Assembly: GCA_964394435.1 (NCBI GenBank)
Contig: CAYMXN010000001.1
Location: forward strand, 235,928-299,927
Source: an uncultured Candidatus Saccharibacteria bacterium
GTDB taxonomy: Bacteria; Patescibacteriota; Minisyncoccia; UBA6257; 1-14-0-10-44-23
Direction of reading: 5' to 3'
Length of the DNA: 64,000 bases
Shown: piece after piece, positions 1 through 64,000 of the stretch
Layout: each line of letters opens with the position of its first letter
Numbering within the stretch: the stretch's first letter is position 1
Translations under genes and position numbers: made by a program
Notes under the pieces: generated by a model
Databases searched by the model: none
Told to the model about the DNA's origin: nothing
The model's input: the letters and a program-made list of their open reading frames with translations, nothing else

Positions 1-645
1 GAGCGCGTTCTTTCTTATGCGACTTCTGATCGCGCACTTTGCGTACCCTGCCGAGAGTCGATTGAGATTTTTGACGCACTCTGCTGCGCTTCCTGCCATG
101 CGCGTCTGGCGCAACAAAAGCCAATCTGCCACAAAGACCAACCCTACACACTGCTAGCGGCAAGTACGTATCAAAATCCAGCCCTCCAAAAGCTTATTTG
201 GCAGCTTAAGTATAAGAAACATACGATCGCAACCCATGAACTTGTTGAACTTATGTTTTGCGCGTACCAAAACGCTAATCTCACTGCCGAGAACTCGATT
301 TGCGTTCCGATTCCACTCCATCCAACTCGTCTACGCGAACGCGGATTTAATCAGGCGGCGCTGCTTGCGCAGCTTTTCGCAGCAAAAATTGGTACGAGCG
401 CGGTCGAGGCGCTTAGGCGTATAAAACAAACTGCATCACAAACCAAAATGCAGTCTGATGAACAGCGTACTGCAAATATGCTTGATTCCTTTAGTATCAT
501 TGCCCCAAATCTTATTGCTAATATGAACGTATTTCTTATTGATGATGTCGCAACCTCTGGTGCGACGCTCGCGGAAGCGGCAAAAATACTCAAAGCTGCT
601 GGTGCTCGAAGAGTTGTCGCCGTCGTGGCAGCTCGGGCGCGCTAA
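1..645 (+). CDS. comF: ComF-family phosphoribosyltransferase-domain protein (5' end off window)
   Basis: Frame 1 is open from nt 1 into the listed 253..645 ORF. N-terminal Cys pairs (CVPC, CCASC) and C-terminal PRTase motif VFLIDDVATSGATL. Confidence 0.75.
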   Translation, partial: ERVLSYATSDRALCVPCRESIEIFDALCCASCHARLAQQKPICHKDQPYTLLAASTYQNPALQKLIWQLKYKKHTIATHELVELMFCAYQNANLTAENSICVPIPLHPTRLRERGFNQAALLAQLFAAKIGTSAVEALRRIKQTASQTKMQSDEQRTANMLDSFSIIAPNLIANMNVFLIDDVATSGATLAEAAKILKAAGARRVVAVVAARAR

Positions 646-3275
646 GCTGTTTCGCGCTCGCGAAAAAGATACTTCGTGATCTCGATAAAAAGAATATTTA
701 CAATTCCAAATACGATCACGGCGACCACCCATGGTGCCGACAATGCTACGGTTCCAAATAAGCGCTGGAGTGGTGGGAAGTATACTGCTACGGTCATTAG
801 AACAATTCCAAATACTACGCTCATAACTAACGGCATATTTGAAAATGGGTTATAGCGGAAGATGCTCTTTGTGAGGCTGCGAACTGCGAAAATTAGGAAC
901 AAACTATAGGTTCCAAACGCGCTGAAAATAAATGTTTTTACGATTGCCGGATCAAATCCTCGATCAATAAGTCCGATATACACAATAAAGAGTAAGATAC
1001 TACTCACTAATCCGTTTACAAATAGCATAAAGCGCATCTCGCCTGTAAATAATCCGCGCGAAAGCTTGGCTGGCTGACGCTTAAATCCGTCGAGATGCTC
1101 TTCAAACGCGAGCGAGAGTCCCGGGAAGCTATCGGTGAAAAAGTTTACCCAAAGAATTTGCAATGCGGTAAGTGGCAATGGTATTCCGGCGATAATCGAA
1201 CCCCCGATTAGCAGAATTTCGTTAAAAATAGTTGAAGAAAGATATACGATTGCCCGACGAAGATTTTCAATGATTCTCCTTCCCTCTTTAATGGCGGCAA
1301 CAATAGTCTCGAAGTTGTCATCGAGCAAGATTAAATCAGCAACATCCTTTGCCACATCTGTACCCGAACCCATCGCGATTCCAATATCTGCCTGGCGCAA
1401 CCCTGGCGCATCGTTAATACCATCTCCATTCATTGCTACGATCTCACCCTTGCGCTGAAACGCCTTTGCGATACGCATCTTTCCTTCCGGACTGACGCGG
1501 GAAACAATTTTGAGACGCTTAAGCCGATGATCAAGCTCTCCATCGGTCAACTTATCAAGCTCGGTGCCCGCGATAACCTCGTCAAGCTCAATACTCATCC
1601 CTAACTCACGAGCGATCGCGATTGCTGTTCCTGCGTGGTCGCCCGTAACAATGACCGTGCGAATGCCGGCTTCGTGAACTTCCTGAATCGCTTGCGCAAC
1701 CCCCGGGCGGAGTGGATCTCTAAATGAAATAGTACCGAGTAGCGTTATGCCATTAAAATGCTTTTTATCATGAATATTTATTTGTCGGATATCTTCGATT
1801 TCGCGTATACCAACTGCGATGACGCGCTCACCTTTAGCCGCCATTTGATTTACCTCTTCAAGCAATCGCTCCTTCTCAAGCGCAGTTCCGGTCATAAATG
1901 GGATGAGCATTTCTGGCGCACCCAATACTGCGATTACATTAATGCACTTCCTGCTTCCTAAAAATCCAAACTGCTCACCACTTACCTGACACACTGATGC
2001 GGAGAACTTATCGCGTGAGTTAAATGGCAAGAAGTGCAAAGCGTTTTTCTCCTCTTTAAGCTGCGTAATAAGTACGCCGCGATTCGCTGCCTCTTTTGCA
2101 AGTGCTACCTCGAGCGGTTTACCGATTATTTTCCAGTTCTGAATATCATCGGTGGGATTTTCGACTGCGACATCGATATTGAGTAGTGCGGCCCGCAAGA
2201 GCATCTCTTCAGTCACCTTGCCCTTATTAAGAATCGCGATGGTTGAGAGTGAAAGCTTTGCTTGCGTAAGAGTTCCTGTTTTGTCGGTCAAAATAACCGT
2301 AGTACTTCCGAGCGTTTCGGCGGCCGAAAGACGACGTACTACCCCGTTTTTGCGCGCCAGCCGTTGAACACCAATCGCCAGAATTACCGTCATTACGATT
2401 GGTAATCCTTCAGGAACTGCGGCAACCAGTACAGCTACCGAGATAAGAAACGCTTCAAGCAGTGGAATCTCTGAAGCTCGGGCGACAAAAAATATTAACA
2501 CCGAAAATAAAATAATTACGGCGCTCGCCTGAACCGAAAGTTTTGCGAGTGCTTTTTGTAGCGGAGTCTGCTCTTCGGTAACAAACTCAACCGCCCGGGC
2601 GATTTTTCCAAGCTCGGTCTGCGAGCCAATCGCGGTTACTACCGCGTGACCAATACCTGCGGCAACCGTCGTACCGCTATAAATCATTGATTTACGATCA
2701 GCAAGTGGAATATCACGTGATACTGATTGCGGCGTTTTCTCTACCGGCATAGACTCGCCAGTGAGTATCGCCTGGTCGACGCTAATGTCATTAGCGTAAA
2801 TTAGCCGAGCGTCTGCGCACATCCTATCGCCCTGCGCCACATACATAATATCTCCGGGCACAAGCTGGTTCGCGGGAATCTCTTTCTCAACTCCCTGACG
2901 AAATACACGTACATTTTTAACAACATACTTTCGTAAATCGCTTAGCGCGGCTTCTGCTTTATTCTCCTGATAAAACCCAAGTGCCGCATTAATCAGTGCG
3001 GCAGCGAAAATAAACAGCGCGTCATTAAAATCCTTGAGCGCGAGCGTAATACCACCCGCGATAAGTAGCATAAAAATAAGCGGACTCTTGAACTGTTCAA
3101 GAAACAGCAAGATTTTTGCCGAACGATGACGCTGATCTATTTCGTTTCGCCCAAATACTTGCGCGCGCGTACGCGCCTCGCTCTCACTTAATCCGTCGGG
3201 CGTAGTCTCAAGCTCGCGCAGTGTGTCCGCGACCGACATTCCCCAAAATTGTTTTGCCGAGACTTCTTTGTGCAT
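642..3275 (-). CDS. Cation-transporting P-type ATPase (P2/Ca2+-Mg2+-like)
   Basis: 877 aa with DKTGTLT phosphorylation motif, PEGLP, TGDHAGTA and GDGINDAP motifs, and multiple TM segments. Confidence 0.9.
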   Translation of the reverse strand: MHKEVSAKQFWGMSVADTLRELETTPDGLSESEARTRAQVFGRNEIDQRHRSAKILLFLEQFKSPLIFMLLIAGGITLALKDFNDALFIFAAALINAALGFYQENKAEAALSDLRKYVVKNVRVFRQGVEKEIPANQLVPGDIMYVAQGDRMCADARLIYANDISVDQAILTGESMPVEKTPQSVSRDIPLADRKSMIYSGTTVAAGIGHAVVTAIGSQTELGKIARAVEFVTEEQTPLQKALAKLSVQASAVIILFSVLIFFVARASEIPLLEAFLISVAVLVAAVPEGLPIVMTVILAIGVQRLARKNGVVRRLSAAETLGSTTVILTDKTGTLTQAKLSLSTIAILNKGKVTEEMLLRAALLNIDVAVENPTDDIQNWKIIGKPLEVALAKEAANRGVLITQLKEEKNALHFLPFNSRDKFSASVCQVSGEQFGFLGSRKCINVIAVLGAPEMLIPFMTGTALEKERLLEEVNQMAAKGERVIAVGIREIEDIRQINIHDKKHFNGITLLGTISFRDPLRPGVAQAIQEVHEAGIRTVIVTGDHAGTAIAIARELGMSIELDEVIAGTELDKLTDGELDHRLKRLKIVSRVSPEGKMRIAKAFQRKGEIVAMNGDGINDAPGLRQADIGIAMGSGTDVAKDVADLILLDDNFETIVAAIKEGRRIIENLRRAIVYLSSTIFNEILLIGGSIIAGIPLPLTALQILWVNFFTDSFPGLSLAFEEHLDGFKRQPAKLSRGLFTGEMRFMLFVNGLVSSILLFIVYIGLIDRGFDPAIVKTFIFSAFGTYSLFLIFAVRSLTKSIFRYNPFSNMPLVMSVVFGIVLMTVAVYFPPLQRLFGTVALSAPWVVAVIVFGIVNILFIEITKYLFRERETA

Positions 3276-3553
3276 TGTGTATATATTTTACCTTACTTTT
3301 ATTTCTCGTGCTTATTTGTTGGGGATACTTGCAACTCCTGACTCAAACCGTTTAGGGTAAAGAAAGAACATCTCATACGCGGAGGTCCCCTTGAATAGCG
3401 AATCACCTACGGCGTTCAATCACGACAGGGAAATGTCTTGGTATAAGTGGCGTCCGACTCGTCGACACGTTCCTCGGTTTTGGCGTGAGCTACTGGATCG
3501 CTCGTACGGGGCACGAGCTTCGCCACGGTCACAGCCACCATCATCACCACAAA

Positions 3554-3595
3554 CCGCGCACCCCGTAAGGGATGCGCGGCCTTTTTATCATTTTC
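3554..3595 (+). terminator. Intrinsic terminator hairpin (GUAA tetraloop) with T-run
   Basis: ccgcgca/tgcgcgg stem plus ccc/ggg around loop gtaa, followed by cttttta...tttt on the + strand. Confidence 0.6.
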
Positions 3596-3619
3596 CTTCG
3601 AATCTCTAATTCTCAGGAC

Positions 3620-3817
3620 CTAGCGGCCAAGCATTTTCTTTACCTCATCACGACTTACTAAGTCTCGCTTAGCAATCTCGGAAGCGACTGCTTTTTGAAT
3701 CATCTCTTCCATTTGCTTCTGATAGTTTTGCGCCTGACCCATTAAGTCTTTCATCTGCTCTGGCGACATATTTTTCATCATATCTTTGGCCGCCTTCATA
3801 TTGTCAAAAAATCCCAT
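3620..3817 (-). CDS. Small Met/Lys/Gln-rich hypothetical protein (65 aa)
   Basis: ORF track only; helical low-complexity sequence with no recognised family. Confidence 0.45.
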   Translation of the reverse strand: MGFFDNMKAAKDMMKNMSPEQMKDLMGQAQNYQKQMEEMIQKAVASEIAKRDLVSRDEVKKMLGR

Positions 3818-3948
3818 ATTTTTTATGTATTAATTTTTACTCAAACAAGTATACGAAAATTTCTGAAAAAGTGAAATCGTTTATTCATCTTGCCCTTGAC
3901 GGGAAAAAAGAATAGTATAGAAACACCTTTATTAACCCTTAATTACCT

Positions 3949-5052
3949 ATGAAATTATCACATTCAGCCATTAGCCTGGCGGTACTCGGAAGCGTTTTAT
4001 TCGCCCCTATCTCGTCTGCCCTGGCCCAGGAAGCGATCACCCAAGGAACGGCCCGCCTTACCTTTACTACGCTAACTAAAGCGGGATTTCCTGAACAAGA
4101 CGTGTTTATCGGTGGACCGACGAGCGCCAATCCAAACACCCTAAATGAACAGGTAGTCCGCGTGTTTGGCGCTGATGCGAAAAACCCGGTTAACCTTGTT
4201 AAAACTATTTTCCGCAGCGAACAACCAGCGCCGCACGACTTAGCGCGCACGGGAGGTACTCCACTTGGGCCATTTGCACGCGGCAAAACACTCGATACCG
4301 CACTCCAGGCTTGGCTCAATGCGAAGGGCTCTGCCTCGTATACTATTCTCGGAGGTGGTTCTTCGCTCAATGCTGCGTTTGAAAACTTGATGCCGAACGC
4401 GCTTTATTCGCTTTGGTGCAACCGGTACACCGTCGGAGCTGCTGACTTTGTCGTCTCCCCTTGTCTACGCGGCGACGGATCGATGATTACCTTTACGACT
4501 GATCCAGGAGGAACTGCTACACTCTCGGCCTCATTTCCAACTGTAGCTCCGACTGGAAACTCAACGAAGTCTGTTTTTGCTTTGGTTTATCACAGCAATG
4601 GAAAAACCAATGGAAGCACTCCAGGCGAGTACGGCGTAACTGCGCACACCCACCTTATCGCCTTCTTGCCAACGAAGTCTGAAAATGCCGAGCAGCAGAA
4701 GTCGGACAGCGCACTCGCCCAAGCGGCGTGTATCGCCAACGCAGGAGAGGCGCGCGACTTAGCAATCTTAGAGACGTTTAAAAAGTACCACCTCGCACTC
4801 GAAGACGCCCTCCTCGCCCGTACTAAAGCTCTGAAGGCGGCGTGGAACATCACGACTAACACTGCCGAACGTAAGCTGGCGGTAAAAGCTGCGGCGAGCG
4901 CGTTTAATGACGCGGTGCGTAAGTCATGGAAAGATTTGAGTGAGAAGCGAAATGGAGCGTGGAAGACGTTCCGCTCTGAACAGAAAAAGTGTAATGCGGT
5001 TGAAAAATACGACAGCGAGTTTATCAACGAAGCATTTGACGCGAAGCTTTAA
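3949..5052 (+). CDS. Secreted hypothetical protein
   Basis: N-terminal signal peptide (MKLSHSAISLAVLGSVLFAPISSALAQEA). Followed by a strong terminator at 5057-5092. Confidence 0.7.
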   Translation: MKLSHSAISLAVLGSVLFAPISSALAQEAITQGTARLTFTTLTKAGFPEQDVFIGGPTSANPNTLNEQVVRVFGADAKNPVNLVKTIFRSEQPAPHDLARTGGTPLGPFARGKTLDTALQAWLNAKGSASYTILGGGSSLNAAFENLMPNALYSLWCNRYTVGAADFVVSPCLRGDGSMITFTTDPGGTATLSASFPTVAPTGNSTKSVFALVYHSNGKTNGSTPGEYGVTAHTHLIAFLPTKSENAEQQKSDSALAQAACIANAGEARDLAILETFKKYHLALEDALLARTKALKAAWNITTNTAERKLAVKAAASAFNDAVRKSWKDLSEKRNGAWKTFRSEQKKCNAVEKYDSEFINEAFDAKL

Positions 5053-5056
5053 CAAC

Positions 5057-5092
5057 AAAAAAACCGCTCTCATCTCGAGAGCGGTTTTTTTA
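5057..5092. terminator. Bidirectional intrinsic terminator
   Basis: aaaaaaaccgctctc-atctc-gagagcggttttttt; A-run and T-run flank an 8-bp GC stem between convergent genes. Confidence 0.8.
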
Positions 5093-5093
5093 T

Positions 5094-5630
5094 TTATCGT
5101 ACGATGGTTGTTAAGTCGATTTCACTTAGGCGGTTAAACGGTTCCGGCTGACTCTCTTCTTCGGCAACCGTACGTACGCGTGCGATTACTACATTATCCT
5201 GACGAATCACACTGAACTGTTCGCCAATTCCCGCGAACCAACACTGGGCGTAACCAAGTGAGGTCGCTCCTTTTGGCAGCACATCATCAGCTGGGGCGGC
5301 AACTTCTACGCACGAACCCTGATAGACACCGAGGCGATATGGCAAAACCGTAATTTGTCTGCCGTCTGGGCGATACACACCAGTGAGTTGAATACGAACC
5401 TTGGTATTTGGCGTGCCGTAGGCTCCTTCGGCTTGCGGCTCAAACAGCCACTGCACCTTATCAACACGATAGAGCTCACTGGTCGCTACGGTCGTTGAGG
5501 CGCTCTCTTGCTTTTGCTCTACTTCGCCGCCTATCGCGCCATCTTTTGGTCCGGAAAAAACTCCGTACAATACCAACGCAACACCAACTATCAGAATCAA
5601 CGGTACGAGATTGATAATAATCTTTTTCAT
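5094..5630 (-). CDS. Membrane-anchored hypothetical protein
   Basis: N-terminal TM helix (IINLVPLILIVGVALVLYGVF). Tightly follows the thioredoxin-like gene. Confidence 0.65.
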   Translation of the reverse strand: MKKIIINLVPLILIVGVALVLYGVFSGPKDGAIGGEVEQKQESASTTVATSELYRVDKVQWLFEPQAEGAYGTPNTKVRIQLTGVYRPDGRQITVLPYRLGVYQGSCVEVAAPADDVLPKGATSLGYAQCWFAGIGEQFSVIRQDNVVIARVRTVAEEESQPEPFNRLSEIDLTTIVR

Positions 5631-5631
5631 A

Positions 5632-5889
5632 CTATTTTACTCCAGCCCAATTTTTAACGTCTTCATAGCTCACCTCTCCACAAATCGTACTTCCGGTTTC
5701 GGTATTGATATAAAACGGAACGCCGCCGCACTTACCCTGATCATAGCTCTCCATTTTCTTTGCATTCTCTTCGTTGTGCCAAACCTCAAACTTTTCTACT
5801 TTTACTCCCGTCTCTTTTTCGAGTTGCTCGATGAGTGGCTGCATACGTACGCAGTGCGGGCACTCTTTTCCATAAAATTCTAATAACAT
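5632..5889 (-). CDS. Thioredoxin-fold protein (CPHC active site)
   Basis: 85 aa with EFYGKECPHCVRM motif, typical of small thioredoxin/glutaredoxin-like proteins. Confidence 0.75.
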   Translation of the reverse strand: MLLEFYGKECPHCVRMQPLIEQLEKETGVKVEKFEVWHNEENAKKMESYDQGKCGGVPFYINTETGSTICGEVSYEDVKNWAGVK

Positions 5890-5989
5890 ATATGACTAAG
5901 ATATCATATAGTTTTTTGATTGCAAGATTCTTTTGGCTATTTTAAAAAATAAAACGCCCCAACCAATCGCTTGGTGGGGGCGGAAGAAC

Positions 5990-6118
5990 CTAGCGCCGAC
6001 GCCTGGCAAGCATCAACGCAGTCGCTTTGAGAAACTCGAAAGCGACCGGGGCGAGCGCCTCGATTCGCTTAAGCTCCTTGCGATACTCCACCGGATCAAC
6101 CGTGAAGATACGACCCAT
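5990..6118 (-). CDS. GC-rich 42-aa micro-ORF (MGRIFTVDPVEYRKELKRIEALAPVAFEFLKATALMLARRRR)
   Basis: Hand translation. AGGAGG lies 6 nt upstream of the ATG. 29 of 42 codons end in G/C. Stop is followed by hairpin cgcccccaccaa-gcga-ttggttggggcg plus T-run. Possible TTCACA-N18-TATAAC promoter. Confidence 0.45.
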   Translation of the reverse strand: MGRIFTVDPVEYRKELKRIEALAPVAFEFLKATALMLARRRR

Positions 6119-6185
6119 TCGACCCTCCTGGGGTATGAGAAATGACCTGCCTTGTTATACAACAGGCCTATGTCCACTGTGAAAA

Positions 6186-6593
6186 CTACGATTCGTCTGC
6201 GAGTTTGTTTACCGTAATCATTACCGTATCGGGAAGCCTAAATCCCCCAAGCAAAAACTGATACCCACCATCACTTATCGCGATACGCGTGACGCTTCCG
6301 AGTGAGATTTCTTTTGTTTGCGTGAAAGTCGATCCGCTCAAACGAAGATACGCGTTAACCTCTCCCGCCCAAATACACTGTACGTCTTTTGGACAGCGTG
6401 AGTCAGTTACCTGAATAAGCTCGATAGATAATCCATCTGGATACTGAACTGGTACGCCTTTCTCAATCTCAATTTTTGAACCATACTCAACCGTAGTTGG
6501 CTCTGGCAGCTTGTCTTTTTGAATACGAATCCAGGCGAATGCAGCGCCGGCAATTGCGAGAATAAGCAAGATGATTTCGATTTTTTTCTTCAT
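6186..6593 (-). CDS. Membrane-anchored hypothetical protein (DSRCPxDVxCIWAG motif)
   Basis: Trimmed from ORF 6186..6779 to the MKKKIEIILLILAIAGAAF signal-anchor start; the start could instead be 6602. The upstream extension overlaps the neighbouring gene. Confidence 0.6.
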   Translation of the reverse strand: MKKKIEIILLILAIAGAAFAWIRIQKDKLPEPTTVEYGSKIEIEKGVPVQYPDGLSIELIQVTDSRCPKDVQCIWAGEVNAYLRLSGSTFTQTKEISLGSVTRIAISDGGYQFLLGGFRLPDTVMITVNKLADES

Positions 6594-6672
6594 AGATAGC
6601 ATCAGTATATCATGCCGCTGATACTCAAAATAAAACCGCCCACATCGTTTCGACGTGGGCGGACTACGGGTA

Positions 6673-7515
6673 CTACTTTCGCCGCGGCGCAGGCAACTCC
6701 AACTCTCGTAGTGCTCGTTGCTGATATGCGACCGCTTCTGCGCGAAGCTGACCAGACGTAAGGCGAAATGGATGCCCAAAGAAGTAGCACAACGCAGACC
6801 TTAACCCGAAGCGCTTGATGACCGGGTATACGAGCCAGTGCCCACCGTTGTAGATGAGCGAGATGCGCATCGCCCTGTCGCTCCAACAACTCTCATCAAA
6901 CACTACTGGTATCAACCCGATGCTTGGCGAAACGTCTTCCGGGCCATCGCGTTCGACATACCGCGCGATACCTTCACAGAGCATATCGCTTGCTATCTCG
7001 TTTTGATGATCGCCCGATCCATAGCCAATACTCGGGAATGTGCCAAACCCCAGTCGGCGACTTAGTTGATCGGCAAGTGCGTGTGCGAGCTCGTGCGTAA
7101 TCGTATTACGAAGCTCGAGAGATAACTCTGGGTTGCTCTTATCTGGTTGATTTATGATGCAGTAGTCGAGCAAGCGACGATTTTCCCTGACGTGTTCGAA
7201 ATAGCCTGGGTTAAGCGTAAAGCCTTGCCGAGTTAGCTCATAGTGCGCGGCAAACGCAACCCCCTCAAGCGCTGGATGCGTTACGATCGGTATTTCAAAC
7301 TTAATCGTTGGCTTCCAGTGTTGATCAAACTCGATTCCGTACAGTTGCTCGATCGCCTGCATACGAGCCTCAAACGCCCGCTCAAATTGAGCGTACACAC
7401 TCAACTGTTCACCCGTCATTACTAATGATTGTGTCGCGCTCGCCCGAATTCTCTGACTACAACCCATTCCAAAGAACGCAAGGAGCGCCAATGAGACAAG
7501 CGTCTTTGATCGCAT
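6673..7515 (-). CDS. Putative lipoprotein zinc metalloprotease (HExxH)
   Basis: Lipobox LAFFGMGC, HELAHALADQ motif, AAGGGGTG SD before the ATG, and a terminator hairpin ccgcccacgtcgaaacgatgtgggcgg plus T-run downstream. Confidence 0.65.
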   Translation of the reverse strand: MRSKTLVSLALLAFFGMGCSQRIRASATQSLVMTGEQLSVYAQFERAFEARMQAIEQLYGIEFDQHWKPTIKFEIPIVTHPALEGVAFAAHYELTRQGFTLNPGYFEHVRENRRLLDYCIINQPDKSNPELSLELRNTITHELAHALADQLSRRLGFGTFPSIGYGSGDHQNEIASDMLCEGIARYVERDGPEDVSPSIGLIPVVFDESCWSDRAMRISLIYNGGHWLVYPVIKRFGLRSALCYFFGHPFRLTSGQLRAEAVAYQQRALRELELPAPRRK

Positions 7516-7605
7516 CGTACACCCCTTTTCTTAAGGACCTCAAGTATCGTATTCCTTCAACTTGTGCGTGTCAAAATGTCATATTTTATCACTATTTATG
7601 GGCTA

Positions 7606-7634
7606 TTGACATATATATGCTTATATGCTATAAT
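7606..7634 (+). promoter_or_regulatory. Consensus sigma70-type promoter with extended -10
   Basis: TTGACA (7606-7611), 17-nt spacer, TGcTATAAT (-10 at 7629-7634). The spacer contains the direct repeat tatatgc-t-tatatgc. Confidence 0.7.
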
Positions 7635-7749
7635 GTACCTTAGAAAGCTGGTAAGTGGGACGTTCCCCTTGCTTGAGCTTTAGATCTTTGAGAAGAACAA
7701 GTCTGTGCGCTAAGAACGCACATTACGAAAGAAAGGCTCGGTTACTCGA

Positions 7750-8691
7750 ATGACCATGCACCACGTTCGCGCCACGATCTGCTTCGTGTCCCCCGACAAC
7801 CAGTGGGGGTTCGCGGAGGTCGTCGACTCGGAGACGGGCGACAAGAAGACGTGGATGTGCCACCGTCTCGGCCGTCGCGACGCGTTCGCGACGCAGCAGG
7901 GTACGATCACCTACTCCGACGCGAAGATCGCGTTCGGTCCCTTCCCGCAGCACGGCGACGTCGTCGTCGTGCTGGCGGAGAGGGCTCCCCAGGAGGGCAA
8001 GCAGTACCCCCAGGCCGTGTGGACCACGGCCGAGCAGTACGACCCCTTCATCGAGATCGCCGCGGGCAACCGCGCCGCCTTCGCCGAGTACGCTCGTGAG
8101 CAGGAGCGGCTCGCCGCCAAGCGGGCGGAGCTCGAGCAGAAGCTCGCCACCCGGCGGGTGGAGCTCGAGCCCCAGGTCGGGCCGCTGCAGAAGCGGTTCG
8201 CGATCCAGGACCTGTCCCCCATCTTCAACCCCCTGAAGATGACCCGGGTCGTCGTCAAGGAGCTCGGCCGCGAGCAGATGCTCGCGGAGACCGAGGACGG
8301 CGTCAAGGTCGTCCTGCCCCTGAACGTCCAGCACCTCGTGGTGATCAACCCGCGCGGCCCGTCGATCACGGCGGCGCCGGCGGCGACGCCCCGGATGCTG
8401 GCGATCGGCGAGGTCGCGTACGTGCGCAGCGCGTACGTGAGCATCCTCGAGGAGGACGAGGACCTCGTCCTCAAGATCCAGGCGAACGCCTGGATCAGCC
8501 AGCTCCAGGCGGAGCGGGTGGTGATGACGGGCCTCACGAAGGCCCAGAACACCCTCGCCATGAAGGCGGTGGAGGCCGCGGACACCGAGCGTCAGCGGCA
8601 GGAGGCGATCGCGCGGTCGCACATCAAGGGGCCGAAGCTGTCGCCCCCGCCCAAGGGCGGCATGGCGAAGGCGCTCGCTCGCGGGCGCTAG
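7750..8691 (+). CDS. GC-rich hypothetical protein: N-terminal cold-shock/OB-like segment plus coiled coil
   Basis: 313 aa. ATICFVSPDNQWGFAEVVDSETGDKKTWMCH resembles the CSD pattern (GxVxWF..GFGFI...G.D.FVH). Central EQERLAAKRAELEQKLATRRVELE coiled coil. Sampled lines have 42-43/60 G+C. Has its own promoter and terminator. Confidence 0.7.
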   Translation: MTMHHVRATICFVSPDNQWGFAEVVDSETGDKKTWMCHRLGRRDAFATQQGTITYSDAKIAFGPFPQHGDVVVVLAERAPQEGKQYPQAVWTTAEQYDPFIEIAAGNRAAFAEYAREQERLAAKRAELEQKLATRRVELEPQVGPLQKRFAIQDLSPIFNPLKMTRVVVKELGREQMLAETEDGVKVVLPLNVQHLVVINPRGPSITAAPAATPRMLAIGEVAYVRSAYVSILEEDEDLVLKIQANAWISQLQAERVVMTGLTKAQNTLAMKAVEAADTERQRQEAIARSHIKGPKLSPPPKGGMAKALARGR

Positions 8692-8717
8692 CACGCACTA
8701 CCCCATCCTACGGGGTT

Positions 8718-8762
8718 GGCGCGGATGCAGATCGAAAGATCTTGTGTCCGCGCCTTTTTTAT
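8718..8762 (+). terminator. Intrinsic terminator of the GC-rich cassette
   Basis: ggcgcgga...tccgcgcc stem (inner gatc-gaaa-gatc) followed by ttttttt; abuts the stop of the convergent M23 gene. Confidence 0.75.
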
Positions 8763-9598
8763 TTAAACGCGCTTACAAATTTAAGCGGGTCGATTGAGAT
8801 GCCGTTTACCTTCAGCGAAAGGTGTAAGTGTGGTCCGGAAGCGTACCCGGTTTGCCCAACCGTTCCGATGATAGTTCCTTTTTTTACTTTCTGTCCTGGT
8901 CTTACACTCATCGAGTTCAAATGAAGATAGAGCGTCGCAATACCCTGTCCGTGATCGACGATAACCGAGTTGCCGTAAATCGAATCGAGATACGCTTTTT
9001 GTACTACCCCGTCGTTGATGACCGCCACTGGCGTACCAACTTTAGCAGTAAAGTCTACTCCGTAGTGATGAGTTACTTCGGTGCCAGTTTTGCGCGTCTC
9101 GCCATATGTACTGCCAATATTACGATTATCGTAAAGCGGCAGACCAAACCCACTCGTAAAATATATTTCCGGTGTTTTAGTTTCGAGATCTTTATTAATC
9201 TGGGTATTTGAGGTAGCTAAACTTTGCGTAAGCTGTTTTGGCGTAAGATTAAGCTTTTCTGGCACGGGAAGATTAATAACCGTAAATACTCCCGGGCGAA
9301 CGGTAAGTGTTTTTTCATACGTTGTCTGGTCTTCAAACGTAATGACTAGTTTGTGTGCTCCAGCCTTGGTCGCAAACGCGATTGGCACGAGCGCCCGATA
9401 CCCTCCTTGATACGCGAAGAGCGGAACTTCTTGGGCGTCATACATCACTTTGACTGGCTTTACCTCATTACTTATTTTGATTACGACAGTCTCTCCTTGG
9501 CGCGGGGTAAGTGTAGAAAAATTTGGCGCCGTAGCGTAAGCGTTTATTGCTAGGGCGAGTGCACATATCGAAATTATAAACGGGGATAATCGTCTCAT
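8759..9598 (-). CDS. M23 family (LytM-like) metallopeptidase
   Basis: HYGVDFTAKVGTPV and GPHLHLSLKVNG motifs, with an N-terminal signal peptide. Confidence 0.85.
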   Translation of the reverse strand: MRRLSPFIISICALALAINAYATAPNFSTLTPRQGETVVIKISNEVKPVKVMYDAQEVPLFAYQGGYRALVPIAFATKAGAHKLVITFEDQTTYEKTLTVRPGVFTVINLPVPEKLNLTPKQLTQSLATSNTQINKDLETKTPEIYFTSGFGLPLYDNRNIGSTYGETRKTGTEVTHHYGVDFTAKVGTPVAVINDGVVQKAYLDSIYGNSVIVDHGQGIATLYLHLNSMSVRPGQKVKKGTIIGTVGQTGYASGPHLHLSLKVNGISIDPLKFVSAFK

Positions 9599-9662
9599 AC
9601 GCGTTTAGTATATCACCAAATAAAACGCCCCCTGCCAATTCTGACTGGGGGCGTTTTATTAT

Positions 9663-9740
9663 TTATCGATTGTGAAGACGAACTTTTTTGCCCTGCCGCT
9701 TATTGTGCTTTCGGCGAGCTAATTTACGCTTTTTATTCAT
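9663..9740 (-). CDS. Possible 25-aa highly basic peptide (MNKKRKLARRKHNKRQGKKVRLHNR), ribosomal bS22-like in composition
   Basis: Hand translation. Lies between the trmH-like stop and a strong terminator (cgccccc...gggggcg plus T-run, 9622-9657). No clear SD. Confidence 0.3.
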   Translation of the reverse strand: MNKKRKLARRKHNKRQGKKVRLHNR

Positions 9741-9782
9741 AGTAGAGCTAGTGTAGCGTATTTTACTTGAATACGCAACGAA

Positions 9783-10394
9783 TTATTTTGTCCCGCGGCG
9801 CAGAAACTCCTTAACTAACTTCGCTTTTTCCCGAGCGGGCAACAGATATTTTTTCATTCCATTTGCTTGGCGCTGACGGGTAATCTCGTATAGGAAAAGT
9901 GTTGCGGCTACAGAGAGATTAAAACTCTCAACCATACCGCGCATCGGGATATATACACACTCATCAGCGAGCTCCGCAGCTTCGACAGAAATTCCTCGAT
10001 GCTCGTTACCCAAAATAATAGCGAGCTTAGGGGCGGTAAATCGAACCTGCTCGATTGATTTACGTTTTTTCCCAGTCAGCGCAGTAGCGACGATGTGATA
10101 CTTCTGCTTACGCAGCTCTTTAATGCACGCTTTAGTCGAAGTGAATACCTTGAAGTCGAGCCATTTATTTGCGGAAGACGAGGTCGCCTTACCGACTCGC
10201 TTTGGGTTAAATGATGTGGCGTCGGACTGATTTTTTCCCGAAAAGATAAAGTATACGTTTTGAAATCCAAACGCGTCCGCGCTACGTAAACACGCCGCCG
10301 CGTTATGTGGATCGTGAATATCTTCAAGTACGAGTACGCCTTGCTGACGCTTACTCGCTACTTCGGTGAGTCGTTTTTTACGCTGAATAGTCAT
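9783..10394 (-). CDS. TrmH/SpoU family RNA 2'-O-methyltransferase
   Basis: Trimmed to MTIQRKKRL; the upstream extension is R/A/P-rich read-through into the GC-rich island. HDPHNAAACLRSADAFG, LGNEHRGIS and SFNLSVA motifs. Confidence 0.8.
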   Translation of the reverse strand: MTIQRKKRLTEVASKRQQGVLVLEDIHDPHNAAACLRSADAFGFQNVYFIFSGKNQSDATSFNPKRVGKATSSSANKWLDFKVFTSTKACIKELRKQKYHIVATALTGKKRKSIEQVRFTAPKLAIILGNEHRGISVEAAELADECVYIPMRGMVESFNLSVAATLFLYEITRQRQANGMKKYLLPAREKAKLVKEFLRRGTK

Positions 10395-10414
10395 TGAGGT
10401 GATTGAAAACTGAA

Positions 10415-10452
10415 CAATAGCGTCGGACAAACGCGCGAGGCGTTTGTCCGAC
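10415..10452 (-). terminator. 13-bp perfect hairpin after the small Cys-rich ORF
   Basis: gtcggacaaacgc-gcgag-gcgtttgtccgac; the trailing T-run is weak. Confidence 0.45.
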
Positions 10453-10459
10453 AAGGGAG

Positions 10460-10690
10460 CTAGGCGTCGAGGCTCTGCCGCGGAGTGCGCGGCGGCTGCT
10501 TGGACGGGCAAAACCCGTGGCACTCCTTGTCTTGGCGCGCGCCACAACACATCTTCTCGCCCTCGAGCGGGTCGATGGGGTACTGGGGTGATGAAGCCTG
10601 CGAACCCTCCACTGCGGGAACTTCAGGCAACAACCCCCTTGGACTAAGAACTGGATCCAGCTCGTCAACAAGCCTAAGCTCAATCGTCAT
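10460..10690 (-). CDS. GC-rich 76-aa Cys-rich peptide (..EGEKMCCGARQDKECHGFCPSKQPP..)
   Basis: ATG at 10690 is preceded by GGGAGG (5-nt gap). Own promoter at 10734-10762 and a hairpin after the stop. 37/60 G+C at 10501-10560. Confidence 0.5.
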   Translation of the reverse strand: MTIELRLVDELDPVLSPRGLLPEVPAVEGSQASSPQYPIDPLEGEKMCCGARQDKECHGFCPSKQPPRTPRQSLDA

Positions 10691-10733
10691 TGCGACCTCC
10701 CTGATGTTTCGCGCGATGCGAAAACACCACCCT

Positions 10734-10762
10734 ACTCTACCTAAGGGCTTTACAAAAGTCAA
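10734..10762 (-). promoter_or_regulatory. Putative promoter TTGACT-N17-TAGAGT
   Basis: Read on the minus strand immediately downstream of the rsmE stop, about 40 nt upstream of the peptide ATG. Confidence 0.5.
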
Positions 10763-10765
10763 AGT

Positions 10766-11464
10766 TTAATGCGTAGCAAGGTAGGTGGCGATCATCGCCG
10801 CTGTTTCGGCGCGTAACGTAAGCTGACCGAGATTGACTGGCTGCAGCCCAGCTGTTTTTGCTTGTTCTATCTCTTCGGTCGAAAACCCTCCTTCGGGACC
10901 GATCCAGATACCAACTGTTTGAATCGGACCGGTAAATACCTTCTGGGCCGGCTCACCGGTGATATCGCAAATACACCCTCGGTCGAATGATTTCGCAAAA
11001 TGGAGTGAGTCAACAAACTGCTCCGGCTCTCTGACTTCCGGAATCTTCCCCCTACCCGACTGCTCCGCCGCTTCCTTAGCTATTTTTTGTAAACGGGCTA
11101 ACTTAATACCCAACTTAACTGTTCGCGCAGTAATAATCGGAATAATAGTCGACGCACCACACTCAACTGCTTTTTGAACCGCCAGTTCAACGTTTTCGTT
11201 TTTCAAAATTGCGAGGTATAGCGTTATCTGACTTGATGGCTCACTCGTATTGGCAGCGACCGACTCGATCTCAACCTCAATCTCGTTTTTGCTAATTTTT
11301 TTCAGTGCCGCTTCAGCCTCAAACCCGTCTTCATTTACTAATATAATCTTTTCACCGATAGCGATCTTGAGTACATTTTTAAGCTGATTGGCGAGCTCGG
11401 CATCAAGTACGCGCGCAAACCCGGCACGGAGTGGTATAGTCACAAAAAAGCGATGAAGTTTCAT
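10766..11464 (-). CDS. rsmE: 16S rRNA (uracil1498-N3)-methyltransferase RsmE
   Basis: 232 aa with MKLHRFFV start, the characteristic PEGGFS segment and RAETAA C-terminal motif. Confidence 0.85.
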   Translation of the reverse strand: MKLHRFFVTIPLRAGFARVLDAELANQLKNVLKIAIGEKIILVNEDGFEAEAALKKISKNEIEVEIESVAANTSEPSSQITLYLAILKNENVELAVQKAVECGASTIIPIITARTVKLGIKLARLQKIAKEAAEQSGRGKIPEVREPEQFVDSLHFAKSFDRGCICDITGEPAQKVFTGPIQTVGIWIGPEGGFSTEEIEQAKTAGLQPVNLGQLTLRAETAAMIATYLATH

Positions 11465-11537
11465 ATTGATAGATTATTGATATAACCATAACACCGCCCA
11501 GGCTCGTCGTGAAGACGTGCGCTGGGCGGCGAGAAAT

Positions 11538-12026
11538 CTAGCTTGCCAAACTCCAGTACCGCTCAAATGGTATCGGAGTGCCATCGTGACGAGAAAAAAT
11601 CGGAGATGATGATACCCGCAGGATGTCGTGGATGACCTTCATTGGCCAAGCGAGCAGTTCGGGCAGAAACGCGTCGCCAAGTCCATCGATGCTTCGGCCG
11701 TCCCAACCACCAGAGATGAGCGCCGACCGAATCACTCCAGAGAAATCAGTGAACTCATCTGGACGCCAGAGTATCTCTGGTCGGAGCTTGGCAACATTAA
11801 GCGTTGCGAAACCCGGAGCGTTTTCGACGAAACGGAATCCCGCCCGAATAAACGCATCTCGCTGCACTCCTTCGTCGGGCTCGATCATAATCGCACCATA
11901 AGAGTCGGTTTGATCCAGATGAACATTGAACCAAATCCACAGGTCAACGACTCGAGACCCCAAGCCACTCAATCGGTCGAGACACTTCGCGTGAATGTCA
12001 TTAAACACGAAGACACCCTTAATCAT
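11538..12026 (-). CDS. Hypothetical protein (162 aa), moderately GC-rich orphan
   Basis: Trimmed to MIKGVFVFND, which has a perfect TAAGGAGG SD 6 nt upstream. Terminator hairpin ccgcccagcg...cctgggcgg downstream. No family recognised. Confidence 0.6.
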   Translation of the reverse strand: MIKGVFVFNDIHAKCLDRLSGLGSRVVDLWIWFNVHLDQTDSYGAIMIEPDEGVQRDAFIRAGFRFVENAPGFATLNVAKLRPEILWRPDEFTDFSGVIRSALISGGWDGRSIDGLGDAFLPELLAWPMKVIHDILRVSSSPIFSRHDGTPIPFERYWSLAS

Positions 12027-12083
12027 AGCTACCTCCTTAAGAACTATTCTTAGGGTATGCCGCTCCCTTTTTTCTGTCAAAAA

Positions 12084-12527
12084 TTATTCCGAACTTCCAA
12101 ACGGCTTTAGCTGTGATGCGAGACTAAATGCGAGTGCGATAATAACCAGGTTTTTAATAATATACTGCCCTTCAAGCGTTGGAGTTAGAACTCCTTGCCA
12201 AGTAATTGTCGGCAAAAGCACAAGCGGCATAAATGTCGTAATCATATGCGGGATAAGCAGCGCGATTGAGAGTCGCTCTCCACGTGGAATCAAAAACGAT
12301 ATACCGATAAGCATCTCATAGACACCAAAGCAGAAAATAAACTGGCTAAAAGTAACAAATGGCAACGTCGCCTGTTGAAGCTGCTCAACGAGCGGATTAG
12401 CCGGGCTTGTACCAATAAGTTTTAATATCCCGAACCAGAAAAACACTACGAATAATGCGATCCGACTTAGCGCGGGGGTGATACGGCGCAGAAATGCGAT
12501 AACATATCGGTCAAATTGTGCAATCAT
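12084..12527 (-). CDS. Small integral membrane protein (4 TM, DoxX/YkgB-like)
   Basis: Hydrophobic helices throughout; the family assignment is tentative. Confidence 0.6.
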   Translation of the reverse strand: MIAQFDRYVIAFLRRITPALSRIALFVVFFWFGILKLIGTSPANPLVEQLQQATLPFVTFSQFIFCFGVYEMLIGISFLIPRGERLSIALLIPHMITTFMPLVLLPTITWQGVLTPTLEGQYIIKNLVIIALAFSLASQLKPFGSSE

Positions 12528-12549
12528 ATACTCTTAGTATATCAAATTC

Positions 12550-13794
12550 TTAAGCGTTTGAGCCCGCGACCCAGCCGGTCGTCCAGCACAGCTGCAACGA
12601 GTATCCGCCCGACGGACGATTAATATTTAAAAGATCACCGGTAATTGAAAGATTTTTACAGCGTTTTGAACGCATTGTTTTGGTATCAACTTCATTCATC
12701 ATCACACCCCCATCGGCTACTACGGCGCGATTGCCGTCCATTAAGCTGGTGATGGTCAGCGGAAGACCCTTAAGCGTATCGACAATTTTACGCCGCTGCT
12801 CTTTAGTAATGCTGTGTACTTTAGTATCTAGGTTTATCTCGATGAGAGCGAGGGCCACGCCTGGCGCCATACCCTCTGGCACTATCTCCTTGAGTACATT
12901 TTTGAGTAGTTTATTTTTATTAGCTTCAAAAATCGAAAGGATTCGAGCGTCGAGCGCGCCGATATCCGTCGTTGGATAGAGGTCGATATATGTCGTCACC
13001 TCGCCTTCGTGTAATAAGTCACCCACCTTACTCGCAAGGTTGAGAATTGTCGGACCAGAGATGCCAAAGTGGGTAAAAAGCACCTTTCCTTTTTCAGAGA
13101 AATGTTTCTTGCCATCTACGAAGAAAGTCAATTTAACCCCTTCAACCGAGATACCAGAAAGTGTGTGCCCCCACTGCTCGCTCGTCGCCAAGGGAACGAG
13201 GCTTGGCGTTGGCGTTTTGACGGTGTGCCCGAGCTCGCGTAGCCAATCAAAGCCGTCGCCCGTTGAGCCAGTTTCGGGATGCGAAACACCGCCGGTAGCG
13301 AGAATATACTGTTGCGCGGTATACATATCTCCTCCCGCGATAACGCCGTCAATCTTTCCATCTGAACTCTGAATACGCTCCACAGCTGCTCCGGTCTTTA
13401 TCTCTACCTTGCCTTTCTGCATATATCGAGTGAGCGCACTAACTACATCAACTGCCCGCTCTGTTTTTGGAAAAGCACGGTTGTGCGCTTGAGTTACGAT
13501 AGGCAAACCCAGCGCCTCAAAAAAAGTAAACGTCTCTTTTACGCCAAATTGCGCAAATGGTGAAAATAAAAATGGCGCAGCATCGCCGTACTTTTCGAGC
13601 AAAACGCGAACATCTGGAGTTGCGTTGGTTATATTGCATCTTCCTCCGCCAGAGATTTCTAGTTTTTTCCCAAGCTTTTTATTTTTTTCGAGCAAAAGAA
13701 CGCGCTTACCAAGCGCGGCTGCCCGGCCAGCAGCCATCATTCCAGACGCACCTCCGCCGATGACTATTACGTCGTATTGCTTTGAAGGGTTCAT
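12550..13794 (-). CDS. FAD-dependent oxidoreductase, HI0933/BaiN-like flavoprotein
   Basis: Trimmed to MNPSKQYDVIVIGGGASGMMAAG (GxGxxG dinucleotide fold). GGGRCNITN motif typical of the HI0933 family. Confidence 0.8.
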   Translation of the reverse strand: MNPSKQYDVIVIGGGASGMMAAGRAAALGKRVLLLEKNKKLGKKLEISGGGRCNITNATPDVRVLLEKYGDAAPFLFSPFAQFGVKETFTFFEALGLPIVTQAHNRAFPKTERAVDVVSALTRYMQKGKVEIKTGAAVERIQSSDGKIDGVIAGGDMYTAQQYILATGGVSHPETGSTGDGFDWLRELGHTVKTPTPSLVPLATSEQWGHTLSGISVEGVKLTFFVDGKKHFSEKGKVLFTHFGISGPTILNLASKVGDLLHEGEVTTYIDLYPTTDIGALDARILSIFEANKNKLLKNVLKEIVPEGMAPGVALALIEINLDTKVHSITKEQRRKIVDTLKGLPLTITSLMDGNRAVVADGGVMMNEVDTKTMRSKRCKNLSITGDLLNINRPSGGYSLQLCWTTGWVAGSNA

Positions 13795-13956
13795 TGGTGT
13801 GGACCTAGGCGGAATCGGACCGCCGCTTCGTCCTTGCAAAGGACGCACACTACCATTATGTTATAGGCCCAGTAAGTGATGTATTTAAAATAGCCGAAAC
13901 AGGCCAAAAAGAAAAGGAGGTGGCAGCCGGAGAACCCGAAAGCCACCTCGTACTAC

Positions 13957-14433
13957 TTAGGCCGAACTAACCAGGCGCGGACGACGCGAGCGCTCGTCGC
14001 AAAGGTGCGGACCGTACATCCGCATATACTCCTCGCGGGGCAGCGTCTGCACTAGATAGCCTAGGATGCGATGCATCAACTCGTCGTGCCGGGGGTTGTC
14101 TGAAAACCACTCCTCGCAAAGACGATCGATCTCTGTCTTATCCGGCGTCTCTTCGACAGGGATTCGCAGAAAAAGTCGGATGAGATCGGCGCCAGTCGAA
14201 GTATCGCCGAGACGGAGAACATCCCCAAATGGAACCTCGCTAAACCCAAGACTGACATACATCTTGGTCCAAATCTGGAGATATGCGATGACCGCCTTAA
14301 TCTCCGGACTGGGATGGTCGCAAAACGAGATAACCGAGCTGCGCGCCTGCCAGAGCGCCTCTCGATACATACGCTCTACTTCGGCAACTCGCCGCTCTTT
14401 CTGCCGCCTTCGCCACCACCGCAATAGCCTCAT
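13957..14433 (-). CDS. GC-rich hypothetical protein (158 aa)
   Basis: Trimmed to MRLLRWWRRR, which has GGGAGGGAG SD 5 nt upstream. Terminator gaggtggc...gccacctc plus T-run downstream. 35/60 G+C at 14041-14100. Confidence 0.55.
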   Translation of the reverse strand: MRLLRWWRRRQKERRVAEVERMYREALWQARSSVISFCDHPSPEIKAVIAYLQIWTKMYVSLGFSEVPFGDVLRLGDTSTGADLIRLFLRIPVEETPDKTEIDRLCEEWFSDNPRHDELMHRILGYLVQTLPREEYMRMYGPHLCDERSRRPRLVSSA

Positions 14434-14520
14434 ACAACTCCCTCCCATTTGCGCTGCTCGCCTATACAGCGCAAGCAAAGACAGTACCATTTTTATCAAA
14501 AAACAACAAGGCCATTTTGG

Positions 14521-14558
14521 GAAAATAAAATAACCCCGTCAACAAACGCTGACGGGGT
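14521..14558 (-). terminator. Intrinsic terminator
   Basis: accccgtc-agcgtttgtt-gacggggt followed by tattttatttt on the minus strand. Confidence 0.75.
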
Positions 14559-14569
14559 CGTACAAATCC

Positions 14570-15001
14570 CTAGGCTACCCACCGGAACGCTATGCCATGG
14601 AGATACTGCTGGTACTCCTGCTCAAAATCGGCACGGCCGTACGCCCCAAGTCCGACGAAATCTTCGATTCGATCATCCGCAGTCTTCTGGAAGATCTCGG
14701 CATCAATCAGGGCAAATACGATTTCACCAAGACAACGAGCATCTCTAATGCCAAGCTCACCCAAGACTGTGTGAGCGGCTAAGCCAAACTCCTGGAGTGC
14801 AAATGGCTTGAGGCTTGCTTCGAGCTCGACGCCAGAAACGTGCTTTTTCAAATTACCAGGGTTTAGTCGGTTGAGCGTATAGTCGAGCAACGCCGATACA
14901 AAGTGTAGCGCTTCGAGACCACACCCTATTCTCCGCGACGCCTCCATGAATCGGCGATATGAACGCTCAACGTCATCTTCTGCACCCTTAGTCGAGTCCA
15001 T
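14570..15001 (-). CDS. Minf_1886/TIGR04138-like protein of unknown function
   Basis: HVSGVELEASLKPFALQEFGLAAHTVLGELGI...GEIVFALIDAEIFQKTADDRIEDF matches my recollection of the family signature (HVSG.EL...FG....VL..WG...DFGEIVF.L...G.L.KT..D..EDF). GGAGGG SD. Confidence 0.55.
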   Translation of the reverse strand: MDSTKGAEDDVERSYRRFMEASRRIGCGLEALHFVSALLDYTLNRLNPGNLKKHVSGVELEASLKPFALQEFGLAAHTVLGELGIRDARCLGEIVFALIDAEIFQKTADDRIEDFVGLGAYGRADFEQEYQQYLHGIAFRWVA

Positions 15002-15052
15002 ACACCGCCCTCCACAAATGAGCCTATCTTAACCTAGCAAATGAGATGCCCT

Positions 15053-15307
15053 TCAGGCAACCTTGCGCTCATTTTTAAGAAGTTGCTCTTTATTCCCTCT
15101 TAATCCGTTATAACCTCCAACTGTTCCGTCGGATTTAATAACCCGATGGCACGGAATACTTTTGTCAGTATTTTTACCCAAAATAGTCCCCACGGCACGA
15201 TAAGCGTTTGGCCGACCAGCATACGCCGCAACCTGCTTATAGCTCAACGTCTTTCCTTTGGGAATCTTGCGGACGATTTCGTATACTGCTTTTGTAAAAT
15301 CAGTCAT
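15053..15307 (-). CDS. Methylated-DNA--protein-cysteine methyltransferase, DNA-binding/active-site domain only
   Basis: 84 aa with IPCHRVI active-site motif and the C-terminal MGMT domain fold pattern. Confidence 0.8.
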   Translation of the reverse strand: MTDFTKAVYEIVRKIPKGKTLSYKQVAAYAGRPNAYRAVGTILGKNTDKSIPCHRVIKSDGTVGGYNGLRGNKEQLLKNERKVA

Positions 15308-15582
15308 CGGGGGTGTTTGCGCATGTTTTCATCACTCCAATTCCACCAAAGCAACAGTCCGGGCTTGTGAGTTTTGTTTGAAGCGTAATATACGGCGCAC
15401 CGGAGCACGTACAACATACACCGATCAATTTGTACGCCCTGTTGTTTACACATTTTCGCATACAACTTTTCGGGGTTTTGATTCTTAAGACAACTCGGGC
15501 GGTCGATGCCGATCGCGCGTAAATCAACGGCGATACTTCTACCTACTCCTGGAATTGACTCAAGTCCCTTTCCGGTCTTCAT
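15304..15582 (-). CDS. Helix-hairpin-helix (Cdd1/pathogenicity-locus-like) domain protein
   Basis: Trimmed to MKTGKGLESIPGVGRSIA (HhH GVG motif). Its stop overlaps the MGMT start (ATGA), which suggests coupling. Confidence 0.6.
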   Translation of the reverse strand: MKTGKGLESIPGVGRSIAVDLRAIGIDRPSCLKNQNPEKLYAKMCKQQGVQIDRCMLYVLRCAVYYASNKTHKPGLLLWWNWSDENMRKHPR

Positions 15583-15648
15583 GTGCTTATTGTAGCAAAT
15601 TAAAACACCCCGGGCGGTTGCTCTAGCGCTCAAGGGTGTTTTTTACGT

Positions 15649-16152
15649 CTATTTACAGACCAGTGGGTAAGTAATCGAATCGTTACAATGCCTACGTTCA
15701 CCTATTAGCTTAGGCCGAATCCTTAACCTTACTGTTCCTGCCATTATCTCATCTTCCCAGTATATCCATTTCTGCTCTCCTGACCGAAGCGTTACGGAGG
15801 TATTATGATACTCAGTTGTTTTTTCAGGGGTATCGCGAAGGTCGACGAGCGAAAATCCTGAAAGGTTTGTCTCGGCAGCAATCATCGATATTTCAATTGG
15901 AGCACCTGAATTATAGAAGAGCGCCTTCCCTCCCGAATACCAACCATCCCCTGAAATCGACGCTCTTTTTATGCCACAGCTCGCTTCTTTGATACTAACT
16001 TGAACCTGAGCACATACAACTGGCTCGCCCCCCTTAGGCTCCTTCGATGGGATAGATGTGCGAGCTAAGATAAATCCAAAAAGAGCTGGAAGAATAACCA
16101 CTAGGATAATTATCACTACTATTGCGATGATGAGATATTTTAGGATTTTCAT
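15649..16152 (-). CDS. Membrane-anchored hypothetical protein
   Basis: N-terminal TM (YLIIAIVVIIILVVILPALFGFIL); no family recognised. Confidence 0.6.
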   Translation of the reverse strand: MKILKYLIIAIVVIIILVVILPALFGFILARTSIPSKEPKGGEPVVCAQVQVSIKEASCGIKRASISGDGWYSGGKALFYNSGAPIEISMIAAETNLSGFSLVDLRDTPEKTTEYHNTSVTLRSGEQKWIYWEDEIMAGTVRLRIRPKLIGERRHCNDSITYPLVCK

Positions 16153-16153
16153 A

Positions 16154-16567
16154 TTACACCCAGTAGATCAGAACTAGCGCCATCGCGAGCAATGAAACAA
16201 ACGAGTGCGCGGCGTTAAAGGCAAAGAGTGCGAATGAACGCCCCTCCCAAAGCCACTTACCAGCGAGCGTTGGCATCGTAAAGCCGAGCCACGGCCAAAA
16301 TGCGAGCTGGAGTGCGCCGAGTACGCCAACGAGCGGAAACGGTGTTACTGCACTAATCCAGGCGAGTACCCAAGCGGTCAGAAAAGTCATGACAAATCCA
16401 AGCGTCATCGCGGTGCCCGCGGTCATCTTCATCGCCTTCATGCTCTCCGGCGTAAATCCCTCAAGTGCCATCCACTTCTTTCCAAGGATCGGACCATGCC
16501 ACATCCAACCGACGAAATACGCTGCGATAGTTGCTACTAAAATGTGTACGTAGTTAAGTTCAATCAT
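16154..16567 (-). CDS. DUF1761-like membrane protein
   Basis: 137 aa, 4 TM, N-terminal pattern ILVATIAAYFVGWMWHGPILGKKW. Confidence 0.6.
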   Translation of the reverse strand: MIELNYVHILVATIAAYFVGWMWHGPILGKKWMALEGFTPESMKAMKMTAGTAMTLGFVMTFLTAWVLAWISAVTPFPLVGVLGALQLAFWPWLGFTMPTLAGKWLWEGRSFALFAFNAAHSFVSLLAMALVLIYWV

Positions 16568-16583
16568 ATGTTTATATTAATTT

Positions 16584-16883
16584 TTATGCTTTTTTATCGA
16601 GCTTCTCAAGACGGAGCATTTTGAATCCGAAATAAATTACAGCCGCAATAACAATAAAGTCGATAACAATAGAGACAAAGTCACCCCACATAATCTTTGC
16701 TGACCCGATTTGAAAAAAAGCTTCTTTGAGTCCAGCGGTCGAACCGAGCAGTAAGCCGACTAACGGATTAATAATATCAGTAACGAGCGCCGAGACTACC
16801 TTCGAGACCGCACCGCCGAGGATAAAACCGATCGCGAGACCGATTACCCCTTGGGCGCGTATAAAATCAATAAATCCACGCAT
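16584..16883 (-). CDS. mscL: Large-conductance mechanosensitive channel MscL (short form)
   Basis: MRGFIDFIRAQGVIGLAIGFILGGA...DIINPLVG is a classic MscL N-terminus. Confidence 0.8.
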   Translation of the reverse strand: MRGFIDFIRAQGVIGLAIGFILGGAVSKVVSALVTDIINPLVGLLLGSTAGLKEAFFQIGSAKIMWGDFVSIVIDFIVIAAVIYFGFKMLRLEKLDKKA

Positions 16884-16996
16884 AAGTTAGTTATAATTTG
16901 TAATAAATCAAGTTTAGCAGAACTAATAGCTCAATTAAAGCATCATCCCCTTAAGACTTGAGAAAAAGCCCATTTTCTCTTAAACTCTATCAATAC

Positions 16997-17084
16997 GGAG
17001 GTGTCGCATAGTGGTCTAGTGCGCAGTCCTGGAAAGACTGTGTACCGCAAGGTACCGGAAGTTCGAATCTTCCCACCTCCGCCA
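16997..17084 (+). tRNA. tRNA-Ser (GGA), CCA encoded
   Basis: Acceptor GGAGGTG/CACCTCC. Anticodon arm CAGTC-CTGGAAA-GACTG. Long variable arm TGTACCGCAAGGTACCG. T arm GGAAG-TTCGAAT-CTTCC. Ends in GCCA. Confidence 0.9.
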
Positions 17085-17134
17085 ACACAACGAATTAAAC
17101 CGATTTCTACTTTTTTAAACCTTCGATGACTAAC

Positions 17135-17176
17135 AAAACCCCGCACGTATGACGCGTCATACGTGCGGGGTTTTGC
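17135..17176. terminator. Bidirectional terminator, 16-bp perfect palindrome
   Basis: aaaa-ccccgcacgtatgacg|cgtcatacgtgcgggg-tttt. Confidence 0.8.
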
Positions 17177-17216
17177 TTACTACTTCTGGAAGAGTGATTA
17201 AAAAATTCGAAAGTTG

Positions 17217-17804
17217 TTATATAACCTCGCTCGCTTTTACTACTTTATTCCTTCCCGCTCGCTTTGCTTGATAGAGTGCTTTATCAGCCTGCTTAAATAA
17301 GTCTTCAAAGTCTTTCGCATGAGCGAGGTCGGCGACTCCACAGCTGACAGTTAGATTAAACGACTTTCGTTTGTGTTTGATTGGTGTGTTTTCGACATGG
17401 CTACGGATATACTCGGCGATCACTCCCCCATCAACTTCGCTCGCACCAACTAAGCCAATTAAAATCTCTTCACCGCCCCAGCGACCAACGACATCAACTT
17501 CACGTACGCGCTCGGTAATCAGCTTGCTCATCATTTTGAGCGCCTCATCGCCCGCATCATGGCCATACGTGTCATTTATTTTCTTAAAGTGATCAGCATC
17601 GACAATAATCAAACAAAAGTTTTTCACTAAAAACGCCTGACGACGCTCGGGAAAGTTTTTAAACGCAACCACCTCGCTTAAAAATTTGCCCGCCTCTTCT
17701 TTAAAGCCACGACGGTTGTAGAGTTTAGTAAGCTCATCCTTAAAGGCGAGTTCTCGTAAGCGAGAGATTTCTTTTTTAAGCTTTTTAATTTCAGCGGCTG
17801 ACAT
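17217..17804 (-). CDS. GGDEF-domain diguanylate cyclase (GGEEI variant) with short coiled-coil N-terminus
   Basis: LTKLYNRRGF, DADHFKKINDTYGHDAGD, RWGGEEILIG and ADKALYQAKRAGRN motifs. Confidence 0.85.
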   Translation of the reverse strand: MSAAEIKKLKKEISRLRELAFKDELTKLYNRRGFKEEAGKFLSEVVAFKNFPERRQAFLVKNFCLIIVDADHFKKINDTYGHDAGDEALKMMSKLITERVREVDVVGRWGGEEILIGLVGASEVDGGVIAEYIRSHVENTPIKHKRKSFNLTVSCGVADLAHAKDFEDLFKQADKALYQAKRAGRNKVVKASEVI

Positions 17805-17818
17805 ATATAGCTACTATA

Positions 17819-18184
17819 TCAAATAACGCCTGCGGAGACCATTGTGAGAGCGGTAAGCGCAAGAATCGAGCCGACGACGAGTGCATCGGTTTTAAAGCCT
17901 GGGCGAGGCCAAAAGTAGTGCATGAGCCAAAAGCCAGCACTCGCAAGCAAAATATCCATTAGACTGTTTTGAATTCGGTCAGCTCCAGCGAGATACAACT
18001 CGACGAATTCCCAGCCAACCATGAGCGTGAGCGCGATGACATACGCCCATTTTTTTGAAAAACCCAACATACGTAAAAGCGCGGCGAGCATAAAGCCCCA
18101 CCCAAAGTGCACAAACGACCAGCGGTCGATATACACGCCAAGACTCCATGAACTAAGGACGATATTTGCGCGAGGGTCTGCCAT
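17819..18184 (-). CDS. Small integral membrane protein
   Basis: 121 aa, 4 predicted TM helices. Confidence 0.6.
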   Translation of the reverse strand: MADPRANIVLSSWSLGVYIDRWSFVHFGWGFMLAALLRMLGFSKKWAYVIALTLMVGWEFVELYLAGADRIQNSLMDILLASAGFWLMHYFWPRPGFKTDALVVGSILALTALTMVSAGVI

Positions 18185-18188
18185 GGTC

Positions 18189-19094
18189 TTACTTCAAGTC
18201 CATACCCCGCAGGGCCTTGATTCTTTCTTCGATTGGCGGATGAGTCATAAAGAGCTTGTGCAGAAATGGAGTTTTCTTTTCTCCGTTAAAGGGGTCGTCA
18301 ATCCATAAATGCGCCGTACTGTTATTGGCTGGTGGCATCGGCGTTTTGTCAGTCGCGATTTTCTGTAACGCGTTCGCGAGCCCTTCAGGATAACGAGTTA
18401 AGAGCGCGCCAGAGGCGTCTGCGAGCGACTCACGCCGACGAGAGATTGCTAATCTCATTAATGTAGCGGCGATGGGTGCTAAGATAGCGAACACCAGTCC
18501 GATAACAAGCATTACCGCTTGTATCTGTCCGCCGTTGCGATCATTGCTCGACCGACGAAACATTGTTGAGCGAAGAAAAATATCTGAAAGAATAGCAATA
18601 AATCCAGCGAGCACCACGATCACCGTCGAAACAAGCATATCGCGATTGCCGATGTGCGAAAGCTCGTGCGCCAACACACCTTCGAGCTCTGCCTTATCTA
18701 ATTTAGCCAAAAGGCCGGTAGTCACCGCGATTACCGCGTGTTCAGGATTGCGCCCGGTCGCAAATGCATTTAATTGTGGTTGGTCGATAATATATATCTT
18801 TGGCACGGGCAGTCCGGCGGTGATGCAGAGATTTTCTACTAAGCGGTATAGTTCACGATTATTCTCTACACTTACCGGCTGGGCGCGGTACATTTTGAGT
18901 ACGAGCTTGTCCGAAAACCAGTACGCCCAGATATTCATACAGAGCGCAAATGCGACGGCGATATACAAAATACTTGTGTTGCCATAGATCTGACTGAATA
19001 CCCAGCCGATGCCAATGACGATAACTAAAAAGAGCGTGAGCATAACCCACGTTTTACGAATATTAGAGGTTTTCTGTGAATACAAAGAAGCCAT
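18189..19094 (-). CDS. htpX: HtpX-like M48 zinc metalloprotease
   Basis: HELSHIGNRD (HExxH), 4 TM helices, C-terminal HPPIEERI motif. Confidence 0.9.
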   Translation of the reverse strand: MASLYSQKTSNIRKTWVMLTLFLVIVIGIGWVFSQIYGNTSILYIAVAFALCMNIWAYWFSDKLVLKMYRAQPVSVENNRELYRLVENLCITAGLPVPKIYIIDQPQLNAFATGRNPEHAVIAVTTGLLAKLDKAELEGVLAHELSHIGNRDMLVSTVIVVLAGFIAILSDIFLRSTMFRRSSNDRNGGQIQAVMLVIGLVFAILAPIAATLMRLAISRRRESLADASGALLTRYPEGLANALQKIATDKTPMPPANNSTAHLWIDDPFNGEKKTPFLHKLFMTHPPIEERIKALRGMDLK

Positions 19095-19146
19095 TTATCT
19101 TAGTATGTAGGAAGTAGTTCGTTTAATAACCACCTTCCGTAGTGAT

Positions 19147-19704
19147 TTAAAACTTCACACTCACTGGCTGCTTTTCGGCTTCAGAGGCGGCCTCGAAAAA
19201 CTTTTCGGTCGAGAAGTTAAACATACCGGCGACGAGGTTTGACGGGAAGGTCTGAATTTTGGTGTTCAGATCGAGGACGGTGTTGTTGTAGAAACGACGA
19301 GCGGACATCATTTTGTTCTCGGTATCGGAAAGTTCCTGCTGAAGCGCCAAAAAGTTCGCGTTAGCCTTTAAATCTGGATAGTTTTCAGAAACTGCGAATA
19401 AGGTTTTAAGTGTTTGCGAAAGTTGATTTTCAGCACCTGCCTTATCTATTGCCGAGCCGGTCGCACCCATCGCGGCAGCGCGCGCCTTAGTTACGTTTTC
19501 AAAAACTCCCTGTTCGTGTTTCGCATACCCTTTGACGGTTTCAACTACGTTTGGAATTAAGTCGAAACGGCGCTTGCTTTGCACGTCGATATCGGAAAGT
19601 GCCTCGCGCATACGGTTACGCATACGGATGAGCCCGTTAAACGTGCCAATGAGCCAGAGAACCAGAACCGCAAAAACAATAATCAAAATAGTAAGTGTAG
19701 ACAT
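19147..19704 (-). CDS. lemA: LemA family protein
   Basis: N-terminal TM, FNGLIRMRN...SDIDVQSKRRFDLIPN...RRFYN signature; classic LemA-HtpX pairing. Confidence 0.85.
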   Translation of the reverse strand: MSTLTILIIVFAVLVLWLIGTFNGLIRMRNRMREALSDIDVQSKRRFDLIPNVVETVKGYAKHEQGVFENVTKARAAAMGATGSAIDKAGAENQLSQTLKTLFAVSENYPDLKANANFLALQQELSDTENKMMSARRFYNNTVLDLNTKIQTFPSNLVAGMFNFSTEKFFEAASEAEKQPVSVKF

Positions 19705-19798
19705 ATGTGATTAGTTTAGATGTTTTGACCTGCAGGTGCAAGTAATGAGGATTAATGCGGGTCTCAAAGGCTAGAAATCAGCATTTCTACCCCACCCC

Positions 19799-19826
19799 TT
19801 GACAAATATAATAGGTATGCTATACT
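19799..19826 (+). promoter_or_regulatory. Promoter TTGACA-N16-TGcTATACT driving the orphan RNA
   Basis: -35 at 19799-19804, extended -10 TGC plus TATACT at 19818-19826. Confidence 0.65.
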
Positions 19827-19832
19827 AATTTT

Positions 19833-20064
19833 ATCCACGGGTGGGGAAACCAGCCCCGCGGACGCGCAAGCGGCGTTACGAAAATAACGTTGCGGGCGGC
19901 CACCTGGAGAAGTTAAGAAATCACTCTTGGGCTAACGGCCCACCCCGCTGGCACGGCGCGCAAGTGTCGTGCCAGCGGGCTCTACTCTAATTTAGGGGCA
20001 TCTACATCTAATATTCGCCCCGCCTAAAGGCCAGACTCTTCTCAGAGCTCTGGCCGCTTTTTTT
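19833..20064 (+). ncRNA. Orphan GC-rich structured RNA of unknown class (~230 nt)
   Basis: No ORF of 60 aa or more in any frame. Helices: 12-bp cccgctggcacg/cgtgccagcggg (19944-19979) capped by a GCAA tetraloop; gcggcgtta/taacgttgc (19870-19893) with G-U pairs valid only on the + strand; long-range gggtggg/cccaccc (19839-45 / 19939-45). Terminator hairpin 20029-20055 plus T-run. Confidence 0.6.
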
Positions 20065-20683
20065 ATTTAAACGCAATCAGATCAAGAAGCTGCTGGGCGG
20101 TCATCGGCGAGTCCTGGCCAAAACGAATCGAGAGTACTCGGTCGCCAAAACGATTTTGTAAGAAGTAGTGCGTACCACTCGCGCCACAGTTATAGAGCTC
20201 TCCAGTCGGGGTGACCTGAAGCTTGCGACATACTGGGTCTACGCACGGACCCTGGTTTGGGTCGCAAGTTTTTGAAGCAGTTTTTAATAACTTGCCTTCG
20301 ACATAATCAACTGTTTTTGCGTTAGCATTAATCCAGTCGGTTATATTCATAAGCGGATCCTTTTCGCTCACGATAAATCGATACGTGTATGGGTTGTCCC
20401 CTGTTTCAAGGGCCTGATTGATATACTCGCCGTCAATGACGAGGGTTTTTAGTGTACGCTCGTGAACTGAAAATCCATCTGGCAAATTAATCACGTAATC
20501 AGTTTCGCCAGACTTTGAAGGCGCAGAAACATTAATGCGTGAACCAGACGATGCGGTCGACGAAGCGTTCGTGTTGGTTGTTGTTTGCTGAATAGGCAGC
20601 GTACCGCTCGCACTTCCGAATATGAATCCGGCGATTGCAGCAACAACTAATATACCAATAAACGTATAATGACGTTTTTTCAT
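20063..20683 (-). CDS. Membrane-anchored/secreted hypothetical protein
   Basis: N-terminal TM/signal (YTFIGILVVAAIAGFIFGSASG) and a T/S/N-rich linker. Confidence 0.6.
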   Translation of the reverse strand: MKKRHYTFIGILVVAAIAGFIFGSASGTLPIQQTTTNTNASSTASSGSRINVSAPSKSGETDYVINLPDGFSVHERTLKTLVIDGEYINQALETGDNPYTYRFIVSEKDPLMNITDWINANAKTVDYVEGKLLKTASKTCDPNQGPCVDPVCRKLQVTPTGELYNCGASGTHYFLQNRFGDRVLSIRFGQDSPMTAQQLLDLIAFK

Positions 20684-20738
20684 ATAGCTTTAGTGTACCA
20701 AACAAAAACCGCCAGCCCAAGGCTGGCGGTTTTCTTTT

Positions 20739-22382
20739 TTACATCCCCATGCCCATACCTCCACCCATGCCACCTCCTGGCATCGCCGGCTCATCCTTCT
20801 TTGGTAGGTCGGCAACTGCGGCACCAATCATTAAGTAATTTGAGGCGACGGAGAGTGCGTTGAGAAACGCTGTCTTGGTTACTTTGAGCGGATCTACAAT
20901 CCCCGCCTCCTTGAGATTACCAAGCGTGTTGGTCATCGCGTTAAAGCCCAGCCACGCATCATTTTTGGCACGCTTCTCGGTTTCAAGCTTTTTCACGATT
21001 GAGTCGGATTGCCCACTGTTGGCGACAATCGCCATAATTGGGGCGCGGAGCGCGTGCTGGAGAATTGCTACCGCGGCTTTGCCCGCATCGCTGGTCGAAC
21101 TCATCTCTTCGAGACCAACATTAAAGAGCGCAATACCACCACCTGGAACAATACCCTCTTCCATAGCGGCGCGTGTTGCGGCGACCGCGTCTTCAACGCG
21201 CTGTTTCAGCTCTTTTTGCGCGGCCTCGGTTGGGGCACCGACTTTAATGACGGCGACACCGCCAGCAAGCTTACCAAGACGCTCTTGAAGCTTTTCTTTA
21301 TCAAAGCTCGAGTCGGTCTTGCTAATCTGAGCCTTAATCTCGGCAACACGGGCGGAAATATTTTTCTTGTCGCCCTTCCCACCGACGATCGTCGTATTGT
21401 CCTTGGTTGAAGTCACGCGACGAGCGTGTCCGAGGTCAGAAAGTTCAACTGTCTCTAGCTTTTTGCCGAGTTCGTCAGCGATAAACTGTCCACCGGTGAT
21501 AATCGCGATATCCTGGAGCATCTCTTTCTTGCGGTCACCAAATCCTGGAGCTTTGACTGCCAGTACGTTAAACGTACCGCGGAGTTTGTTTACGATGAGC
21601 GTAGTGAGCGCCTCACCCTCAACCTCTTCAGCGACAATCACCATTTCTTTCTTTCCGCTCTCAACCACCTTTTCTAAAATTGGCAGCAACTCCTTGATCG
21701 AGCCGATTTTCTTATCCGTAACGAGGATGTATGGATCTTCTAAAACCGCCTCCATACGTTCGGTATTACTCACCATATACTGACTGATATAACCACGATC
21801 AAACTGCATGCCTTCGACAAGCTCGTACGTGTTGGAAATTGTATTGGAGTCGTCGATTGAGACAACGCCCTCGCGACCAACCTTACCCATTACTTCGGCG
21901 ATTAACTTACCAATCTCTGCGTCTTTGGCGGAAAGTGTCGCAACCTCCTGAATCTTTTTATTGTCGTTAATTGGTTCTTTCTGCTTTTCGAGCGCCTTAA
22001 TTACGTCCTGGGAACGGCTCTTGAGCTCGTCAGCCAACTGAATAACGTTAAAACCATCTTCTTTGATTGCCTTTTCACCCGCGTTAATCATCGCGTGTGC
22101 GAGCACGATCGAAGTGGTCGTCCCATCACCCACATTGTCGTTGGTTTTGTCGGCAGCTTGCTTGATAAGCTCCGCGCCGAGATTTTCAAACTTGTCCTCG
22201 AGCTCAACTTCTTTGGCTACCGTAACTCCGTCAAACGTAACCTGTGGAGCACCATAACCCTTTTCAATAACCACCGCACGGCCGCGAGGACCAAGCGTCA
22301 TCTTGACCGCTTCGGCGAGCTTATCGATACCTTTTTTGATTGAGGAGCGCGCCTCGTCGTTGAATTTAAGTTGTTTAGCCAT
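20739..22382 (-). CDS. groL: Chaperonin GroEL
   Basis: 547 aa with [11 protein letters not shown] start, GDGTTT motif and C-terminal [11 protein letters not shown] tail. Confidence 0.97.
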
Positions 22383-22390
22383 AAGAATGA

Positions 22391-22690
22391 TTAACTAAGA
22401 ATTGCTAATATATCGTCCTCGTCCCCGACTAAGTACTTTTTGCCCTCGATCTCGATCTCGTCCGGGCCGTATTTTTTATATATTACCTGGTCGCCAACTT
22501 TGACGGTCATCGGCACGAGCTTGCCGTCATCAAACTTGCCCGGCCCTGTAGCCACCACCTTACCAATCATTGGCTTTTCACCTGAAGCATTTTCTGGAAG
22601 CACGATACCTGACTTAGTCTTTTTGTCTTCACTGACTGGCTCAATTAATACCCGACTACCTAATGGTTTAATGTTCATCCCGTTACTCAT
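22391..22690 (-). CDS. groES: Co-chaperonin GroES
   Basis: MNIKPLGSRVLIEP...GKVVATGPG...; the start is either MSNGM (22690) or MNIKPL (22678). The upstream ORF extension was rejected. Confidence 0.9.
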   Translation of the reverse strand: MSNGMNIKPLGSRVLIEPVSEDKKTKSGIVLPENASGEKPMIGKVVATGPGKFDDGKLVPMTVKVGDQVIYKKYGPDEIEIEGKKYLVGDEDDILAILS

Positions 22691-22844
22691 AATTAGTGTG
22701 TATATTTTTGTAATTAACTGCTTTTGGTATACGACCCGATCCATCACTAGATACAGCCGTGACTACGGGACAAGTATTGTTTAAAAGTTAAATATTACCG
22801 AAAATTACTTATTTTTAATGATATCTGACCTTTAAAGTAAGGCT

Positions 22845-22873
22845 AGTATAAACCCGAAAAAACACCCAGTCAA
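22845..22873 (-). promoter_or_regulatory. Putative groES-groEL promoter TTGACT-N17-TATACT
   Basis: Read on the minus strand. Leaves a leader of about 150 nt. No CIRCE inverted repeat seen. Confidence 0.55.
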
Positions 22874-22909
22874 TATAAAACCGCCTTTCGGCGGTTTTAT
22901 ATACTCTCG

Positions 22910-23863
22910 TTACTGATGTGCTCCAGTCAGATGATTTCTATGAAGGAAGTCGTAGATGTTCAAAATCGCTTTTACCGCGTCACCGGCAGATATGTTGTTC
23001 TGTTTATAGAGCACATCAGACACATCACCTGCCGCCCAAATACCAACCTGTGAGCTTGCTTGCGTTTTATGATCAACGATTACCTCGCCAATTTTATTCA
23101 GACTGACAATATTTTTCACAAAGTCAGAATTTGGCATCGAACCGATTTCGATAAATACACCATCAACCTTAAGCTCTTTCGCTTCGCCGGTCTTTGCATC
23201 TTTGTACTGAAACGCATTGACGGTCTTTTCACCAAGAATTTCAGCTGGTACCGCGTTAAATAAGACGCTCACCTTTGGGTGCTTCTGAATCTTTTCATAC
23301 GTAGTGGCGTCACCGCGAATCTGGTCACCACGAACAATGAGATAAATCTTTTCTGCGTACGGAATTGAGTCGATGACCGCCTCAAGACCGGCGTTGCCGG
23401 CACCCACCACTGCTACGGTTTTATTTTTGAACAGCGGCGCGTCGCAGGTCGAACAAAATACGACACCCCTTCCATCAAGACGATCTTCACCTGGAATACC
23501 TAGCCGCTTGCGACGACTGCCACTTCCGAGAAAGACTGTGTTTGCCTCAACTACCTTTCCACTTTCTGTTGTAATACGAAAAAATCCTTTTGGTGGTTCG
23601 CCATTTACTTTTTCAATTGACTTTACGCGCTCACCGTCAACAATCTCAAGGCCCTGCTGTGCACGAACATGCGCCTCAAGATCTTGCGCAAGCTTAAGAC
23701 CAGGGATTGAGGTTGTACCAATCCAGTTTTGGATATCATTAGAAACAATTGACTGTCCGCCAAATGTTTCAGTAATGAGGACTGTTTTGATTTGTTTGCG
23801 GGCGGCGTAGACGCCGGCGGCTACTGCCGCCGGGCCACCTCCGATAATTACCAACTCGTACAT
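22910..23863 (-). CDS. trxB: Thioredoxin-disulfide reductase-like flavoprotein
   Basis: IIGGGPAAVAAG FAD motif, redox CSTCD, VVGAGNAGLE NADPH motif, WAAGD. Confidence 0.85.
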   Translation of the reverse strand: MYELVIIGGGPAAVAAGVYAARKQIKTVLITETFGGQSIVSNDIQNWIGTTSIPGLKLAQDLEAHVRAQQGLEIVDGERVKSIEKVNGEPPKGFFRITTESGKVVEANTVFLGSGSRRKRLGIPGEDRLDGRGVVFCSTCDAPLFKNKTVAVVGAGNAGLEAVIDSIPYAEKIYLIVRGDQIRGDATTYEKIQKHPKVSVLFNAVPAEILGEKTVNAFQYKDAKTGEAKELKVDGVFIEIGSMPNSDFVKNIVSLNKIGEVIVDHKTQASSQVGIWAAGDVSDVLYKQNNISAGDAVKAILNIYDFLHRNHLTGAHQ

Positions 23864-24099
23864 TATTTTGCTGCAGCTACTACGTTTTCGATCTCCTTTT
23901 TATTGAATCCAACAAAAATCTGACCATCGATATCGATAACCGGCACACCAAGCTGTCCAGACTTCTGAACCATTTCTTCGCGCTCGTTATCATCTTCGGC
24001 GACATTTACTTCGGTATACTTCAGGTTCTTTGAACCGAAATACTCCTTAGCCATCTTACAGTAGACACAACTCGGGGTTGAATAAATTTTGATGTTCAT
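23863..24099 (-). CDS. Glutaredoxin/NrdH-like small redoxin (CVYC)
   Basis: 78 aa with IKIYSTPSCVYCKMAK and GVPVIDIDG motifs. Confidence 0.8.
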   Translation of the reverse strand: MNIKIYSTPSCVYCKMAKEYFGSKNLKYTEVNVAEDDNEREEMVQKSGQLGVPVIDIDGQIFVGFNKKEIENVVAAAK

Positions 24100-24148
24100 A
24101 GTGTTATTAGTTTAATTAATTACTTTCAGTATACCAAGGCTGTCAAGT

Positions 24149-24802
24149 TTATTTACCAGCTGCTTGCAGTGCTGCGTCGATCGCTGATTTAAATACTGCG
24201 AACGGTTGAGCTCCAGAAACTGGTGTGCCGTTGATATAGCTCGCTGGTGTGCCATCAACTCCGGCCGCATTTCCGTCGGCGGTATCTTTCGCAATCTCAT
24301 CTTTCGGCTTTTGCGAGGTTAGACACTGACTAAAAACTCCTTTATTGAGTCCAAGATCCCCGGCGAGCTTCGTGTAATCGAGCGTTGCGATCTGTGCCTG
24401 ACGATCAAAAATAGCGTCGTGCATCTTCCAATAAGCCCCCTGATCTTTAGCGCACTCTGCGGCAATCGCAGCTGGCATAGCGGACAGGTGGAATGAGAGC
24501 GGGTAGTCGCGAAATACCATACGAACCTTACCTGTTTTAATATATTGCTCGCGGATCTGCCCTTCAGTCTCCTTGTACATCTTTTCACAAAACGGGCACT
24601 CGTAATCACCAAATACGATCATCGTAACTGGCGCATTTGGATCACCTAACACGACATCGTCATCAATAGTTGGAGCGGCTGGCGCAACTTGCTGCCCTGG
24701 TTGCTCATTTTTTACTGGCGCTCCTGTGCGCGGACCAGCAGTGTAGATCACCGCACCCGCGATCAAGATACCGGCAAAAATAATACTCGCGGGCACCATC
24801 AT
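24149..24802 (-). CDS. DsbA/thioredoxin-domain thiol:disulfide oxidoreductase, membrane-anchored
   Basis: Trimmed to MMVPASIIFAGILIAG (GGAAGGA SD upstream); FGDYECPFCEKM CxxC motif. Confidence 0.75.
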   Translation of the reverse strand: MMVPASIIFAGILIAGAVIYTAGPRTGAPVKNEQPGQQVAPAAPTIDDDVVLGDPNAPVTMIVFGDYECPFCEKMYKETEGQIREQYIKTGKVRMVFRDYPLSFHLSAMPAAIAAECAKDQGAYWKMHDAIFDRQAQIATLDYTKLAGDLGLNKGVFSQCLTSQKPKDEIAKDTADGNAAGVDGTPASYINGTPVSGAQPFAVFKSAIDAALQAAGK

Positions 24803-24937
24803 TTTATTACTTCCTTCCATATAATTTTTGAAAATATATTTATAAATTTTATTGCCCGCCGCACCTTGGACAAGGGGCTTGGATTTCATTATGATGAGGC
24901 TGTATACAGGTTGTCAAACAACCCCCTGTGAGCGAAT

Positions 24938-26302
24938 ATGAACCCATTCATTAAAATCCGCGCGCTAGCCCGTATTCCTGTGCTTATCCTTGGCGATATC
25001 GCTATTTTTTATGCTTCACTTTTTATCGCCTTAAGTATTCGCTATGGTCTCGCTCCACTTAGCCACCTTGCTGACCACTTGATTCCTTTTTCAATCGGAC
25101 TGCTCCTCTGGCTCGTTATCTCATACATCAGTGGCCTCTATGAGCGTGCTTCGCTTAAAAATACCTCGTCATTTTATGCGACCTTTTTAGTATCGCTGGT
25201 TATTGAGATGCTCGCACTTATCGCCCTCTTCTATTTAGTTCCGGCATTTGGCATCGCTCCAAAAGCAAACCTCTTTATTTTTACCGCTGTTTTTGCCGTA
25301 CTTGAAGCTATTTGGCGCGCCATACTTAATATCATATTGCGCGCAAGCGGTTCGCGCATACGGCTTATGTTTCTTGGTGCTAGCCACAACATGACCGAAA
25401 TCAAAGAACATCTTGAGCGCAATCCGCAGCTTGGATATGAAGTAATCACTTGGTACAGCGATGAGCCAACGCACCAGACCAGCGAACAGCTTTTACGCGA
25501 AATCGCTACTAAGCAAATCCACTTTGTTGTCGTTTCTGCACAGCTTGAAAAAACAAAAACGTTTAAAGACTTTGCGTATAAAAATGCGGTTAGTGGAGTT
25601 CCGCTTCTTAGTCTTGCAGTGCTCTACGAGCAAATCTTTTCCCGCGTATCACTGGCCGAACTTGAAGAGTCGTGGTCACTTAAAGATATAACGTATGAAG
25701 CTCGCCTGTACCAATCAATAAAGCGTGTTCTTGAACTTTTGGGCGTGCTCCTTATTGGAATTATTGCACTTCCCTTTGCGATTATTACCGCACTCGCCAT
25801 CCTACTTACTTCTCGCGGCCCTGTTTTTTATAAGCAGCGACGCGTTGGTAAACGAAAACAGCTTTTTTGGCTTTATAAGTTTCGTAGTATGTATGCTGAA
25901 AAAGAAAAAAACCCAGACGCTGATGCGAGTAAGCCAATTTGGACCAGCGGCAATGACCAACGCATCACTCCAGTTGGGAAGTTTATTCGCTTCACTCATC
26001 TCGATGAGCTTCCGCAGCTTATCAATATAGTAAAGGGAGAGATGTCGTTTATCGGCCCGCGCCCCGAGCGACCAGAATTTGACGCGGATTTAGAGCAAAA
26101 GATCCCGTACTACGAGCTCCGCTATCTCGCTAAGCCTGGTATTACCGGCTGGGCGCAAATCAACTATCGATACGGCGCATCGGTTGAAGACGCGTACGCT
26201 AAATTGCAGTACGACCTGTACTACCTTGCTCACCGATCACTGCTTTTAGATATTTCCATCCTGCTCAAAACTATTAAAAAGTTTTTTGTGCAGGTTGATT
26301 AA
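24938..26302 (+). CDS. Polyprenyl-phosphate glycosyl-1-phosphate transferase (bacterial sugar transferase, WbaP-like)
   Basis: 454 aa. N-terminal TM helices. C-terminal SRGPVFYKQRRVG, DELPQL and KPGITGWAQ motifs. Confidence 0.85.
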   Translation: MNPFIKIRALARIPVLILGDIAIFYASLFIALSIRYGLAPLSHLADHLIPFSIGLLLWLVISYISGLYERASLKNTSSFYATFLVSLVIEMLALIALFYLVPAFGIAPKANLFIFTAVFAVLEAIWRAILNIILRASGSRIRLMFLGASHNMTEIKEHLERNPQLGYEVITWYSDEPTHQTSEQLLREIATKQIHFVVVSAQLEKTKTFKDFAYKNAVSGVPLLSLAVLYEQIFSRVSLAELEESWSLKDITYEARLYQSIKRVLELLGVLLIGIIALPFAIITALAILLTSRGPVFYKQRRVGKRKQLFWLYKFRSMYAEKEKNPDADASKPIWTSGNDQRITPVGKFIRFTHLDELPQLINIVKGEMSFIGPRPERPEFDADLEQKIPYYELRYLAKPGITGWAQINYRYGASVEDAYAKLQYDLYYLAHRSLLLDISILLKTIKKFFVQVD

Positions 26303-27223
26303 ATGAACAAGCGACTCAACATCATCGTAACGGGTGGCGCTGGATTTATCGGAAGCCATATCGTTGATCTCTATATTGCCGCCGGTCATCACGTTGCGAT
26401 AATCGACAACCTTTCAACTGGCTTCAAGAAGAATATTCATCCTCGAGCGCGTTTCTACCATGCGGATATTCGCGACAAACAAGCGATCGACAAAATTTTC
26501 GCCATCGAGCGGCCAGATATCGTAAATCATCAAGCGGCACTCGCTGCGGTAGTAAGTGGTGAAAAAAACCAAAATGCGGCGTATGAGATTAATGTGATTG
26601 GTACTATAAACCTCTTAACTACCCCTACCCCGATTAAACGGTTTATCTTCGCCTCAACTGGCGGAGCGATGTATGGACTTAATGCCCGGCCAAGACCAAC
26701 AAATGAAGAGGCGCCGCGCCGCCCAGTTTCTGCATACGGTTTTTCAAAACTCCTCGCTGAACAGGCGGTTATCCACTTTGCCCGCGAACGAAAATTTTCG
26801 TATGTAATCCTCCGTCCGGCAAACGCTTTTGGTCCTCGCCAAAATCCAAAAGGAGAAGCTGGAGTTGTCGCCCTATTCACCTATATGATGAAACACGATA
26901 TCCAGCCAATCATCTATAATAAGAAGGCTACTCGCGATTATGTATATGTTGGTGATATTGCCGCTCTTAATCTCGCCGCGCTCTCCGGACCAAAGAATGT
27001 AATTTGTAATGTTGGGACCGGCATTGAGACTTCGAACGAGCAGATTTTTAAGCTCATTGCGAAGCAGTGCGGCTATGCGGGTAAGCCAGTTTATAAACTA
27101 GCGCGACAAGGCGAAGTGCTTCATGCAGCGCTTGATGCTCGCTATGCGCGCAAAATCTTTAAGTGGAAACCAGCTGTCAATCTAACTACAGGTATTACCC
27201 ACGTATATGCTCAAAAAGATTAA
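26303..27223 (+). CDS. NAD-dependent epimerase/dehydratase (GalE-like)
   Basis: VTGGAGFIGSH Rossmann motif and YGFSK (YxxxK). Confidence 0.8.
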   Translation: MNKRLNIIVTGGAGFIGSHIVDLYIAAGHHVAIIDNLSTGFKKNIHPRARFYHADIRDKQAIDKIFAIERPDIVNHQAALAAVVSGEKNQNAAYEINVIGTINLLTTPTPIKRFIFASTGGAMYGLNARPRPTNEEAPRRPVSAYGFSKLLAEQAVIHFARERKFSYVILRPANAFGPRQNPKGEAGVVALFTYMMKHDIQPIIYNKKATRDYVYVGDIAALNLAALSGPKNVICNVGTGIETSNEQIFKLIAKQCGYAGKPVYKLARQGEVLHAALDARYARKIFKWKPAVNLTTGITHVYAQKD

Positions 27224-28679
27224 ATCACTTCTTTTTACCAACACGACCGCCGGACAAACGATTGTTAAGAATACGTTTTGGTTAATGACGGGCGAGATCG
27301 TCGGACGCTTAATTCGCGCCGGCATCGTTATTTACTCTGCGCGCGTCTTAGGTGCCGGTGAGTATGGAATTTTTTCCTATGCGATATCGGTAGCCGCATT
27401 TATTACTGTCTTTTCTGACATCGGACTCTCGGCCGTACTCACCCGCGAAACATCAAAAAGTCCCGAACTACGCAGTAAGTATCTTGCTAATTCATTTTTT
27501 CTTAAAGTAATCCTTATTAGCCTGAATATTCTTTTTGTACTCTTTGTTGTCCCGTTTATCTCTAAACTCGGTGGCGTTAATCAGCTCCTTCCGCTGGTCG
27601 CTGTGATGATTATTTTTGAAAGCCTACGCGAATTTGGCTTTGGTTTTAATCGTGCACTGGAAAAAATGGAGCGTGAGGCGTATGTGAAAGTAATTCTCAA
27701 TCTCTCCATAGCCGCCCTAGGCTTTATCGCGATTTTTACTCACCCAAACGCCTACACACTGCTTATCGCATATGTACTTGGCGCCCTTATTGGATTTTTA
27801 GCCACCGTATGGTTTTTGCGCGCTCACCTGCGTGAACTTTTTGGTGCGATTGATTTTTCGTTTGCGTGGCACATATTCAAAAACGCCTGGCCGGTCGGAC
27901 TCCTCACTGTCTTAGGTGCGGTAATGATCAATACCGATATGATTATGCTTGGCTGGTGGCTTGATAAAAATCCAGTCGGGTATTACGCTGCTGCACAGAA
28001 AATTATCTTACTACTCTACATTATTCCAACACTGCTTTCCTCGGCAGCATTTCCGGCATTTGCCCGTCTTGCGCACAGCTTAAATCATGAGCGCTTCCGC
28101 GCCATCCTTGAGCGAACGATCGCCTTCGCCTTTTTAATCGGCATTCCGCTCGCTTTTGGCGGACTCATCTTGGCGCGGGAAACAATTGCGCTTCTCTATG
28201 GCACCGAATATCTCCCGGCCGCAACGACATTTCGCATTCTGATGGCAACGATGTTTGTCGTTTTCCCAAGCACGATTATTACTAACGCACTTTTTGCTTA
28301 CAATCAGCAAAAACGTTTTATTTGGTACGTTGGTCTTGGTGCGCTCTCAAACGCGTTTTTTAACTATCTCTTTATTCCACGCTACGGCATCGAGGGAGCG
28401 GCGGTTGCTACGCTTAGCTCTCAAATTCTTTCTAACTTTTTGATTTGGCGAGCGATGAAAAAAGTAAACTACTTCGTGATTATTCCGCGCCTCACGCGTA
28501 TCTGTATTGCCGCCCTACTTATGTCCTTGTATGCGTATGGCGCGAATCAACTCGGGGTTTCTGCCCTTACTATTATCCCTACAAGCATCGCCCTCTATGG
28601 TGTTTTGATCGTTTTATTTAAAGAACCACTGCTTCGCCAGGCGAAGCAGGCTGTTTCAGTAGACGAGTTAAAGGGCTAA
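27207..28679 (+). CDS. Oligosaccharide flippase (Wzx/MOP family)
   Basis: 490 aa, about 12-14 TM helices; overlaps the upstream gene by 17 nt. Confidence 0.75.
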   Translation: MLKKIKSLLFTNTTAGQTIVKNTFWLMTGEIVGRLIRAGIVIYSARVLGAGEYGIFSYAISVAAFITVFSDIGLSAVLTRETSKSPELRSKYLANSFFLKVILISLNILFVLFVVPFISKLGGVNQLLPLVAVMIIFESLREFGFGFNRALEKMEREAYVKVILNLSIAALGFIAIFTHPNAYTLLIAYVLGALIGFLATVWFLRAHLRELFGAIDFSFAWHIFKNAWPVGLLTVLGAVMINTDMIMLGWWLDKNPVGYYAAAQKIILLLYIIPTLLSSAAFPAFARLAHSLNHERFRAILERTIAFAFLIGIPLAFGGLILARETIALLYGTEYLPAATTFRILMATMFVVFPSTIITNALFAYNQQKRFIWYVGLGALSNAFFNYLFIPRYGIEGAAVATLSSQILSNFLIWRAMKKVNYFVIIPRLTRICIAALLMSLYAYGANQLGVSALTIIPTSIALYGVLIVLFKEPLLRQAKQAVSVDELKG

Positions 28680-28716
28680 CTCCTCCTTGCTTTTTTATTC
28701 CTGCCCGTTCGCTCTA

Positions 28717-29538
28717 TTACTTTTTATATCTCCGAAAAACTGCGAGACGCAGCTTATCTGAAATGAGCGATCCAAACGCCGAGTATGCGAGGTACCGCAT
28801 CCAGGCTTTCAGTTTTGAGATACGATAGCGCGGATACAATCCTTTATAGCGACTTATAATCGCAATCGCTTGGCGAAGCTGGGCGCGTTTATTACTCCAA
28901 CTGATTGAGCCGCTACGCAAGGTAAACCCCAGGGCGTAATCAGGCAGGTTGGCAAGTTTACCCATTGTGCCGAGCTTGAGCCAAAGATCATAGTCTTCAA
29001 CACGATGCGTAAGGGGGAGTTCGCTATACCCTCCCGCCGCTACTGCTGCTAGGCGACGGAAAACAACGCTCGCGTGCGCGAAACAATTGCGATATAAGAT
29101 ACGGCTACGAATCTGCCCATCTGTTTGTGGATTTTGATACCTAAAAAGCTCTTTACTGTTTTCATCAACTACCATTACCGCAGTACCAACCAGCACGTGA
29201 TCTGGATTACTTTCGAGAAACTCTATTTGATTTTTAAGCTTATTAACATCTGTCCAAAAATCATCATCATCAATACGAGCGATAAACTCACCAGTCGCCT
29301 CTTTAAGTCCGTGATTAAGCGTTTTTTGGATACCAAGATTGTGCGGATTACGTAGTGGGCGGACGCGCTTATCAAGCTGCGCGTACTTTTGAATTAAAAG
29401 CGGCGTTTTATCGGTCGAACAGTCATCGATGATGATTAACTCAAAATCACGATAGCTCTGTACGAGCACGCTTTTAATTGCACGCTCGATAAAGCGTTCG
29501 CCATTGTAGACCGGCAGCAAAATTGAGACACGTGTCAT
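28717..29538 (-). CDS. Glycosyltransferase family 2
   Basis: SILLPVYNGERF, IIIDDCSTD and ARIDDDDFW motifs. Confidence 0.85.
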   Translation of the reverse strand: MTRVSILLPVYNGERFIERAIKSVLVQSYRDFELIIIDDCSTDKTPLLIQKYAQLDKRVRPLRNPHNLGIQKTLNHGLKEATGEFIARIDDDDFWTDVNKLKNQIEFLESNPDHVLVGTAVMVVDENSKELFRYQNPQTDGQIRSRILYRNCFAHASVVFRRLAAVAAGGYSELPLTHRVEDYDLWLKLGTMGKLANLPDYALGFTLRSGSISWSNKRAQLRQAIAIISRYKGLYPRYRISKLKAWMRYLAYSAFGSLISDKLRLAVFRRYKK

Positions 29539-29540
29539 GA

Positions 29541-30614
29541 TTATTTATTTTCAACCCCCATCACCTTAAAGATGTGATCAAACCGATTAGCGTACGTATG
29601 CTCGCGAACGGTGCGCTCATATCCAGCTTTACGAATCGCCTCGCGTTCCTCGTCATGTGCGAGATAATACTTCGCCTTCTCGATTAAGTCGGCGGTGTCG
29701 GTAAAAAGAATAATTTCCTTGCCAGGCACGAAATACTCCTCAACATTATCAGCGCGGTCGGTCATAAGTAGTGCGCCAGAACCAGGAACTTCAAAGTTTC
29801 TCGTTTTGATTTGGTACGTATTGAGCCGGTCGATGTATGCGCGCAGTTGATCAAGCCAGGTACCAATTGGATTCATATGATACTTACCCGCGCTATCTTT
29901 ATTGATAAAGATACGAGCGATACCTTTCAAGTTGAATGCTCCGGAACTACGGGCAAAATTTAGATTTATTTTACTCGCGCAAAACGCTTTAATCATCGCC
30001 TCGCCAAAAATACGGCCGTTTGGCCACCCTGGGCCAAAACACTCTACCTTAACTCCTGCATCTTTCAGTGCTTGAATAATCTCCGGGCGCTTACCATATG
30101 GCTGGCCGATAAATGAGACGTCGTACTGATATGGGACATCGTAACGCTTATAGAGCGACGGACTGCACGCCCACTGCGTTTTAATCACATTGGTTAAGCC
30201 GGCTTTTTTATAGCGAGGAAGCGAGCCATTATCGGTTGTCGATACCCAGTGAAACAGCGGTGCGTAGTGCTTACTGAAGTTATGAAATCTCCAGTGATCG
30301 TCGCAATACCAGTTATAGGTTATCGCGCCAGATTTTTCTTTAATCTCCTTCAGCGTTTCTTTGTTAATTTCGTCGTTAAACAACACAAAGAAGCAGAGGT
30401 CTGGCTTTTGCTCATATACTGTTTTTAATAAGCGAGCGTTCATCTGCTCTTTACCCACTTCATGCATCACCTCATCAAACGGGAAGTAGATAACCTTATG
30501 CTTACCACCCTGATACGCAACCAATGACTCGTAAAAGTTGTAATGCTCGAGACTATAGCCCCCGCGCTTCGGATCGCCATAATCGTACTTCATTGCGACA
30601 TACAGGATTTTCAT
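29541..30614 (-). CDS. CgeB/DUF3880-like glycosyltransferase-fold protein
   Basis: MKILYVAMKYDYGDP start; C-terminal region resembles the CgeB-type glycosyltransferase family. Tentative. Confidence 0.5.
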   Translation of the reverse strand: MKILYVAMKYDYGDPKRGGYSLEHYNFYESLVAYQGGKHKVIYFPFDEVMHEVGKEQMNARLLKTVYEQKPDLCFFVLFNDEINKETLKEIKEKSGAITYNWYCDDHWRFHNFSKHYAPLFHWVSTTDNGSLPRYKKAGLTNVIKTQWACSPSLYKRYDVPYQYDVSFIGQPYGKRPEIIQALKDAGVKVECFGPGWPNGRIFGEAMIKAFCASKINLNFARSSGAFNLKGIARIFINKDSAGKYHMNPIGTWLDQLRAYIDRLNTYQIKTRNFEVPGSGALLMTDRADNVEEYFVPGKEIILFTDTADLIEKAKYYLAHDEEREAIRKAGYERTVREHTYANRFDHIFKVMGVENK

Positions 30615-30618
30615 ATGC

Positions 30619-31677
30619 TTATTTTTTAGTTGCGTTTGTGTGCTGGGCGATCATTTCGCGCAATGTGCGCTCGAGGTCGTATTCGTATTTCCAGTCCGGA
30701 TAGTGCTTTTGGAACTTAGATACATCAGAGATATACCAGATGTGGTCACCGCGACGGTTCTGATCAACATATTCATAATCAGCCTTTTTACCGCTAATCT
30801 TTTCAATCATCTCGATCGCCTCAATCATCGAACAGTTACTAAACCGACTGCCGCCCATATTGTATACCTCTCCTTTTCGCGGATTGAGATAGAAGTGATA
30901 GAACGCGTTAATTAAATCGTACGAGTGGATATTGTCGCGAACCTGCTTACCCTTATACCCAAAAATTTTATATTTTTTACCGCTTACTACGCATTTGACG
31001 AGATAGCTCAAGAATCCGTGCAGCTCTACGCCAGCGTGCGACGGACCAGTTAAGCAGCCACCGCGAAAAACCGCCGTCTTAAGTCCAAAATACTTCCCGT
31101 ACTCCTGCACGAGAATGTCTGCCGCAACCTTACTCGCACCAAACAAGCTATGAAGTGAGTCGTCGATACTCATCGTCTCATCAATACCTTTTTGATACGG
31201 GTGCTTCGGATCTATCTCCCAGCGCTTCTCGGTTTCGATAAGCGGAAGCGTATTTGGTTTATCTCCATATACCTTATTTGTCGAGGTAAAAATAAAGACT
31301 GCTTCAGGCGAGTAGAGCCTAAAGTGCTCGAGGATGTTCAGTGTACCGTTTGCGTTAACCGTAAAATCGGTAAGTGGCTCTTTTACAGCCCAGTCGTGCG
31401 ATGGCTGCGCTGCGGTGTGAATAATTAAATCAAACTTATGCTCCTTGAAGAGCTTAGTGAGCTCCTCTTGGTTGCGAATATCAAAATTATAGTGCTTAAA
31501 ATGCTGATGTTTATCTTTGAGTTGTTGATTGCGACTCTTCGTACTCCCATCTGGGCCGAAGAAGTAGCTACGCATATCGTTATCAATACCCACAACCTCA
31601 AAGCCCTTGTCGGCGAAAAAGCTGACGGCTTCTGAACCAATCAGCCCTCCCGAGCCTGTAATTAACACTTTTTTCAT
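30619..31677 (-). CDS. Extended SDR epimerase/dehydratase-like protein (catalytic Tyr position reads Phe)
   Basis: [10 protein letters not shown] Rossmann motif; the expected YxxxK reads FGASK. Confidence 0.7.
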
Positions 31678-31709
31678 AGCAATATTTTGTCTTAATTTCT
31701 AAATTTTGT

Positions 31710-32852
31710 CTACTTTTTGCTAACCAGCTCTCCCGCTAATTGCTCATACCTTTCGACGATGCGCTCCCATCGATGCTCCTGATCCCAAAGCTCGAATGCG
31801 CGCTGTGTAGAGCGATGTCTTAGTGCATCATCGTTAAGCAGTCGATCAGCTATATGCGCCATTTCTTCCGGCGTCTGTACGATAGAGAGATACTCTTTGT
31901 GATCAGCAACATTACCAACTGGTCGAGTGATAAATGACACCTTGCTGGCAAATGACTCATACATTACCAGTGGCGCACACTCAACTCGTGAGCCAAACAA
32001 AAATAAATCGGCGTTTTTATACGCAGAAATAACCTCGGCTCTATTTTTCCCAGAAATAATTTTAATGCGAGGATTTAGCAGGCTGGCTATCCAACACGGC
32101 AGATACCCTGTAATGATATGCGCGAGTTTTTTTACTCCCTTGCTGGTCGGCAGTTCACCGATGAGTGCGAGCGTGACATCTTTGTTACGCATTTTTTTAA
32201 TGGCCTTAATAACGAAGCGCTGGCCTTTCGCGGCGTAAAAATTCGCAACAGTTATGGCGAGGTATTTTGTTCGTATATGTGCTCGCTCTCTAAAGCGATA
32301 GAGATCGGATGGGATAAACTCGTCAGCAGAAGCACCATTTGGAATATATACCGCCTTCGCACCCACTCCGTGCTCGTCGCCAAATACCTTGTCCTGATAA
32401 CTCATCGACATATAGACGAGCGAGTCGTATTGCGCAAGATACGCCGGAAGTTGCGCAAAATATGCTTGATAGATCGGATTATGTAGTCCCGAGTACCCGC
32501 ACGGGATAAGCACTTTTTTTGCTTTGATTTTTGATAATACTGCGAACGCAAGATCGGTCGACCAGTTTTGCGCCGCATAATTAATCACCACATCAAAATC
32601 TCCTTGGAGATATTGATGATAACGTGCCTGCTCATCGCTTGCTCCTACGAACCCTTTGGCAAGATTTCCTCCAAGTTTAAAACTCTCAACTCGCACGCCA
32701 TTGAGTGCGGTGAAATTGCGCTCACTCGTGTACGATGTGGCGACCGAAACTTGATGTCCTTTTTTAAGAAGCCCTTCCGCGAGCTGCTTCACCACCTGCT
32801 CAACCCCACCTTTTCGTGGCTCATAAAACTCAACCGTAAAAAGTATTTTCAT
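31710..32852 (-). CDS. Glycosyltransferase family 4 (GT-B)
   Basis: 380 aa with N-terminal EPRKGGVEQVV; C-terminal FLFGSRVECAPLVMYES (EX7E-like). Confidence 0.75.
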   Translation of the reverse strand: MKILFTVEFYEPRKGGVEQVVKQLAEGLLKKGHQVSVATSYTSERNFTALNGVRVESFKLGGNLAKGFVGASDEQARYHQYLQGDFDVVINYAAQNWSTDLAFAVLSKIKAKKVLIPCGYSGLHNPIYQAYFAQLPAYLAQYDSLVYMSMSYQDKVFGDEHGVGAKAVYIPNGASADEFIPSDLYRFRERAHIRTKYLAITVANFYAAKGQRFVIKAIKKMRNKDVTLALIGELPTSKGVKKLAHIITGYLPCWIASLLNPRIKIISGKNRAEVISAYKNADLFLFGSRVECAPLVMYESFASKVSFITRPVGNVADHKEYLSIVQTPEEMAHIADRLLNDDALRHRSTQRAFELWDQEHRWERIVERYEQLAGELVSKK

Positions 32853-33646
32853 AAGCGAATTAACGTTCCGATTACGACCTTGGCAGCATTAACAACGTAT
32901 TTACGCATGAGCGTAAAGCGGTTATATCCAAATCGCCTGTTTTTCAAAAAATCAGCATACAGCCAACATAGGCGCTTATAGCTCTTTACTCGGCTTTTTG
33001 AAGTCTGCTCTGGGTGAATTCGGTAGCGCATCAAAGGCTCATTTATGGCCTTAAATTGGCCCGTAGGAGCGATTTTGAGCCATAAATGGTAATCCTCTAT
33101 AGCGAGTCCACGCCCCTCTTCGCTAAACATACCCGCACGCTCAATTGCCGACTTGCGCGCCACAACGGTCGAGGCGGGAATAAAGTTTTTTTGAATGAGT
33201 CTGTCGGCAACCGCACCAACCGATAGTTCACCGGTCATTTGCGAGTACAGCGCATACGTTTGCTGCGCGGTGCCGAAAAATTCTGCATCAGAATATACAA
33301 GATGTACGTTGATATCATCAAATAGCGGCATCTGCTTGGCGAGCTTTTCACTCTGCCAAAGATCGTCGGCATCTAATAACGCGATAAACTCACCTTGAGC
33401 AATTTTAATACCCGCATTACGCGCCGCGCCCGTGCCTTTATTTTTCTGATAGATATATGTAATCGTTTTTGCATCAATATACGACTGCAAAACTTCGCGC
33501 GTGGTATCAGTTGAACCATCGTCAATAACAATAATCTCGATTGGCTTGTATGTTTGCGCACGAACCGAATCAATCGCCTCGGCGATGTACTTTGCTGCGT
33601 TATAGCTAGGGATAATTACCGAGACGAGCTTGCTCATACTAGCCAA
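32849..33646 (-). CDS. Glycosyltransferase family 2
   Basis: VSVIIPSYNAAKY, IIVIDDGSTD and ALLDADDLW motifs. Confidence 0.85.
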   Translation of the reverse strand: MASMSKLVSVIIPSYNAAKYIAEAIDSVRAQTYKPIEIIVIDDGSTDTTREVLQSYIDAKTITYIYQKNKGTGAARNAGIKIAQGEFIALLDADDLWQSEKLAKQMPLFDDINVHLVYSDAEFFGTAQQTYALYSQMTGELSVGAVADRLIQKNFIPASTVVARKSAIERAGMFSEEGRGLAIEDYHLWLKIAPTGQFKAINEPLMRYRIHPEQTSKSRVKSYKRLCWLYADFLKNRRFGYNRFTLMRKYVVNAAKVVIGTLIRL

Positions 33647-34313
33647 AAATATCCTTAAGCCACACTTCGAGGATCTCCTCCTCTTTTCCTAATAACGAGA
33701 GCGAAAGAACTTCGCGCGCAACTGCGCGCTCGTCAATCGACTGCGCACCCTTATGTGCTTTCGCAATTACGTTGTGCAGTCGATGACTAACTCCCGGAAT
33801 AATCGAAGCCAACTTAGCTGCCCGATCAGGAACAAGCTTGCTCGTATACACGATTTTTGATTCTATGTTTGGATTTACAAAACCAAGTTTTTCAAACAGA
33901 TAGGCAAATTTTTCTTTTCCAAAAAAATCTTTATGGAGCGCCCAATCTGACTCCTGTGAGCCAAAAAGATGTCGGGCGATGCGAAACTTTTCAGCTAATG
34001 AGGCGCCAATAAAATCACGCGCGCCGGTTTCAAAGTCAGGTGTTTCGATAAACAGCAATCCGTTTGGCTTAAGCCAGCGACGCCACTGAAATAAGATCTT
34101 AAGCGCCTCTTGGCGAGTGAAGTGCTCAAACAAGTGATGCGTACGAATCTCGTCGACGGTATTATCCGCAAACTGAAGCGTCCGAATATCTTGATACACA
34201 TCCGCCTTCGCCTTCATAACCGTCTGCCCCTGCGGCGGTAAGTCGACGTTAGTATACCCTTCTAAATAATTCGCACCGCAGCCGAGATGTAATCTGATTG
34301 GTTTTGTTGTCAT
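33639..34313 (-). CDS. Class I SAM-dependent methyltransferase
   Basis: LHLGCGANYLEGYTNVD motif I; Methyltransf_11-like layout. Confidence 0.7.
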   Translation of the reverse strand: MTTKPIRLHLGCGANYLEGYTNVDLPPQGQTVMKAKADVYQDIRTLQFADNTVDEIRTHHLFEHFTRQEALKILFQWRRWLKPNGLLFIETPDFETGARDFIGASLAEKFRIARHLFGSQESDWALHKDFFGKEKFAYLFEKLGFVNPNIESKIVYTSKLVPDRAAKLASIIPGVSHRLHNVIAKAHKGAQSIDERAVAREVLSLSLLGKEEEILEVWLKDIFG

Positions 34314-34318
34314 ATGCG

Positions 34319-34939
34319 TTATTTCTTAATCATAATGATATTATTTCCAAGCTCAAAAGTAATTCGCATCGAGACTTTGCCACTCAATAACTTCACCTCA
34401 TCAATAGTCGGATATCCATTTTGACCGGTAAATAGATGAGCATCATCAACGAGCACGATACTTTCAGGGCCATACTTCCAATTAAGAATTGCTGAAATTT
34501 CTTTTCGAAGCGGAGAGTCTTCTGCTGCGCGCGCCGTGTCGCCACCCGAGTAATGACCATCAAGCCAAAATATAGCCGGCTGATTAAGCTGCGCTAAGAT
34601 CTTTGAGAGCTCGACGCCACTATCGCCATATACAATTGATATATTAGAGTCCTGCCTAAATCGATGCACCGCAGCCTCGTAATATGATTTGGCTAACTCA
34701 ATTGAATATAGATGAGTGAAGTTCGACTTGAGCGCGCTTATCGTGTCACCCATATACGTCCCTGTTTCAACGAAAACCTTTATATTGGATTGCTTAGCTA
34801 TGGTGCGAATACATTTTTGCTTAGCGATACTTGGCGCAAAATCAGCCTTGCCTTTTATGAGCCAGCCTACATATGAAAGTCGAGCGAGAACTATTCGCTT
34901 GAAATAGGAGAGGCCAAGTTTTTGCAATAGTTTTTTCAT
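34319..34939 (-). CDS. Putative methyltransferase-fold protein
   Basis: VFVETGTYMGDT resembles SAM motif I of TylF/cephalosporin-hydroxylase-like proteins. Tentative. Confidence 0.45.
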   Translation of the reverse strand: MKKLLQKLGLSYFKRIVLARLSYVGWLIKGKADFAPSIAKQKCIRTIAKQSNIKVFVETGTYMGDTISALKSNFTHLYSIELAKSYYEAAVHRFRQDSNISIVYGDSGVELSKILAQLNQPAIFWLDGHYSGGDTARAAEDSPLRKEISAILNWKYGPESIVLVDDAHLFTGQNGYPTIDEVKLLSGKVSMRITFELGNNIIMIKK

Positions 34940-34940
34940 A

Positions 34941-35867
34941 TTAGATCAATTTAAGATATTCTTCCGCGGCTTTGCGATCGGTAAAGTTTTGTAAGTGATA
35001 TGCGCGAGGGCGAAATGTATCAAGCTTTTTGAGAAAACTATCCAATTTTACACTCAACTCTTGCTCGTCCTTAAACTCAATACCAACTTCGTCACTTAAG
35101 TACGGGGCTGAACTTGCGCCCATCCACTCATAATCTCCCGCCTTAAACAATCGCCTGTCCCACACAAGCGTTGGCACGTCCATCATCCACGCCTCATGAA
35201 TCGCAATACCCTGACTCTCGGACTCACTCAAAAAGATAAGCGCTTTCGCCCGGTTCAATTCGCTTAGGTATGCGCGCCGACTATATGCTCCATATCGCAC
35301 AACCTTATATGGTAACCCCCTCTTTTGTAGTTCAGAAATAATATATTCAAATAATGCGGTCGGACATTTCTTCTGGTACACAATAAATGTACCGCGTTCA
35401 CTTGAAAGTTTGGTTATCGGCGCGGTTTCTACGCCGGCTGCCCAAATACTTAGCGCCTGCGCACGAGTTGGTGCGAGTGAGGCGAGCCAGTCTTTCGCCC
35501 AGCCTGATGGAGCGAGCAATGTATCAACTTGTTCGCTAAAAATAATCCCATTGTGCTCTTTGGGCATCGCGATATTAGGACCGGCGATTATTTTTTTAAT
35601 CTTACCTTCCTTTTTTGCCTGTATAGCCCAGCGCAACCCCTCTACCGAACTAAGAACACCAACAACTGCATCTTGCGGTACTCGCACCGGATTGTACTTA
35701 TACGAGACTCCCAGCTCGTTTAACCCGCGCAGAAGACTTTGCGCTACCGCACGTGGTCCGCGCGTTCTGCGACTTACCTGTTTGAGGCGTGATTTAATAT
35801 ACCCAACTAGACCTGGGCGCTCGGTAAGTAACACTAATGGCGTATTGTTAGATATTGATGTACTCAT
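34941..35867 (-). CDS. Putative GT-B glycosyltransferase-like protein
   Basis: Trimmed to MSTSISNN; C-terminal LIFLSESESQGIAIHEAWMMDVP resembles the GT1/GT4 EX7E region. Confidence 0.5.
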   Translation of the reverse strand: MSTSISNNTPLVLLTERPGLVGYIKSRLKQVSRRTRGPRAVAQSLLRGLNELGVSYKYNPVRVPQDAVVGVLSSVEGLRWAIQAKKEGKIKKIIAGPNIAMPKEHNGIIFSEQVDTLLAPSGWAKDWLASLAPTRAQALSIWAAGVETAPITKLSSERGTFIVYQKKCPTALFEYIISELQKRGLPYKVVRYGAYSRRAYLSELNRAKALIFLSESESQGIAIHEAWMMDVPTLVWDRRLFKAGDYEWMGASSAPYLSDEVGIEFKDEQELSVKLDSFLKKLDTFRPRAYHLQNFTDRKAAEEYLKLI

Positions 35868-36534
35868 TTTTAAACGCGTCGTGCCAGCGTAAACCAAGAT
35901 TCGCCAACGTCTTAAATGCCCATTTTTTCTTTTTTGCATACTGAAAGAGATCCGTCTCAAGACTCACCCTTGTTTCTGCTAACTGCTTCAGATTTGCCTG
36001 TTCACAATACTCACGTAGCGCCTCCACTGGACAACTAAATAAACCTGTCCAAAACTGCTTAAGCGTTTTTGAGAATATTCGCATAAACTTAACTTTGACG
36101 CTCGTTACTTTAAGATACGTTTCCGGCGCGGCCACGAATTGATCAAAAAATGATATATCGACCATCTCTTGCCGTGGCTCAAAATGAATGACGTATGTAT
36201 ATCCGCCCGCCGCTAAGCTAGGCAAGACCCCTCTCCACGCAGCGATTACCCCACACCCCTTATTTACCCGCCCATACTCGTTATCATAAAACGTTTTTTC
36301 ACCACACAGATTTGGCAAAGCTTTGATTGCGCTCATAAGCCGCTGATCATATTGCTTCTCGGGTTCGATCGTATTGTCTACCCAAAATACATCAAAGTCG
36401 TTTGGATACTTTTGTATAACCTCGGCAATTCTACTAAACCCGGCGCAGTATTGCCGGATGCGCTCATCATGATCTGCTGTACTACCGAGCGTTGTAATAA
36501 ATGCCGTTGGAAGAACAATCGCAGTTTTTTTCAT
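35848..36534 (-). CDS. Hypothetical protein in glycan operon
   Basis: 228 aa ORF, tightly packed in the operon; no family recognised. Confidence 0.55.
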   Translation of the reverse strand: MKKTAIVLPTAFITTLGSTADHDERIRQYCAGFSRIAEVIQKYPNDFDVFWVDNTIEPEKQYDQRLMSAIKALPNLCGEKTFYDNEYGRVNKGCGVIAAWRGVLPSLAAGGYTYVIHFEPRQEMVDISFFDQFVAAPETYLKVTSVKVKFMRIFSKTLKQFWTGLFSCPVEALREYCEQANLKQLAETRVSLETDLFQYAKKKKWAFKTLANLGLRWHDAFKNEYINI

Positions 36535-36537
36535 ATC

Positions 36538-37671
36538 TTACCAGCCTTTTTTAATTGAATCGACAATATACTGACGCTGCTTTGGAGTGAGCCACCAACC
36601 AACTGGAATACAGATAATTTTCTGACTAAGCTCATCAAGCTGGGGCAGCGGGCGCTTGTATGCCGCAACACAACTGTGTTTATCGTTTCGCTCATGTACG
36701 CGACTTACCATAATTCCCCGCTCTTTCATCGCTCTCATAAAATCTTCGCGGCGGTCGACTTTGAGCGTGTAGATCCAGTACGCACTCTTATACCCAGCCT
36801 TGAGCGGCATAAGCTCAACACCTGCAACCCCTTTTAAAGCTTTGTTATAAAACGCAGCATTTGCCTGATGCTTTTTAAGGGTAGTGTTTACATATTTTAA
36901 TTGCTCAATGCCAATCGTCGCATTAACATCGTTCATATGCATCTTGTACCCCCACTCTGGAATATCGTTCTCTACTCGGAAATCGCTACTTCCCTTGCGC
37001 TCCTCGCGATCAATTCCGTACCAACGCAAAAGCTTTCCACGCTTATATGCTTGCTCATCCTTTGCGATTAACAATCCCCCATCGACGGTAGTCATATGCT
37101 TAATCGCTTGAAGACTAAATGCACCAAAATCACCAACTGTTCCGAGCGGCTTACCTTTGTAGGTAGCGCCAAACGCGTGCGCACAATCTTCAATTACTTT
37201 TAAGTTATGCTTTTGTGCAATCGCATTAATCTCATCCATGTCACATGGAGTGCCGCCCCAGTGCACGACCATAATTGCTTTTGTTTTAGGCGTGATACGG
37301 GCCTCGATAGTCCGCCAATCTATATTTGCCGTTTCTTGATCAACATCCGCCCAAACTGGAACGCCTCCTGCGGCCAAAATGGCCCAATTGGTCGCCGTAC
37401 AAGTTAGCGCTGTTGTGATTACCTCGTCTCCGCGACCAGGCTCGATACCCGAAAGCTTTACTGCGAGTTGCAAGGCAGATGTTCCGCTGTTTACCGTCAA
37501 TACATGCTTTGTTTTTAAGCGTTTACGCAAAAGACCCTCAAACTCTTCAACGCGCGGACCCTGCGTAATATATCCACTTAGTAATGTTTTTTTCAGCGGC
37601 GCCATTACGCTCGCGGGCATATATACCTTAAACAGAGGAATAAGTGGCTTTGCGTTTTCTTTTTTAGGCAT
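36538..37671 (-). CDS. DegT/DnrJ/EryC1/StrS family sugar aminotransferase
   Basis: 377 aa with NSGTSALQLA and FSLQAIKHMTTVDGG (PLP lysine) motifs. Confidence 0.85.
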   Translation of the reverse strand: MPKKENAKPLIPLFKVYMPASVMAPLKKTLLSGYITQGPRVEEFEGLLRKRLKTKHVLTVNSGTSALQLAVKLSGIEPGRGDEVITTALTCTATNWAILAAGGVPVWADVDQETANIDWRTIEARITPKTKAIMVVHWGGTPCDMDEINAIAQKHNLKVIEDCAHAFGATYKGKPLGTVGDFGAFSLQAIKHMTTVDGGLLIAKDEQAYKRGKLLRWYGIDREERKGSSDFRVENDIPEWGYKMHMNDVNATIGIEQLKYVNTTLKKHQANAAFYNKALKGVAGVELMPLKAGYKSAYWIYTLKVDRREDFMRAMKERGIMVSRVHERNDKHSCVAAYKRPLPQLDELSQKIICIPVGWWLTPKQRQYIVDSIKKGW

Positions 37672-37674
37672 AGC

Positions 37675-38262
37675 TTAGTGTTTTCGAATTAACGTAATGG
37701 AAGGAAATGGCGCAACAGTAAAATACTCGATATCTCCGCGCTGTTTCGCAAATTGCTTTAACCAGTCAGCAATCGGCTGTTTCTTAAACTTAACCATCCA
37801 CTCAACCTTATCGCGCTCTGGCGAGCCTCCTTCGATAATAATGCACTGCCGAACCTTATCGATCCATTTGGGAATAATCTCCTCGAGAATCTCTCCCTTG
37901 TTACTTACATCGACGTGCAGTATATCAACCATGTCGTGTTCTTGGTCGACTCCAACCGCATCACGCAATGTTAGTTGAACGACATCTTTTACTTCTTTTA
38001 GGTTTTCAGCAGCTACGGCTTGCGAGCACGAGCTAAACTCGTACTTCTCCCAGAGGTCGTAGCAAAATAACTTCCCTTTTTTGTTGTCAGTTAGTCCACG
38101 TGCGATATGATACGCGCTGTACCCATCTTTTGTACCAAGCTCTACTACTTTTTCTGGTTGGTAGGTTTTGATAAGTGCGTAAAATAACTCGCCGTATGCG
38201 TGCTCCTCGTATGATGAGTGCCATTTTGATTGGCCCATTTTATCTTTCCATTGTTCAGGCAT
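37675..38262 (-). CDS. Class I SAM-dependent (O-)methyltransferase
   Basis: VVELGTKDGYSAYHIA motif I. Confidence 0.65.
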   Translation of the reverse strand: MPEQWKDKMGQSKWHSSYEEHAYGELFYALIKTYQPEKVVELGTKDGYSAYHIARGLTDNKKGKLFCYDLWEKYEFSSCSQAVAAENLKEVKDVVQLTLRDAVGVDQEHDMVDILHVDVSNKGEILEEIIPKWIDKVRQCIIIEGGSPERDKVEWMVKFKKQPIADWLKQFAKQRGDIEYFTVAPFPSITLIRKH

Positions 38263-38268
38263 ATAGTT

Positions 38269-39117
38269 TTATTTATTTTTTATTTTTCGCTTTATCCACC
38301 GAAATCCATCAAGCAGGATTGGTGGAATAAACGCCTTTATTACATCTTTAGTAGTAGTTAAATCTACCTCGCGCTTTACTGCTTCGTCGCCAACTGGCCG
38401 CGCTTGAAACAGTGTATTGTGATTCTCGATTCCTTTATTAATCTCCTCGACTGGACGGCCATTCGTATAGTAGTACAAGGCGAGCGACTTACGACTCATT
38501 CCTGGCGGGCAGGCTAACGGCTCTGGATGGCCGTGGTACGTAAAATCATTGGTAGAGAAAATAGCCATGCGATTAAATAATGGCAAAATCTTTGCTTGCG
38601 ATTTTTTCATCTCCTTATCCCACAACTCAAAATGGCCACCGTACTCCTCTTTCCAGTTCTTATTAAGATATACGAGCACGTTAATACGCCGATCGAGATT
38701 GTTATAGTGATGCTTATTAAAATCAGCGTGGATTTTTAACCAACCACCCGGCTGAATCTCATGAAATCCACCCCCATCAAAATATGCGTCCGCAATGAGA
38801 TTTTGAATTCCGGTAAGCTCGGAAAGGAAATCAAGGAATGGCTGTGAGTTTAAAAAGTGAGCAAATTCACGCGTTGCTGGACCAAACTGATCCTCAACGA
38901 GTGTTGCGGCCTTTTTATTTTCGTATTTATTCGCAAATTGTACCGGCGCCTCTTTCTGGAGCGCAGGAAATTCCTTTAAAACCCGATCGAGCAACTCGGT
39001 TGGAAAAAAATTATCAAAATACGTATGCGGAAACGGCTGCGCGCCCATATAGGCCTGATGCTTTTGTTTTCCAAGTTCGCGAAGTTCTTGAGCTGTTTTT
39101 CCGATAAGTGTTTTCAT
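38269..39117 (-). CDS. 2OG-Fe(II) oxygenase superfamily protein
   Basis: KIHADF (HxD) plus a distal YHGHPEP His; overall 2OG-FeII_Oxy-like layout. Confidence 0.65.
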   Translation of the reverse strand: MKTLIGKTAQELRELGKQKHQAYMGAQPFPHTYFDNFFPTELLDRVLKEFPALQKEAPVQFANKYENKKAATLVEDQFGPATREFAHFLNSQPFLDFLSELTGIQNLIADAYFDGGGFHEIQPGGWLKIHADFNKHHYNNLDRRINVLVYLNKNWKEEYGGHFELWDKEMKKSQAKILPLFNRMAIFSTNDFTYHGHPEPLACPPGMSRKSLALYYYTNGRPVEEINKGIENHNTLFQARPVGDEAVKREVDLTTTKDVIKAFIPPILLDGFRWIKRKIKNK

Positions 39118-39139
39118 ACGAGTGGGTAATTGTTATTTT

Positions 39140-40711
39140 TTAATTGAGCCAATGCGTTTTGTATGCGTCGCGATTCCATCCTGTATACAAGTAATCCATT
39201 TGATCGACCTTGTCGTAGTTATATGTTTTGAATCGAAAATTTGTCCAGTCTGCGAACTGCGGGCGCTCTTGGCAAATACAACCCGCAATCGCATCCATTC
39301 CAGTCCCGATGTCGATAAACACTGCATCACTGTACGCTTTTAATCGATGCAGTATTGCTGTTTTTGCGTGCCCCATACCGACAAGGAATATTTTAGCTTT
39401 CGAATTCTGAATTTGCGCACCAATTTTAGCCATTAACTCTTCTGGATAATCGGCCGCCCCTTTTTGCGGTACTCCGATGTATTCAGTAAATGATGGCGTT
39501 CCTAGATACGCTTGGTATGCGGGCTGCTTCATAAGCTCGCTCACTAGCTCCATCTTGTGTTCATTGCCAATCAACCCAATCTGCCCCGAAAACTCCCTAA
39601 AAATCCACCGACTGGCAATAAGAGCATAAATCGCATCGTGTGGAATTGATGGACTATATAAATTCTCAAATACTCCCTGCGCATACTTCTTGAGCGCAGA
39701 AAATACCTTCCAGTCTCCTAGACGAATTAATCGGCGTAAAAATATACGATTAAGCCATAATGGACGCGTAACAAGATACCAAAGCATCTTACGGCGATAG
39801 CGCGGCTCTGGATGATACGAGATAAGGTCATTTTCAAATATGCCGTATCGAAATGGAGCGATGTCGATCTTGTCATAACTCAGCGTACTACCTCTTCGCC
39901 CTGGAGTGGCGCTTCCAACTGCTTTTTTACGCAAAAAGTAGAATTCTCCATCCGACACACGAATTATCGTTCCTCCTCCGAGCACTGCAAGTTGCTTGAT
40001 TTTCTTTTTAAGTGAATCGAAACGTTCTTGAAAACTTGCGCGAAACATTGAATACCCGAGCTCAATTTGCACATCACGAAGACCCCAAATTGTGTAAAAT
40101 CGTCGCGCAGTCTTGCGTCGCTTCTGATAAATCGTCACAGTTTCTGCCCACCACTGATGCCCGTATGGACTTACTGTACTCTTGAGCTCCGCCCGGAATC
40201 GCTTAGTTGCGTTTTTCTCAATCCAAAATCCACGCTTTTTTATCTGTGACTGAATATATCGTGCAGTTCGTGGATTGAAATGCTGCTCGCCGGGATGCTT
40301 TGACCAACTTAAAATGAGAATATCCTTAGTTATTCTCGCAAGGTTATCTAAGAAAATCGCCTCATGTTCTTTTTGCAAATGCTCTCCGACTTCTGTTGAA
40401 TTTACGACCGAAAACGCCTGATCCATACCAACAATCGGCTGACGAAGATCTCTCACTTCGATACAATCTTTAATTTCTGTCGCCGCATTTTGCTTACCCC
40501 ATTCAAAACCCTCCAGCCCCTTTAATGCCAAGTGCGGATAATGCGCCTTAAGATTTTCAAGTAATCTCCCGTTTGAGCAGCCGACGTCGATAAATGACTC
40601 AAACTGTTTTAAGTCGAGCGCGTGCGATAGTGCTTTTCGATATAAATTGTAAAAACGCATCTGACGGCGATACTCATTTTCCTGATACATATGTGAAACG
40701 TCTTGCATCAT
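39140..40711 (-). CDS. Fusion protein: N-terminal SAM methyltransferase plus C-terminal GT-D/DUF1792-like domain
   Basis: FIDVGCSNGRLLENL motif I in the first ~190 aa. The C-terminal ~300 aa ends with IFLVGMGHAKTAILHRLK..FIDIGTGMDAIAG, reminiscent of DUF1792. Tentative. Confidence 0.5.
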   Translation of the reverse strand: MMQDVSHMYQENEYRRQMRFYNLYRKALSHALDLKQFESFIDVGCSNGRLLENLKAHYPHLALKGLEGFEWGKQNAATEIKDCIEVRDLRQPIVGMDQAFSVVNSTEVGEHLQKEHEAIFLDNLARITKDILILSWSKHPGEQHFNPRTARYIQSQIKKRGFWIEKNATKRFRAELKSTVSPYGHQWWAETVTIYQKRRKTARRFYTIWGLRDVQIELGYSMFRASFQERFDSLKKKIKQLAVLGGGTIIRVSDGEFYFLRKKAVGSATPGRRGSTLSYDKIDIAPFRYGIFENDLISYHPEPRYRRKMLWYLVTRPLWLNRIFLRRLIRLGDWKVFSALKKYAQGVFENLYSPSIPHDAIYALIASRWIFREFSGQIGLIGNEHKMELVSELMKQPAYQAYLGTPSFTEYIGVPQKGAADYPEELMAKIGAQIQNSKAKIFLVGMGHAKTAILHRLKAYSDAVFIDIGTGMDAIAGCICQERPQFADWTNFRFKTYNYDKVDQMDYLYTGWNRDAYKTHWLN

Positions 40712-40719
40712 AAATTTAG

Positions 40720-42246
40720 CTATATACTTCTAGGAATTTTTATATACGAACGAATAAGTCGCCAATCGCTTTCTTCAAAGAACCCAAGCACGCGATAGAG
40801 TCCGATAAACACACCACCCGAAAGCCCACCGCAGAGCACGGTCAAAAAAAGAGTTGTCGTTAGTGGAAGTATAAACCATTTCATGAGTACGTAATACATA
40901 ACCCCGGTTATGAGCAACTTCGAAATGAGTTTTGTATGAAACGCAATGCTATCAGTTAAGCCAAAAAATCGGCGCTCACCAAAATACAGCACAAAAGGCA
41001 TTGGCGCTAAACTCGCAAGGTATGCGTATGCGGCACCGGTGATGCCGTACGCTGGTAGCCACCAAGCAAGAAAGACGACGTTTAGCACCAAAAAGAGGAG
41101 CGTGTATTGCGCAAGGTGCTTCACCTTTCCCATGCCGAGCATAAAATGCCCAAATGAGGTAAAAATCCCGAGAATAAAATAAGTTACTGCGAGGATATAT
41201 AGCCCGGTTAGACTCTGCGCGAGGAAATCCTGACCGACCCAGTATTGTAAGATTGGCTTACCAAATGCGATAACAATACTCATAAGCGCAAACCCGATTA
41301 CCGAAACTAAACGCAGCGTTTTACGGTAAATATGTCGTAAGCGCTCATGCTCGCTATTAGCTGAAAGACTCGAAGATACGGGCAAAAAAATACTTGTTAA
41401 ACTTCCGACCGTTCCCTGAATCTTCTGACTAACGGTTCCACTAATATTGTAGTAAGAAACCGCGGCTGGCCCCAAAATCGTACTGATAAGCACTTTATCG
41501 AGCTGAAACAGAAGCGTTGCCGCTGACTCATGCACATACGCATACACATTTAGCTTCAAGTAAGGCAAAAAATATTTCTTTGAATACATAATTCGAATCG
41601 GAATCTCTGGGATAATTTTTCTAAGTGCAAGATAGTAGCTTACAAGCAGTCCGATATTAGTGACTACCTGCATCGCAATGAGACTCAAAACGCCAAATCC
41701 CAAGTCGAGCAATCCAATCATGCCAAGATTAAGCACGATCATGCCGCTTAGATAGATCTTGGTATACACATCGGCTCTATGCGACGCGGTGATCGCGCCC
41801 GTAAAGGCCGAGCACAAACAGCTGAACATAAACCCCAGACCAGCAAGTATAAAGATAATTCTTGCCTGTGCGTGTTCGGCGAGCGGAATCTTGAGTACAT
41901 CAAGACCGTAAAATCCGACCAAGCTTGAGCCTATAAGTCCAATCACGCCAACCCCCAACAGAAGCATGAGCGTCGAACCAATCACTTCTTTTACTCCCTC
42001 ACTCCGCTTATGTCCGTGATATTCCGATACTACCTTTGCGACACCATATGAAAGGCCAAACGTAAGCAGGCTAAAAAACGTAGTAATAACGCTCGCCAAC
42101 ACAAACAATCCATATCGCTCGATGCCAAGCTTATGAATGATGAGTGGAGTTAAGAATATCGTGAAGAAGATTGGAACCACGTACGACAAAAACCCATAAA
42201 ATGAGTTTTTGGCTGTTCGTTTTGAGAGTGACTGAACTGATTCCAT
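40720..42246 (-). CDS. Second oligosaccharide flippase (Wzx/MOP family)
   Basis: 508 aa polytopic membrane protein. Confidence 0.7.
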   Translation of the reverse strand: MESVQSLSKRTAKNSFYGFLSYVVPIFFTIFLTPLIIHKLGIERYGLFVLASVITTFFSLLTFGLSYGVAKVVSEYHGHKRSEGVKEVIGSTLMLLLGVGVIGLIGSSLVGFYGLDVLKIPLAEHAQARIIFILAGLGFMFSCLCSAFTGAITASHRADVYTKIYLSGMIVLNLGMIGLLDLGFGVLSLIAMQVVTNIGLLVSYYLALRKIIPEIPIRIMYSKKYFLPYLKLNVYAYVHESAATLLFQLDKVLISTILGPAAVSYYNISGTVSQKIQGTVGSLTSIFLPVSSSLSANSEHERLRHIYRKTLRLVSVIGFALMSIVIAFGKPILQYWVGQDFLAQSLTGLYILAVTYFILGIFTSFGHFMLGMGKVKHLAQYTLLFLVLNVVFLAWWLPAYGITGAAYAYLASLAPMPFVLYFGERRFFGLTDSIAFHTKLISKLLITGVMYYVLMKWFILPLTTTLFLTVLCGGLSGGVFIGLYRVLGFFEESDWRLIRSYIKIPRSI

Positions 42247-42257
42247 CTCGGCTTTGC

Positions 42258-43172
42258 TTAACTCTTAATAATTCCCTCTTCCTTGAAATATTCAATGAGT
42301 CCCTGCTCAAAACTATATTGCGGCTTCCAGCCAAGGCCAATAATGCGAGTATTATCCATACGGTAGAAGCGATCATGTCCGGCGCGTTTTCCATCGTGAT
42401 AGGTAACTTTTTTCCCAGTTAACTCCTCGGCCTTCTTGATAAGATCAACTACCGTAAATCCATCACGATTGGTTATGTTGTAGGTTCGATCTCCCTTTTG
42501 CATCACTAGATCAATTACCGCGGGGATATTTTTCACATAGAGATATTCACGATATCCTTCTCCGCCGTTTTGTAGTGCGATCGAAAATCCCTCTTTAATA
42601 CTCTTAATTAAGAGCGGCATAATTTTTCGCGTATCCTGACGTGGTCCAAAAATATTACACATACGAATCTCGGTTGTTTTGTCGTGAATCTCTGGAAACG
42701 TATTATCATACGCGTACCGCATTAACGCACCCGCTGCTTTTGAGGCCGAATACGGATTGCGCGGGAAAAGTATCTCGGTTTCATTTTTTGCGTGCTCACA
42801 CTCGCCATACACCTCGTCTGTATTTACATACAATAACTTTTTCAACTTCGGAAGCTGTCGCGCAGCCTCAAACGCATTAAGGTTGCACATATAGTTGTTA
42901 TAAAACACCTCTTCCGGATGACGAATTGAGTGATCGACGTCGGTGATTGCCGCAGCATGAATAATCCAGTCAGGCTGCTCCTCGACAATTAGCTTCCAGG
43001 CAGATGGGCGACTAAAGTCTTCTTTTAAAAGCTTAAATTTACCCGTATGAATCTCTGGATGTGAACCAGTCGAGCAGTTATCAATCACAACTACGTCGTG
43101 ACCTTTTTCGACAAAATATTCAGTAACGTGACTAAAGATAAAACCGAGACCGCCCGTGATGACAATTTTCAT
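42258..43172 (-). CDS. NAD-dependent sugar dehydratase/epimerase (RfbB-like)
   Basis: ITGGLGFIFSH, YSASK (YxxxK) and NIFGPRQ motifs. Confidence 0.8.
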   Translation of the reverse strand: MKIVITGGLGFIFSHVTEYFVEKGHDVVVIDNCSTGSHPEIHTGKFKLLKEDFSRPSAWKLIVEEQPDWIIHAAAITDVDHSIRHPEEVFYNNYMCNLNAFEAARQLPKLKKLLYVNTDEVYGECEHAKNETEILFPRNPYSASKAAGALMRYAYDNTFPEIHDKTTEIRMCNIFGPRQDTRKIMPLLIKSIKEGFSIALQNGGEGYREYLYVKNIPAVIDLVMQKGDRTYNITNRDGFTVVDLIKKAEELTGKKVTYHDGKRAGHDRFYRMDNTRIIGLGWKPQYSFEQGLIEYFKEEGIIKS

Positions 43173-43194
43173 AAATTATGAGTATTAATGGTAA

Positions 43195-43440
43195 TTACCA
43201 ATCCTTCATCGCAACTTTCGCCTTGCGCTTAATTTTTTGATACAAACGTACTGCTTTTTCTTCGACCCGCGGAGAAACGACCCGTAAAATTTCTCGGCCA
43301 AGGATCCGATACTGACCGCCAACCTTATTAGCTTTAATTACGCCTTTCTTAAGAAGACGTTTGATCGTACTCGTACTCACTTTTAGAAGCTCCTTAGTTT
43401 CGTCGCTCGTGTATACGGTATTTGGGTCGATACTGCTCAT
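43195..43440 (-). CDS. Excisionase-family helix-turn-helix DNA-binding protein
   Basis: Trimmed to the ATG at 43440 (the listed ORF starts at a TTG). VYTSDETKELLKVSTSTIKRLLKKGVIKANKVGGQYRI matches the excisionase/MerR-like HTH pattern. TTGACA-N17-TAAAAT ends about 8 nt before the ATG, so the mRNA may be leaderless. Confidence 0.7.
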   Translation of the reverse strand: MSSIDPNTVYTSDETKELLKVSTSTIKRLLKKGVIKANKVGGQYRILGREILRVVSPRVEEKAVRLYQKIKRKAKVAMKDW

Positions 43441-43500
43441 ATCGCCTATTTTAGACGAAGTGTCAAAAGGTGTCAAAAAGGTTCATGGGGATAATCGGTA

Positions 43501-43539
43501 ATAAAAAGAGCGGACGATGTATCTCTACATTGTCCGCTC
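43501..43539 (-). terminator. Strong intrinsic terminator after the Nudix-like gene
   Basis: gagcggac...gtccgctc long stem followed by tttttatt on the minus strand. A second hairpin lies at 43543-43566. Confidence 0.75.
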
Positions 43540-43570
43540 ATCGCCCGCCTGTTGGCGGACGGGTGCGAAA

Positions 43571-44263
43571 CTAGTGACCGAAGCGGTAACCGTAACCCTG
43601 TGCACGCGCCCGATGGGCCGCCAACATCACCTCTACAAACGTGTGGCTCATGTCGTACGACCACTCTCCCTCGATCGGGAGCGTATCGAGAGAGTACCAC
43701 TCGAGGCCACTCGCCTCGGCCTGGTTGTCTCCGCTCTTCACCCCGAACACGACCTGCTGGTCGTGCGTACCCGCGTACGTCACGATGTGGGTCGAGGCGT
43801 AGCTGTGCTTGCCCGGGTCGTGGGAGAATCCGTTGCGATTACGACCGTCCATCTGAGGCGCGTACTGGCGCATACAGACCGGATGGGCCCAACCGAGCGG
43901 CAGCTCGACGTCGATGCCGAGATCGCTCTTGTAGTGGAACTTCAAGGCGTCCTCGATGGACTGGTAAAGTCCGACCACGCCGCCGACGATGGCGAGCTTG
44001 CCAGGAAAGCGCCCCGTCCGACGACGGATGACACCGCCGAGCAACTGACCCGTCTTCGGGTCCTGCTTGACGATGACGCCGTCGACACAGGGCACGGCAC
44101 CGAGCTTCGTACGCAAGGGCCAGACCGCTCCCGAGACCCGCCCGTCCGGCTGGACGAGCTGATCGAGATCCGAACGCTGGGCGAGGATCTCGGCGAGTTG
44201 CCGAGTGCTGTAGCCCACCAGCCGATCCGCAAGGTCGGCAGTCGAATCAGTCCTTTCGGACAT
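43571..44263 (-). CDS. GC-rich Nudix-fold, DUF4916-like protein (degenerate Nudix box)
   Basis: Trimmed to MSERTDSTADL (GGAGG SD 6 nt upstream). AVPCVDGVIV...GKLAIVGGVVGLYQSIEDALKFHYKSDLGI follows the Nudix strand-loop-helix layout without the full GX5EX7REUXEEXGU box. 42/60 G+C at 43981-44040. Confidence 0.65.
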   Translation of the reverse strand: MSERTDSTADLADRLVGYSTRQLAEILAQRSDLDQLVQPDGRVSGAVWPLRTKLGAVPCVDGVIVKQDPKTGQLLGGVIRRRTGRFPGKLAIVGGVVGLYQSIEDALKFHYKSDLGIDVELPLGWAHPVCMRQYAPQMDGRNRNGFSHDPGKHSYASTHIVTYAGTHDQQVVFGVKSGDNQAEASGLEWYSLDTLPIEGEWSYDMSHTFVEVMLAAHRARAQGYGYRFGH

Positions 44264-44314
44264 CGGAAACCTCCGGGAAATACCCTCCGCAACCGATTGT
44301 TGTGGATTAGATAT

Positions 44315-44343
44315 GTTATAGCATAAAATATGCCCAAAGTCAA
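44315..44343 (-). promoter_or_regulatory. Promoter TTGACT-N17-TGcTATAAC with GCATA-TTT-TATGC palindrome in the spacer
   Basis: Minus strand reads gaTTGACTttggGCATAtttTATGCTATAACatat. Confidence 0.65.
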
Positions 44344-44396
44344 TCACCTGCTGTTGCGCCCACAAATCAAAAGCCCGCCAGCTGGCGGACTTTTGA

Positions 44397-46631
44397 TTAC
44401 TTCGTGCTTACTCCCAAGGCTTCAAAGACTGGCATAAATTGAGCGGCGTTCGGATTGCCTAGGAAGAAGTCTGGGACGTGAGCTAAGAACTGCCGTAGGT
44501 ATGTAGCTGCTTCAGCATTTTGGCCAGTAAAAGCCAGTACGACACCGAGCTTGAGCTCGGACTCGTAATCAGCTTCGTTGTACTTGAGTGCGAGACGATA
44601 TAACCTCGCCGCTTCTTCATAATTCTCTGCGTCACCATAATACCCGGCAACAATACGAGCCTCTGGTGCAGTGTTTGGGTTGCGCCCCCTGCTCTTTGCT
44701 AGTTCGATCTCTTCAAATCCTTTTTTCTGATCGCCAACTTCAAATGAAAGCAACCCATAGAAAAAGTGCGGGTCAGCAGCTACCGGATCAAGGTCGATAG
44801 CGTTTTGCATTTCTTTGAGCGCCGCTTTTTTATCTCCCTGGAGCAAGCGAAGCTTTGAGAGCATATAATACGTCTGCTGACGATTGGATGAGATACTTAT
44901 CGCCTTACGAATATTTTCCTCGATCAACTTGAAATACTTTTTATCGAGGTTTTGAAAAATCATTCCGGCATCGGCGCGTACAATGTACAGATAGTAGTTA
45001 TTCGGATCAGCCTGGATAGCCTTATCAAACTGCGCGAGTGCGTAGTCAACAACTGCTATCGTATTTGAAATTTCCTGCTGCTGCACCATCTGCGACAACG
45101 CACTTACCATGCTCTGACTGATCTCGTGCTGATATGGCTCGTTGAGTGCGATTCCTTTTTTATACGACTCGATCGCCTTATCTGGCATTCGATTTACGAA
45201 ATAGTTCAGCCCCCAGAACTGGAGGTGGTTTGCATATACAATTCTACTATTCACTACTACTCCGATGAGCAACCCGGCAACCACTACGCCTACTACGCAG
45301 CCGCCAAAGACCTTCTTTGTTGTAGTAAACGAACCTACCTCGCTGGTTGCACGATGCCGATCTGGAACATACTGGTCGACAAGCGCAATAAACACAATGA
45401 GCATCAAGTACGAGCCAAACGCATCAAAGACGAAAAAGTTTTGAGCGAGATAAGCGACTAGGGCGCCGAGTGCGAATGGGCGGAGCTCCAGAGGCGCGAA
45501 GCGAATAATCGTTCGGATAAGCAAGCCAATAAGTAGTACGTAGGCGAGAAAACCGACTACGCCACTTGTCGCTAAAATCTCAAGATATACGTTGTGCGGC
45601 TTATCCCAGTACGTTTCAGCAAAGCCAGTACGAAGCAAAACTGGGTTATAACGCTGATCAAATGGGTATTTAAAGTTTTCCCAACCATATCCCAGTAGTG
45701 GCTTTGTTTTAATAATATCGATTGCGGTTTTCCAGGCGATTAAACGGTTACCGACGGTCGCATCAAAACTTGAGATTTGAGCTAAGCGATTGAGCCCTGG
45801 GACCTTTTGCCATACAGCTGCGCTGCGGGTAGCAAAAAATACTCCACCAAAAATTATCATCGCGACAATACCGAGTAGCGGGATGTTTTTTACTATTGAT
45901 GTGCGCACTGTAAATGGCTTGAGCTTACGAAGAGCAACATACCCAAGCGTACTCATTGCGCCCAATGTCAAACCAACCAAAGCACCACGCGTCTGTCCGA
46001 GTAAGATAACAACGGCTAGGGTTGCGATGCCAAACCATAGCCAAACTCTTACCCCTTTTCGCTGGGTCGTACGAGCAAGCCAAGCTCCAATAAACATATT
46101 AAACATAAGATATGGAGCTAAAAATGCTGGGTTGCCCATAAAACTACCTGGGCGTTGAGCATCACTCCCCTCAAACACCGTTGGTGCGATTTTTTGGATG
46201 ATCGCAAAAAAGCCAACGATAAAGGCTAAGCCAAATAGATAGCTCATAAATGAGCGCCAGTTAATACGGCGACGCATCGCGACTAATACCAAGAAGTATG
46301 CGTAAAAGTGTAGGAGTGAGAAAATACCAATCGCGCGCTCTTGAATTGACCAAAAACTTCGATGCAAATTAACTCCCGTCAAACTAGCGAGCGCGAGCAT
46401 CCCCAAAAATAAACCTAGGGCGAGTACTAACTTACTTGCCCGAGGACGGTACTCTTTGCGAAATACTGCGAGCCCAATCCAAGCAGCTACTGTTAGCTCA
46501 ACTAAAATATGAAAGCCAAATACCTTTAAGGTTACGAGTGGATAAATGAGGTTATTAATATAGAGCAAAATGGCGAGCGGGCAGATATACAATCCCCAGC
46601 GCACGATTTTCGATAATACGTCTGTGTTCAT
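44397..46631 (-). CDS. O-antigen ligase (Wzy_C)-like polytopic membrane protein with C-terminal TPR repeats
   Basis: 744 aa: about 12 TM helices in the first ~450 aa, then repeated TPR-like helices (AIESYKKGIALNEP..., AIQADPNNYY..., ALKEMQNAIDLDP...). Confidence 0.75.
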   Translation of the reverse strand: MNTDVLSKIVRWGLYICPLAILLYINNLIYPLVTLKVFGFHILVELTVAAWIGLAVFRKEYRPRASKLVLALGLFLGMLALASLTGVNLHRSFWSIQERAIGIFSLLHFYAYFLVLVAMRRRINWRSFMSYLFGLAFIVGFFAIIQKIAPTVFEGSDAQRPGSFMGNPAFLAPYLMFNMFIGAWLARTTQRKGVRVWLWFGIATLAVVILLGQTRGALVGLTLGAMSTLGYVALRKLKPFTVRTSIVKNIPLLGIVAMIIFGGVFFATRSAAVWQKVPGLNRLAQISSFDATVGNRLIAWKTAIDIIKTKPLLGYGWENFKYPFDQRYNPVLLRTGFAETYWDKPHNVYLEILATSGVVGFLAYVLLIGLLIRTIIRFAPLELRPFALGALVAYLAQNFFVFDAFGSYLMLIVFIALVDQYVPDRHRATSEVGSFTTTKKVFGGCVVGVVVAGLLIGVVVNSRIVYANHLQFWGLNYFVNRMPDKAIESYKKGIALNEPYQHEISQSMVSALSQMVQQQEISNTIAVVDYALAQFDKAIQADPNNYYLYIVRADAGMIFQNLDKKYFKLIEENIRKAISISSNRQQTYYMLSKLRLLQGDKKAALKEMQNAIDLDPVAADPHFFYGLLSFEVGDQKKGFEEIELAKSRGRNPNTAPEARIVAGYYGDAENYEEAARLYRLALKYNEADYESELKLGVVLAFTGQNAEAATYLRQFLAHVPDFFLGNPNAAQFMPVFEALGVSTK

Positions 46632-46764
46632 ATAGCTTTGATACTACCAAGTTTGCTCCCCTTTTTCCACCAAAGCAAACGCCCCCTTGCGGGGGCGTTT
46701 GCCGGTTTACTCCACTACACAAATTGCTTTATGTAGTTCGAGCTATCCCATGCTGACGTTACTA

Positions 46765-49700
46765 CTATTCGTAGCTGACGTTGGCGATGGTGAACGGAAC
46801 AACCGTTGACTCGATCGAGATGTTGCTCGTCGTGCCATCGTTGAACGTGATACCCGAGGCAGCGTTGATAAGCGCTGAGAGGGAGTCAGAGGTGTTGGAA
46901 CCGTTGTAGAAGCTTGAGGAGTTCACACGAACCTTAGCAGCCTTCGTGGTGCCTGGGTCAACTGTGTATGACGGGTTAAACGTCACAGAACAGGAGTTAC
47001 CAGCACCTGGAGTGCAAGTCTGTTGAGCTGCACTGCCGAGAGCTGAGTTGGTGTTGGCGTCAAGAAGGTCAACCGTGAAAGCGGTCGAACCGTTGCTGAC
47101 AGCCTGACCAGAGAACTTGACCGTTACAGTACCAACTACAGCCTGGTAGGCCGAGTCAGCCGTAAAGTTCAAGGTTGCAAGGTCGTCAACCGCTACACGA
47201 GTACGGCCAGTGGATGAACCAAGGACCGCGCTTGAGAGCGAGAGCTTCGTGCGGTAAACCGTGACAGTGTTACCTGAAGCAGAACCAGACTTCGTAGCAG
47301 ACGTGTTCGAGTCCTTACCATACGCCGTAACGAAGTACGTCGGCTGGGAGAGACCGAATGCGTGGGTGCTGTTTGAAGTGGCACCACCAGAGCTGTACGT
47401 CGCAACATCACCCTTTACCACGAGGTTAACCGTACCGTTTTTCGGAACGATAACTGGGTTGAGGCTGAAGGTCGCCGTAGCAACTGAACTGCCAGACATC
47501 GTCATCGAGATAGGACCAGCTACCTGAGTAGAGCCGTTCCAGAGCGTTACGTTCTGGAATGAAGCGATACCAGCTGAACCGTTACCTACCGTGTCGGTGA
47601 GCGAGATGTCGGTTACGCGGATGTCCTCAACGTTGTCCGCGGTAAGGCGGATCGTTAAGAGGGCGTTGCCGGTTGAACCCATTACTACGTACTTAGAAGG
47701 CGCCGTGTCGGAGCCAGTAGCGACCGTAAGGGTTGGACCAGACGAGATTACGATACTCTGACCGTTAACTGCACCTGGGAAGGTAATCGCCGAGTTCGAG
47801 ATCGAACCCAAAGCGCTCCAACCGATGATGTCGATAACTGCAGAGTGAGTCGCAGCCGTCGAGCTGGTCAAGATGTCGGCGTAAACGTCAATCGTTACTG
47901 AACCACCCTGTGGAACAGTGACTGGGGTCGCAGCGCTGAACGCGAGCGAGGTTTCCGCATCACTGATCGTTGGGCGGGTCGTTCCGAACTGAGTCGAACC
48001 GATCATAACCTTCATGTTCTGCATGTCGAAGTTCGCGTTGCTGTCCTTGTCAAAGGTAAGCGACGAAAGGGTCGCACCCTGGGCTGAAGAAGCAGTTACG
48101 ATGAACGAAGCGACACGAGCGTTGTTGCTACCAGCGATAAACGTTGGTGAGTTAAACGCTGAGTTTACAGCAACCGTGAGCGGAGTCGTCGTAACAGCGA
48201 GCGTCGCGCCGGTTACAGAACCGGATGAAGCTGACTGGAACGAGGTCTGACCCTCAAGGTTTGTGCTGTTACCTGGCAAGCTGCCCTGGAGCGTCGTGAC
48301 GTCAGCACCCGAGAGGATGTCAACGACGAGCGAGACTACACGGACAGTGTTGGCCGGAACAATGTAGTTAATTGGGGATCCGGACGTACCGAAGTGGCAA
48401 GTAATCGAGCCGGAAGCGAGCGTACACTGACCGGAGGAAGAACCACCAGCAACAGTGTTGATCGCGTTACCAACCTGACCACCTACGTCATCGATAAGGC
48501 GGATGTTTTGGATGTCGTCCGTCGGAGCAGTAGCCCAGTTAGTACCGGAACCAACCTGCGAGATGGTCGCATCTAAGAACTTAACTTTAACTGCCTCACC
48601 AGCTGCATAAATGCGAGCGCGGAGAAGAGTTACGCCAGAGGCACCTACTGGAATTGGAGCAGTTGGGGTGTCTGAAGCGAGAGATACCGTGATCGAACCG
48701 GTGTTGATCGTAATCGTTGTCTGGTTCGTTGAGGTGATGGAGACCGTGATACCAGTGTTGTACTGGGTGTCGATCGCCGTGACCTTAAACGGCTGGAGCA
48801 ATGAGAACGTCAAAGTGCGGTTAGGGCTGCCGTTGATGTCAGCGAAAAGCTGAATCGTCGAGTTACCCGTGTTGAGCACGATACCCTCTGGGAAGTTGAA
48901 GTTGGTGTTCGTCGCGCCAGCTGCGAGAGTCGCAACCTGCGTGCCGTTAACCAAAAGCCTCAAATTCTGAACATCGCCTGGGTTAGCTGAACCGACCATG
49001 CTGAACTGCATGTTGGTGAGCTTGACCTTGCTGTTAGAAACGTTCGCAGTCCAAGATGAAACGAGGACCGAGGCCGTACCAGCATCAACTGTTGAACCTA
49101 CCGCGTTAGCAGTAAGAGTCATCGTTGAAAGTGATGGGTTGGAAACTGAAGTGACAGTCAAGGAAGCGGTGGAAACTGGAAGACCAGTAACCGTCGCACC
49201 CGTCGCCGTTACACCCTTAAGCTGCCAAGCGAGCGTGTTGCCAGCTGAAGCAGATGAAGAGAGGTCAAGGCGGAGCTCACCAGTCCAAGTCTGACCAGCT
49301 GGGATCATCAAGTTGAGACCCGAGAAGGTTGCGACTGAGTTGGTGAGTGACTGGAACTGAGCAACAACTTCACCGGTCGCCGCGTTGGCGAGGTAAAGGT
49401 TGTTGATGTTGCTGTCAGATACGACACCAACCTTGTTGAATGTAAGGCCAGTAACCGTTACTGCAGCGCCAGCTGGAGCGGTGAAAGCGAAGCGGCCAGC
49501 GTTGATCTGACCAGCTCCGGCGATTGCCGAGCCAATTGGGTTGTTACCAGCGAGGGTAACGTTAAGAGTGGAACCGGCTGGGAGTGAAACGCCCGTGCCA
49601 GTACCAGTGCCAGTGTTCACAGAGCCAGTGAAGGCTGCGCGAGACTTTGCACCGAAGTAACCAGAAGCTGGGGTGATGCCAGCAGAAGTCTGCCAGGCCA

Positions 49701-50034
49701 TAACCGCCGCCTTGGTGATGCTACCGAAGTAGCCCGTTGGGGAAACACTGAAGTGACCCTTTGACGCAAGAACCTGCTGGAGGCAAGTAACATCAGCGCC
49801 CTTTGAGCCCACGGTGAGGTCGCGGGTGAAGGAACATGCTGAGTTGCCGCCAGTCGAGTTGTTGAGCTGGGACTGCAGGTTAGCCAACGTTGCGAGCAAC
49901 GCGTTGATCTGAGTCTGGATGTCTGAAGCTGATTGCGCACCGGCAACCGCTACAAATGAACCAAAACCAGAGAGCGTAGCCGCAGTGGTTACCGTCAGGA
50001 TTACTGAGGCAACCTTGTTGCTAAATTTACTCAT
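46765..50034 (-). CDS. Large cell-surface protein: signal/anchor, PG_binding_1-like domain, long Thr/Ser/Ala/Gly/Val-rich beta-repeat region
   Basis: 1089 aa. LTVGSKGADVTCLQQVLASKGHFSVSPTGYFGSITKAAVMAWQ is a peptidoglycan-binding repeat, followed by a TGTGTGTG linker and repetitive T/S-rich segments. Confidence 0.8.
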   Translation of the reverse strand: MSKFSNKVASVILTVTTAATLSGFGSFVAVAGAQSASDIQTQINALLATLANLQSQLNNSTGGNSACSFTRDLTVGSKGADVTCLQQVLASKGHFSVSPTGYFGSITKAAVMAWQTSAGITPASGYFGAKSRAAFTGSVNTGTGTGTGVSLPAGSTLNVTLAGNNPIGSAIAGAGQINAGRFAFTAPAGAAVTVTGLTFNKVGVVSDSNINNLYLANAATGEVVAQFQSLTNSVATFSGLNLMIPAGQTWTGELRLDLSSSASAGNTLAWQLKGVTATGATVTGLPVSTASLTVTSVSNPSLSTMTLTANAVGSTVDAGTASVLVSSWTANVSNSKVKLTNMQFSMVGSANPGDVQNLRLLVNGTQVATLAAGATNTNFNFPEGIVLNTGNSTIQLFADINGSPNRTLTFSLLQPFKVTAIDTQYNTGITVSITSTNQTTITINTGSITVSLASDTPTAPIPVGASGVTLLRARIYAAGEAVKVKFLDATISQVGSGTNWATAPTDDIQNIRLIDDVGGQVGNAINTVAGGSSSGQCTLASGSITCHFGTSGSPINYIVPANTVRVVSLVVDILSGADVTTLQGSLPGNSTNLEGQTSFQSASSGSVTGATLAVTTTPLTVAVNSAFNSPTFIAGSNNARVASFIVTASSAQGATLSSLTFDKDSNANFDMQNMKVMIGSTQFGTTRPTISDAETSLAFSAATPVTVPQGGSVTIDVYADILTSSTAATHSAVIDIIGWSALGSISNSAITFPGAVNGQSIVISSGPTLTVATGSDTAPSKYVVMGSTGNALLTIRLTADNVEDIRVTDISLTDTVGNGSAGIASFQNVTLWNGSTQVAGPISMTMSGSSVATATFSLNPVIVPKNGTVNLVVKGDVATYSSGGATSNSTHAFGLSQPTYFVTAYGKDSNTSATKSGSASGNTVTVYRTKLSLSSAVLGSSTGRTRVAVDDLATLNFTADSAYQAVVGTVTVKFSGQAVSNGSTAFTVDLLDANTNSALGSAAQQTCTPGAGNSCSVTFNPSYTVDPGTTKAAKVRVNSSSFYNGSNTSDSLSALINAASGITFNDGTTSNISIESTVVPFTIANVSYE

Positions 50035-50570
50035 TGATTTGTTTTTCGTAGAAACTTAGTTAAATTCTTTGTAATTAATGTGTGGTTGTTCCGGGAAATC
50101 ACCCCCTCTTTTGGCTCCTTCGCTTACCCGCCACACGTGACGGATAAAAGGATCGACCGCTACAAAAGCTTAAGGATGACTTTAGTAACTTTGTTGAGCT
50201 CTCTTACTTTCTTTTACTCCCGATAAAAGAAAAGAGCTTCGCACAAATGCGAAGCTCTTTTCTAGATTGGAAGTAATACGCTAAACGCAACTAAAATAAA
50301 CCCGCGGCTTGGCGCACAGACCTTTTATATAGAAAGCCTACATAAAAGCACGGCCAAACCGGTTGCGTATACCGTATTACCCCCACTAGACCAAGCCTCA
50401 CACTCGGGCTAATGAACGTACTTACCTAACAGAAACAGTATATCAAATAACGGAGAAATTAGCAATACATGTGGATAAATCCGTCAAGAAGGCGAAGTTA
50501 ACCTCATACACTGCTCATAAGGTATAACGAGCAGGAATCAAATCTATTACACCCCTCCCCCTGGGCAAAA

Positions 50571-51239
50571 CTAGACCCCTCCTAGGGCGTAAAAATTGGA
50601 TGGACCGCCATTACCCTGACGCGTCAATTTGCCGGTTTCACAAAGGTACTTAAGGTCGTAACGGATAGTTCGCTCGCTCACACCCGGCAGCCCGGCAATA
50701 ATGTCTTTGAGTTGCAACTTTCGCTCTGCCGACTTCTGAATCATTGCCACGATCGCTAGCTGCCGATTAAGCGCTGACTGACTCGCCTCGCCTGTACTCA
50801 CCTGAACATCTGGCTTACTTATGATTGCCGGAATGCGCTGTTCTGATTGCCTGATTGGACTCGCCGCCTGCCTGATTGCCATTAACTCACGGGTTGGGCT
50901 TTTCTCAAGCGGCTTTGCCGAAAAGATGGATTCGATACTACCCGATGGTAAGACCATTTCCAACTTCTGAATCTCGCCCGCAAGAAGCTCAAGTTCGCGC
51001 GTGATAATCTTGGCGTTGACCGGCTCGATCTCGTAAACACTTTTGCCGAGCGAGACTAGTGAGTCGATCGCCTCAATCGTACCAAGGGTGAGCTCGGTGT
51101 TTTTATACGAAACATTCTCCAGCAAGTGGTACGCGAGCACCTCAAGACGGCGGCGGAGTTCAAATCGACGAACGTATGCGGCAAGACGAAGTACTGCGTA
51201 GGAGATTTCTCTGGATTTTTGCCTAATGAATTGATTCAT
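50571..51239 (-). CDS. Putative winged-helix (DeoR/HTH_11-like) transcriptional regulator
   Basis: C-terminal LQLKDIIAGLPGVSERTIRYDLKYLCETGKLTRQG HTH. Start set at MNQFIRQK; could be 51281. Confidence 0.5.
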   Translation of the reverse strand: MNQFIRQKSREISYAVLRLAAYVRRFELRRRLEVLAYHLLENVSYKNTELTLGTIEAIDSLVSLGKSVYEIEPVNAKIITRELELLAGEIQKLEMVLPSGSIESIFSAKPLEKSPTRELMAIRQAASPIRQSEQRIPAIISKPDVQVSTGEASQSALNRQLAIVAMIQKSAERKLQLKDIIAGLPGVSERTIRYDLKYLCETGKLTRQGNGGPSNFYALGGV

Positions 51240-51282
51240 ACTGTTGCCGATATCATATGCCAGATAGTCTAGGCAAGTCAAA

Positions 51283-51316
51283 CAAAAAAACAGGCAACGA
51301 TGTTGCCTGTTTTTTG
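51283..51316. terminator. Bidirectional terminator after alaS
   Basis: aaaaaaa-caggcaac-gat-gttgcctg-tttttt. Confidence 0.8.
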
Positions 51317-53104
51317 TTATTCGACTGTCGCCCTAATGCGCCTGATTCCAGCTCCGACCGCCTCCTCTTTGACTATCTTGAACTTGCCGATTACCGCTGT
51401 GTGGTCCACGTGCGGTCCACCGCAAAACTCCTTACTAAATGATTCCGGAATCGTGTGTCCGACGTAGTACACTTTTACTTTTGCCGGATACTTTTGCTTA
51501 AAGAAGTATAACGCCCCAGTCTTTTCCGCATCCTCCTTTGCCATCTCGACAAATCCTACCGGCAAATCTTTAGCTACAACCCCATTTACGATATCCTCCA
51601 CCTTCTTAATCTCCTCCGGAGTGAGCTTGCGCGGAAATGAGAAGTCAAAACGCATACGCTCCGCAGTAATGTCACTACCCGCCTGATGCACCTCCTGGCC
51701 GAGCACCATACGCAGCGCCTGTTGAGTTAAGTGTGTGGCGGTGTGTAATCGTGTTACCTTTTTCAGCTCTTCTTCATTAGCAGCTTTGAGCTCACCGGTG
51801 TCTAATAACAACCCGTGACCGCCAAACTTCTTTTCCGCTCCGGCGCGAGATATCTCTTGGTGCTTTTTAAACTCCTTTTCGAAATCAGCAACGCTTACTC
51901 CTTTGAGCACCTCTGGTGCCATCTCTTTCATGAGTTCAAAGTTAAGCCCGAAAGTTGAGTTGATTAAAAACGCCTCTTCCACACTCAACGTCTGGTGCTT
52001 CTTAAGCTCCTTAAGCCCATTAGCAACTACTTTTTCAAACTTTTCTTGCTCCTCTAAAAGCACTGTCATAATCTCCGGCTTAGTTATTTCCGGATAAGTA
52101 GTGCTAAATTTTTCTACTACTACTGGAACAAGTTGCTCAAACAACCCGCCATGGATGTCATATCGGACTTTGTAGGCAAGGATACGGCGAATGAGACGGC
52201 GCAAGATATATCCCGCCTCTTTGTTGGCTGGGCGGACACCGTCAGCAATCAAAAAGATACTAGCGCGCATATGATCAGCGATTACCTTCTTCTCTTTTTC
52301 AGGAAGCTGTGGCGCGAGCTGACTAATTGCCGAAAGAATGCCTGTGAATAAGTCGGTCTGGTAGATGTTTTCTACGCCCTGTAAGACGGTTGTTAAGCGC
52401 TCAAACCCCGCTCCAGTATCAATACCCGGAAATGGCAACGGCTTAAGCTCACCCTTGCCGGCGATAAGCGACTCTTTGGAAACATTTGAGTAGTACTGAT
52501 TAAATACCACGTTCCATACCTCAACCCCCTTGCCTTGTTTTGCCAGATCTTCGGTCGGTGCGACATAGATCTCGGTTGTTGGTCCGCACGGCCCCTCGTT
52601 GCCAGTTGGCCCCCAGAAGTTATCCTCCATACCAAAGCGACGAATCCGCTCTGCCGGAATACCAATCTCTTTGTGCCAGATATCATAGGACTCGGCATCA
52701 AATGGTACTGCCACATTACCCGTAAACACCGTGACGTACATCCTTGCCGGATTTATACCAAGCTCTTCGGTCAGTAAGCGATACGCGAAATGAATAGCCT
52801 CTTTTTTAAAATAGCCACCAAACGAGAAGTTGCCGAGCATCTCAAAAAACGTCAGGTGGGTGTTATCCCCAACCTCCTCAATATCTCCGGTACGGAAACA
52901 CTTCTGAATTGAAGCGGTACTCTTTGCACCAAAGTCAGTTTGCGCATCAAGCTCGCCAGTATAGTACTTTTTAAACTGCTGCATACCGGCAGTGGTTAAG
53001 AGTACTGACGGGTCAGACGGGACGAGCGATGACGAAGCAATAGTCGCGTGACCGTTACGCTTGAAAAACTCGAGGAATTTTTTGCGAATTTGTTCTGAAG
53101 TCAT
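51317..53104 (-). CDS. alaS: Alanine--tRNA ligase, short form lacking the C-Ala domain
   Basis: 595 aa with a canonical N-terminus (MTSEQIRKKFLEFFKRNGH), editing-domain HTATHL and CGGPHV motifs, and an end at ...GIRRIRATVE. Confidence 0.9.
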   Translation of the reverse strand: MTSEQIRKKFLEFFKRNGHATIASSSLVPSDPSVLLTTAGMQQFKKYYTGELDAQTDFGAKSTASIQKCFRTGDIEEVGDNTHLTFFEMLGNFSFGGYFKKEAIHFAYRLLTEELGINPARMYVTVFTGNVAVPFDAESYDIWHKEIGIPAERIRRFGMEDNFWGPTGNEGPCGPTTEIYVAPTEDLAKQGKGVEVWNVVFNQYYSNVSKESLIAGKGELKPLPFPGIDTGAGFERLTTVLQGVENIYQTDLFTGILSAISQLAPQLPEKEKKVIADHMRASIFLIADGVRPANKEAGYILRRLIRRILAYKVRYDIHGGLFEQLVPVVVEKFSTTYPEITKPEIMTVLLEEQEKFEKVVANGLKELKKHQTLSVEEAFLINSTFGLNFELMKEMAPEVLKGVSVADFEKEFKKHQEISRAGAEKKFGGHGLLLDTGELKAANEEELKKVTRLHTATHLTQQALRMVLGQEVHQAGSDITAERMRFDFSFPRKLTPEEIKKVEDIVNGVVAKDLPVGFVEMAKEDAEKTGALYFFKQKYPAKVKVYYVGHTIPESFSKEFCGGPHVDHTAVIGKFKIVKEEAVGAGIRRIRATVE

Positions 53105-53201
53105 AGGTGAAATATGTATTATGTACTGTACCTTTTTTGCGGTCCGAAATCAAAGCGCCCCCGCTTTTAGGCGGGGGCGCTTGTTGACCTTATGTATTAG
53201 T

Positions 53202-54557
53202 CTAGTTTACAAGCAGTCCAGCGATAAAAGCGAGACGAATTTTGAGGTTACGGATATTTGCCCCTGCGGCCGAAAGATCTTTGCCGGCTGAAATACGCGC
53301 AGTAAGATCAGCGATTTTAGTCTTCATATCAGCGAGTAGTGCCTGAGCGGTCTCAACATTCTCGGTTAATACACCGCTCGCAGTAGCTAACTGGCCAACT
53401 AGGTCGTATTGCGTGCGGAGCTTGTCGAGCTCGGCCTCAAGGTCGAAATCGGAAAGCTGTACGCGTGCACTACTTGCGGCAGCGTAAGCGAGCTTGGCTT
53501 GCAAATAGGCGTTTTGAAAAGCCCCTTCGGATAAGAGCGCTTGCGCCTGCTCGTTGTTAAAGTTCGCACGAATAAGCATCGCTGAAAGCGCAGGAATTGA
53601 GTTCGCGCTCGTTGCGGTTGCGGTATAGATCTGAATAACACGTGCCGACGCCTTAATAGCCGCGTCAGCTGCGTCTTGGGTAAACAATCCCTTTTCTTCA
53701 GCAGACTTAATCACCTTTGAACGAACGACATTGAGCTGACTCTTAAGTTCAGAATCGACTAAGCGTTCGGCGATTTCCGCAAATGATGCGAGGCGGCCAA
53801 CCCCATCTCCAGAAAGCGAAGCGAGGTCATCCAATGTCGCACTTTTCCCAAGCGAGTGTTGAGCCTCTAAGACGCCGGCAAATTGTACGTATAAGTCATC
53901 AGCTCCGCGGCGCAACTCGATTAACGACTCGTCGTTTTTAACAATGCGCGACAGCACTTCGGCTAAGCGCAATGACTGATACTCGGTCTCACCACCAAGT
54001 GCGAGTTGCTCGGCTTTCTGACGCAACCCCTTTTCGGTTTCAAACGACTTGAGTGAAGCGGTGGCTAGGTCAACTAAGGCTTGATTAAGATTGGTCGCGG
54101 CCGTACGAATCGCCGGAGTCGCCGGATTAGTCAAAATATCATCGGCAAACTGGAGATGAACTAAGATACGCTCGGCGAATAAATCGACAAAGCCCGGCTC
54201 GATTTCCGAAGCTTTGGCGCGGTTAATGCGAGCCAGTAGTGTAGTTGCCGCTTTTTGGTACTGCGTTAAGCCACCGAGCATCAAACTCTCATTGTCAGGC
54301 GCGATACGCAATGATTTACCAACCTCGGCCGCTTTGTCATCAAGCGCACTTAACGCGGTCGTGAGCTTTGTACCCGAGAAAAAACGCTCAAATCCAACCT
54401 TAAATGCGTAAAATGGGTTGTTTGGTAAAATAGCCGGATCGCTACTGCTTAACTCGGCTAGTGAGACGGCGCCGATGATCGAAGACTGAATAGCAAAAGC
54501 CGGTACGGTCAAGGCGAGTGAGAACAAACTAATTGCGGCAACAATAAATCGTTTCAT
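53202..54557 (-). CDS. Secreted helical protein, DUF5667-like
   Basis: Signal peptide, ILPNNPFYAFK motif near the N-terminus, long alpha-helical repeats. Confidence 0.55.
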   Translation of the reverse strand: MKRFIVAAISLFSLALTVPAFAIQSSIIGAVSLAELSSSDPAILPNNPFYAFKVGFERFFSGTKLTTALSALDDKAAEVGKSLRIAPDNESLMLGGLTQYQKAATTLLARINRAKASEIEPGFVDLFAERILVHLQFADDILTNPATPAIRTAATNLNQALVDLATASLKSFETEKGLRQKAEQLALGGETEYQSLRLAEVLSRIVKNDESLIELRRGADDLYVQFAGVLEAQHSLGKSATLDDLASLSGDGVGRLASFAEIAERLVDSELKSQLNVVRSKVIKSAEEKGLFTQDAADAAIKASARVIQIYTATATSANSIPALSAMLIRANFNNEQAQALLSEGAFQNAYLQAKLAYAAASSARVQLSDFDLEAELDKLRTQYDLVGQLATASGVLTENVETAQALLADMKTKIADLTARISAGKDLSAAGANIRNLKIRLAFIAGLLVN

Positions 54558-54574
54558 ACGTTTGAATAGGAATA

Positions 54575-55804
54575 TTAGTACCCTTCGAGCATCGTCGACT
54601 TAAGGTGACCACGGATACGGAGCAAGGCTTTCGCCTCGATCTGACGAATACGCTCACGCGTAACACCAAACTCCTTACCTACCTCTTCAAGGGTGTGTGT
54701 AACTCCATCCTCCAACCCAAAACGCATCTGTAAAATCTTTTGCTCGCGCGGCGTTAAATCAATCAAAATTTCACGAATTTTTTCACGCAAGAGCGCCTGG
54801 CTGGCAACTTGAGCCGGCGTCAAACTCTTATCATCTTTAATAAACTCGGAAAGCGTCGAGTCATCGTCTGAATCACCAACTGGCGACTCGAGGCTGACCA
54901 CGTCCTGACTAATTTTCTGGATGTAGTGAATCTTATCGATTGGCATATCCATCTCACCGGCGATCTCTTCAACGAGTGGGTCGCGGCCAAGCTCTTGAGT
55001 TAATCGGCGCTTAACCTGCGTGTATTTACTGATTGTTTCCACCATGTGTACTGGAATACGAATCGTACGGCTCTGGTCGGCCAGTGCGCGGGTAATAGCC
55101 TGACGAATCCACCAGGTGGCGTAGGTTGAGAACTTAAAACCACGGCGATAATCAAACTTATCAACAGCGCGCGAGAGACCCATATTACCCTCCTGAATCA
55201 AGTCGAGAATCGAGAGGTTGGAGCTGCGGTTTACGTAGCGCTTAGCGATAGAAACGACTAAACGCAAGTTGGCGCTAATAAACTTTTGACGAGCAACTTC
55301 GTCGCCCTTTTCGATACGCTTAGCGAGCTCTTTCTCTTCAAATGACTTTAAAAGCGACGCCTTACCAATTTCTTTGAGATACATCTGTACCGAGTCCGGG
55401 AGGTTGTCCTCGTAATTAATCTCGGTAGCACGCTGGAGCTCTTTCTCGGTAATCTCCTCTTTGTCGCGCGGAACATCAATTAACTGACTCGTTTCAATAA
55501 CTTTAATACTCGACTCGTCGAGCTTGCGATAGATTTCGTCTAAAAAGGTCACATCTTCCTCAATGCGCGGGAAGTAGTGAAGCACCTCGGTATCAGTAAC
55601 ATAACCACGGTCCTTGCCGCGATCGATAAGATCGCCTAACTGTTGGAGGTTAATTTCTTCTCGCTTTTTAGCTTTTGCAGTCTTAGCTGATGCCGCCTTA
55701 CGGGCACTCTTTTTCAGAACAGTCTTTTTCGGCTTGGCGGACTTAGAACGTTTTGCAGCTTGAGCAGATTTTGCTTTTACCGCTTTCTTTTTTGGCATAG
55801 TCAA
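54575..55804 (-). CDS. rpoD: RNA polymerase sigma factor RpoD with Lys/Ala-rich N-terminal extension
   Basis: Region 2-4 motifs: [59 protein letters not shown]. Confidence 0.95.
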
Positions 55805-55933
55805 ACCAGTATTAATTATAACCCAGATTTCCCTGACAAAAAAATAAGACTATCAATGTGCCAATCCCTATCACTTTTCTCGTATAATGACGCTTCAAAC
55901 GCCTTTATATTGACACAAATAGCCTACTGTTGA

Positions 55934-55961
55934 AGTATATGGTATTTTTGCGATTTGTCAA
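55934..55961 (-). promoter_or_regulatory. Putative rpoD promoter TTGACA-N16-TATACT
   Basis: Read on the minus strand about 125 nt upstream of the rpoD start. Confidence 0.5.
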
Positions 55962-56142
55962 TGTAGCCGCCTGCCTACCTAATAAGAGTAAATGACCACT
56001 AACTCAATGCTCCAGGCTATCTGAAATGCTGAGTTAGTTGCAGGAGAAGAGGTTTGAATTCTTCTCCTGCGATGCTTGAGGCGAACTCGTACGTTCGCCT
56101 CGACCTGTTGCGCGGGGTACGACCCGCTGTCTCGAGTCTCGC

Positions 56143-56976
56143 CTACGAGGCGAGACCCTTCTTCACCGCGGCGAGGACCACCTCGCCGTCGATTCCGCTG
56201 GCACCCCAGTAGGCGGGCTGTCCCGCCTTGCCGAGGCCTGCGCCACCCGACCAGCCACCCAAGTGCTCCTTCAAGCTGGCACAGAGCGCGCCGTCCCCGT
56301 AGAAGTTCACCTCCCCGTCCTTCGAGAGGATGAGGAGCTGGTCGACGGCCCCGTAGAGGCGGTCAGCGACCGCTGAGGTCTTCGAGTGGTCCATGCGGAC
56401 CACCGTCAGACGTCCGTCCACCTCCTTCGCGCCGATGGCGCGGAGGGCCTCTGTCTCGTGCGCGGGGGTCACCCCCTGCGCCGCACGGTCTAGCGCACGA
56501 ATGCGCTCGACCTCGGCGTCAGATGCCCCGAGCGCCCGCATCGCAGGGACGTACCCCGCGTCGTTGGCACCTACGAGCTCGATCCAGCGACGAGTCTGCT
56601 CGCTGGTCGGCATCTTAATCAGTGCCAAAACCTGCTGCACCGCCGGGGGACGGTGCGACTGGTCGCCGTGATGGTCGACGACCACCACCTCAGTCTGCTC
56701 CGGCCACTCCTTGGTCGGCGAGCACTCGACGAAGATGACGCATTCGATGCCGGCACACCGCGTCGACTTACGGTTGTGCTGCCAGAAGTCTGGTCCGGTC
56801 TGGACCAGGATCTCCTCGACCGTGAGGCCAAGGTCGCCTGCGGCGGCGTAGACATGCGACCCCCAGCCCTTGTTGGGCTGGACCCACTTCTCACCCGCGA
56901 GGGTGAGGAGAGAGCGAACGACCTCCATTTCGAGGTCGTTCCCGCCGAGTACGAACAAACGGTTGGCCTTACCCAT
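56143..56976 (-). CDS. GC-rich DHH-family-like phosphoesterase (divergent motifs)
   Basis: Trimmed to MGKANRLFVLGGNDLEME (GGAG SD). Motif spacing fits DHH proteins: NDLE at residues ~13-16 (DxD-like), VECS at ~83-86, VVVVDHHGD at 97-105, C-terminal GGWSGGAG (GGGH-like). 45/60 G+C at 56461-56520. Confidence 0.6.
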   Translation of the reverse strand: MGKANRLFVLGGNDLEMEVVRSLLTLAGEKWVQPNKGWGSHVYAAAGDLGLTVEEILVQTGPDFWQHNRKSTRCAGIECVIFVECSPTKEWPEQTEVVVVDHHGDQSHRPPAVQQVLALIKMPTSEQTRRWIELVGANDAGYVPAMRALGASDAEVERIRALDRAAQGVTPAHETEALRAIGAKEVDGRLTVVRMDHSKTSAVADRLYGAVDQLLILSKDGEVNFYGDGALCASLKEHLGGWSGGAGLGKAGQPAYWGASGIDGEVVLAAVKKGLAS

Positions 56977-57174
56977 CGAAATCTCCAGTTGGTCCGGAAG
57001 GACCGTGAATCCACTTCGGGCGTTTCCGCTCAGGTAGGACGACACCTCTGGATAAGCACTTTATTTTACAACCCGGCTTGGAAGGTTGTCCGCTCTGCGA
57101 GCAGCGTTTTAGGCGCAAATACGCTCAAAACACTGCTCACGAACGGTCTATTTCAATGAACGACTTAGATATTT

Positions 57175-57203
57175 AATATAGCATATTTTTATGCTTTTGT
57201 CAA
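57175..57203 (-). promoter_or_regulatory. Promoter TTGACA-N17-TGcTATATT with GCATA-AAAA-TATGC palindrome in the spacer
   Basis: Minus strand reads gaTTGACAaaaGCATAaaaaTATGCTATATTaaat. Leaves a leader of about 190 nt before the DHH-like ATG. Confidence 0.65.
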
Positions 57204-57224
57204 TCTATCTCTTTTTGTTCCTTC

Positions 57225-58958
57225 CTACCCCTTTCTGCTCAATTGTTGATACTCCTGGATGAGTTTTTCGAGCAGTTGATGGTCCCCGGCACGTTCGGCG
57301 GCAGCCATCTGCCCCTGAATCTCCTGACGCCTCTGTTTTGCCCCCTCCTGGCGTAGTCCACGTACAATATCTTCAAACTCCTTCTTTACCTTTTTCGGGT
57401 CGTCGCTTACCACCAAACTCGCGTGCATCTGAAGCAGGCCAACTCGCGCGGCATCTTCTTGCGATAACTGCGCAACCTGCCCACCCTCGATATATGCATA
57501 TATCGCCTGATAGGTTTCCGGAATATACTCTCGCACTCCCTTTGATTCGATTAGTAATCCGGCTGTGTCATTTAAGAGCATCTCTAACAAACGCTCGACG
57601 AGAATGTCTTTACGCGTTGTTGGCTCGGGAATATCTACGTTGCCGTTTACCTCTTTAGGCGCACTACTACCTGCGAGATCGAGCTTGATCTGACTCATTT
57701 CAGCTATCAACGTCTGCTCGGCGATGCCGCTCATACGAGCAAGCTGGTGGAGCCAGTGGTTTTGTTCTACTGGACTACTCACCTGCTTAATTTTGCCAAG
57801 CGCCTGTCGTACCGCTTTTTTCTTACTTGCTATGTCAGTCGCCCGACCGATGCCGTAGAAGTTGAAGTAATACTCCATTGCGGGCACCGATCTTTCAATT
57901 AACTCTTTCATATGCCCCGGTCGAGACTTAGCGATATCGGCCGGATCTTTAAGATTCGGGTCGTCAAAGATAACTACTTTGACATTAAAGTCATTGGCTT
58001 GCGCCAGGTCGATTGTACGCTCGGCTGCCGCCTTGCCCGCGTTGTCGTTATCAAAAGAGAGCACGAGATTCTCCGCAAACCGGCGAATGGTCTTAAGGTG
58101 GTCGGCGGTAAGCGCGGTGCCGGAGGTGGCGACGAGATTTTTCACGCCATCCTGATAGGTGGCGATAAAATCCATCTGCCCCTCAACTAATACCGCGGTG
58201 TTGGCGTCGCGAATGTCATTTTTTGTTTTCCAAAAGCCAAATAGGAGGCGCGACTTGTTAAAAATAGGCGTTTCTGGACTGTTTACGTACTTTCCGATAT
58301 CCGCGCTCTCGTTGCCCGGCATAACACGCCCCGTAAAACCGATCACTTTCCCGAAGTGATTGTGGAGCGGAAACATAATTCGGTTGCGGAACCGGTCCAT
58401 ATACATTCCCCGCTCGGTTTTAAAGATTAACCCAGCTCGCTCAATATCGGCGGTCGCGTACCCGAGTTTTGTTACGTGGCGAAGTAGCGCGTCCATACCT
58501 GGACCCGCCATACCAATCTCAAACTCTTCAATCGTCTTCTCGGTTAGGCCGCGGCCGGTGAGATACGCTTTTGCTGGACGCCCCATATCCTCGGCGAGCG
58601 TCTGCTTGTAAAAATCTTTTGCGATTCGATTGAGCTCGTACAAGACGTCATACTTTTTCTGATCTTGGTTACCGTGCGTCTTAAGCTCAACCCCTGCTTT
58701 GTCAGCTAAAATTTTGAGTGCGTCTAAAAACTCGATGTTTTCATAACGCATCGTAAATCCGATTACATCTCCCCCGAGCCCACACCCAAAGCAGTGCCAG
58801 ATGCCACGGTCGGGCGAGACCATGAATGATGGGGATTTCTCTTTGTGAAATGGGCAAATTCCCTTCAGGTTTTTCCCTGCTGGTGCGAGCGCGACATACT
58901 GCTTAATAAATTCAGCGATGTCGATTTTTTCTTTGATGAGATCGGTGGTTTCGGCCAT
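57225..58958 (-). CDS. dnaG: DNA primase DnaG
   Basis: Zinc ribbon CPFHKEKSPSFMVSPDRGIWHCFGCG; TOPRIM LVEGQMDFIA...SFDNDNAGKAAA. Confidence 0.95.
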   Translation of the reverse strand: MAETTDLIKEKIDIAEFIKQYVALAPAGKNLKGICPFHKEKSPSFMVSPDRGIWHCFGCGLGGDVIGFTMRYENIEFLDALKILADKAGVELKTHGNQDQKKYDVLYELNRIAKDFYKQTLAEDMGRPAKAYLTGRGLTEKTIEEFEIGMAGPGMDALLRHVTKLGYATADIERAGLIFKTERGMYMDRFRNRIMFPLHNHFGKVIGFTGRVMPGNESADIGKYVNSPETPIFNKSRLLFGFWKTKNDIRDANTAVLVEGQMDFIATYQDGVKNLVATSGTALTADHLKTIRRFAENLVLSFDNDNAGKAAAERTIDLAQANDFNVKVVIFDDPNLKDPADIAKSRPGHMKELIERSVPAMEYYFNFYGIGRATDIASKKKAVRQALGKIKQVSSPVEQNHWLHQLARMSGIAEQTLIAEMSQIKLDLAGSSAPKEVNGNVDIPEPTTRKDILVERLLEMLLNDTAGLLIESKGVREYIPETYQAIYAYIEGGQVAQLSQEDAARVGLLQMHASLVVSDDPKKVKKEFEDIVRGLRQEGAKQRRQEIQGQMAAAERAGDHQLLEKLIQEYQQLSRKG

Positions 58959-58970
58959 ACAATTGCTGTT

Positions 58971-58991
58971 AGCTTATAGCTTATAGCTTTT
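58971..58991. repeat. Tandem heptamer agcttat-agcttat-agctttt
   Basis: Direct reading of the dnaG/59036 divergent intergenic region. Confidence 0.8.
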
Positions 58992-59035
58992 AGGGAACAG
59001 AAGCAAAGCGGTTGCAAAGAGTATATACAATCGAT

Positions 59036-59440
59036 ATGCTTTCCTTGGCCTATCTGGAGGCTCGCGTGGCAAAAAAGCTCACATTCGCCCAGCGAATTTA
59101 CCAAAAGCGAAAGGCGTGGCTCAAGGCCCACCCCGCTACGGCTCGACGATACAAGAAGCGCGCTCAAGAGTATGCGCGTCGGCGCTATCAAGAACTTAAG
59201 CGTCAACGCTACGAGATGAGCACTCCCTGTATCCGCTGTGGTCATGCAGCAGACCACATCTTTTACGGTAAGTGTCAGGCGGGGCAGAGCGTTGCCGAAC
59301 AGATGCTGCGCCCCAAGGAGACGTTTGATCATTGGCTGCAGCGCATTGCGAAGCAGAGGTGCGACTGCCCCATCCATATCTCGATTCTCCCCCGCGAAAA
59401 ACCCGCCCAGAGCCGGTCCAGTAAATCTTCCGAGCGATGA
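59036..59440 (+). CDS. Small basic Cys/His-rich protein (possible zinc-finger/HNH-like)
   Basis: CIRCGHAADHIFYGKC ... RCDCPIH motifs; K/R-rich N-terminus; terminator agcgatga...tcatcgct plus T-run after the stop. Start uncertain (TTG 59012 or ATG 59036) and no clear SD. Confidence 0.45.
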   Translation: MLSLAYLEARVAKKLTFAQRIYQKRKAWLKAHPATARRYKKRAQEYARRRYQELKRQRYEMSTPCIRCGHAADHIFYGKCQAGQSVAEQMLRPKETFDHWLQRIAKQRCDCPIHISILPREKPAQSRSSKSSER

Positions 59441-59531
59441 CTCACCCGCTGAATCATCGCTCTTGCTTTTTTATATGAAAGTGTATATACTAGCCCTATT
59501 GTCAAATTAGTAGCTATAGAAACTTACATTT

Positions 59532-59888
59532 ATGCGACACTGTGCAGTCTGTGGAAAAACTTCAAAGATGGGCGGTACCCGAAAACTTCTTCGTGGTCAC
59601 TACAACCCAACCAACTGGACCCGAAAGTACCCAAACCTCCAGTTGACCTTAACTCCTGACGGTGAGCGCCTTTTGGCTTGCACCCAGTGTATTCGCACCT
59701 TTAGTAAAGCTGCTCGCCTCGAGAAAAAGAAAGCCCTCAAGACCGAAGCTGCTCAAAAAGCTACTGTCGCAGCTCCAGTTGCCGAGAAGAAGGCAGAAGA
59801 GCCTAAAGCAGAAAAAGCCAAGGCACCTAAAAAGCCTCGCGTCCCATCGAAGAACAAGAAAGAGCCTAAAGCCAAAAAAACCGCGTAA
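59532..59888 (+). CDS. rpmB: 50S ribosomal protein L28 with Lys/Ala/Pro-rich C-terminal extension
   Basis: CAVCGKTSKMGGTRKLLRGHYNPTNWTRKYPNLQ core, then a ~50-aa KKAEEPKAEKAKAPKKPR tail; followed by a terminator. Confidence 0.8.
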   Translation: MRHCAVCGKTSKMGGTRKLLRGHYNPTNWTRKYPNLQLTLTPDGERLLACTQCIRTFSKAARLEKKKALKTEAAQKATVAAPVAEKKAEEPKAEKAKAPKKPRVPSKNKKEPKAKKTA

Positions 59889-59901
59889 GCGGTTTTTTTG
59901 A

Positions 59902-60624
59902 TCACCCATTCCAATTTCCAAACCGTTCGGCAAATACATTTTCATACGCAAATCCGGAGACTAGTAGGTTTTGCGTTATAGCCTCAACAAACGGGGTCGA
60001 TCCACATACATAGATGCGTGGCTTCTGGTCTTTTATCCGCCCGAGAACTTCTTCAAGCATCTTGCGATCGATGCGTCGTGCGTATCCACTCCATTCTTGA
60101 GGCGGACGCTTTGTGTATGTCGTGACGAGCTCAAAGCTGGGATGATTTTGCGCATAGCGCTCAAGCTCGGCTTGATATAAAAAGTAGTCGGGCGATTGGA
60201 CGCTAATCAAGGCGATAACCTGCCGCTGCTTACCCGACTCGATGTGATGCCGGAGCATACTCATCAGCGGAGCAAGCCCACACCCACCCGCGACCAGCAC
60301 CAGTGGCTCTGAAAAACTTGATCGCCAGGTAAAATCACTAACTGGTGCGAGCTGAAGCTCGACCCGGTCTCCCGTGTTCATCTTTGCGAGCTGCGGAGTA
60401 ATACGACCAGTTGGCGTAATTTGAATCGCAAACTCAACCTGATCTTTTTGTGACGGCGCAGACACAATCGAGTACTGCCGGATGTTATGTGTATCACTAA
60501 CTAAGCGTAGTAAGTAGTGCTGACCTGGAAGATGTGGCTGCCAATTTGGCAATGAAAAAGTTAAACCGATAATATCAGTCGCCAACTGTTCTTTTTTGAC
60601 TAATGTCGCCAGTTGCCAGCTCAT
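59902..60624 (-). CDS. Ferredoxin-NADP reductase-like FAD/NAD(P)-binding oxidoreductase
   Basis: RQYSIVS (RxYS FAD motif), LVLVAGGCGLAP NAD motif, 240 aa. Confidence 0.75.
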   Translation of the reverse strand: MSWQLATLVKKEQLATDIIGLTFSLPNWQPHLPGQHYLLRLVSDTHNIRQYSIVSAPSQKDQVEFAIQITPTGRITPQLAKMNTGDRVELQLAPVSDFTWRSSFSEPLVLVAGGCGLAPLMSMLRHHIESGKQRQVIALISVQSPDYFLYQAELERYAQNHPSFELVTTYTKRPPQEWSGYARRIDRKMLEEVLGRIKDQKPRIYVCGSTPFVEAITQNLLVSGFAYENVFAERFGNWNG

Positions 60625-60903
60625 CTACTGATCGATTTTCTTCTTGCCCCAACGCCACTCGGGTTTTTCACCGGTAAGAAAACAGATGCCAATAAGGGCG
60701 ACAGTTGAAACAATATATGGAATCACGAGACCGTAGAGCGTATCGCTGCCGGAGTGCGACGCACTATCGATTTTTAGAAAAAAGAAAATTATCACTACAA
60801 AATAGAGCGCTAAAACCATCCACCCCTCCCAACTGGCTGGCGTCCATCCCCACCCATACGTTTTATTTTTAAACCAGAGTTTTTTCATATTATTACCGAA
60901 CAT
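60625..60903 (-). CDS. Small membrane protein
   Basis: 92 aa, 2 TM helices; stop/start abutment with the downstream gene. Confidence 0.55.
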   Translation of the reverse strand: MFGNNMKKLWFKNKTYGWGWTPASWEGWMVLALYFVVIIFFFLKIDSASHSGSDTLYGLVIPYIVSTVALIGICFLTGEKPEWRWGKKKIDQ

Positions 60904-60942
60904 TGTTTACTGAGTTAACTCGCCCTGAGCGAAGCCGAAGGG

Positions 60943-61013
60943 TCGGGCTGCCGGGAATCGAACCCGGACCGCACACTCCCGAAGCGTGCATACTGCCACT
61001 ATACGACAGCCCG
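60943..61013 (-). tRNA. tRNA-Pro (CGG), no encoded CCA
   Basis: Acceptor CGGGCTG/CAGCCCG plus discriminator A. Anticodon arm CACGC-TTCGGGA-GTGTG. T arm CCGGG-TTCGATT-CCCGG. The D region is 1 nt shorter than standard. Confidence 0.8.
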
Positions 61014-61171
61014 TCTTCGTCGCGCCGAAGCTCGACTACGACGAGGCGAGGCCCGTTAGGAGAGCGAAGGCGGACATAATCAAAGCGCCGTAGCGTACAT
61101 TCGACGGGATAACCCGCCCATCGCCTACTAGCGTCGATGTTTTATAGAATATATTGAAAAGAGACGAAAGT

Positions 61172-61504
61172 CTATCGATTATCCCCCTGCCCCTTGATTA
61201 CATCTCGTTGCTTGCGGTCGGCAAGCTTTTTGATATTGCGAGCTACTACTTCTTCGAGTGGAATACCAAGTTCGTGCGCAATAACTGCGACATACCATAA
61301 CACATCGTTAAGCTCCTTTTTTAAATCTTCTTGGTCTTCATTGGTAATTATCCCATTGCGGTATGCGACGATTTTTTTCCATTTTTCAACTACCTCGCCG
61401 GCTTCGCCAGCAATGCCAAGCATCCAAATTGTTTTTTGCATCAATGGGTCGGCGTTACCCTCGAGCGTAGTGAGCGCTATTTTCTGATACTCATCAAATG
61501 TCAT
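61172..61504 (-). CDS. mazG: MazG-type nucleotide pyrophosphohydrolase domain protein
   Basis: 110 aa with GIAGEAGEVVEKWKK and ELNDVLWYVAVIAHELGIPLEEV motifs. Confidence 0.8.
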   Translation of the reverse strand: MTFDEYQKIALTTLEGNADPLMQKTIWMLGIAGEAGEVVEKWKKIVAYRNGIITNEDQEDLKKELNDVLWYVAVIAHELGIPLEEVVARNIKKLADRKQRDVIKGQGDNR

Positions 61505-61550
61505 AGATATATTTATTTATCTTGATCTTCGCTATACATTAAAACCGATT

Positions 61551-62204
61551 TTAAGCCTCTGGCGATTCAGCCAAACCGCTCCATGCAATTGGATTCTTCT
61601 TAAACATTTTAATTGTCTTGACCATGTTGCGCCCAACCATCGGCGAGCCCTCCCAAGCCCACGAAACTGCCTGCCTGTCCGTATTATTCCACTTCGCCGG
61701 ATGCCACAATACGGAGTTCGGAGGAATAAGTACTCCCATCTGTGCCAGCGCCCCCACCATCAACATAGCAGCCATCTCTAAACCTCCTTCGTTCTCCTTT
61801 GAGGCTGAAATAAATGCTGCAACTTTACCCTCTAACTGGAAACCATCATTCTCGAGCGGTGTCAGGTGCTCGATAAAATCCTTCATTGCCGCACTCATAT
61901 TTGCCCAATAAACCGGAGTTGCTAACACCAACCCGTCCGCACGCAAAATCTCTGGATACAGCTTCACAATATCGTCCTGCGGCATCATCGAAGGCGTCTC
62001 CTTATTCGGATCCTGACTGTAATAGCCCGGAGTGCGAACTGAATTCAATTCATAGAGATGGATGACTTTCGTCTCCGCCCCCTCTTTCTGCGCACCCTCT
62101 AAGACCCTATTCAGCAACTGCATCACAATCCCATCTTTATGCGGAGAACCATTAATACCCAACACAAACGGTTTTTTGGTCTTTGCAATCATCCTCTTAA
62201 GCAT
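61551..62204 (-). CDS. NADPH-dependent FMN reductase/flavodoxin-like oxidoreductase
   Basis: VLGINGSPHKDG start motif and LATPVYWANMSAAMK. Confidence 0.75.
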   Translation of the reverse strand: MLKRMIAKTKKPFVLGINGSPHKDGIVMQLLNRVLEGAQKEGAETKVIHLYELNSVRTPGYYSQDPNKETPSMMPQDDIVKLYPEILRADGLVLATPVYWANMSAAMKDFIEHLTPLENDGFQLEGKVAAFISASKENEGGLEMAAMLMVGALAQMGVLIPPNSVLWHPAKWNNTDRQAVSWAWEGSPMVGRNMVKTIKMFKKNPIAWSGLAESPEA

Positions 62205-62209
62205 ATAAG

Positions 62210-63733
62210 TTATTCAACTGAATATTTTTTCTTTATTTCATTATCAATCTTCTCTTGCTCCCCGGCCGCCCGCTCTTTCGACTTCTGAGACATTTTCACG
62301 AGCTCCTTCACCGACAGCTTCGCCAACGCCTTCACTCGCGCCAAAAGCAACTCTTTTTCATTCAATTCCGGCTTATCCAGCACCTCTTCGAGAAGTATGG
62401 CGATAATCGCACCGATAGCCGGGCCCGGCTCAACACCAGCAGCCTCAATCACCTCCTGTCCTTTAACCGCAAGCATCTTGGCGCTCACCGGGTCGGTCTT
62501 CACCTTTTCAATCATCGCCTGGAGATACCGCAAACGATACGGCTGCGCCTTTGGCACACCAGAACCAATTCGATCGGCTTCACGTACTTTAATCAGCGCC
62601 TCAACGTTATCCGTACCCACCCGACTCACCAGGCGACGAACACCGGAAAGCGTGACCACCTCCGGGTCATACACGAACATGTGTTCATAAACGAGCAGCG
62701 AAACCTTCTCAATGATATCGTTGCTGTATTTTAAACGCTGCAAGATTGCGGTTGTTTGCTTGGCGCCGATTACTTGGTGACCATAAAACGTCCAATCTCC
62801 TTTTTTACCGCCGCGCGTTTTCTTCCCGGTTGGCGTATTTTTCCACTGTCGGCTTTTCGGCTTACCCACGTCGTGTAATAACGCCGCTAAACGCAAATCA
62901 AGCGGAAATTCTTTTTCTACCGCGTACTGAAGCGACTTGAGGTTATGTTCGTATACGCTATAGATATGGTGCTGGTTTTGCTCCATATCAACGCCTTCAA
63001 GGAGTTCTGGGATGACGTATTGCAATAAGCCAGTCTGCCGCATCAGTTCTACACCCTCGTGCCCGCGACTAGTCATCAGCAACTTACTGAACTCGTCACG
63101 GATACGCTCTTTAGCGATGAACTCCAATAACCCGGCATGCTTTTCAATCGCAGCCTTAGTATCTTTAGCGATCGTAAAACCAAGTTGAGCACTAAATCGA
63201 ACTGCGCGCATTAACCGAAGCGCGTCTTCAGTAAAGCGCTCATTCGCATTACCGACGGCGCGAATTTTCTCGTCTTTTAAATCTTCGCGGCCATCAAACG
63301 GGTCAACAATATACTCCTCGTCAATCTCCCCGTCACCTACTAATCCTTCGGGAATCTGCAGTGCCATGGCGTTAACGGTAAAATCACGGCGAGCCAAATC
63401 CTCTTCAACAGTCTTTGCGAACTTGACCTCGTCTGGATGACGCTTATCAGTATACTTTCCCTCTAATCGAAACGTTGTAATCTCGATAATCTTAATTCGC
63501 GGATCTTCAGAACGCGTTTTTACCCCAACTGTTCCAAACTGATTTTCGTACACACTGTCGGGAAATAATTTTTGCACTTCCTCGGGTTTTGCGTTAGTTG
63601 TGATATCCCAATCCTTTGGCTCAACTTTTAATAAGAGATCGCGAAGACAGCCGCCAACTAAATAGGCGGAATGACCGCTCTGCTGTAAAATCGCGGCAAT
63701 CTGGAGAACTTCTTTTGGTACTTTTACTTCCAT
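62210..63733 (-). CDS. cca: CCA-adding tRNA nucleotidyltransferase with HD domain and C-terminal extension
   Basis: YLVGGCLRDLLL, DWDITT and RDFTVNAMA head-domain motifs; HDVGK HD motif. Confidence 0.9.
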   Translation of the reverse strand: MEVKVPKEVLQIAAILQQSGHSAYLVGGCLRDLLLKVEPKDWDITTNAKPEEVQKLFPDSVYENQFGTVGVKTRSEDPRIKIIEITTFRLEGKYTDKRHPDEVKFAKTVEEDLARRDFTVNAMALQIPEGLVGDGEIDEEYIVDPFDGREDLKDEKIRAVGNANERFTEDALRLMRAVRFSAQLGFTIAKDTKAAIEKHAGLLEFIAKERIRDEFSKLLMTSRGHEGVELMRQTGLLQYVIPELLEGVDMEQNQHHIYSVYEHNLKSLQYAVEKEFPLDLRLAALLHDVGKPKSRQWKNTPTGKKTRGGKKGDWTFYGHQVIGAKQTTAILQRLKYSNDIIEKVSLLVYEHMFVYDPEVVTLSGVRRLVSRVGTDNVEALIKVREADRIGSGVPKAQPYRLRYLQAMIEKVKTDPVSAKMLAVKGQEVIEAAGVEPGPAIGAIIAILLEEVLDKPELNEKELLLARVKALAKLSVKELVKMSQKSKERAAGEQEKIDNEIKKKYSVE

Positions 63734-64000
63734 ACTCGTTTGTTATTAATCGCCTCTTTATCCCAAAAAGCTTTTTCAAGATCAATACCCATACCGTTAC
63801 AAATACCTAAAATGTGGATCAACACATCAGCTACCTCGTGCTCCGGATTATATTCAGTAGAGTGCTTGCCCGTTTTGATTCCAACTGACTTACGCGAAGC
63901 TTTCGCGAACTCACCAATCTCTTCAATGAGAAGCATAAACTTTTGCGGAACTGTCTCCTCGGCAAAACCACGCTCTTTTGCCTTTTTGGCGATATAGCGC
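63724..64000 (-). CDS. Second MazG-like pyrophosphohydrolase (5' end off window)
   Basis: The frame stays open upstream of the listed Met to the window edge (..RYIAKKAKERGFAEETVPQKFMLLIEEIGEFAKA..). EVADVLIHILGICNGMGIDLEKA motif. Overlaps the cca start by 10 nt. Confidence 0.7.
   Translation of the reverse strand, partial: RYIAKKAKERGFAEETVPQKFMLLIEEIGEFAKASRKSVGIKTGKHSTEYNPEHEVADVLIHILGICNGMGIDLEKAFWDKEAINNKRVWK

Follow-up and report, generated by a model that had tools for sequence, protein, structure and literature searches.

A predicted strong promoter form precedes GC-rich, highly folded transcripts that may be under selection for mRNA stability

In the window, i.e., the whole 64-kb stretch of DNA that was analyzed, one promoter form appears to be used only for four stand-alone units whose predicted transcripts are GC-rich and highly folded, namely the mRNAs of genes A, B, and C and one non-coding-looking RNA. 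As the best explanation, to which we give an even chance, we propose that selection acts on the RNA and favors stable, highly folded mRNAs, and not that the units form a shared regulon. The units would thus have an RNA-level design in common, not a regulator, and each would combine a 5' stem-loop or leader, a coding sequence that is kept at extreme GC3 and pairs beyond codon needs, and 3' hairpins. We infer that mRNA stability is the selected property and that selection would favor very stable, long-lived, high-output mRNAs.

Results

Four promoters of the same form

The promoters of the four units are the following.
7606..7634, plus strand: promoter of gene C; perfect TTGACA, 17 bp, TATAAT, TATGC extended -10
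19799..19826, plus strand: fourth site with this promoter form; TTGACA, 16 bp, TATACT, TATGC
44309..44343, minus strand: promoter of gene A; TTGACT, 17 bp, TATAAC, TATGC extended -10; the spacer has GCATA-TTT-TATGC
57171..57205, minus strand: promoter of gene B; TTGACA, 17 bp, TATATT, TATGC extended -10; the spacer has GCATA-AAAA-TATGC

The promoter sequences that an earlier note on this DNA had quoted for A and B were confirmed at 44343-44309(-) and 57205-57171(-). The 9-mer TATGCTATA occurs four times in the window (7624+, 19816+, 44317-, and 57177-) at an expectation of 0.26, and none of 100 shuffles reached four copies. These four sites are the four top-scoring matches to TTGACA-N16/17-TATAAT(+TG) on both strands of the whole window, and their form is sigma-70-type, with a -35 TTGACA, a spacer of 16-17 bp, and a TRTGn-extended -10. 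The -10 hexamer of promoter A, TATAAC, misses the conserved final T and was therefore not listed by a stricter promoter scan. The earlier observation that TATGCTATA promoters drive GC-rich elements holds for all four sites, including 7606-7634 and 19799-19826, and within the window, the form precedes GC-rich units exclusively. It was also correct that the putative rpoD promoter lacks the motif, as the candidate at 55961 has no TG/TATGC element; the promoter of the HTH gene near A (43476) has none either.

In the C orthologs at loci L015 and L016, TATGCTATAAT of promoter C is kept, and [AG]TGCTATA-type promoters were found upstream of B homologs as well as of unrelated genes in other loci of the candidate phyla radiation (CPR). 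The organism itself is placed in the CPR solely by the taxonomy of homologs. The motif is a generic form of the strongest promoters that precedes unrelated genes in other CPR genomes, an outcome that the earlier note had itself listed as refuting its proposal. The sites at A and B are not specific to this pair but copies of what is predicted to be the strongest sigma-70-type promoter form of the genome. Promoters A and B share more than the consensus needs (GATTGAC, GCATA, and ATATCTAA after the -10), and shared ancestry or a common factor may be behind this additional likeness.

Extreme GC3 is maintained in divergent orthologs

The transcription units comprise the following features.
7639..7749, plus strand: 5' leader of C; begins with a stem-loop, core GGGA..TCCC, found in all three orthologs
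7750..8691, plus strand: gene C; 313 aa, lineage-restricted orphan with weak OB/S1 fold resemblance; GC 0.70, GC3 0.97
8700..8760, plus strand: terminator hairpins and T-run after gene C
19832..20065, plus strand: GC-rich, strongly folded, non-coding-looking transcript ending in a terminator
44264..44308, minus strand: short untranslated 5' region of A; a ribosome-binding site, GGAGG, can be read from the sequence 6 nt upstream of the ATG
43571..44263, minus strand: gene A; 230 aa, Nudix fold, DUF4916 family, degenerate Nudix box; GC 0.61-0.65, GC3 about 0.76
43500..43539, minus strand: terminator-like hairpin with 14-bp arms and T-run after gene A
56977..57166, minus strand: 5' leader of B; about 190 nt with a long conserved hairpin; closing helices predicted to pair the ribosome-binding site and AUG
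56143..56976, minus strand: gene B; 277 aa, NrN-family DHH phosphodiesterase, between dnaG and rpoD; GC 0.66, GC3 0.83
56040..56142, minus strand: 3' UTR of B; several stem-loops, the final one a perfect 11-bp hairpin that lacks a T-run

The transcript at 19832..20065 could be placed in no family. GC3 exceeded 0.7 only in A (0.76), B (0.83), and C (0.97), and all other ORFs of the window were in the range of 0.39-0.62. As groEL (GC3 0.55), groES, and the ribosomal-protein-sized ORFs were no outliers, high expression alone does not explain the effect. Ordinary translational selection, with G/C-ending codons being optimal and A, B, and C simply being the most highly translated genes, would agree with the slightly raised GC3 of putative highly expressed genes (0.55-0.62) and with the predicted strong promoters and good ribosome-binding sites of the three genes. 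However, groEL and groES are far below the outliers, GC1 is shifted too, and C and G replace one another at four-fold sites, which indicates that any strong base is preferred and not a certain set of codons. In addition, the B leader is predicted to occlude translation initiation, which would be odd for a gene of maximal translation. We therefore give this explanation hardly any credence.

The composition is kept by orthologs that share only 46-67% identity. The orthologs of C, with amino-acid identities of 57% and 46%, have the neighbor gene and the promoter in common with it and show a GC3 of 0.95-0.97 versus a GC of 0.48-0.49 in the flanks. At their four-fold sites under conserved residues, 33-42% differ, and exchanges between C and G constitute 69-79% of these differences; the M23 peptidase gene beside C has 81% identity and a normal composition. 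With B, the ortholog in the same dnaG-B-rpoD position has a GC3 of 0.87, and differences at four-fold sites amount to 39%, as compared with 58-80% in rpoD and dnaG. The difference between the GC3 of B homologs and the median of their neighbors has a median of 0.19 in 17 CPR loci versus 0.02 in 37 non-CPR loci (Mann-Whitney p=1e-6), and this rise corresponds to an approximately constant log-odds offset across genomes of differing base composition. In three other genomes, GC was mildly raised or not raised at all in A homologs, and the extreme GC of A is thus lineage-specific. Judged by these sequence comparisons, the GC3 of the genes is maintained and not recently imported.

This has to be weighed against a recent horizontal acquisition from a donor of high GC, be it a host, a phage, or a plasmid, in which the genes would not yet have drifted and their promoters would have been captured or co-transferred. 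Such an origin could account for the shift of GC1 and amino-acid composition besides GC3, for the organization of each gene as a cassette that is complete in itself, promoter and terminator included, and for the position of one B homolog in a GC-rich island of unknown genes. We nevertheless regard it as very improbable, as orthologs in the same position are equally extreme in GC3, with a synonymous turnover that is mostly between C and G. Moreover, C has no homolog in any high-GC organism, and no relatives outside its own lineage were found among 5.8e9 and 1.84e9 proteins. The nearest relatives of B are CPR proteins, not proteins of high-GC phyla, no B relatives were found in IMG/VR viral contigs, and the excess folding described below is missing in true high-GC homologs.

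The coding sequences are folded in excess

In comparison to synonymous-codon shuffles, the coding sequences had fold z values of -4.7 (C), -4.5 (B), and -3.4 (A), and the effect persisted when the shuffle also preserved the neighboring-base context (-4.0, -3.1, and -2.4, respectively). The orthologs as well as further B homologs from the CPR gave values of -2.8 to -10. The mean for 16 ordinary genes of the window was about 0 (range -2.1 to +1.8), and B homologs of genuinely high-GC genomes were in the range of -0.6 to +0.6. Between orthologs, individual predicted base pairs of the coding sequences were not conserved beyond chance. If structure is selected, it would therefore be the overall foldedness and no particular arrangement of pairs; alternatively, the prediction of minimum-free-energy structures may be too inaccurate at 800-1000 nt for a test of base-pair conservation.

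A neutral local GC bias without RNA function, caused by GC-biased gene conversion or by a mutation bias from AT to GC that accompanies transcription where it is extreme, would be in line with this missing conservation of specific base pairs, with the association of the effect with the strongest promoters, with the increase of GC at all codon positions, and with the nearly constant log-odds offset over genomes. Yet composition alone does not predict that folding is 2.4 to 10 SD better than in shuffles of identical composition, and equally GC-rich homologs elsewhere have no such excess. Promoters and parts of the leaders also stay AT-rich within the same transcription units, and groEL, which presumably is highly transcribed, is unaffected. 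We consider a neutral bias unlikely. Both the evolutionary maintenance of the GC-richness and the excess mRNA folding had been overlooked in the earlier note.

A conserved structured leader precedes gene B

The leader of B folds with a z of -6.5, and its ribosome-binding site and AUG are paired in the prediction. It is about 80% identical in nucleotide sequence to the leader of the ortholog at locus L006, where neighboring synonymous sites are near saturation, and 6 compensatory changes were found in its 56 pairs, a count based on these two sequences only. A covariance model matched directly upstream of a distant B homolog at locus L035 (E about 1e-4 to 3e-6), and the core hairpin could be recognized in front of a B homolog whose protein is 36% identical. 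The leaders and 5' stem-loops of B and C matched no Rfam family. By pairing the ribosome-binding site and start codon, the conserved leader would additionally gate translation of B, and we infer that it acts as a switch. This leader was absent from the earlier description.

The palindrome is unlikely to be an operator

The inverted repeat GCATA-N3/4-TATGC had been described inside the spacers of promoters A and B, and it is real: it occurs twice in the window, at just these two promoters, with 0.17 copies expected and 1 of 100 shuffles reaching two. It had been taken as an operator of a dimeric regulator, for example of the product of the adjacent HTH gene, by which A and B would form a dispersed, co-regulated, signal-degrading module.
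43195..43440, minus strand: excisionase-type (HTH_17) HTH gene next to A; 81 aa from the ATG at 43440; own promoter 43448-43476

The confinement of the exact palindrome to promoters A and B within 64 kb speaks for an operator, as do the GATTGAC and ATATCTAA elements that are also common to both and the estimated chance of finding the left arm at two of four TATGC promoters (p ~1e-4 to 1e-5 if the promoters are independent). A signal-degrading enzyme exists in the family of B, and one B homolog, at locus L217, lies in an island near Csx3-type genes. However, the right arm is identical with the extended -10, which is present in all four promoters, and the GCATA left arm is absent at promoter C and promoter 19799. 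The distance between the half-sites is 3 bp in promoter A and 4 bp in promoter B, and such a 1-bp difference would be unusual for one dimeric regulator. In the syntenic B ortholog at L006, the single ortholog available, the sequence is TACATAAAATGTGC; the left arm is changed at all five positions in the original register and reads TACAT, and all that remains is an AT-rich palindrome of 4 bp whose register is shifted. When one mismatch was allowed, the window contained no further promoter-associated copies and no enrichment. As the right arm coincides with the extended -10, the spacing is unequal, and the B ortholog shows no conservation in register, an operator is unsupported, and the co-regulated A-B module was not borne out. 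Nothing links the HTH gene to the palindrome: the gene was not found beside A homologs elsewhere, and its own promoter carries a different repeat, two copies of TTTTGACAC. Moreover, the conserved context of A is polysaccharide synthesis, and A and B homologs never occurred together in the loci examined. We thus judge a common operator to be distinctly improbable.

Protein families of A and B

The assignment of B as DHH-like was right, and B can now be placed in the NrN family of DHH phosphodiesterases. It matched the NrN structure 9lq9 (PDB) with E=3.4e-19 as a single sequence and with E=4.2e-51 over positions 4-215 as a family profile, and it also matched the PADLOC models DHH_CorA (4.6e-31) and C3a116 (7.6e-47). 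The catalytic DHH motif reads VVVDHHGD, and its residues D101, H102, and H103, which aligned with the DHH of 9lq9, do not vary among 32 family members. In the NrN of B. fragilis, mutation of D85/H86/H87 abolishes function (PMC10600005). Judged by its family, B would most likely hydrolyze a small 5'-3'-linked nucleotide conjugate or a very short RNA. The signal-degrading role that had been considered for both proteins remains a legitimate lead for B, as a characterized NrN member degrades the CRISPR signal SAM-AMP (PMC10600005). The conserved context of A consists of polysaccharide and nucleotide-sugar genes and not of signaling genes. The neighbors of B include dnaG, rpoD, and alaS, and the window contains no CorA, no cas genes, and no CRISPR or repeat array.

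Gene A had been called Nudix-like, and this superfamily assignment was correct. Its AlphaFold2 model (pLDDT 82) gave 372 PDB matches at E<=0.001 in Foldseek, and the best 50 of these 372 were all Nudix proteins. Among 15 members of the A family, 13 matched DUF4916 and 8 matched NUDIX (best E 1.4e-4), and the protein of the window itself matched neither model. Neither the A family nor the window copy has the canonical Nudix box, GX5EX7REUXEEXGU, in which Glu residues are catalytic. The family consensus is G-x5-E-x7-R-H-W-x-T-D-x-G-L, with RHWxTD in place of REUXEE, and in the window copy, the first Glu of the box is exchanged for Gln and the Arg for Phe. Because of the loss of these residues, the window copy of A may be no hydrolase at all. 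As A is located among polysaccharide and nucleotide-sugar genes, both in the window and at locus L014, a nucleotide-sugar or a similar compound would be its most likely substrate.

Comparison with known systems

Protein B resembles the NrN of the CorA-type type III CRISPR system of Bacteroides fragilis (PDB 9lq9; PMC10600005) in its full-length profile match (E=4e-51) and in the DHH triad. It differs in that CorA, cas genes, and CRISPR are not nearby and in that B is a solitary gene flanked by dnaG and rpoD that has a predicted strong promoter of its own and a leader that is long and structured. With respect to A, Nudix hydrolases with altered Nudix boxes occur in polysaccharide clusters, an example being GDP-mannose mannosyl hydrolase. 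The Nudix fold, the nucleotide-sugar and polysaccharide neighbors, and the modified Nudix signature are common to both, whereas there is no match at the sequence level, and the family of A is DUF4916.

Promoters with an extended -10 ('TRTGn' or -16 region) are known for sigma-70/SigA of Gram-positive bacteria from the work of Voskuil & Chambliss. The promoters described here are alike in TTGACA, the 16-17 bp spacer, and TATGnTATAAT, and the 9-mer TATGCTATA combines the TRTG element with the initial half of the -10 hexamer. They are unlike in that the free position is a C in 4/4 copies and in that, in the window, they precede GC-rich units only. The GCATA left arm of two of the four promoters is not known to belong to any promoter element.

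Stem-loops that stabilize mRNAs at the 5' end (ompA-type) and leaders that sequester ribosome-binding sites (riboswitches, translational operators) are well known. In agreement with these, the transcripts of B and C have a stem-loop near the 5' end, and the leader of B is predicted to pair the ribosome-binding site and AUG. In contrast to them, the stabilizing design here seems to run through the whole coding region.

Katz and Burge in 2003 and Raghavan et al. in 2012 reportedly found that selection acts genome-wide on local mRNA structure or toward a higher GC of synonymous sites. As in these cases, the constraint on synonymous sites comes from G/C preference and folding and not from particular codons. 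The units of the window differ from such a genome-wide trend in that the effect is extreme (a GC3 of as much as 0.97, the genome having 46% GC), restricted to few genes and one promoter class, and kept in divergent orthologs. For the GC-rich hyper-folding that is retained in distant relatives, selection for stable mRNAs would offer an explanation.

The shared motif is the strongest predicted promoter form in the window

Three GC-rich genes and one GC-rich element are central to this analysis:

7750-8691, plus strand: gene C
19832-20065, plus strand: candidate non-coding RNA
43571-44263, minus strand: gene A, encoding a Nudix-fold protein
56143-56976, minus strand: gene B, encoding an NrN-family protein

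The earlier note had proposed that A and B share a near-identical promoter with a palindromic operator, and both sequences on which this rested were indeed found on the minus strand where they had been placed. Four copies of the motif TATGCTATA are present in the window (7624 and 19816 on the plus strand, 44317 and 57177 on the minus strand), compared to 0.26 expected, and this number was reached in none of 100 shuffles. When both strands of the 64 kb were scanned for TTGACA-N16-18-TATAAT with an optional TG, the top four promoter matches were these four sites, and TATGCTATA therefore comprises an extended -10 (TRTGn) and the start of the -10 hexamer. The next-ranked matches, belonging to the rpoD candidate (55961), a small HTH gene (43476), and position 24917, all lack the TG. 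With TATAAC as its -10, promoter A ranks as the weakest of the four, and it was missing from the output of a stricter scan. Closely similar promoters (gTATGCTATAct, aTATGCTATAat, and cgTGCTATCAT) are located 5' of B homologs and of other genes in unrelated genomes of the candidate phyla radiation (CPR), the group in which the taxonomy of homologs would place the source organism. A private signature of A and B was thus not borne out, as the motif represents the generic form of the strongest promoters.

The palindrome GCATA-N3/4-TATGC has exactly two copies in the window, at promoters A and B, as had been claimed. Allowing one mismatch added no promoter-associated sites in the window and revealed no enrichment. 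As its right arm TATGC is the extended -10 common to all four promoters, only the left arm GCATA is left to explain, and this arm is present at two of the four. The half-sites are spaced by 3 bp in one copy and by 4 bp in the other. In the single B ortholog promoter at hand (contig L006, gene order dnaG-B-rpoD), the spacer is TACATAAAATGTGC, in which the original left arm is lost and a 4-bp AT-rich palindrome is left in a shifted register. With the left arm at only half of the promoters, unequal spacing, and loss in the ortholog, the proposed operator is unsupported. Promoters A and B additionally share GATTGAC and, 3' of the -10, ATATCTAA, so that common descent or a common factor is possible. 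A regulon of A and B under operator control is likewise possible, with little support from these data; homologs of A and B were seen together in none of the fetched loci.

The true start codon of the HTH gene near A is ATG 43440, which gives a product of 81 aa of the excisionase/HTH_17 type. The gene has a promoter of its own (43448-43476, minus strand) with a direct repeat, two copies of TTTTGACAC in the -35 region, which differs from the palindrome and may be a control site of the HTH gene itself. The gene appears to be nearly leaderless, with the -10 ending about 8 nt before the ATG. An HTH gene was not found beside A homologs at other loci.

Third codon positions are extremely GC-rich and are kept so

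Among window ORFs of at least 90 codons, the GC content at third codon positions (GC3) exceeds 0.7 in only three, C (0.97), B (0.83), and A (0.76), and these are exactly the ORFs behind the TATGCTATA promoters. All remaining ORFs have GC3 values of 0.39-0.62, with groEL at 0.55. The fourth promoter of the class precedes a GC-rich, strongly folded, and apparently non-coding element of 234 nt. Large non-coding RNAs as an identity of A, B, and C themselves were ruled out by codon periodicity, protein homologs, and the lack of Rfam matches.

Only two orthologs of C were found among 5.8 billion proteins (three members in all), and no further convincing relative was found among 1.84 billion representatives. 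Both orthologs (57% and 46% identity) adjoin the same M23 peptidase gene, are preceded by TTGACA-N17-TATGCTATAAT, and have GC3 values of 0.95-0.97 amid flanks of 48-49% GC. The M23 peptidase gene beside C (81% identity) has an ordinary composition. Comparison of the C orthologs at four-fold sites beneath conserved residues showed differences at 33-42% of the positions, and C<->G interchanges make up 69-79% of these differences; in the three orthologs, A occupies 0-1% and T 2-4% of the third positions. As turnover is mostly C<->G and A/T is nearly absent, synonymous sites have been replaced yet held to G/C.

The B ortholog at the same dnaG-B-rpoD position (64-67% identity) has a GC3 of 0.87. 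Four-fold sites differ by 39% in B, 58% in rpoD, and 80% in dnaG, and B shares identical runs of up to about 30 nucleotides with its ortholog, synonymous sites included. The GC3 of B homologs was above the neighbour median in 17 of 17 CPR-titled loci (median difference +0.19) and differed by a median of +0.02 in 37 non-CPR loci (Mann-Whitney p=1e-6), a comparison based on mechanical ORF calls, taxonomy from record titles, and loci that are not phylogenetically independent.

A recent transfer of GC-rich genes fits these data poorly, and an origin in a high-GC host (for example Actinobacteria) was rejected on the ortholog and codon evidence. Ordinary codon selection on A, B, and C also fits poorly.

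Coding regions are folded in excess of their composition

Synonymous codons were swapped among positions, which alters neither the protein nor its codon usage, and the native folding energy was compared to those of the shuffles (fold z; negative values are more stable). The native coding regions were more stable than their synonymous shuffles, with z values of -4.7 for C, -4.5 for B, and -3.4 for A, and still so in a stricter shuffle that also kept the flanking-base context (-4.0, -3.1, and -2.4, respectively). Sixteen ordinary window genes had a mean of about 0 (range -2.1 to +1.8). The C orthologs gave -3.1 and -2.8, the B ortholog -5.5, and further CPR homologs of B -4.0 and -10.

At L219, a locus from another genome (563-3250), the B homolog (GC3 0.89) has an unannotated neighbour of 372 aa (GC3 0.87), adjoined by pilM/pilN of ordinary GC. 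The neighbour has a fold z of -9.1, and this pair, at 9-10 SD below shuffles, provides the strongest cases.

A purely compositional process, either biased gene conversion or a transcription-linked mutation bias, would account for the high GC but leaves the excess folding unexplained. B homologs from high-GC Proteobacteria and Acidobacteria (GC3 0.86-0.94) had fold z values of only -0.6 to +0.6, which demonstrates that high GC alone is insufficient for the effect.

Pairs predicted in the coding regions from single-sequence folds were no better kept in orthologs than canonical pairs picked at random. Either foldedness rather than a defined architecture is what is kept, or the fold predictions are too crude for the pair test. 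A two-sequence RNAalifold count of 18 compensatory pairs in coding regions was biased by construction and was set aside. Within B, the codons for a conserved GGxDxEM motif near the N-terminus form a perfect 10-bp hairpin (GAACGACCTC/GAGGTCGTTC; 56916-56941, minus strand).

The untranslated regions are structured

The B leader of about 190 nt has a fold z of -6.5. Both the ribosome-binding site (CUGGAG) and the AUG are paired in its predicted closing helices, and the leader of the ortholog shares about 80% identity with it, with six compensatory pairs. A covariance model built from these two sequences matched directly 5' of a B homolog with only 36% protein identity, where the core hairpin is discernible in the sequence itself. 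The leader had no match in Rfam. A degenerate pattern of its hairpin gave at least 120 chance matches in a metagenome collection, and none of those listed fits the covariance model or encodes A, B, or C. From these few sequences, the B leader is a candidate cis-regulator only.

The C leader opens with a stem-loop that is present in all three orthologs, and hairpins occur at the 3' ends of the A, B, and C units. The 234-nt element lies between a top-scoring promoter (19799) and a terminator and has a fold z of -5.7. No plausible ORF and, even at E<=10, no Rfam match was detected in it, and we regard it as a candidate non-coding RNA.

The encoded proteins

The labels "Nudix-like" for A and "DHH-like" for B held at the level of fold and family; the signalling role suggested for both is a fair lead for B and was not supported for A. 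A (230 aa) has 15 relatives, several of them from Microgenomates, of which 13 match Pfam DUF4916 and eight match NUDIX, while the window copy matched neither model. A Foldseek search of the PDB with its AlphaFold2 model (pLDDT 82) gave 372 matches at E<=0.001, and the best 50 listed were all Nudix proteins. The Nudix box is degenerate across the family (RHWxTD in place of REUxEE) and is degraded further in the window copy (first Glu to Gln, Arg to Phe). A is part of a long same-strand polysaccharide/nucleotide-sugar cluster (about 29500-46600, minus strand) with an epimerase, a flippase, a methyl/glycosyltransferase, and Wzy_C/TPR genes. A homolog in L014, another fetched locus, is found in a cluster of comparable kind, and this context hints at a nucleotide-sugar substrate.

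B (277 aa) matched the solved NrN structure, with E=3e-19 when searched as a single sequence and E=4e-51 when searched as a profile of 32 family members. All of these members keep the DHH triad, and B matched the PADLOC models C3a116 and DHH_CorA. In Bacteroides fragilis, the SAM-AMP signal of CorA-type type III CRISPR systems is specifically broken down by NrN (PMC10600005). Unlike NrN CRISPR loci, the window contains no CorA, cas gene, or repeat array. A phage origin of B was rejected, as it had no relatives in IMG/VR, and PHROGs searches were empty for A, B, and C. B is an NrN-family phosphodiesterase that stands alone, behind a candidate cis-regulatory leader, between dnaG and rpoD, a position that is conserved; this suggests that the role of the family is wider than CRISPR accessory loci.

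Several observations concern the surroundings of B and its homologs. Directly 3' of rpoD, a 451-aa ORF (53202-54557, minus strand) has no Pfam match, and its counterparts at this position in the related contigs L006 and L007 are 303-307 aa long. At L217 (1-7309), one of the B homologs belongs to a same-strand gene run that is uniformly GC-rich, with an intergenic gap at each gene. Among the proteins encoded in this run are one with a Csx3 domain, an AAA-Csx3 protein, and one with a precomputed Pfam "Gad2" match, and the run may be an island of nucleotide-signal-related genes. One further B homolog is fused to a domain that Pfam names Gad2. In Candidatus Staskawiczbacteria (L008/L017), whose genome is labelled 42% GC, a stretch of 13 kb reaches about 54% GC and comprises 13 same-strand genes including a B homolog, none with a Pfam or PADLOC match and with gene gaps of 60-560 nt, most of them 200-500 nt. 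For the neighbours in the GC-rich islands L008/L017, L217, and L219, Pfam, PADLOC, and PDB sequence searches identified only the Csx3-type genes of L217.

For C, the AlphaFold2 model (pLDDT 70) has two beta-barrel regions split by long helices and a basic tail, and its weak Foldseek matches are almost all OB/S1-type nucleic-acid-binding folds.

Discussion

Selection at the RNA level is the best fit to four features: a GC3 that is maintained, synonymous sites that interchange C and G, folding in excess of shuffles, and stem-loops at the transcript ends. As predicted from sequence, this selection would favour very stable, high-output transcripts: the shared promoter would mark stand-alone, strongly promoted units whose RNAs are built GC-rich and tightly folded, and in B the leader would additionally gate translation.

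A further idea, which we consider improbable but specific enough to state, is that CPR bacteria keep a small class of "armoured" mRNAs, stored silent or shielded. Such mRNAs would be monocistronic units with the strongest promoters, extreme GC3 and excess pairing over the whole coding region, and, at least for the NrN-like gene, a leader that masks the translation start. They would be made in bulk, stored in a nuclease-resistant and translationally silent form, and unmasked by a trigger, for instance contact with the host or the supply of nucleotides, so that a nucleotide-auxotrophic cell of ultra-small size would obtain proteins with no need for fresh transcription. Another possibility is that the armour protects the transcripts from RNA-targeting nucleases or immunity. 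The NrN-like phosphodiesterase, the Nudix-fold protein, and the possible S1/OB RNA binder would then form a toolkit for RNA and nucleotide turnover.

Returning to selection for stable, high-output transcripts, a literature search on DUF4916 and on classes of GC-rich or highly expressed genes in these bacteria yielded nothing relevant, and no account of a class like this one was found. If confirmed, the combination of strongest promoter, GC3 outlier, and excess folding would be a signature for finding such genes, usable in uncultured ultra-small bacteria, where most of them lack annotation. In bacteria, the usual influences on synonymous sites are mutation bias across the genome and weak selection on codons; in this case, a few genes stand at 76-97% GC3 within a genome of 46% GC, despite synonymous turnover. 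Selection on mRNA folding and on synonymous GC are known phenomena, and what is unusual here is their strength and gene-specificity. If confirmed, this would rank with the clearest examples in nature of gene-specific selection on the folding of a whole mRNA.

Follow-up and report, generated by a model that had tools for sequence, protein, structure and literature searches.

A large surface protein and its Wzy_C/TPR neighbour

Two neighbouring genes on the minus strand of the window (the whole 64,000-nucleotide stretch of DNA that was analysed) encode a 1089-aa protein with a PG_binding_1 domain, here called BIG, and a 744-aa Wzy_C protein with C-terminal TPRs, both as described in a first-pass annotation of this DNA. 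BIG and the features around its gene are as follows.

46765..50034, minus strand: BIG, a 1089-aa secreted, wall-anchored, multi-Ig-like protein; proposed acceptor and S-layer candidate
49645..49800, minus strand: PG_binding_1 domain of BIG (aa 79-130; Pfam E 9e-10, 39 bits against a cut-off of 23)
49579..49635, minus strand: disordered Thr/Gly-rich linker of BIG (aa ~134-152), a candidate O-glycosylation site
46768..49569, minus strand: array of ~8 Ig-like beta-sandwich domains of BIG (aa 156-1089, from AlphaFold2 secondary structure)
46675..46702, minus strand: 12-bp GC-rich stem-loop right after the BIG stop codon, read from the sequence
50035..50570, minus strand: leader or intergenic region 5' of BIG, 536 nt
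50465..50437, minus strand: putative promoter-like site upstream of BIG, a consensus match only
about 50262..50229, minus strand: putative hairpin with a T-run upstream of BIG, read directly from the sequence
50571..51281, minus strand: DeoR-type protein, 236 aa, with a C-terminal HTH (HTH_DeoR at aa 173-225, E 2e-6)

BIG has a mass of 106 kDa and begins with a Sec-type signal peptide (aa 1-35) that is followed by a long helix (aa 36-59). Its AlphaFold2 model has a pLDDT of 88 as a whole, with aa 80-139 helical at pLDDT >90, the linker below 50 at aa 140-152, and the Ig-like array mostly above 90. When BIG was compared with the PDB using Foldseek, only generic Ig-like arrays were recovered, namely PrgB, alpha2-macroglobulin and integrin legs. 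More than 400 homologs share 40-65% identity with BIG across 1060-1150 aa, which amounts to full-length conservation. The protein had been called Thr/Ser-rich, and this holds for its composition, with 13.7% Thr and 13.3% Ser compared to 5.0% and 5.6% in the other genes of the window, but BIG is not a low-complexity protein; its well-folded model and full-length conservation led us to reject the idea that it is mucin-like. At 27% Ser+Thr, 8% charged residues and a pI of 5.2, its composition is S-layer-like. The Bacteroidetes-type O-glycosylation motif D-S/T-A/I/L/V/M/T occurs just 4 times in BIG, and N-X-S/T occurs 23 times, close to the expectation from composition.

Across 77 BIG homologs, the sequence of the linker is hypervariable, yet it is low-complexity in all of them (T 18%, G 16%, A 15%, P 13%, S 10%). 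BIG homologs from loci without a neighbouring enzyme also keep a Thr-rich linker, so the linker is not tied to adjacency and was set aside as a discriminator of whether the enzyme lies beside BIG. Unglycosylated proteins often have Thr/Pro/Gly linkers, which counts against an argument from the linker.

The earlier description of BIG as an S-layer-like surface protein agrees with its PG_binding_1 domain, Ig-like array and composition, and the signal peptide and strong 3' stem-loop likewise match S-layer proteins. We infer from these properties that BIG may serve as a coat or S-layer protein.

The 133-nt spacer between the BIG and enzyme genes folds at -52.6 kcal/mol (z = -6.0), and a stem-loop with a dG of -18 kcal/mol or lower was found at the same place in 70/70 related loci, compared to 16/70 for a coding control. 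This element probably acts as a terminator or 3' stabiliser, setting a structural gene with high expression apart from the gene of the enzyme. On the other side of BIG, no Rfam family matched the 536-nt leader. The DeoR-type protein is the most conserved neighbour of BIG, with a homolog upstream in 57 of 80 loci (median distance 457 nt), and is a candidate regulator of the module; its N-terminal part has no PDB or NCBIfam match.

The enzyme gene comprises the following parts.

44397..46631, minus strand: Wzy_C/TPR protein, 744 aa
45222..46631, minus strand: WaaL-fold membrane domain of the enzyme (aa 1-470), 13 transmembrane helices
45591..45830, minus strand: large extracytoplasmic loop of the enzyme (aa 268-347), putative active site
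44400..45221, minus strand: C-terminal TPR array of the enzyme (aa 471-744), ~8 repeats, from Pfam TPR families

Its sequence places the enzyme among the Wzy_C/WaaL-fold lipid-linked glycan transferases (PF04932), with the Pfam Wzy_C match covering aa 201-365 (E 2e-21, 76.8 bits against a gathering cut-off of 31.7). The WaaL fold of the membrane domain was recognized by a profile search of the PDB, with the lipid A-core ligase WaaL as the nearest solved structure; a single-sequence search of this domain against the PDB gave no match, so WaaL was reached by profile only. The large extracytoplasmic loop is the most conserved part of the enzyme (mean column conservation 0.64 vs 0.50 for the transmembrane core), and its residues R282, R296, G314, G316, D343 and H346 are invariant or nearly so. 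More generally, all highly conserved residues fall in predicted outward-facing loops, including R99, R160, R282, R296, H346 and D403, each of which is invariant or at least 90% conserved. These residues are putative equivalents of the catalytic residues of WaaL and PglS, as judged by spacing only.

The Pfam TPR matches span aa ~474-741 (~270 aa), and the array resembles the TPR domains of OGT and SPY. The positive-inside rule predicts that it shares the extracytoplasmic side with the catalytic loop. It is conserved to the same degree as the transmembrane core and contains a non-canonical conserved motif, S581-P582-x-R584-Q585-x3-Y589. The array occupies the C-terminal external position where PglL-type enzymes carry Wzy_C_2, and neither PglL_A nor Wzy_C_2 was detected in the enzyme with Pfam at E <= 0.01. 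The best NCBIfam match, PEP_O_lig_1, scored far under its cut-off. The acceptor of Wzy_C/WaaL-fold enzymes is not assignable from sequence, and the features above would fit an O-oligosaccharyltransferase, another Und-PP-glycan ligase or a polymerase alike.

The glycan locus and the conservation of the gene pair

On its other side, the enzyme gene is followed by two small genes and a glycan locus.

43571..44365: GC-rich 264-aa ORF between the enzyme and the glycan locus
43195..43476, minus strand: HTH_17 protein at the glycan-locus boundary (Pfam E 5e-10)
24938..43172, no strand assigned: variable glycan-assembly locus, the likely donor pathway in this genome

The enzyme had been placed directly between the glycan locus and BIG. 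While it does adjoin BIG, the 264-aa ORF, for which PDB, Pfam and NCBIfam gave no identification, and the HTH_17 gene, which is found in the same position in a close relative (L161), intervene before the locus. The glycan locus itself exists as had been proposed, and encodes a Bac_transf phosphoglycosyltransferase, two Wzx-like flippases, GT2, GT4 and GT1 glycosyltransferases, epimerases, a DegT aminotransferase, methyltransferases and a 2OG oxygenase. No second Wzy_C protein or other polytopic polymerase candidate was found in the window, and none of the 39 window ORFs scanned against Pfam matched the LCP family; this leaves the Wzy_C/TPR protein as the sole enzyme in view that could act on the acceptor side for the flipped glycan. 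The window also lacks a detectable Wzz-type chain-length regulator.

Loss of the gene pair in relatives had been named as one observation that would refute the proposed glycosylation module, and the pair proved to be conserved in both directions. The forward direction covered 69 species-level genome loci in which a BIG homolog is followed by 600 nt or more of sequence. A Wzy_C gene lies <1 kb downstream of BIG on the same strand in 45 of these loci, 38 of them with the full Wzy_C+TPR gene, and 2 more loci carry a Wzy_C gene within 10 kb, while 22 have no neighbouring enzyme. At BIG identities of at least 45%, the pair is kept in 17/17 loci. No consistent gene or polytopic protein that could act as a substitute lipid-linked-sugar transferase was found downstream of BIG in the 22 enzyme-less loci. 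In the reverse direction, among 64 metagenome loci found with the Wzy_C/TPR protein (the closer alignment set, A4), BIG is directly upstream of the enzyme in 52, with 3 further fragmentary cases (~55/64). Several loci have extra TPR-less Wzy_C paralogs, and Wzy_C paralogs repeatedly cluster around BIG; in distant lineages, 3-4 Wzy_C/TPR paralogs form arrays away from BIG.

The glycan genes behave differently. Each of them is found again in at most 9 of 80 loci, and only ~7/41 loci (about one fifth) have a glycosyltransferase or epimerase gene of any kind after the pair. The closest relative, with an enzyme 92% identical at the protein level, does have an adjacent glycan locus, but one with a different set of genes. 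The view that the glycan cluster and the pair form one module could therefore not be upheld, and we rejected the glycan locus as part of a conserved module. Only the DeoR gene, BIG and the enzyme persist over >100 loci, down to 27-40% identity. Taken together, three genes make up the conserved core, a surface module of Paceibacteria (Patescibacteria/CPR): those of a candidate DeoR-type regulator, BIG and a WaaL-fold/TPR enzyme.

Proposed function of the pair and its alternatives

The interpretation of this region as a surface-protein O-glycosylation module is thus partly supported. The enzyme gene lies beside the gene of its presumed protein target, as in dedicated subtypes of O-oligosaccharyltransferase, which makes BIG a candidate glycoprotein and acceptor of the neighbouring glycan ligase. 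We consider the chances about even that the enzyme is a dedicated O-oligosaccharyltransferase for BIG as the major surface or S-layer protein. In this model, BIG would be exported by Sec, and its N-terminal PG_binding_1 domain would fix it to the peptidoglycan of the same cell, so that the ~8 Ig-like domains observed would be displayed as the main surface coat. The genes of the strain-variable locus could make an undecaprenyl-diphosphate-linked oligosaccharide, which the Wzx-type flippases would carry outward. The external TPR array of the enzyme would then hold BIG, while a WaaL-like active site formed by R160, R282, R296, H346 and D403 would attach the glycan en bloc to Ser/Thr residues of BIG. 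The likeliest sites in this model are in the disordered Thr/Gly/Pro/Ser linker that follows the wall-binding domain. The stem-loop after BIG may keep expression of the enzyme far below that of the structural gene. The broader proposal, that Paceibacteria own a class-wide dedicated S-layer glycosylation device in which a TPR-captured Ig-like protein receives strain-variable glycans, is plausible but more tentative.

It is unlikely, though it deserves consideration, that the enzyme instead ligates or polymerises a cell-wall or membrane-bound glycopolymer that helps to anchor or organise the surface layer, with BIG not being its acceptor. There is a parallel in Bacillus, where S-layer genes lie beside wall-polymer modification genes. 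The Wzy_C family includes polymerases and lipid-directed ligases, to which the closest structure, WaaL, belongs; the glycan locus provides Wzx flippases and no other polymerase candidate; and the extra TPR-less paralogs in several loci suggest a polymerase-plus-ligase set. However, the enzyme stays with BIG as the glycan genes change, whereas repeat-unit polymerases normally co-vary with their glycan locus. An enzyme that is conserved while its donor varies is typical of ligases and oligosaccharyltransferases, not of repeat-unit polymerases. The absence of a chain-length regulator from the window and the direct peptidoglycan-binding domain of BIG also argue against this explanation, and a lipid A-core acceptor is not expected in these bacteria. 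TPR domains do occur in polysaccharide export and assembly proteins (PMC2943079), in line with a role in glycopolymer synthesis.

The remaining alternatives concern what adjacency means. The enzyme could be a general O-oligosaccharyltransferase for many secreted proteins, like PglL in Neisseria and Burkholderia, with BIG just its most abundant substrate. General systems use Wzy_C enzymes on low-complexity Ser/Ala/Pro-rich targets (PMC12645811 and PMC9239064), and both the 22 BIG loci without an adjacent enzyme and the paralog arrays away from BIG in distant lineages are compatible with such a role. The tight two-way synteny in the orthologous group (~55/64) is nonetheless typical of dedicated pairs such as PilO-PilA, and we regard a general transferase as improbable. 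That the two genes adjoin solely because envelope genes are co-regulated or inherited together, and that their products have no biochemical connection, appears very improbable: gene orders are compact and conserved in small CPR genomes, and the strong stem-loop separates the BIG and enzyme genes, which may therefore be transcribed separately, but neighbours other than the three core genes are not conserved, and Wzy_C paralogs have repeatedly come to lie around BIG.

Patescibacteria attach to their hosts through the cell surface, but with few cultured members very little is known of what this surface is made of. The analysis defines a conserved surface module in which an Ig-like protein with a wall anchor is accompanied by a candidate regulator and by a WaaL-fold enzyme with TPRs, and it predicts the main surface protein to be glycosylated, with a glycan that differs between strains. 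It offers targets for metaproteomics and the few existing co-cultures, a compact enzyme-plus-acceptor pair for glyco-engineering, and a natural setting in which to study how a TPR array might choose the protein acceptor of a WaaL-type transferase. If the class-wide proposal is true, this would be the first defined envelope-biogenesis module of these episymbionts and an independent bacterial counterpart of the eukaryotic TPR-bearing O-mannosyltransferases, and a variable glycan coat on a conserved scaffold could determine host or phage recognition.

Comparison with known systems

In three Paceibacteria, proteins with a peptidoglycan-binding domain rank among the secreted proteins with the highest expression (PMC10936435). 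S-layer proteins predicted for Patescibacteria measure 1131-1274 aa and 643-727 aa (bioRxiv 10.1101/2024.05.28.596244). The forms of the BIG superfamily (1050-1320 aa and 620-790 aa) match these length classes, and BIG shares with the published proteins a signal peptide, a peptidoglycan-binding domain and Ig-like domains. Matched by architecture and length class only, BIG is a candidate member of these highly expressed or S-layer families (A0A1G2EN61, GMX59286.1 and others). Neither report mentions glycosylation or the Wzy_C/TPR neighbour.

Among the closest parallels are the S-layer glycosylation (slg) systems found in Geobacillus stearothermophilus (SgsE, WsaA/WsaB, WsaP) and in Paenibacillus alvei (SpaA, WsfB, WsfP), in which, as with the S-layer candidate BIG, a surface-layer protein on a monoderm-type envelope is paired with a Wzy_C-domain transferase, and an initiating phosphoglycosyltransferase and a sugar-nucleotide/glycosyltransferase locus are present. 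The precedents for Wzy_C enzymes in S-layer glycosylation that had been invoked for this region are sound: Wzy_C and TPR occur together near S-layer glycan loci in WsfB, the P. alvei enzyme with a TPR motif, and in the WsaA/WsaB pair (PMC2943079). The TPR element is fused to the enzyme in WsfB, as it is here, and is a separate neighbouring gene in WsaA (PMC2943079). The gene classes of an slg cluster, among them a Wzy_C transferase, an initiating phosphoglycosyltransferase, glycosyltransferases and export functions, are all present in the window, with BIG as a candidate for the S-layer structural gene, but the conserved unit here is enzyme plus target, with the glycan locus variable, often elsewhere, and not conserved with the pair. 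The module also differs in its wall anchor (PG_binding_1), in the lack of detectable homology of BIG to SgsE or SpaA, in its long TPR array, the enzyme being likened to WsaB/WsfB by description, and in export, which would rely on Wzx-type flippases where G. stearothermophilus has an ABC transporter.

O-oligosaccharyltransferase genes tend to adjoin their target genes (PMC3643930), and the PilO/TfpO-PilA, PglS-ComP and TfpM-pilin pairs likewise have a WaaL-fold Wzy_C gene directly after a single-substrate gene (PMC3643930 and PMC9829042). PglS has 13 transmembrane helices and a C-terminal periplasmic domain, comparable to the predicted layout of the enzyme, and the spacing of R160, R282/R296, H346 and D403 parallels that of R159, R271/R278, H324 and E379 in PglS (PMC12800693). 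Unlike in these Proteobacteria pairs, the target here is a 106-kDa Ig-like array, not a pilin, and a TPR array replaces the C-terminal Wzy_C_2. Compared to WaaL of Cupriavidus metallidurans (PDB 7TPG/7TPJ), with which it shares 15-16% sequence identity, the enzyme adds a 13th helix and the TPR domain.

The eukaryotic O-mannosyltransferases TMTC1-4 act on Ig-like cadherin domains. By analogy only, they resemble the enzyme as polytopic lipid-linked-sugar transferases with a non-cytoplasmic C-terminal TPR array (PMC7801869). Their membrane fold is of the PMT clan, in contrast with the WaaL/Wzy_C fold here, and they transfer a monosaccharide, whereas transfer of a glycan en bloc is proposed for the enzyme.

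Conservation of the surface protein and enzyme pair

Both ORFs that the first-pass annotation had proposed as a possible O-glycosylation module proved to be real and to lie on the minus strand of the window, with the gene for BIG, the 1089-aa secreted surface protein proposed as acceptor, upstream of the gene for the Wzy_C/TPR enzyme. The enzyme gene had also been placed directly beside the glycan locus, but two genes separate them, one a GC-rich-island ORF of 264 aa and the other an HTH_17 gene.

Features of the pair and its surroundings
50571..51281, minus strand: DeoR-type HTH gene, 236 aa, most conserved neighbour of BIG
46765..50034, minus strand: BIG gene, 1089 aa, upstream member of the pair
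44397..46631, minus strand: enzyme gene, 744 aa, downstream member, after a 133-nt spacer
43571..44365, minus strand: 264-aa ORF in the GC-rich island, likely start M35
24938..43172: glycan locus with Bac_transf, Wzx-like flippases, glycosyltransferases and sugar-modifying genes

Conservation of the pair was assessed from each member. Scanning one genome per species with the BIG alignment as query gave 80 loci, and counts were restricted to the 69 in which 600 nt or more of sequence followed BIG. In 45 of these 69 genome loci, a Wzy_C homolog on BIG's strand began within 1 kb downstream of it, with the full Wzy_C+TPR architecture present in 38 of the 45; the enzyme lay within 10 kb of BIG in 2 further loci, and no enzyme was found near BIG, searching to 10 kb, in 22. 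Losses of the pair were concentrated among the most distant BIG homologs, and the pair was kept in all loci (17/17) whose BIG shared 45% or more identity with the window protein. Scanning metagenomes with the enzyme alignment as query likewise gave 80 loci (27-42% identity), 64 of which had at least 400 nt upstream and were counted. BIG was directly upstream of the enzyme on the same strand in 52 of these 64 metagenome loci, and it was adjacent but fragmentary in 3 more. The named homologs and all related loci belonged to Paceibacteria-type Patescibacteria, including Jorgensen-, Harrison-, Lipton- and Wolfebacteria. Thus, the conservation in relatives on which the first-pass annotation had made its proposal depend held in both directions, and this two-way synteny shows that BIG and the enzyme are functionally linked.

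Architecture of BIG and of the enzyme

BIG begins with a Sec-type signal peptide, carries a PG_binding_1 domain at aa 79-130 (Pfam, E 9e-10) and three Cys pairs, and consists of 13.7% Thr and 13.3% Ser with only 8.3% charged residues (pI near 5.2). Its AlphaFold2 model (pLDDT 88) runs from a disordered signal peptide through a long helix (aa 36-59), a helical peptidoglycan-binding domain and a disordered linker (aa 140-152) to about eight Ig-like beta-sandwich domains, and its matches among solved structures were generic Ig-like arrays only. Homologs were conserved over their full length (>400 word-indexed matches of 1060-1150 aa, 40-65% identity), and the superfamily comprised 365 cluster representatives (clustered at 50% identity) at E <= 1e-30, in long forms and in short forms that match the C-terminal half. 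The linker was hypervariable in sequence, and in 77/77 aligned homologs it was a low-complexity Thr/Gly/Ala/Pro/Ser stretch of 23-55 residues; a Thr-rich-type linker was likewise present in loci without a neighbouring enzyme. Downstream of the enzyme gene, some loci encode another BIG-like protein, a shorter paralog (L081 2473-4836; L082 3014-5377; L123-L126).

Two length classes of patescibacterial proteins, 1131-1274 aa and 643-727 aa, are predicted S-layer formers (bioRxiv 10.1101/2024.05.28.596244), and in length they correspond to the long and short forms within the BIG superfamily. In three Paceibacteria, peptidoglycan-binding-domain proteins with predicted structures like that of BIG are among the top five expressed secreted genes (PMC10936435). 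Neither study mentions glycosylation or the neighbouring enzyme, and our literature search for a link between BIG-like proteins and glycosylation or a Wzy_C/TPR neighbour found none.

The enzyme matched Wzy_C well over the Pfam cut-off (E 2e-21), its TPR matches spanned aa ~474-741, and its structure was modelled with high scores (pLDDT 94, pTM 0.91). Loop charges agreed with an N-terminus inside and a large loop (aa 268-347) outside, this loop being the most conserved segment; after helix 12, a positively charged segment is followed by a 13th helix predicted to take the TPR array outside. The membrane-part residues conserved at 90% or above (R91, R99, R160, N167, R282, R296, G314, G316, D343, H346, F402 and D403) all fell in predicted outer loops. 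The TPR array was as conserved as the membrane core, contained a non-canonical conserved motif, S-P-x-R-Q-x3-Y (aa 581-589), and was similar to the TPR domains with which OGT and SPINDLY bind substrate. An external, protein-binding array under such conservation would fit recognition of a protein acceptor. The O-oligosaccharyltransferase PglS likewise combines 13 helices with a periplasmic domain at its C-terminus, and its Arg/His/acidic spacing parallels that of the enzyme, by position and without alignment (PMC12800693). This WaaL-fold/TPR fusion is previously uncharacterised.

Expression signals and neighbouring genes

A perfect 12-bp GC-rich stem-loop (46702..46675) lies 3' of the BIG stop codon, and the 133-nt spacer showed much stronger predicted folding than its shuffled versions (z = -6.0). 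A comparably strong stem-loop followed BIG in 70/70 testable related loci among L001-L080, with a median best dG of -27.8 kcal/mol compared to -15.4 in the coding control, and its position was conserved across loci while its sequence was not. This arrangement would be in keeping with very high expression of the structural gene and lower expression of the enzyme gene behind it, an inferred effect.

In the synteny profile of the 80 loci, only three genes travelled together, namely a DeoR-type HTH protein, BIG and the enzyme (present in 49 loci). The DeoR-type protein, whose HTH is C-terminal and whose N-terminal part matched no known family, was encoded upstream of BIG in 57/80 loci, ~450 nt away, and may regulate the gene for the surface protein. 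The region upstream of BIG (50035..50570) is unusually long at 536 nt; a promoter-like site and, at about 50262..50229, a perfect hairpin with a T-run lie within it. An Rfam search of it gave no family matches. A short alanyl-tRNA synthetase gene (595 aa) occupies 51317..53104.

The glycan locus encodes Bac_transf as initiating transferase, two Wzx-like flippases, five or six glycosyltransferases, three epimerase/dehydratases, a DegT aminotransferase, methyltransferases and a 2OG oxygenase, and each of its genes recurred in at most 9 loci of the profile. The 144 ORFs lying beyond the pair across 41 loci included glycosyltransferases, epimerases or additional Wzy_C proteins in ~7 loci each, and an ECF sigma factor in 17-18. 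The closest relative (L161, enzyme 92% identical) kept the order enzyme, GC-rich gene, HTH_17 and glycan locus, but that locus had other content (a NUDIX gene, an NTP transferase and two DegT genes) and a flippase with no more than 74% DNA identity. As an add-on, the adjacent glycan locus is lineage-specific and variable.

Several other features were observed around these genes. The GC-rich island (43500-44400; ~850 nt at 60-66% GC against a background of 43-47%) and its 264-aa protein are conserved at the corresponding position of L161, whose public annotation calls the gene on the other strand, probably in error; the ORF had no match in Pfam, NCBIfam or PDB and is likely a foreign gene. The ECF sigma gene belongs to a small cluster recurring after the pair on the opposite strand (e.g. 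L025, L026, L032, L036, L037, L039, L043, L046, L066), and in published data on Ca. Yanofskyibacterium a similar gene comes after that of a 692-aa peptidoglycan-binding-domain protein with high expression. Additional Wzy_C paralogs without TPRs (420-630 aa) surround BIG in several Paceibacteria loci, either downstream of the pair (L004, L005, L017, L018, L027, L044) or upstream (L012, L016, L019, L029, L030), and in distant CPR lineages 3-4 Wzy_C/TPR paralogs are arranged in tandem (L144 3239-13065; L160 1841-8539). At the distant locus L139, a 476-aa membrane protein (4528-5958), its N-terminus PMT/ArnT-type-like by eye only, precedes a Wzy_C/TPR gene and then a 980-aa Ser/Thr-rich secreted protein.

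Role of the pair

Wzy_C family members act as lipid A-core ligases, repeat-unit polymerases or protein O-oligosaccharyltransferases. A lipid A core is not expected in these bacteria. The main alternative to protein glycosylation is that the enzyme ligates or polymerises a wall or lipid glycopolymer associated with anchoring of the surface layer, activities that lie within the family's range; we consider this rather unlikely. Polymerases are normally encoded within the glycan locus and vary together with it, whereas this enzyme remains beside BIG even where the glycan genes differ, which argues against a polymerase.

BIG and the enzyme form a conserved and probably dedicated unit, and this part of the earlier interpretation stood in both scans (45/69; 52+3 of 64), while the decorating cluster that it had placed upstream turned out to be variable and lineage-specific. 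O-glycosylation is the most economical reading of the pair, a putative role that we hold to be about as likely as not.

The pair has several precedents. O-oligosaccharyltransferase genes often lie beside the genes of their targets (PMC3643930). In Paenibacillus alvei, the S-layer glycosylation enzyme WsfB belongs to the Wzy_C proteins and includes a TPR motif; for WsaB of Geobacillus, a neighbouring gene encodes the TPR protein separately (PMC2943079). PilO-PilA and the Firmicute S-layer glycosylation clusters likewise join a surface protein to an adjacent Wzy_C-type transferase, and the pair belongs to this known class of arrangement, here in a poorly known phylum.

Follow-up and report, generated by a model that had tools for sequence, protein, structure and literature searches.

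What occupies the gap between dnaG and rpoD in this genome, what does it encode, and why does its composition depart so far from that of its surroundings? A preliminary description of the window, by which we mean the whole 64-kb stretch of DNA that was analyzed, had stated that a separate segment parts the two genes. This was borne out by the 277-aa open reading frame (ORF) that lies between both. The ORF begins with an ATG codon at 56976, preceded by a GGAG Shine-Dalgarno (SD) sequence at 56983 to 56986. An alternative upstream GTG start at 57045, yielding a 300-aa ORF, was dropped because in a related locus (L007) a 2-nt indel and a stop codon interrupt the counterpart of this extension. The features of the segment, referred to below as the cassette, are as follows.

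57225-58958, minus strand: dnaG
about 57203-56040, minus strand: cassette from promoter to trailer end, 1.2 kb
57175-57203, minus strand: cassette promoter, near-consensus sigma-70 (-35 TTGACA at 57203-57198, 17-nt spacer, -10 TATATT at 57180-57175)
56143-56976, minus strand: cassette ORF, 834 nt, 277 aa
56040-56157, minus strand: 3' trailer containing three hairpins, where the structured, G+C-rich stretch ends
56157-56134, minus strand: trailer hairpin 1, spanning the stop codon
56101-56078, minus strand: trailer hairpin 2, 9 bp
56070-56040, minus strand: trailer hairpin 3, 11 bp, perfect
55934-55961, minus strand: second near-consensus promoter, before rpoD (TTGACA-16-TATACT), resembling the cassette promoter
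54575-55804, minus strand: rpoD

In the synteny comparison proposed in the preliminary description, three relatives (L175, L176, and L177) lacked the gene and kept the order of the macromolecular-synthesis operon, in which rpoD directly follows dnaG; their DnaG proteins are 58 to 62% identical to that of the window, and their dnaG-rpoD gaps measure about 174, 129, and 97 nt, respectively. The pair was interrupted only in the window and the L006/L007 lineages, where a copy with 67% protein identity occupies the same site; no other locus showed this placement. Sequencing runs of the source samples, among them SRR13076512 and SRR14271331, contain an identical locus. These observations support the view that the cassette gene occupies the dnaG-rpoD gap in particular lineages only. 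It probably entered once, in an ancestor shared by the window and L007, or was exchanged between these two lineages later. The identities of DnaG, RpoD, and AlaS did not resolve the branching of the five related genomes, so single and repeated insertion could not be separated. Neither an integrase or transposase ORF nor a flanking tRNA was present at the cassette (the closest tRNA lies 3.7 kb away), and neither a target-site duplication nor terminal repeats were found at it. The sole boundary repeat, of 31 nt, reflects the likeness of two consensus promoters. As a genomic island, the cassette thus displays deviant composition and presence or absence among relatives but lacks a mobility signature.

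The cassette promoter starts 22 nt past the dnaG stop codon, carries a TG extension at 57183 to 57182, and aligns with its L007 counterpart, TGGACA-17-TATGTT. Promoter-like sites in the region numbered 4, compared with 0.6 expected. The gene had been credited with a near-consensus promoter of its own. The site exists, with 11 of 12 matches to the consensus, but it may be the captured rpoD promoter, because the rpoD promoters at the relatives' empty sites have a similar sequence. Expression of rpoD would be independent of read-through owing to the separate near-consensus promoter in front of it. No canonical terminator was detected in the cassette region, and none of the three trailer hairpins is followed by a T-run. 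Folding z scores in the trailer were -5.2 and -5.7, compared with about 0 beyond 56000.

To which family the encoded protein belongs could be read from specialized profiles and from its predicted fold. Searches of Pfam-A, including DHH (PF01368) and DHHA1 (PF02272), and of NCBIfam returned 0 families at an E value of 10 or less, and the PHROGs search with the protein returned nothing; matches came from PADLOC and the PDB only. The PADLOC profiles C3a116 (PDLC01071) and DHH_CorA (PDLC01149) matched with E values of 7.6e-47 and 4.6e-31, and phmmer against the PDB entries of NrN (9LQ9, 9LQA, and 9LQC) gave an E value of 3.4e-19 for 9LQ9. An AF2 model of the 277-aa protein (pLDDT 96, pTM 0.89) was compared by Foldseek, as the preliminary description had recommended. 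Its top four matches were 9LQA, 9LQ9, 9LQB, and 9LQC (E values of 9e-20 to 6e-18, TM scores of 0.66 to 0.76), followed by DhhP, GdpP, RecJ-like proteins, and PggH (1e-7 to 1e-4) and also by a PAP phosphatase. The relationship to the DHH family is visible only via NrN-specific profiles and the fold. PADLOC, the PDB entries of NrN, and the AF2/Foldseek comparison agree on this relationship, which had been claimed at the outset, even though Pfam and NCBIfam were empty. The suggestion of a novel phosphoesterase subfamily was too strong, as the protein falls in the described NrN family; judged by sequence and modeled fold, it is a member of an uncharacterized branch of that family without a CRISPR link. 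NrN of Bacteroides fragilis, which belongs to a type III-B CRISPR system, has been characterized (Chi et al. 2023) and its structure solved. This DHH phosphodiesterase of CorA-type type III CRISPR systems breaks down SAM-AMP, the sole known activity of the family; it does not cut pApA, and its D85-H86-H87 triple mutant is inactive (PMC10600005).

The motif positions given in the preliminary description proved exact: N13-D14-L15-E16, E84 within VECS, D101-H102-H103, and W242 to G245. In a 45-sequence family alignment, D14, E16, E84, D101, H102, H103, N138, D139, W242, and G244 were invariant, and G245 was conserved in at least 90%. The codons of the putative active site lie at the following positions.

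56929-56946, minus strand: motif I, G11-G12-N13-D14-L15-E16, with E16 aligning with NrN E21
56725-56727, minus strand: E84, the acidic residue of motif II
56668-56676, minus strand: DHH motif, D101-H102-H103, equivalent to NrN D85-H86-H87
56560-56565, minus strand: N138-D139, with D139, the motif IV aspartate, aligning with NrN D119

According to the entry titles, NrN E21 is mutated in 9LQA and D119 in 9LQC. By alignment, the catalytic constellation of D14/E16, E84, D101 to H103, and D139 is intact.

Type III cas genes were found at 54 homolog loci, all of them in one clade, and NrN-CorA fusions occur among the homologs; the Patescibacteria clades had no cas genes. Within the 64-kb window, Cas10, Cas7, Cmr1, and CorA were all absent. 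Its sequence places the cassette protein in a CRISPR-independent clade that is typical of Patescibacteria. The CRISPR-free branch as a whole comprises Patescibacteria and some gut Alphaproteobacteria, with a patchy distribution across the tree, and all closest homologs of the protein come from Patescibacteria, none from high-G+C phyla. We lean, by a modest measure, toward describing the segment as an autonomous one-gene transcription unit that encodes a stand-alone NrN-family DHH phosphodiesterase without a CRISPR link. Because this large NrN branch lacks a CRISPR link, it implies either SAM-AMP-like nucleotides outside CRISPR or other substrates in the family. The window contains neither the TrmB-like regulator nor the HrpA-like helicase that recur as neighbors of the gene in Patescibacteria, and in one relative (L008) all neighboring genes are of unknown function. 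A phage origin of the cassette was considered and rejected, as no relatives were present among the 2.9 million viral contigs of IMG/VR and the L008 neighbor proteins had no PHROG matches.

Upstream of the ORF, the inferred transcript begins with a long leader, the elements of which are listed here.

56977-57168, minus strand: 5' leader, about 190 nt, multi-helix structured RNA, whose start was deduced from the -10 hexamer
57151-57158, minus strand: 5' arm of P1 (helix 1), CAUUGAAA, pairing with UUUCGAUG at 56974-56981, with the start codon (56974-56976) inside
57091-57145, minus strand: P2 (helix 2), long hairpin of 24 pairs, several of them G-U, with the core gagcagtgtttt/aaaacgctgctc
57068-57089, minus strand: P3 (helix 3), hairpin ACAACCU/GGGUUGU with an 8-nt loop
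57048-57052, minus strand: 5' arm of P4 (helix 4), UCCAG, pairing with CUGGA at 56984-56988 and overlapping the SD GGAG
56991-57004, minus strand: helix 7, hairpin GGUCC-UUCC-GGACC, immediately 5' of the SD

A structured leader of this length had been proposed before, and it was confirmed by a folding z score of -5.3 relative to dinucleotide shuffles, none of which equalled the leader, and by compensatory changes across lineages. The three helices named then, the P2 core, acaacc/ggttgt, and ggtcc-ttcc-ggacc, all exist. P1 closes the whole leader, AUG included; no T-run follows P2. Six pairs are changed on both sides between the window and L007 leaders. In an alignment of three lineages (with L033), which comprises three sequences only and was fitted to the model, 25 of 56 pairs were double-changed, including 5 of 8 in P1 and 7 of 24 in P2, and 99.4% of cells were paired; slid controls gave 38 to 41% paired cells and 1 to 4 double changes. 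The covariation analysis suggested in the preliminary description thus found seven helices recurring with compensatory changes, in three lineages only. The P2 core sequence also occurs upstream of a distant homolog in L033/L073. A search of 177 loci with nhmmer and two covariance models (R1 and R2) yielded no leader copies beyond the window, L007/L095, and L033/L073. The Infernal/Rfam scan that had likewise been suggested matched no family: Rfam 15 in E-value mode over 55700 to 57400 (leader, trailer, and coding sequence) gave chance-level matches only, and gathering mode over the whole window gave tRNAs only.

In both the minimum free energy and the consensus fold, P1 and P4 are predicted to bury the AUG and the SD. 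In the window the predicted occlusion is only moderate: the unpaired probability of positions -17 to +3 was 0.27, compared with 0.18 in L007. As a general trait of homologous leaders, such occlusion was rejected, the median unpaired probability being 0.41 for 40 homologous leaders and 0.44 for controls (P = 0.18). A long leader hairpin is present in many Patescibacteria copies of the gene. It was not retained as a special feature, since the upstream regions of control genes are often structured too; the contrast in upstream folding was moderate, with a median z score of -4.3 versus -1.9 in control genes and values below -3 in 25 of 40 gene copies versus 16 of 45 controls. The leader may be under riboswitch or attenuator control. 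In such an arrangement, P1 and P4 would keep translation low by enclosing both the start codon and the SD, and a trigger of some kind would then open these helices. As a candidate cis-regulatory RNA, the leader is small and new, and it is associated with a gene for a nucleotide phosphodiesterase.

The most conspicuous property of the cassette is its composition. Its G+C richness had been recognized earlier, at about 70 to 75% in sampled lines of the ORF; the richness stands, whereas the value is slightly lower, at 66.4% for the ORF with a peak of 0.69 over 300 nt, compared with a window mean of 0.48. The G+C content at third codon positions (GC3) was 0.84 in the cassette ORF and 0.51 to 0.57 in dnaG, rpoD, and alaS. 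In the L007 copy it was 0.87, and the flanking genes are saturated at 4-fold sites in both lineages.

A point absent from the preliminary description is the density of hairpins along the entire transcription unit, coding sequence included. The coding sequence contains 14 hairpins of at least 6 bp, compared with 5.1 ± 1.7 in shuffles. Its dinucleotide-shuffle z score was -6.4 for the sense strand and -7.1 for the antisense strand; as a check of the tool, the value of -6.4 for the coding sequence compared with +0.5 for rpoD. The folding excess was limited to the cassette, that is, the leader, coding sequence, and trailer. When synonymous codons were shuffled, z scores of -6.0 and -4.5 were obtained for the window and L007 copies, and all 12 of the other Patescibacteria copies ranged from -3.4 to -12.9 (14 of 14 with the window and L007). 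Eight cas-linked homologs, including ones with 72 to 74% G+C, gave +1.2 to -1.9, and the median for 18 host genes was -0.96. Hairpin density thus rests on the arrangement of synonymous positions and is specific to the Patescibacteria copies of the gene.

The excess of G+C may reflect hairpin density rather than a recent foreign origin, because all 14 Patescibacteria copies fold in excess, whereas CRISPR-linked homologs and host genes do not. As stable stems need G or C at third positions, the G+C excess would be largely a by-product of the hairpins rather than a recent trace of a high-G+C donor. When the transcript is poorly translated, the hairpins could, in turn, prolong its lifetime or protect it from Rho or single-strand RNases. 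Individual hairpins are not significantly conserved: 4 of 14 coding-sequence hairpins were colocated between the window and L007 (null expectation, 2.1 ± 1.3; not significant), and base-pair retention was about what 71% nucleotide identity gives (not significant). The excess could therefore be mutational or recombinational instead of selected. Both strands fold equally well, so a reading at the RNA level is unproven.

The principal competing explanation is that the cassette is a recent foreign acquisition, from a high-G+C donor or circulating among Patescibacteria, with a G+C content that is the donor's and with hairpins and leader that travelled along. We regard this as rather unlikely, yet it has the most to recommend it among the alternatives. 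Besides the atypical composition and the patchy presence at the dnaG-rpoD site, it can draw on the fact that in many low-G+C hosts the gene is 0.09 to 0.24 richer in G+C than its flanks. The window and L007 copies agreed at 0.61 of their 4-fold sites, compared with 0.39 expected (z score of 4.7), while the saturated flanks were at chance; this also fits a transfer later than the host split, which would reopen the foreign-origin reading of the composition. Similarity between the window and L007 starts at the -35 hexamer and fades soon past the stop codon, the 3' trailers showing 63% mean column identity with long gaps. Against a foreign origin stand the missing integrase, transposase, flanking tRNA, and target-site duplication, the lack of a relative among the viral contigs, and the closest homologs, which belong to Patescibacteria and not to high-G+C phyla. 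Two copies with only 67% protein identity have equally high GC3. Moreover, donor composition alone is insufficient for the observed sequence because native high-G+C homologs lack the hairpin density.

Two further G+C-rich single-gene islands were noticed in the window. Island A showed a strong folding excess (z score of -5.6) and has a near-consensus extended -10 promoter like that of the NrN cassette, whereas island B was weak in folding (-2.65), and its promoter-like site, although of this type, is weaker. The island A protein has two homologs only. In other genomes, an HrpA-like helicase gene accompanies the NrN-like gene. We tentatively speculate, well short of a preferred interpretation, that Patescibacteria contain genes of a particular class, with synonymous positions set for dense short hairpins across the entire unit, which raises their G+C content far above that of the genome. 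The NrN-like gene, the HrpA-like helicase gene, and island A (island B weakly) would be members, their transcripts would persist as stable mRNAs resistant to RNases and Rho, perhaps serving as recovery or antidote messages that outlast the breakdown of bulk RNA, and such G+C islands would result from selection on RNA structure and not from recent transfer. If the hairpin result generalizes, compositional islands in candidate-phyla genomes could not be put down to horizontal transfer by default, and there would be protein-coding genes under strong, whole-length selection on nucleic acid structure, otherwise familiar mainly from RNA viruses.

Regarding function, an autonomous NrN-family enzyme would hydrolyze the 3'-5' phosphodiester bond in an adenylated nucleotide of small size, whether a linear dinucleotide or one resembling SAM-AMP. 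It would clear away a signal or a stray nucleotide, with no cognate Cas10 or CorA involved. Its physiological role is a guess, because the SAM-AMP on which the sole characterized NrN acts is produced by a Cas10, and the window has none. By analogy with viral ring nucleases and the phage SAM-AMP lyase, the enzyme might instead serve antidefense or signal quenching, destroying an alarm nucleotide of the SAM-AMP type and thereby shielding the cell or a mobile element from a CorA-type effector. SAM-AMP hydrolysis as the only known activity of the family (PMC10600005) and the proposal of phage SAM-AMP lyases as anti-CRISPRs (PMC12255297) speak for this role, as do the fast evolution of the protein relative to its own synonymous sites and the unknown function of all L008 neighbors. 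We nevertheless consider it improbable: viral homologs were not found in the 2.9 million contigs, the L008 neighbors lack PHROG matches, producer and effector are missing from the window, the Patescibacteria loci have no cas context, and two lineages have retained the chromosomal position between a pair of essential genes. Least credible of all is a housekeeping nanoRNase or pAp phosphatase, an NrnA/Orn analog recycling short oligonucleotides in a reduced genome, for although the fold neighbors after NrN are NrnA-like (DhhP, GdpP, PggH, and the PAP phosphatase), the promoter is strong, and the gene sits inside a housekeeping block, its absence from three close relatives that share the gene order indicates that it is not essential, B. 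fragilis NrN spares pApA, and the distribution across the tree is patchy.

Phage morons are autonomous promoter-gene-terminator insertions of deviant composition. The cassette resembles them in that a single gene, apparently under a promoter of its own and with a deviant G+C content, lies between genes that are adjacent in relatives; it differs in its location in a bacterial chromosome, its lack of a canonical terminator, and the coupling of its composition to hairpin density. With leaders and riboswitches that sequester the ribosome binding site it shares a long leader, a multi-helix junction, predicted closing helices that contain the SD and AUG, and compensatory changes. Unlike riboswitches of Rfam families, its leader has no Rfam match and a motif confined to three lineages, and its long, perfect 24-bp hairpin is less typical of an aptamer than of a site for RNase III or for protein binding.

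Among messenger-degrading enzymes, the phage SAM-AMP lyase AcrIIIB4 is a stand-alone degrader of a defense messenger and a proposed anti-CRISPR (PMC12255297). Like AcrIIIB4 and the ring nucleases (Crn1 to Crn3 and AcrIII-1), the cassette is a single-gene unit of a messenger-degrading family that stands apart from the producer, but its protein has another fold, and it is chromosomal, between essential genes, rather than on viral contigs. GdpP, PggH, DhhP, NrnA, and RecJ-like proteins share with it the two-domain DHH/DHHA1 fold and the DHH metal-binding motif. In the cassette protein, motif I is GGxDxE instead of DxD, motif II has E instead of D, the GGGH of DHHA1 is replaced by GWxGG, and no Pfam-A model is matched. 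The closest comparison is with B. fragilis NrN (9LQ9, 9LQA, 9LQB, and 9LQC; PMC10600005), which has the same fold and catalytic residues and about 25% identity over its full length (260 aa, compared with 277 aa here). The clade closest to the cassette protein differs from it by an insertion of approximately 30 residues between motifs I and II, and the cassette lies without Cas10, Cmr, or CorA nearby, in clades that are never cas-linked. In further contrast to B. fragilis NrN, the cassette gene combines a strong promoter with a long structured leader and a hairpin-dense coding sequence.

The segment between dnaG and rpoD is a real unit, beyond what chance would produce. It consists of an intact gene of the NrN type (NrN is a DHH phosphodiesterase that degrades SAM-AMP in CorA-type type III CRISPR systems) behind a strong promoter and a structured leader that is conserved; the unit is rich in hairpins and lies outside any CRISPR context at a polymorphic site. 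The cassette and its flanks are arranged as follows:

57225-58958, minus strand: dnaG
57203-57175, minus strand: cassette promoter, TTGACA-17-TATATT with TG extension
56143-56976, minus strand: NrN-like ORF of 277 aa, between dnaG and rpoD
55961-55934: near-consensus promoter of rpoD itself
54575-55804, minus strand: rpoD

The G+C content of the NrN-like ORF was 66.4% (GC1, 0.70; GC2, 0.46), with a GC3 of 0.84 versus 0.51 to 0.57 for dnaG, rpoD, and alaS, and the cassette peaked at 0.69 in 300-nt windows versus the window mean of 0.48. The preliminary description had recognized this richness; its figure of about 70 to 75% was too high, the value being nearer 66 to 69%. The promoter it proposed matches consensus at 11 of 12 positions, and the three helices it named were all found in the leader. 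Because the cassette promoter is similar to rpoD promoters at the empty sites of relatives and to the window's own rpoD promoter, it may be, judging by sequence, a captured host promoter instead of cargo. No canonical terminator was found 3' of the cassette.

The closest DnaG relatives of the window are only about 61% identical. In three genomes retrieved by primase search (L175, L176, and L177; DnaG 58 to 62% identical), the gene order is dnaG-rpoD-unknown-alaS, the dnaG-rpoD gaps measure 97 to 174 nt, and the NrN-like gene is absent. In the L006/L007 lineage, this very position is occupied by an NrN-like gene of 67% identity. The synteny comparison suggested earlier yielded both empty and occupied sites. 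No fetched locus besides the window and L006/L007 has the gene between dnaG and rpoD. This lineage and the window are 56% (DnaG), 79 to 82% (RpoD), and 60 to 66% (AlaS) identical. Such identities do not show which of these genomes are sisters; the site may reflect a single insertion with later losses, or the two lineages may have exchanged the gene. Similarity between the window and L007 begins at the -35 hexamer and fades shortly past the stop codon; the dnaG 3' ends do not align, and the alignment of the 3' trailers is weak and broken by long gaps, at a mean column identity of 63%. Four related DnaG homologs of about 980 aa (P0132, P0135, P0141, and P0143) contain the intein/LAGLIDADG Pfam domains PF14528 and PF14890, which makes dnaG itself a target for selfish insertions here.

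The leader, counted from the -10 hexamer, is about 190 nt long. Its fold has a z-score of -5.3 in the window, and the L007 leader gives -5.6. Their consensus fold has seven helices:

P1: CAUUGAAA paired with UUUCGAUG, with the AUG inside the helix
P2: a hairpin of 24 bp
P3: a further consensus helix of the leader
P4: UCCAG paired with CUGGA, overlapping the Shine-Dalgarno (SD) sequence
Three small hairpins enclosed by P4

A covariance model built from these two sequences added one lineage, L033 and its near-twin L073 (30 bits, E 7.5e-6), where the match lies directly upstream of a homolog only 35% identical in protein. In the three-sequence alignment, which was fitted to the model, 99.4% of cells are paired, and both partners have changed in 25 of 56 pairs, versus 38 to 41% paired and 1 to 4 double changes in slid controls. 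The covariation sought by the preliminary description is thus present across three lineages, as far as three sequences in a model-fitted alignment can show it. Its proposed Infernal/Rfam scan matched no Rfam family, and a second covariance model recovered no further copies of the leader. Other Patescibacteria copies have different leaders, frequently one long hairpin, and leader structure was only moderately higher than in control upstream regions. Occlusion of the SD and AUG as a general rule of homologous leaders was considered and rejected. The leader is a conserved structured RNA of restricted lineage distribution and a candidate, at most, for ligand sensing and riboswitch control. P1 and P4 would damp translation.

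Besides the cassette, the window has two more G+C-rich islands, at 7701-8900 and 43501-44400, each about 1 kb long and with one ORF:

7606-8760, plus strand: island A, G+C up to 0.71, single gene
7606-7634, plus strand: island A promoter, TTGACA-17-TATAAT, perfect, with TG extension
43520-44343, minus strand: island B, G+C-rich, single gene
44343-44315, minus strand: island B promoter, TTGACT-17-TATAAC with TG extension, 10/12 matches

Island A has a leader of about 110 nt and an ORF of 313 aa (7750-8691); island B has a short leader, and its ORF (43571-44266) encodes about 231 aa. Both terminate in a hairpin and T-run. Neither protein matched Pfam or PADLOC, and that of island A had only two homologs in 5.8 billion proteins. 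A candidate unannotated small RNA lies at 19799-20066, plus strand: a TTGACA-16-TATACT promoter with TG extension precedes about 230 nt of sequence (G+C, 0.60; fold z-score, -5.7) that ends in a hairpin and T-run, contains no ORF of at least 50 aa, and matches no Rfam family. Only six sites in the 64-kb window have at least 11/12 promoter matches; the three with a TG extension all precede G+C-rich structured units, namely, island A, the small-RNA candidate, and the NrN cassette.

Since the three islands share this one-ORF organization and strong extended -10 promoters of similar style, the structure of their coding sequences was tested. Each coding sequence was compared with versions in which codons had been shuffled among positions of the same amino acid, using the folding energy averaged over 150-nt windows.

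Synonymous-shuffle z-scores of coding sequences
NrN-like gene, window: -6.0
NrN-like gene, L007: -4.5
12 other Patescibacteria NrN-like copies: -3.4 to -12.9
8 cas-linked homologs (G+C, 0.41 to 0.74): +1.2 to -1.9
7 cas-free alphaproteobacterial homologs: +0.25 to -2.6
18 other window genes: median -0.96, minimum -4.15
Island A: -5.6
Island B: -2.65 (weaker excess)
HrpA-like helicase genes beside Patescibacteria NrN-like genes: -4.7 to -13.5
Adjacent TrmB-like genes: +0.6 to -2.1

Dinucleotide shuffles with a folding tool agreed (NrN-like coding sequence, -6.4 sense and -7.1 antisense; rpoD, +0.5). The excess is limited to 57200 down to about 55950. When the whole window was scanned, the three islands came out as the most structured 900-nt blocks, together with a portion of one large ORF. 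In a 1,089-aa ORF with a peptidoglycan-binding domain (46765-50034, minus strand), the part at about 48600-49900 is G+C elevated (0.55 to 0.58) and among the most structured blocks; the first 900 nt of this ORF gave a z-score of -4.15. The NrN-like coding sequence forms 14 hairpins of at least 6 stacked pairs, a number attained by no shuffle out of 100 (shuffles, 5.1 ± 1.7); that of island A forms 13 (shuffles, 6.0 ± 1.9). Most hairpins are not shared with L007 (4 of 14 colocated versus a null of 2.1 ± 1.3), and pair retention was about that expected from 71% nucleotide identity. Hairpin density is therefore conserved and most specific stems are not. This density, specific to the Patescibacteria copies, is the most interesting element of the cassette and was missed by the preliminary description. 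The hairpins may make the transcript more stable or shield it; alternatively, they may be a mark of a single-stranded nucleic acid stage.

TrmB-like regulators and HrpA-like DEAH helicases are recurrent neighbors in some Patescibacteria loci; both are absent from the window. Where the helicase recurs, about 1 kb at most separates its gene from the NrN-like gene, which it follows downstream in L022 (8081-11200), L035 (7842-11117), and L081 (7495-8076) and precedes upstream in L056 (2434-5586) and L085 (2831-5863). All five helicase genes are hairpin dense, those of L022 and L035 are also G+C elevated versus their flanks, and the one upstream region examined (L022) had a z-score of about -10. 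The TrmB-like HTH regulator, of ordinary composition, recurs within about 3 kb upstream and is directly adjacent and divergent in L018.

We favor a coupling of the G+C excess to hairpin density, because GC3 is high in both the window and L007 copies (0.84 and 0.87), the NrN-like gene exceeds its flanks by 0.09 to 0.24 in G+C in dozens of low-G+C hosts, and native high-G+C homologs lack the hairpin excess. Recent exchange of the cassette between lineages is a live rival. At 4-fold sites within identical residues, 61% agreed between the window and L007 versus 39% expected from codon use (z-score, 4.7); the flanks gave 20% versus 28% (dnaG), 33% versus 28% (alaS), and 42% versus 34% (rpoD). Two explanations fit this agreement: either the cassette copies split later than the hosts, or synonymous sites are constrained.

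Searches of Pfam, NCBIfam, and PHROGs with the 277-aa protein gave no match even at E ≤ 10. Two CRISPR-accessory models of PADLOC matched, C3a116 (E 7.6e-47) and DHH_CorA (E 4.6e-31; labeled "DHH family hydrolase, CorA associated"). Among solved structures, the sole real sequence match was NrN (9LQ9, 9LQA, and 9LQC; E 3e-19). An AlphaFold2 model with 45 homologs as input (pLDDT, 96; pTM, 0.89) retrieved four NrN entries by Foldseek (E 9e-20 to 6e-18; TM, 0.66 to 0.76), followed by DhhP, GdpP, a RecJ-like protein, PAP phosphatase, and PggH. The DHH relationship advanced earlier is thereby borne out; the motif positions were also exact and match conserved columns of the family alignment, invariant save G245 (at least 90%).

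The search of 5.8 billion proteins found 87 homologs. Several homologs in the family are NrN-CorA fusions. Nearly all of the 177 fetched loci bear a homolog (L175 to L177 came via the primase search), and type III genes (Cas10, Cas7, and Cmr1 profiles) occur in 54. In a neighbor-joining tree, cas-linked proteins form one large clade, and the window protein belongs to a separate group of clades without cas genes, whose named records are Patescibacteria (Staskawiczbacteria, Peribacteria, Kaiserbacteria, Daviesbacteria, Falkowbacteria, Saccharibacteria, and Parcubacteria). Another cas-free clade, from low-G+C gut Alphaproteobacteria MAGs (L024 to L046), shows neither G+C nor hairpin excess; a 700-aa KH-domain protein accompanies its NrN-like gene in 8 fetched loci. 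In a Peribacteria relative (L012), a tRNA-like gene was seen by eye only at about 5000-5080, just upstream of the NrN-like gene. No Cas10, Cas7, Cmr1, or CorA was found within the 64-kb window, and no relatives of the protein were found in 2.9 million viral contigs.

The gene for NrN adjoins or is fused to CorA in type III-B CRISPR loci; the enzyme leaves pApA and cA2-6 uncut, and its D85A/H86A/H87A variant is inactive (PMC10600005). E16, D101-H102-H103, and D139 of the window protein align with NrN E21, D85-H87, and D119, of which E21 and D119 are the residues mutated in entries 9LQA and 9LQC; they are invariant in the family alignment, as are G11, G12, D14, E84, N138, W242, and G244. With the catalytic residues aligned and invariant, the window enzyme is very probably active, and it would hydrolyze a small adenylated or dinucleotide substrate. 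The novel phosphoesterase subfamily that the preliminary description thought possible gives way to another reading: the protein is a stand-alone NrN-family member from an uncharacterized branch independent of CRISPR.
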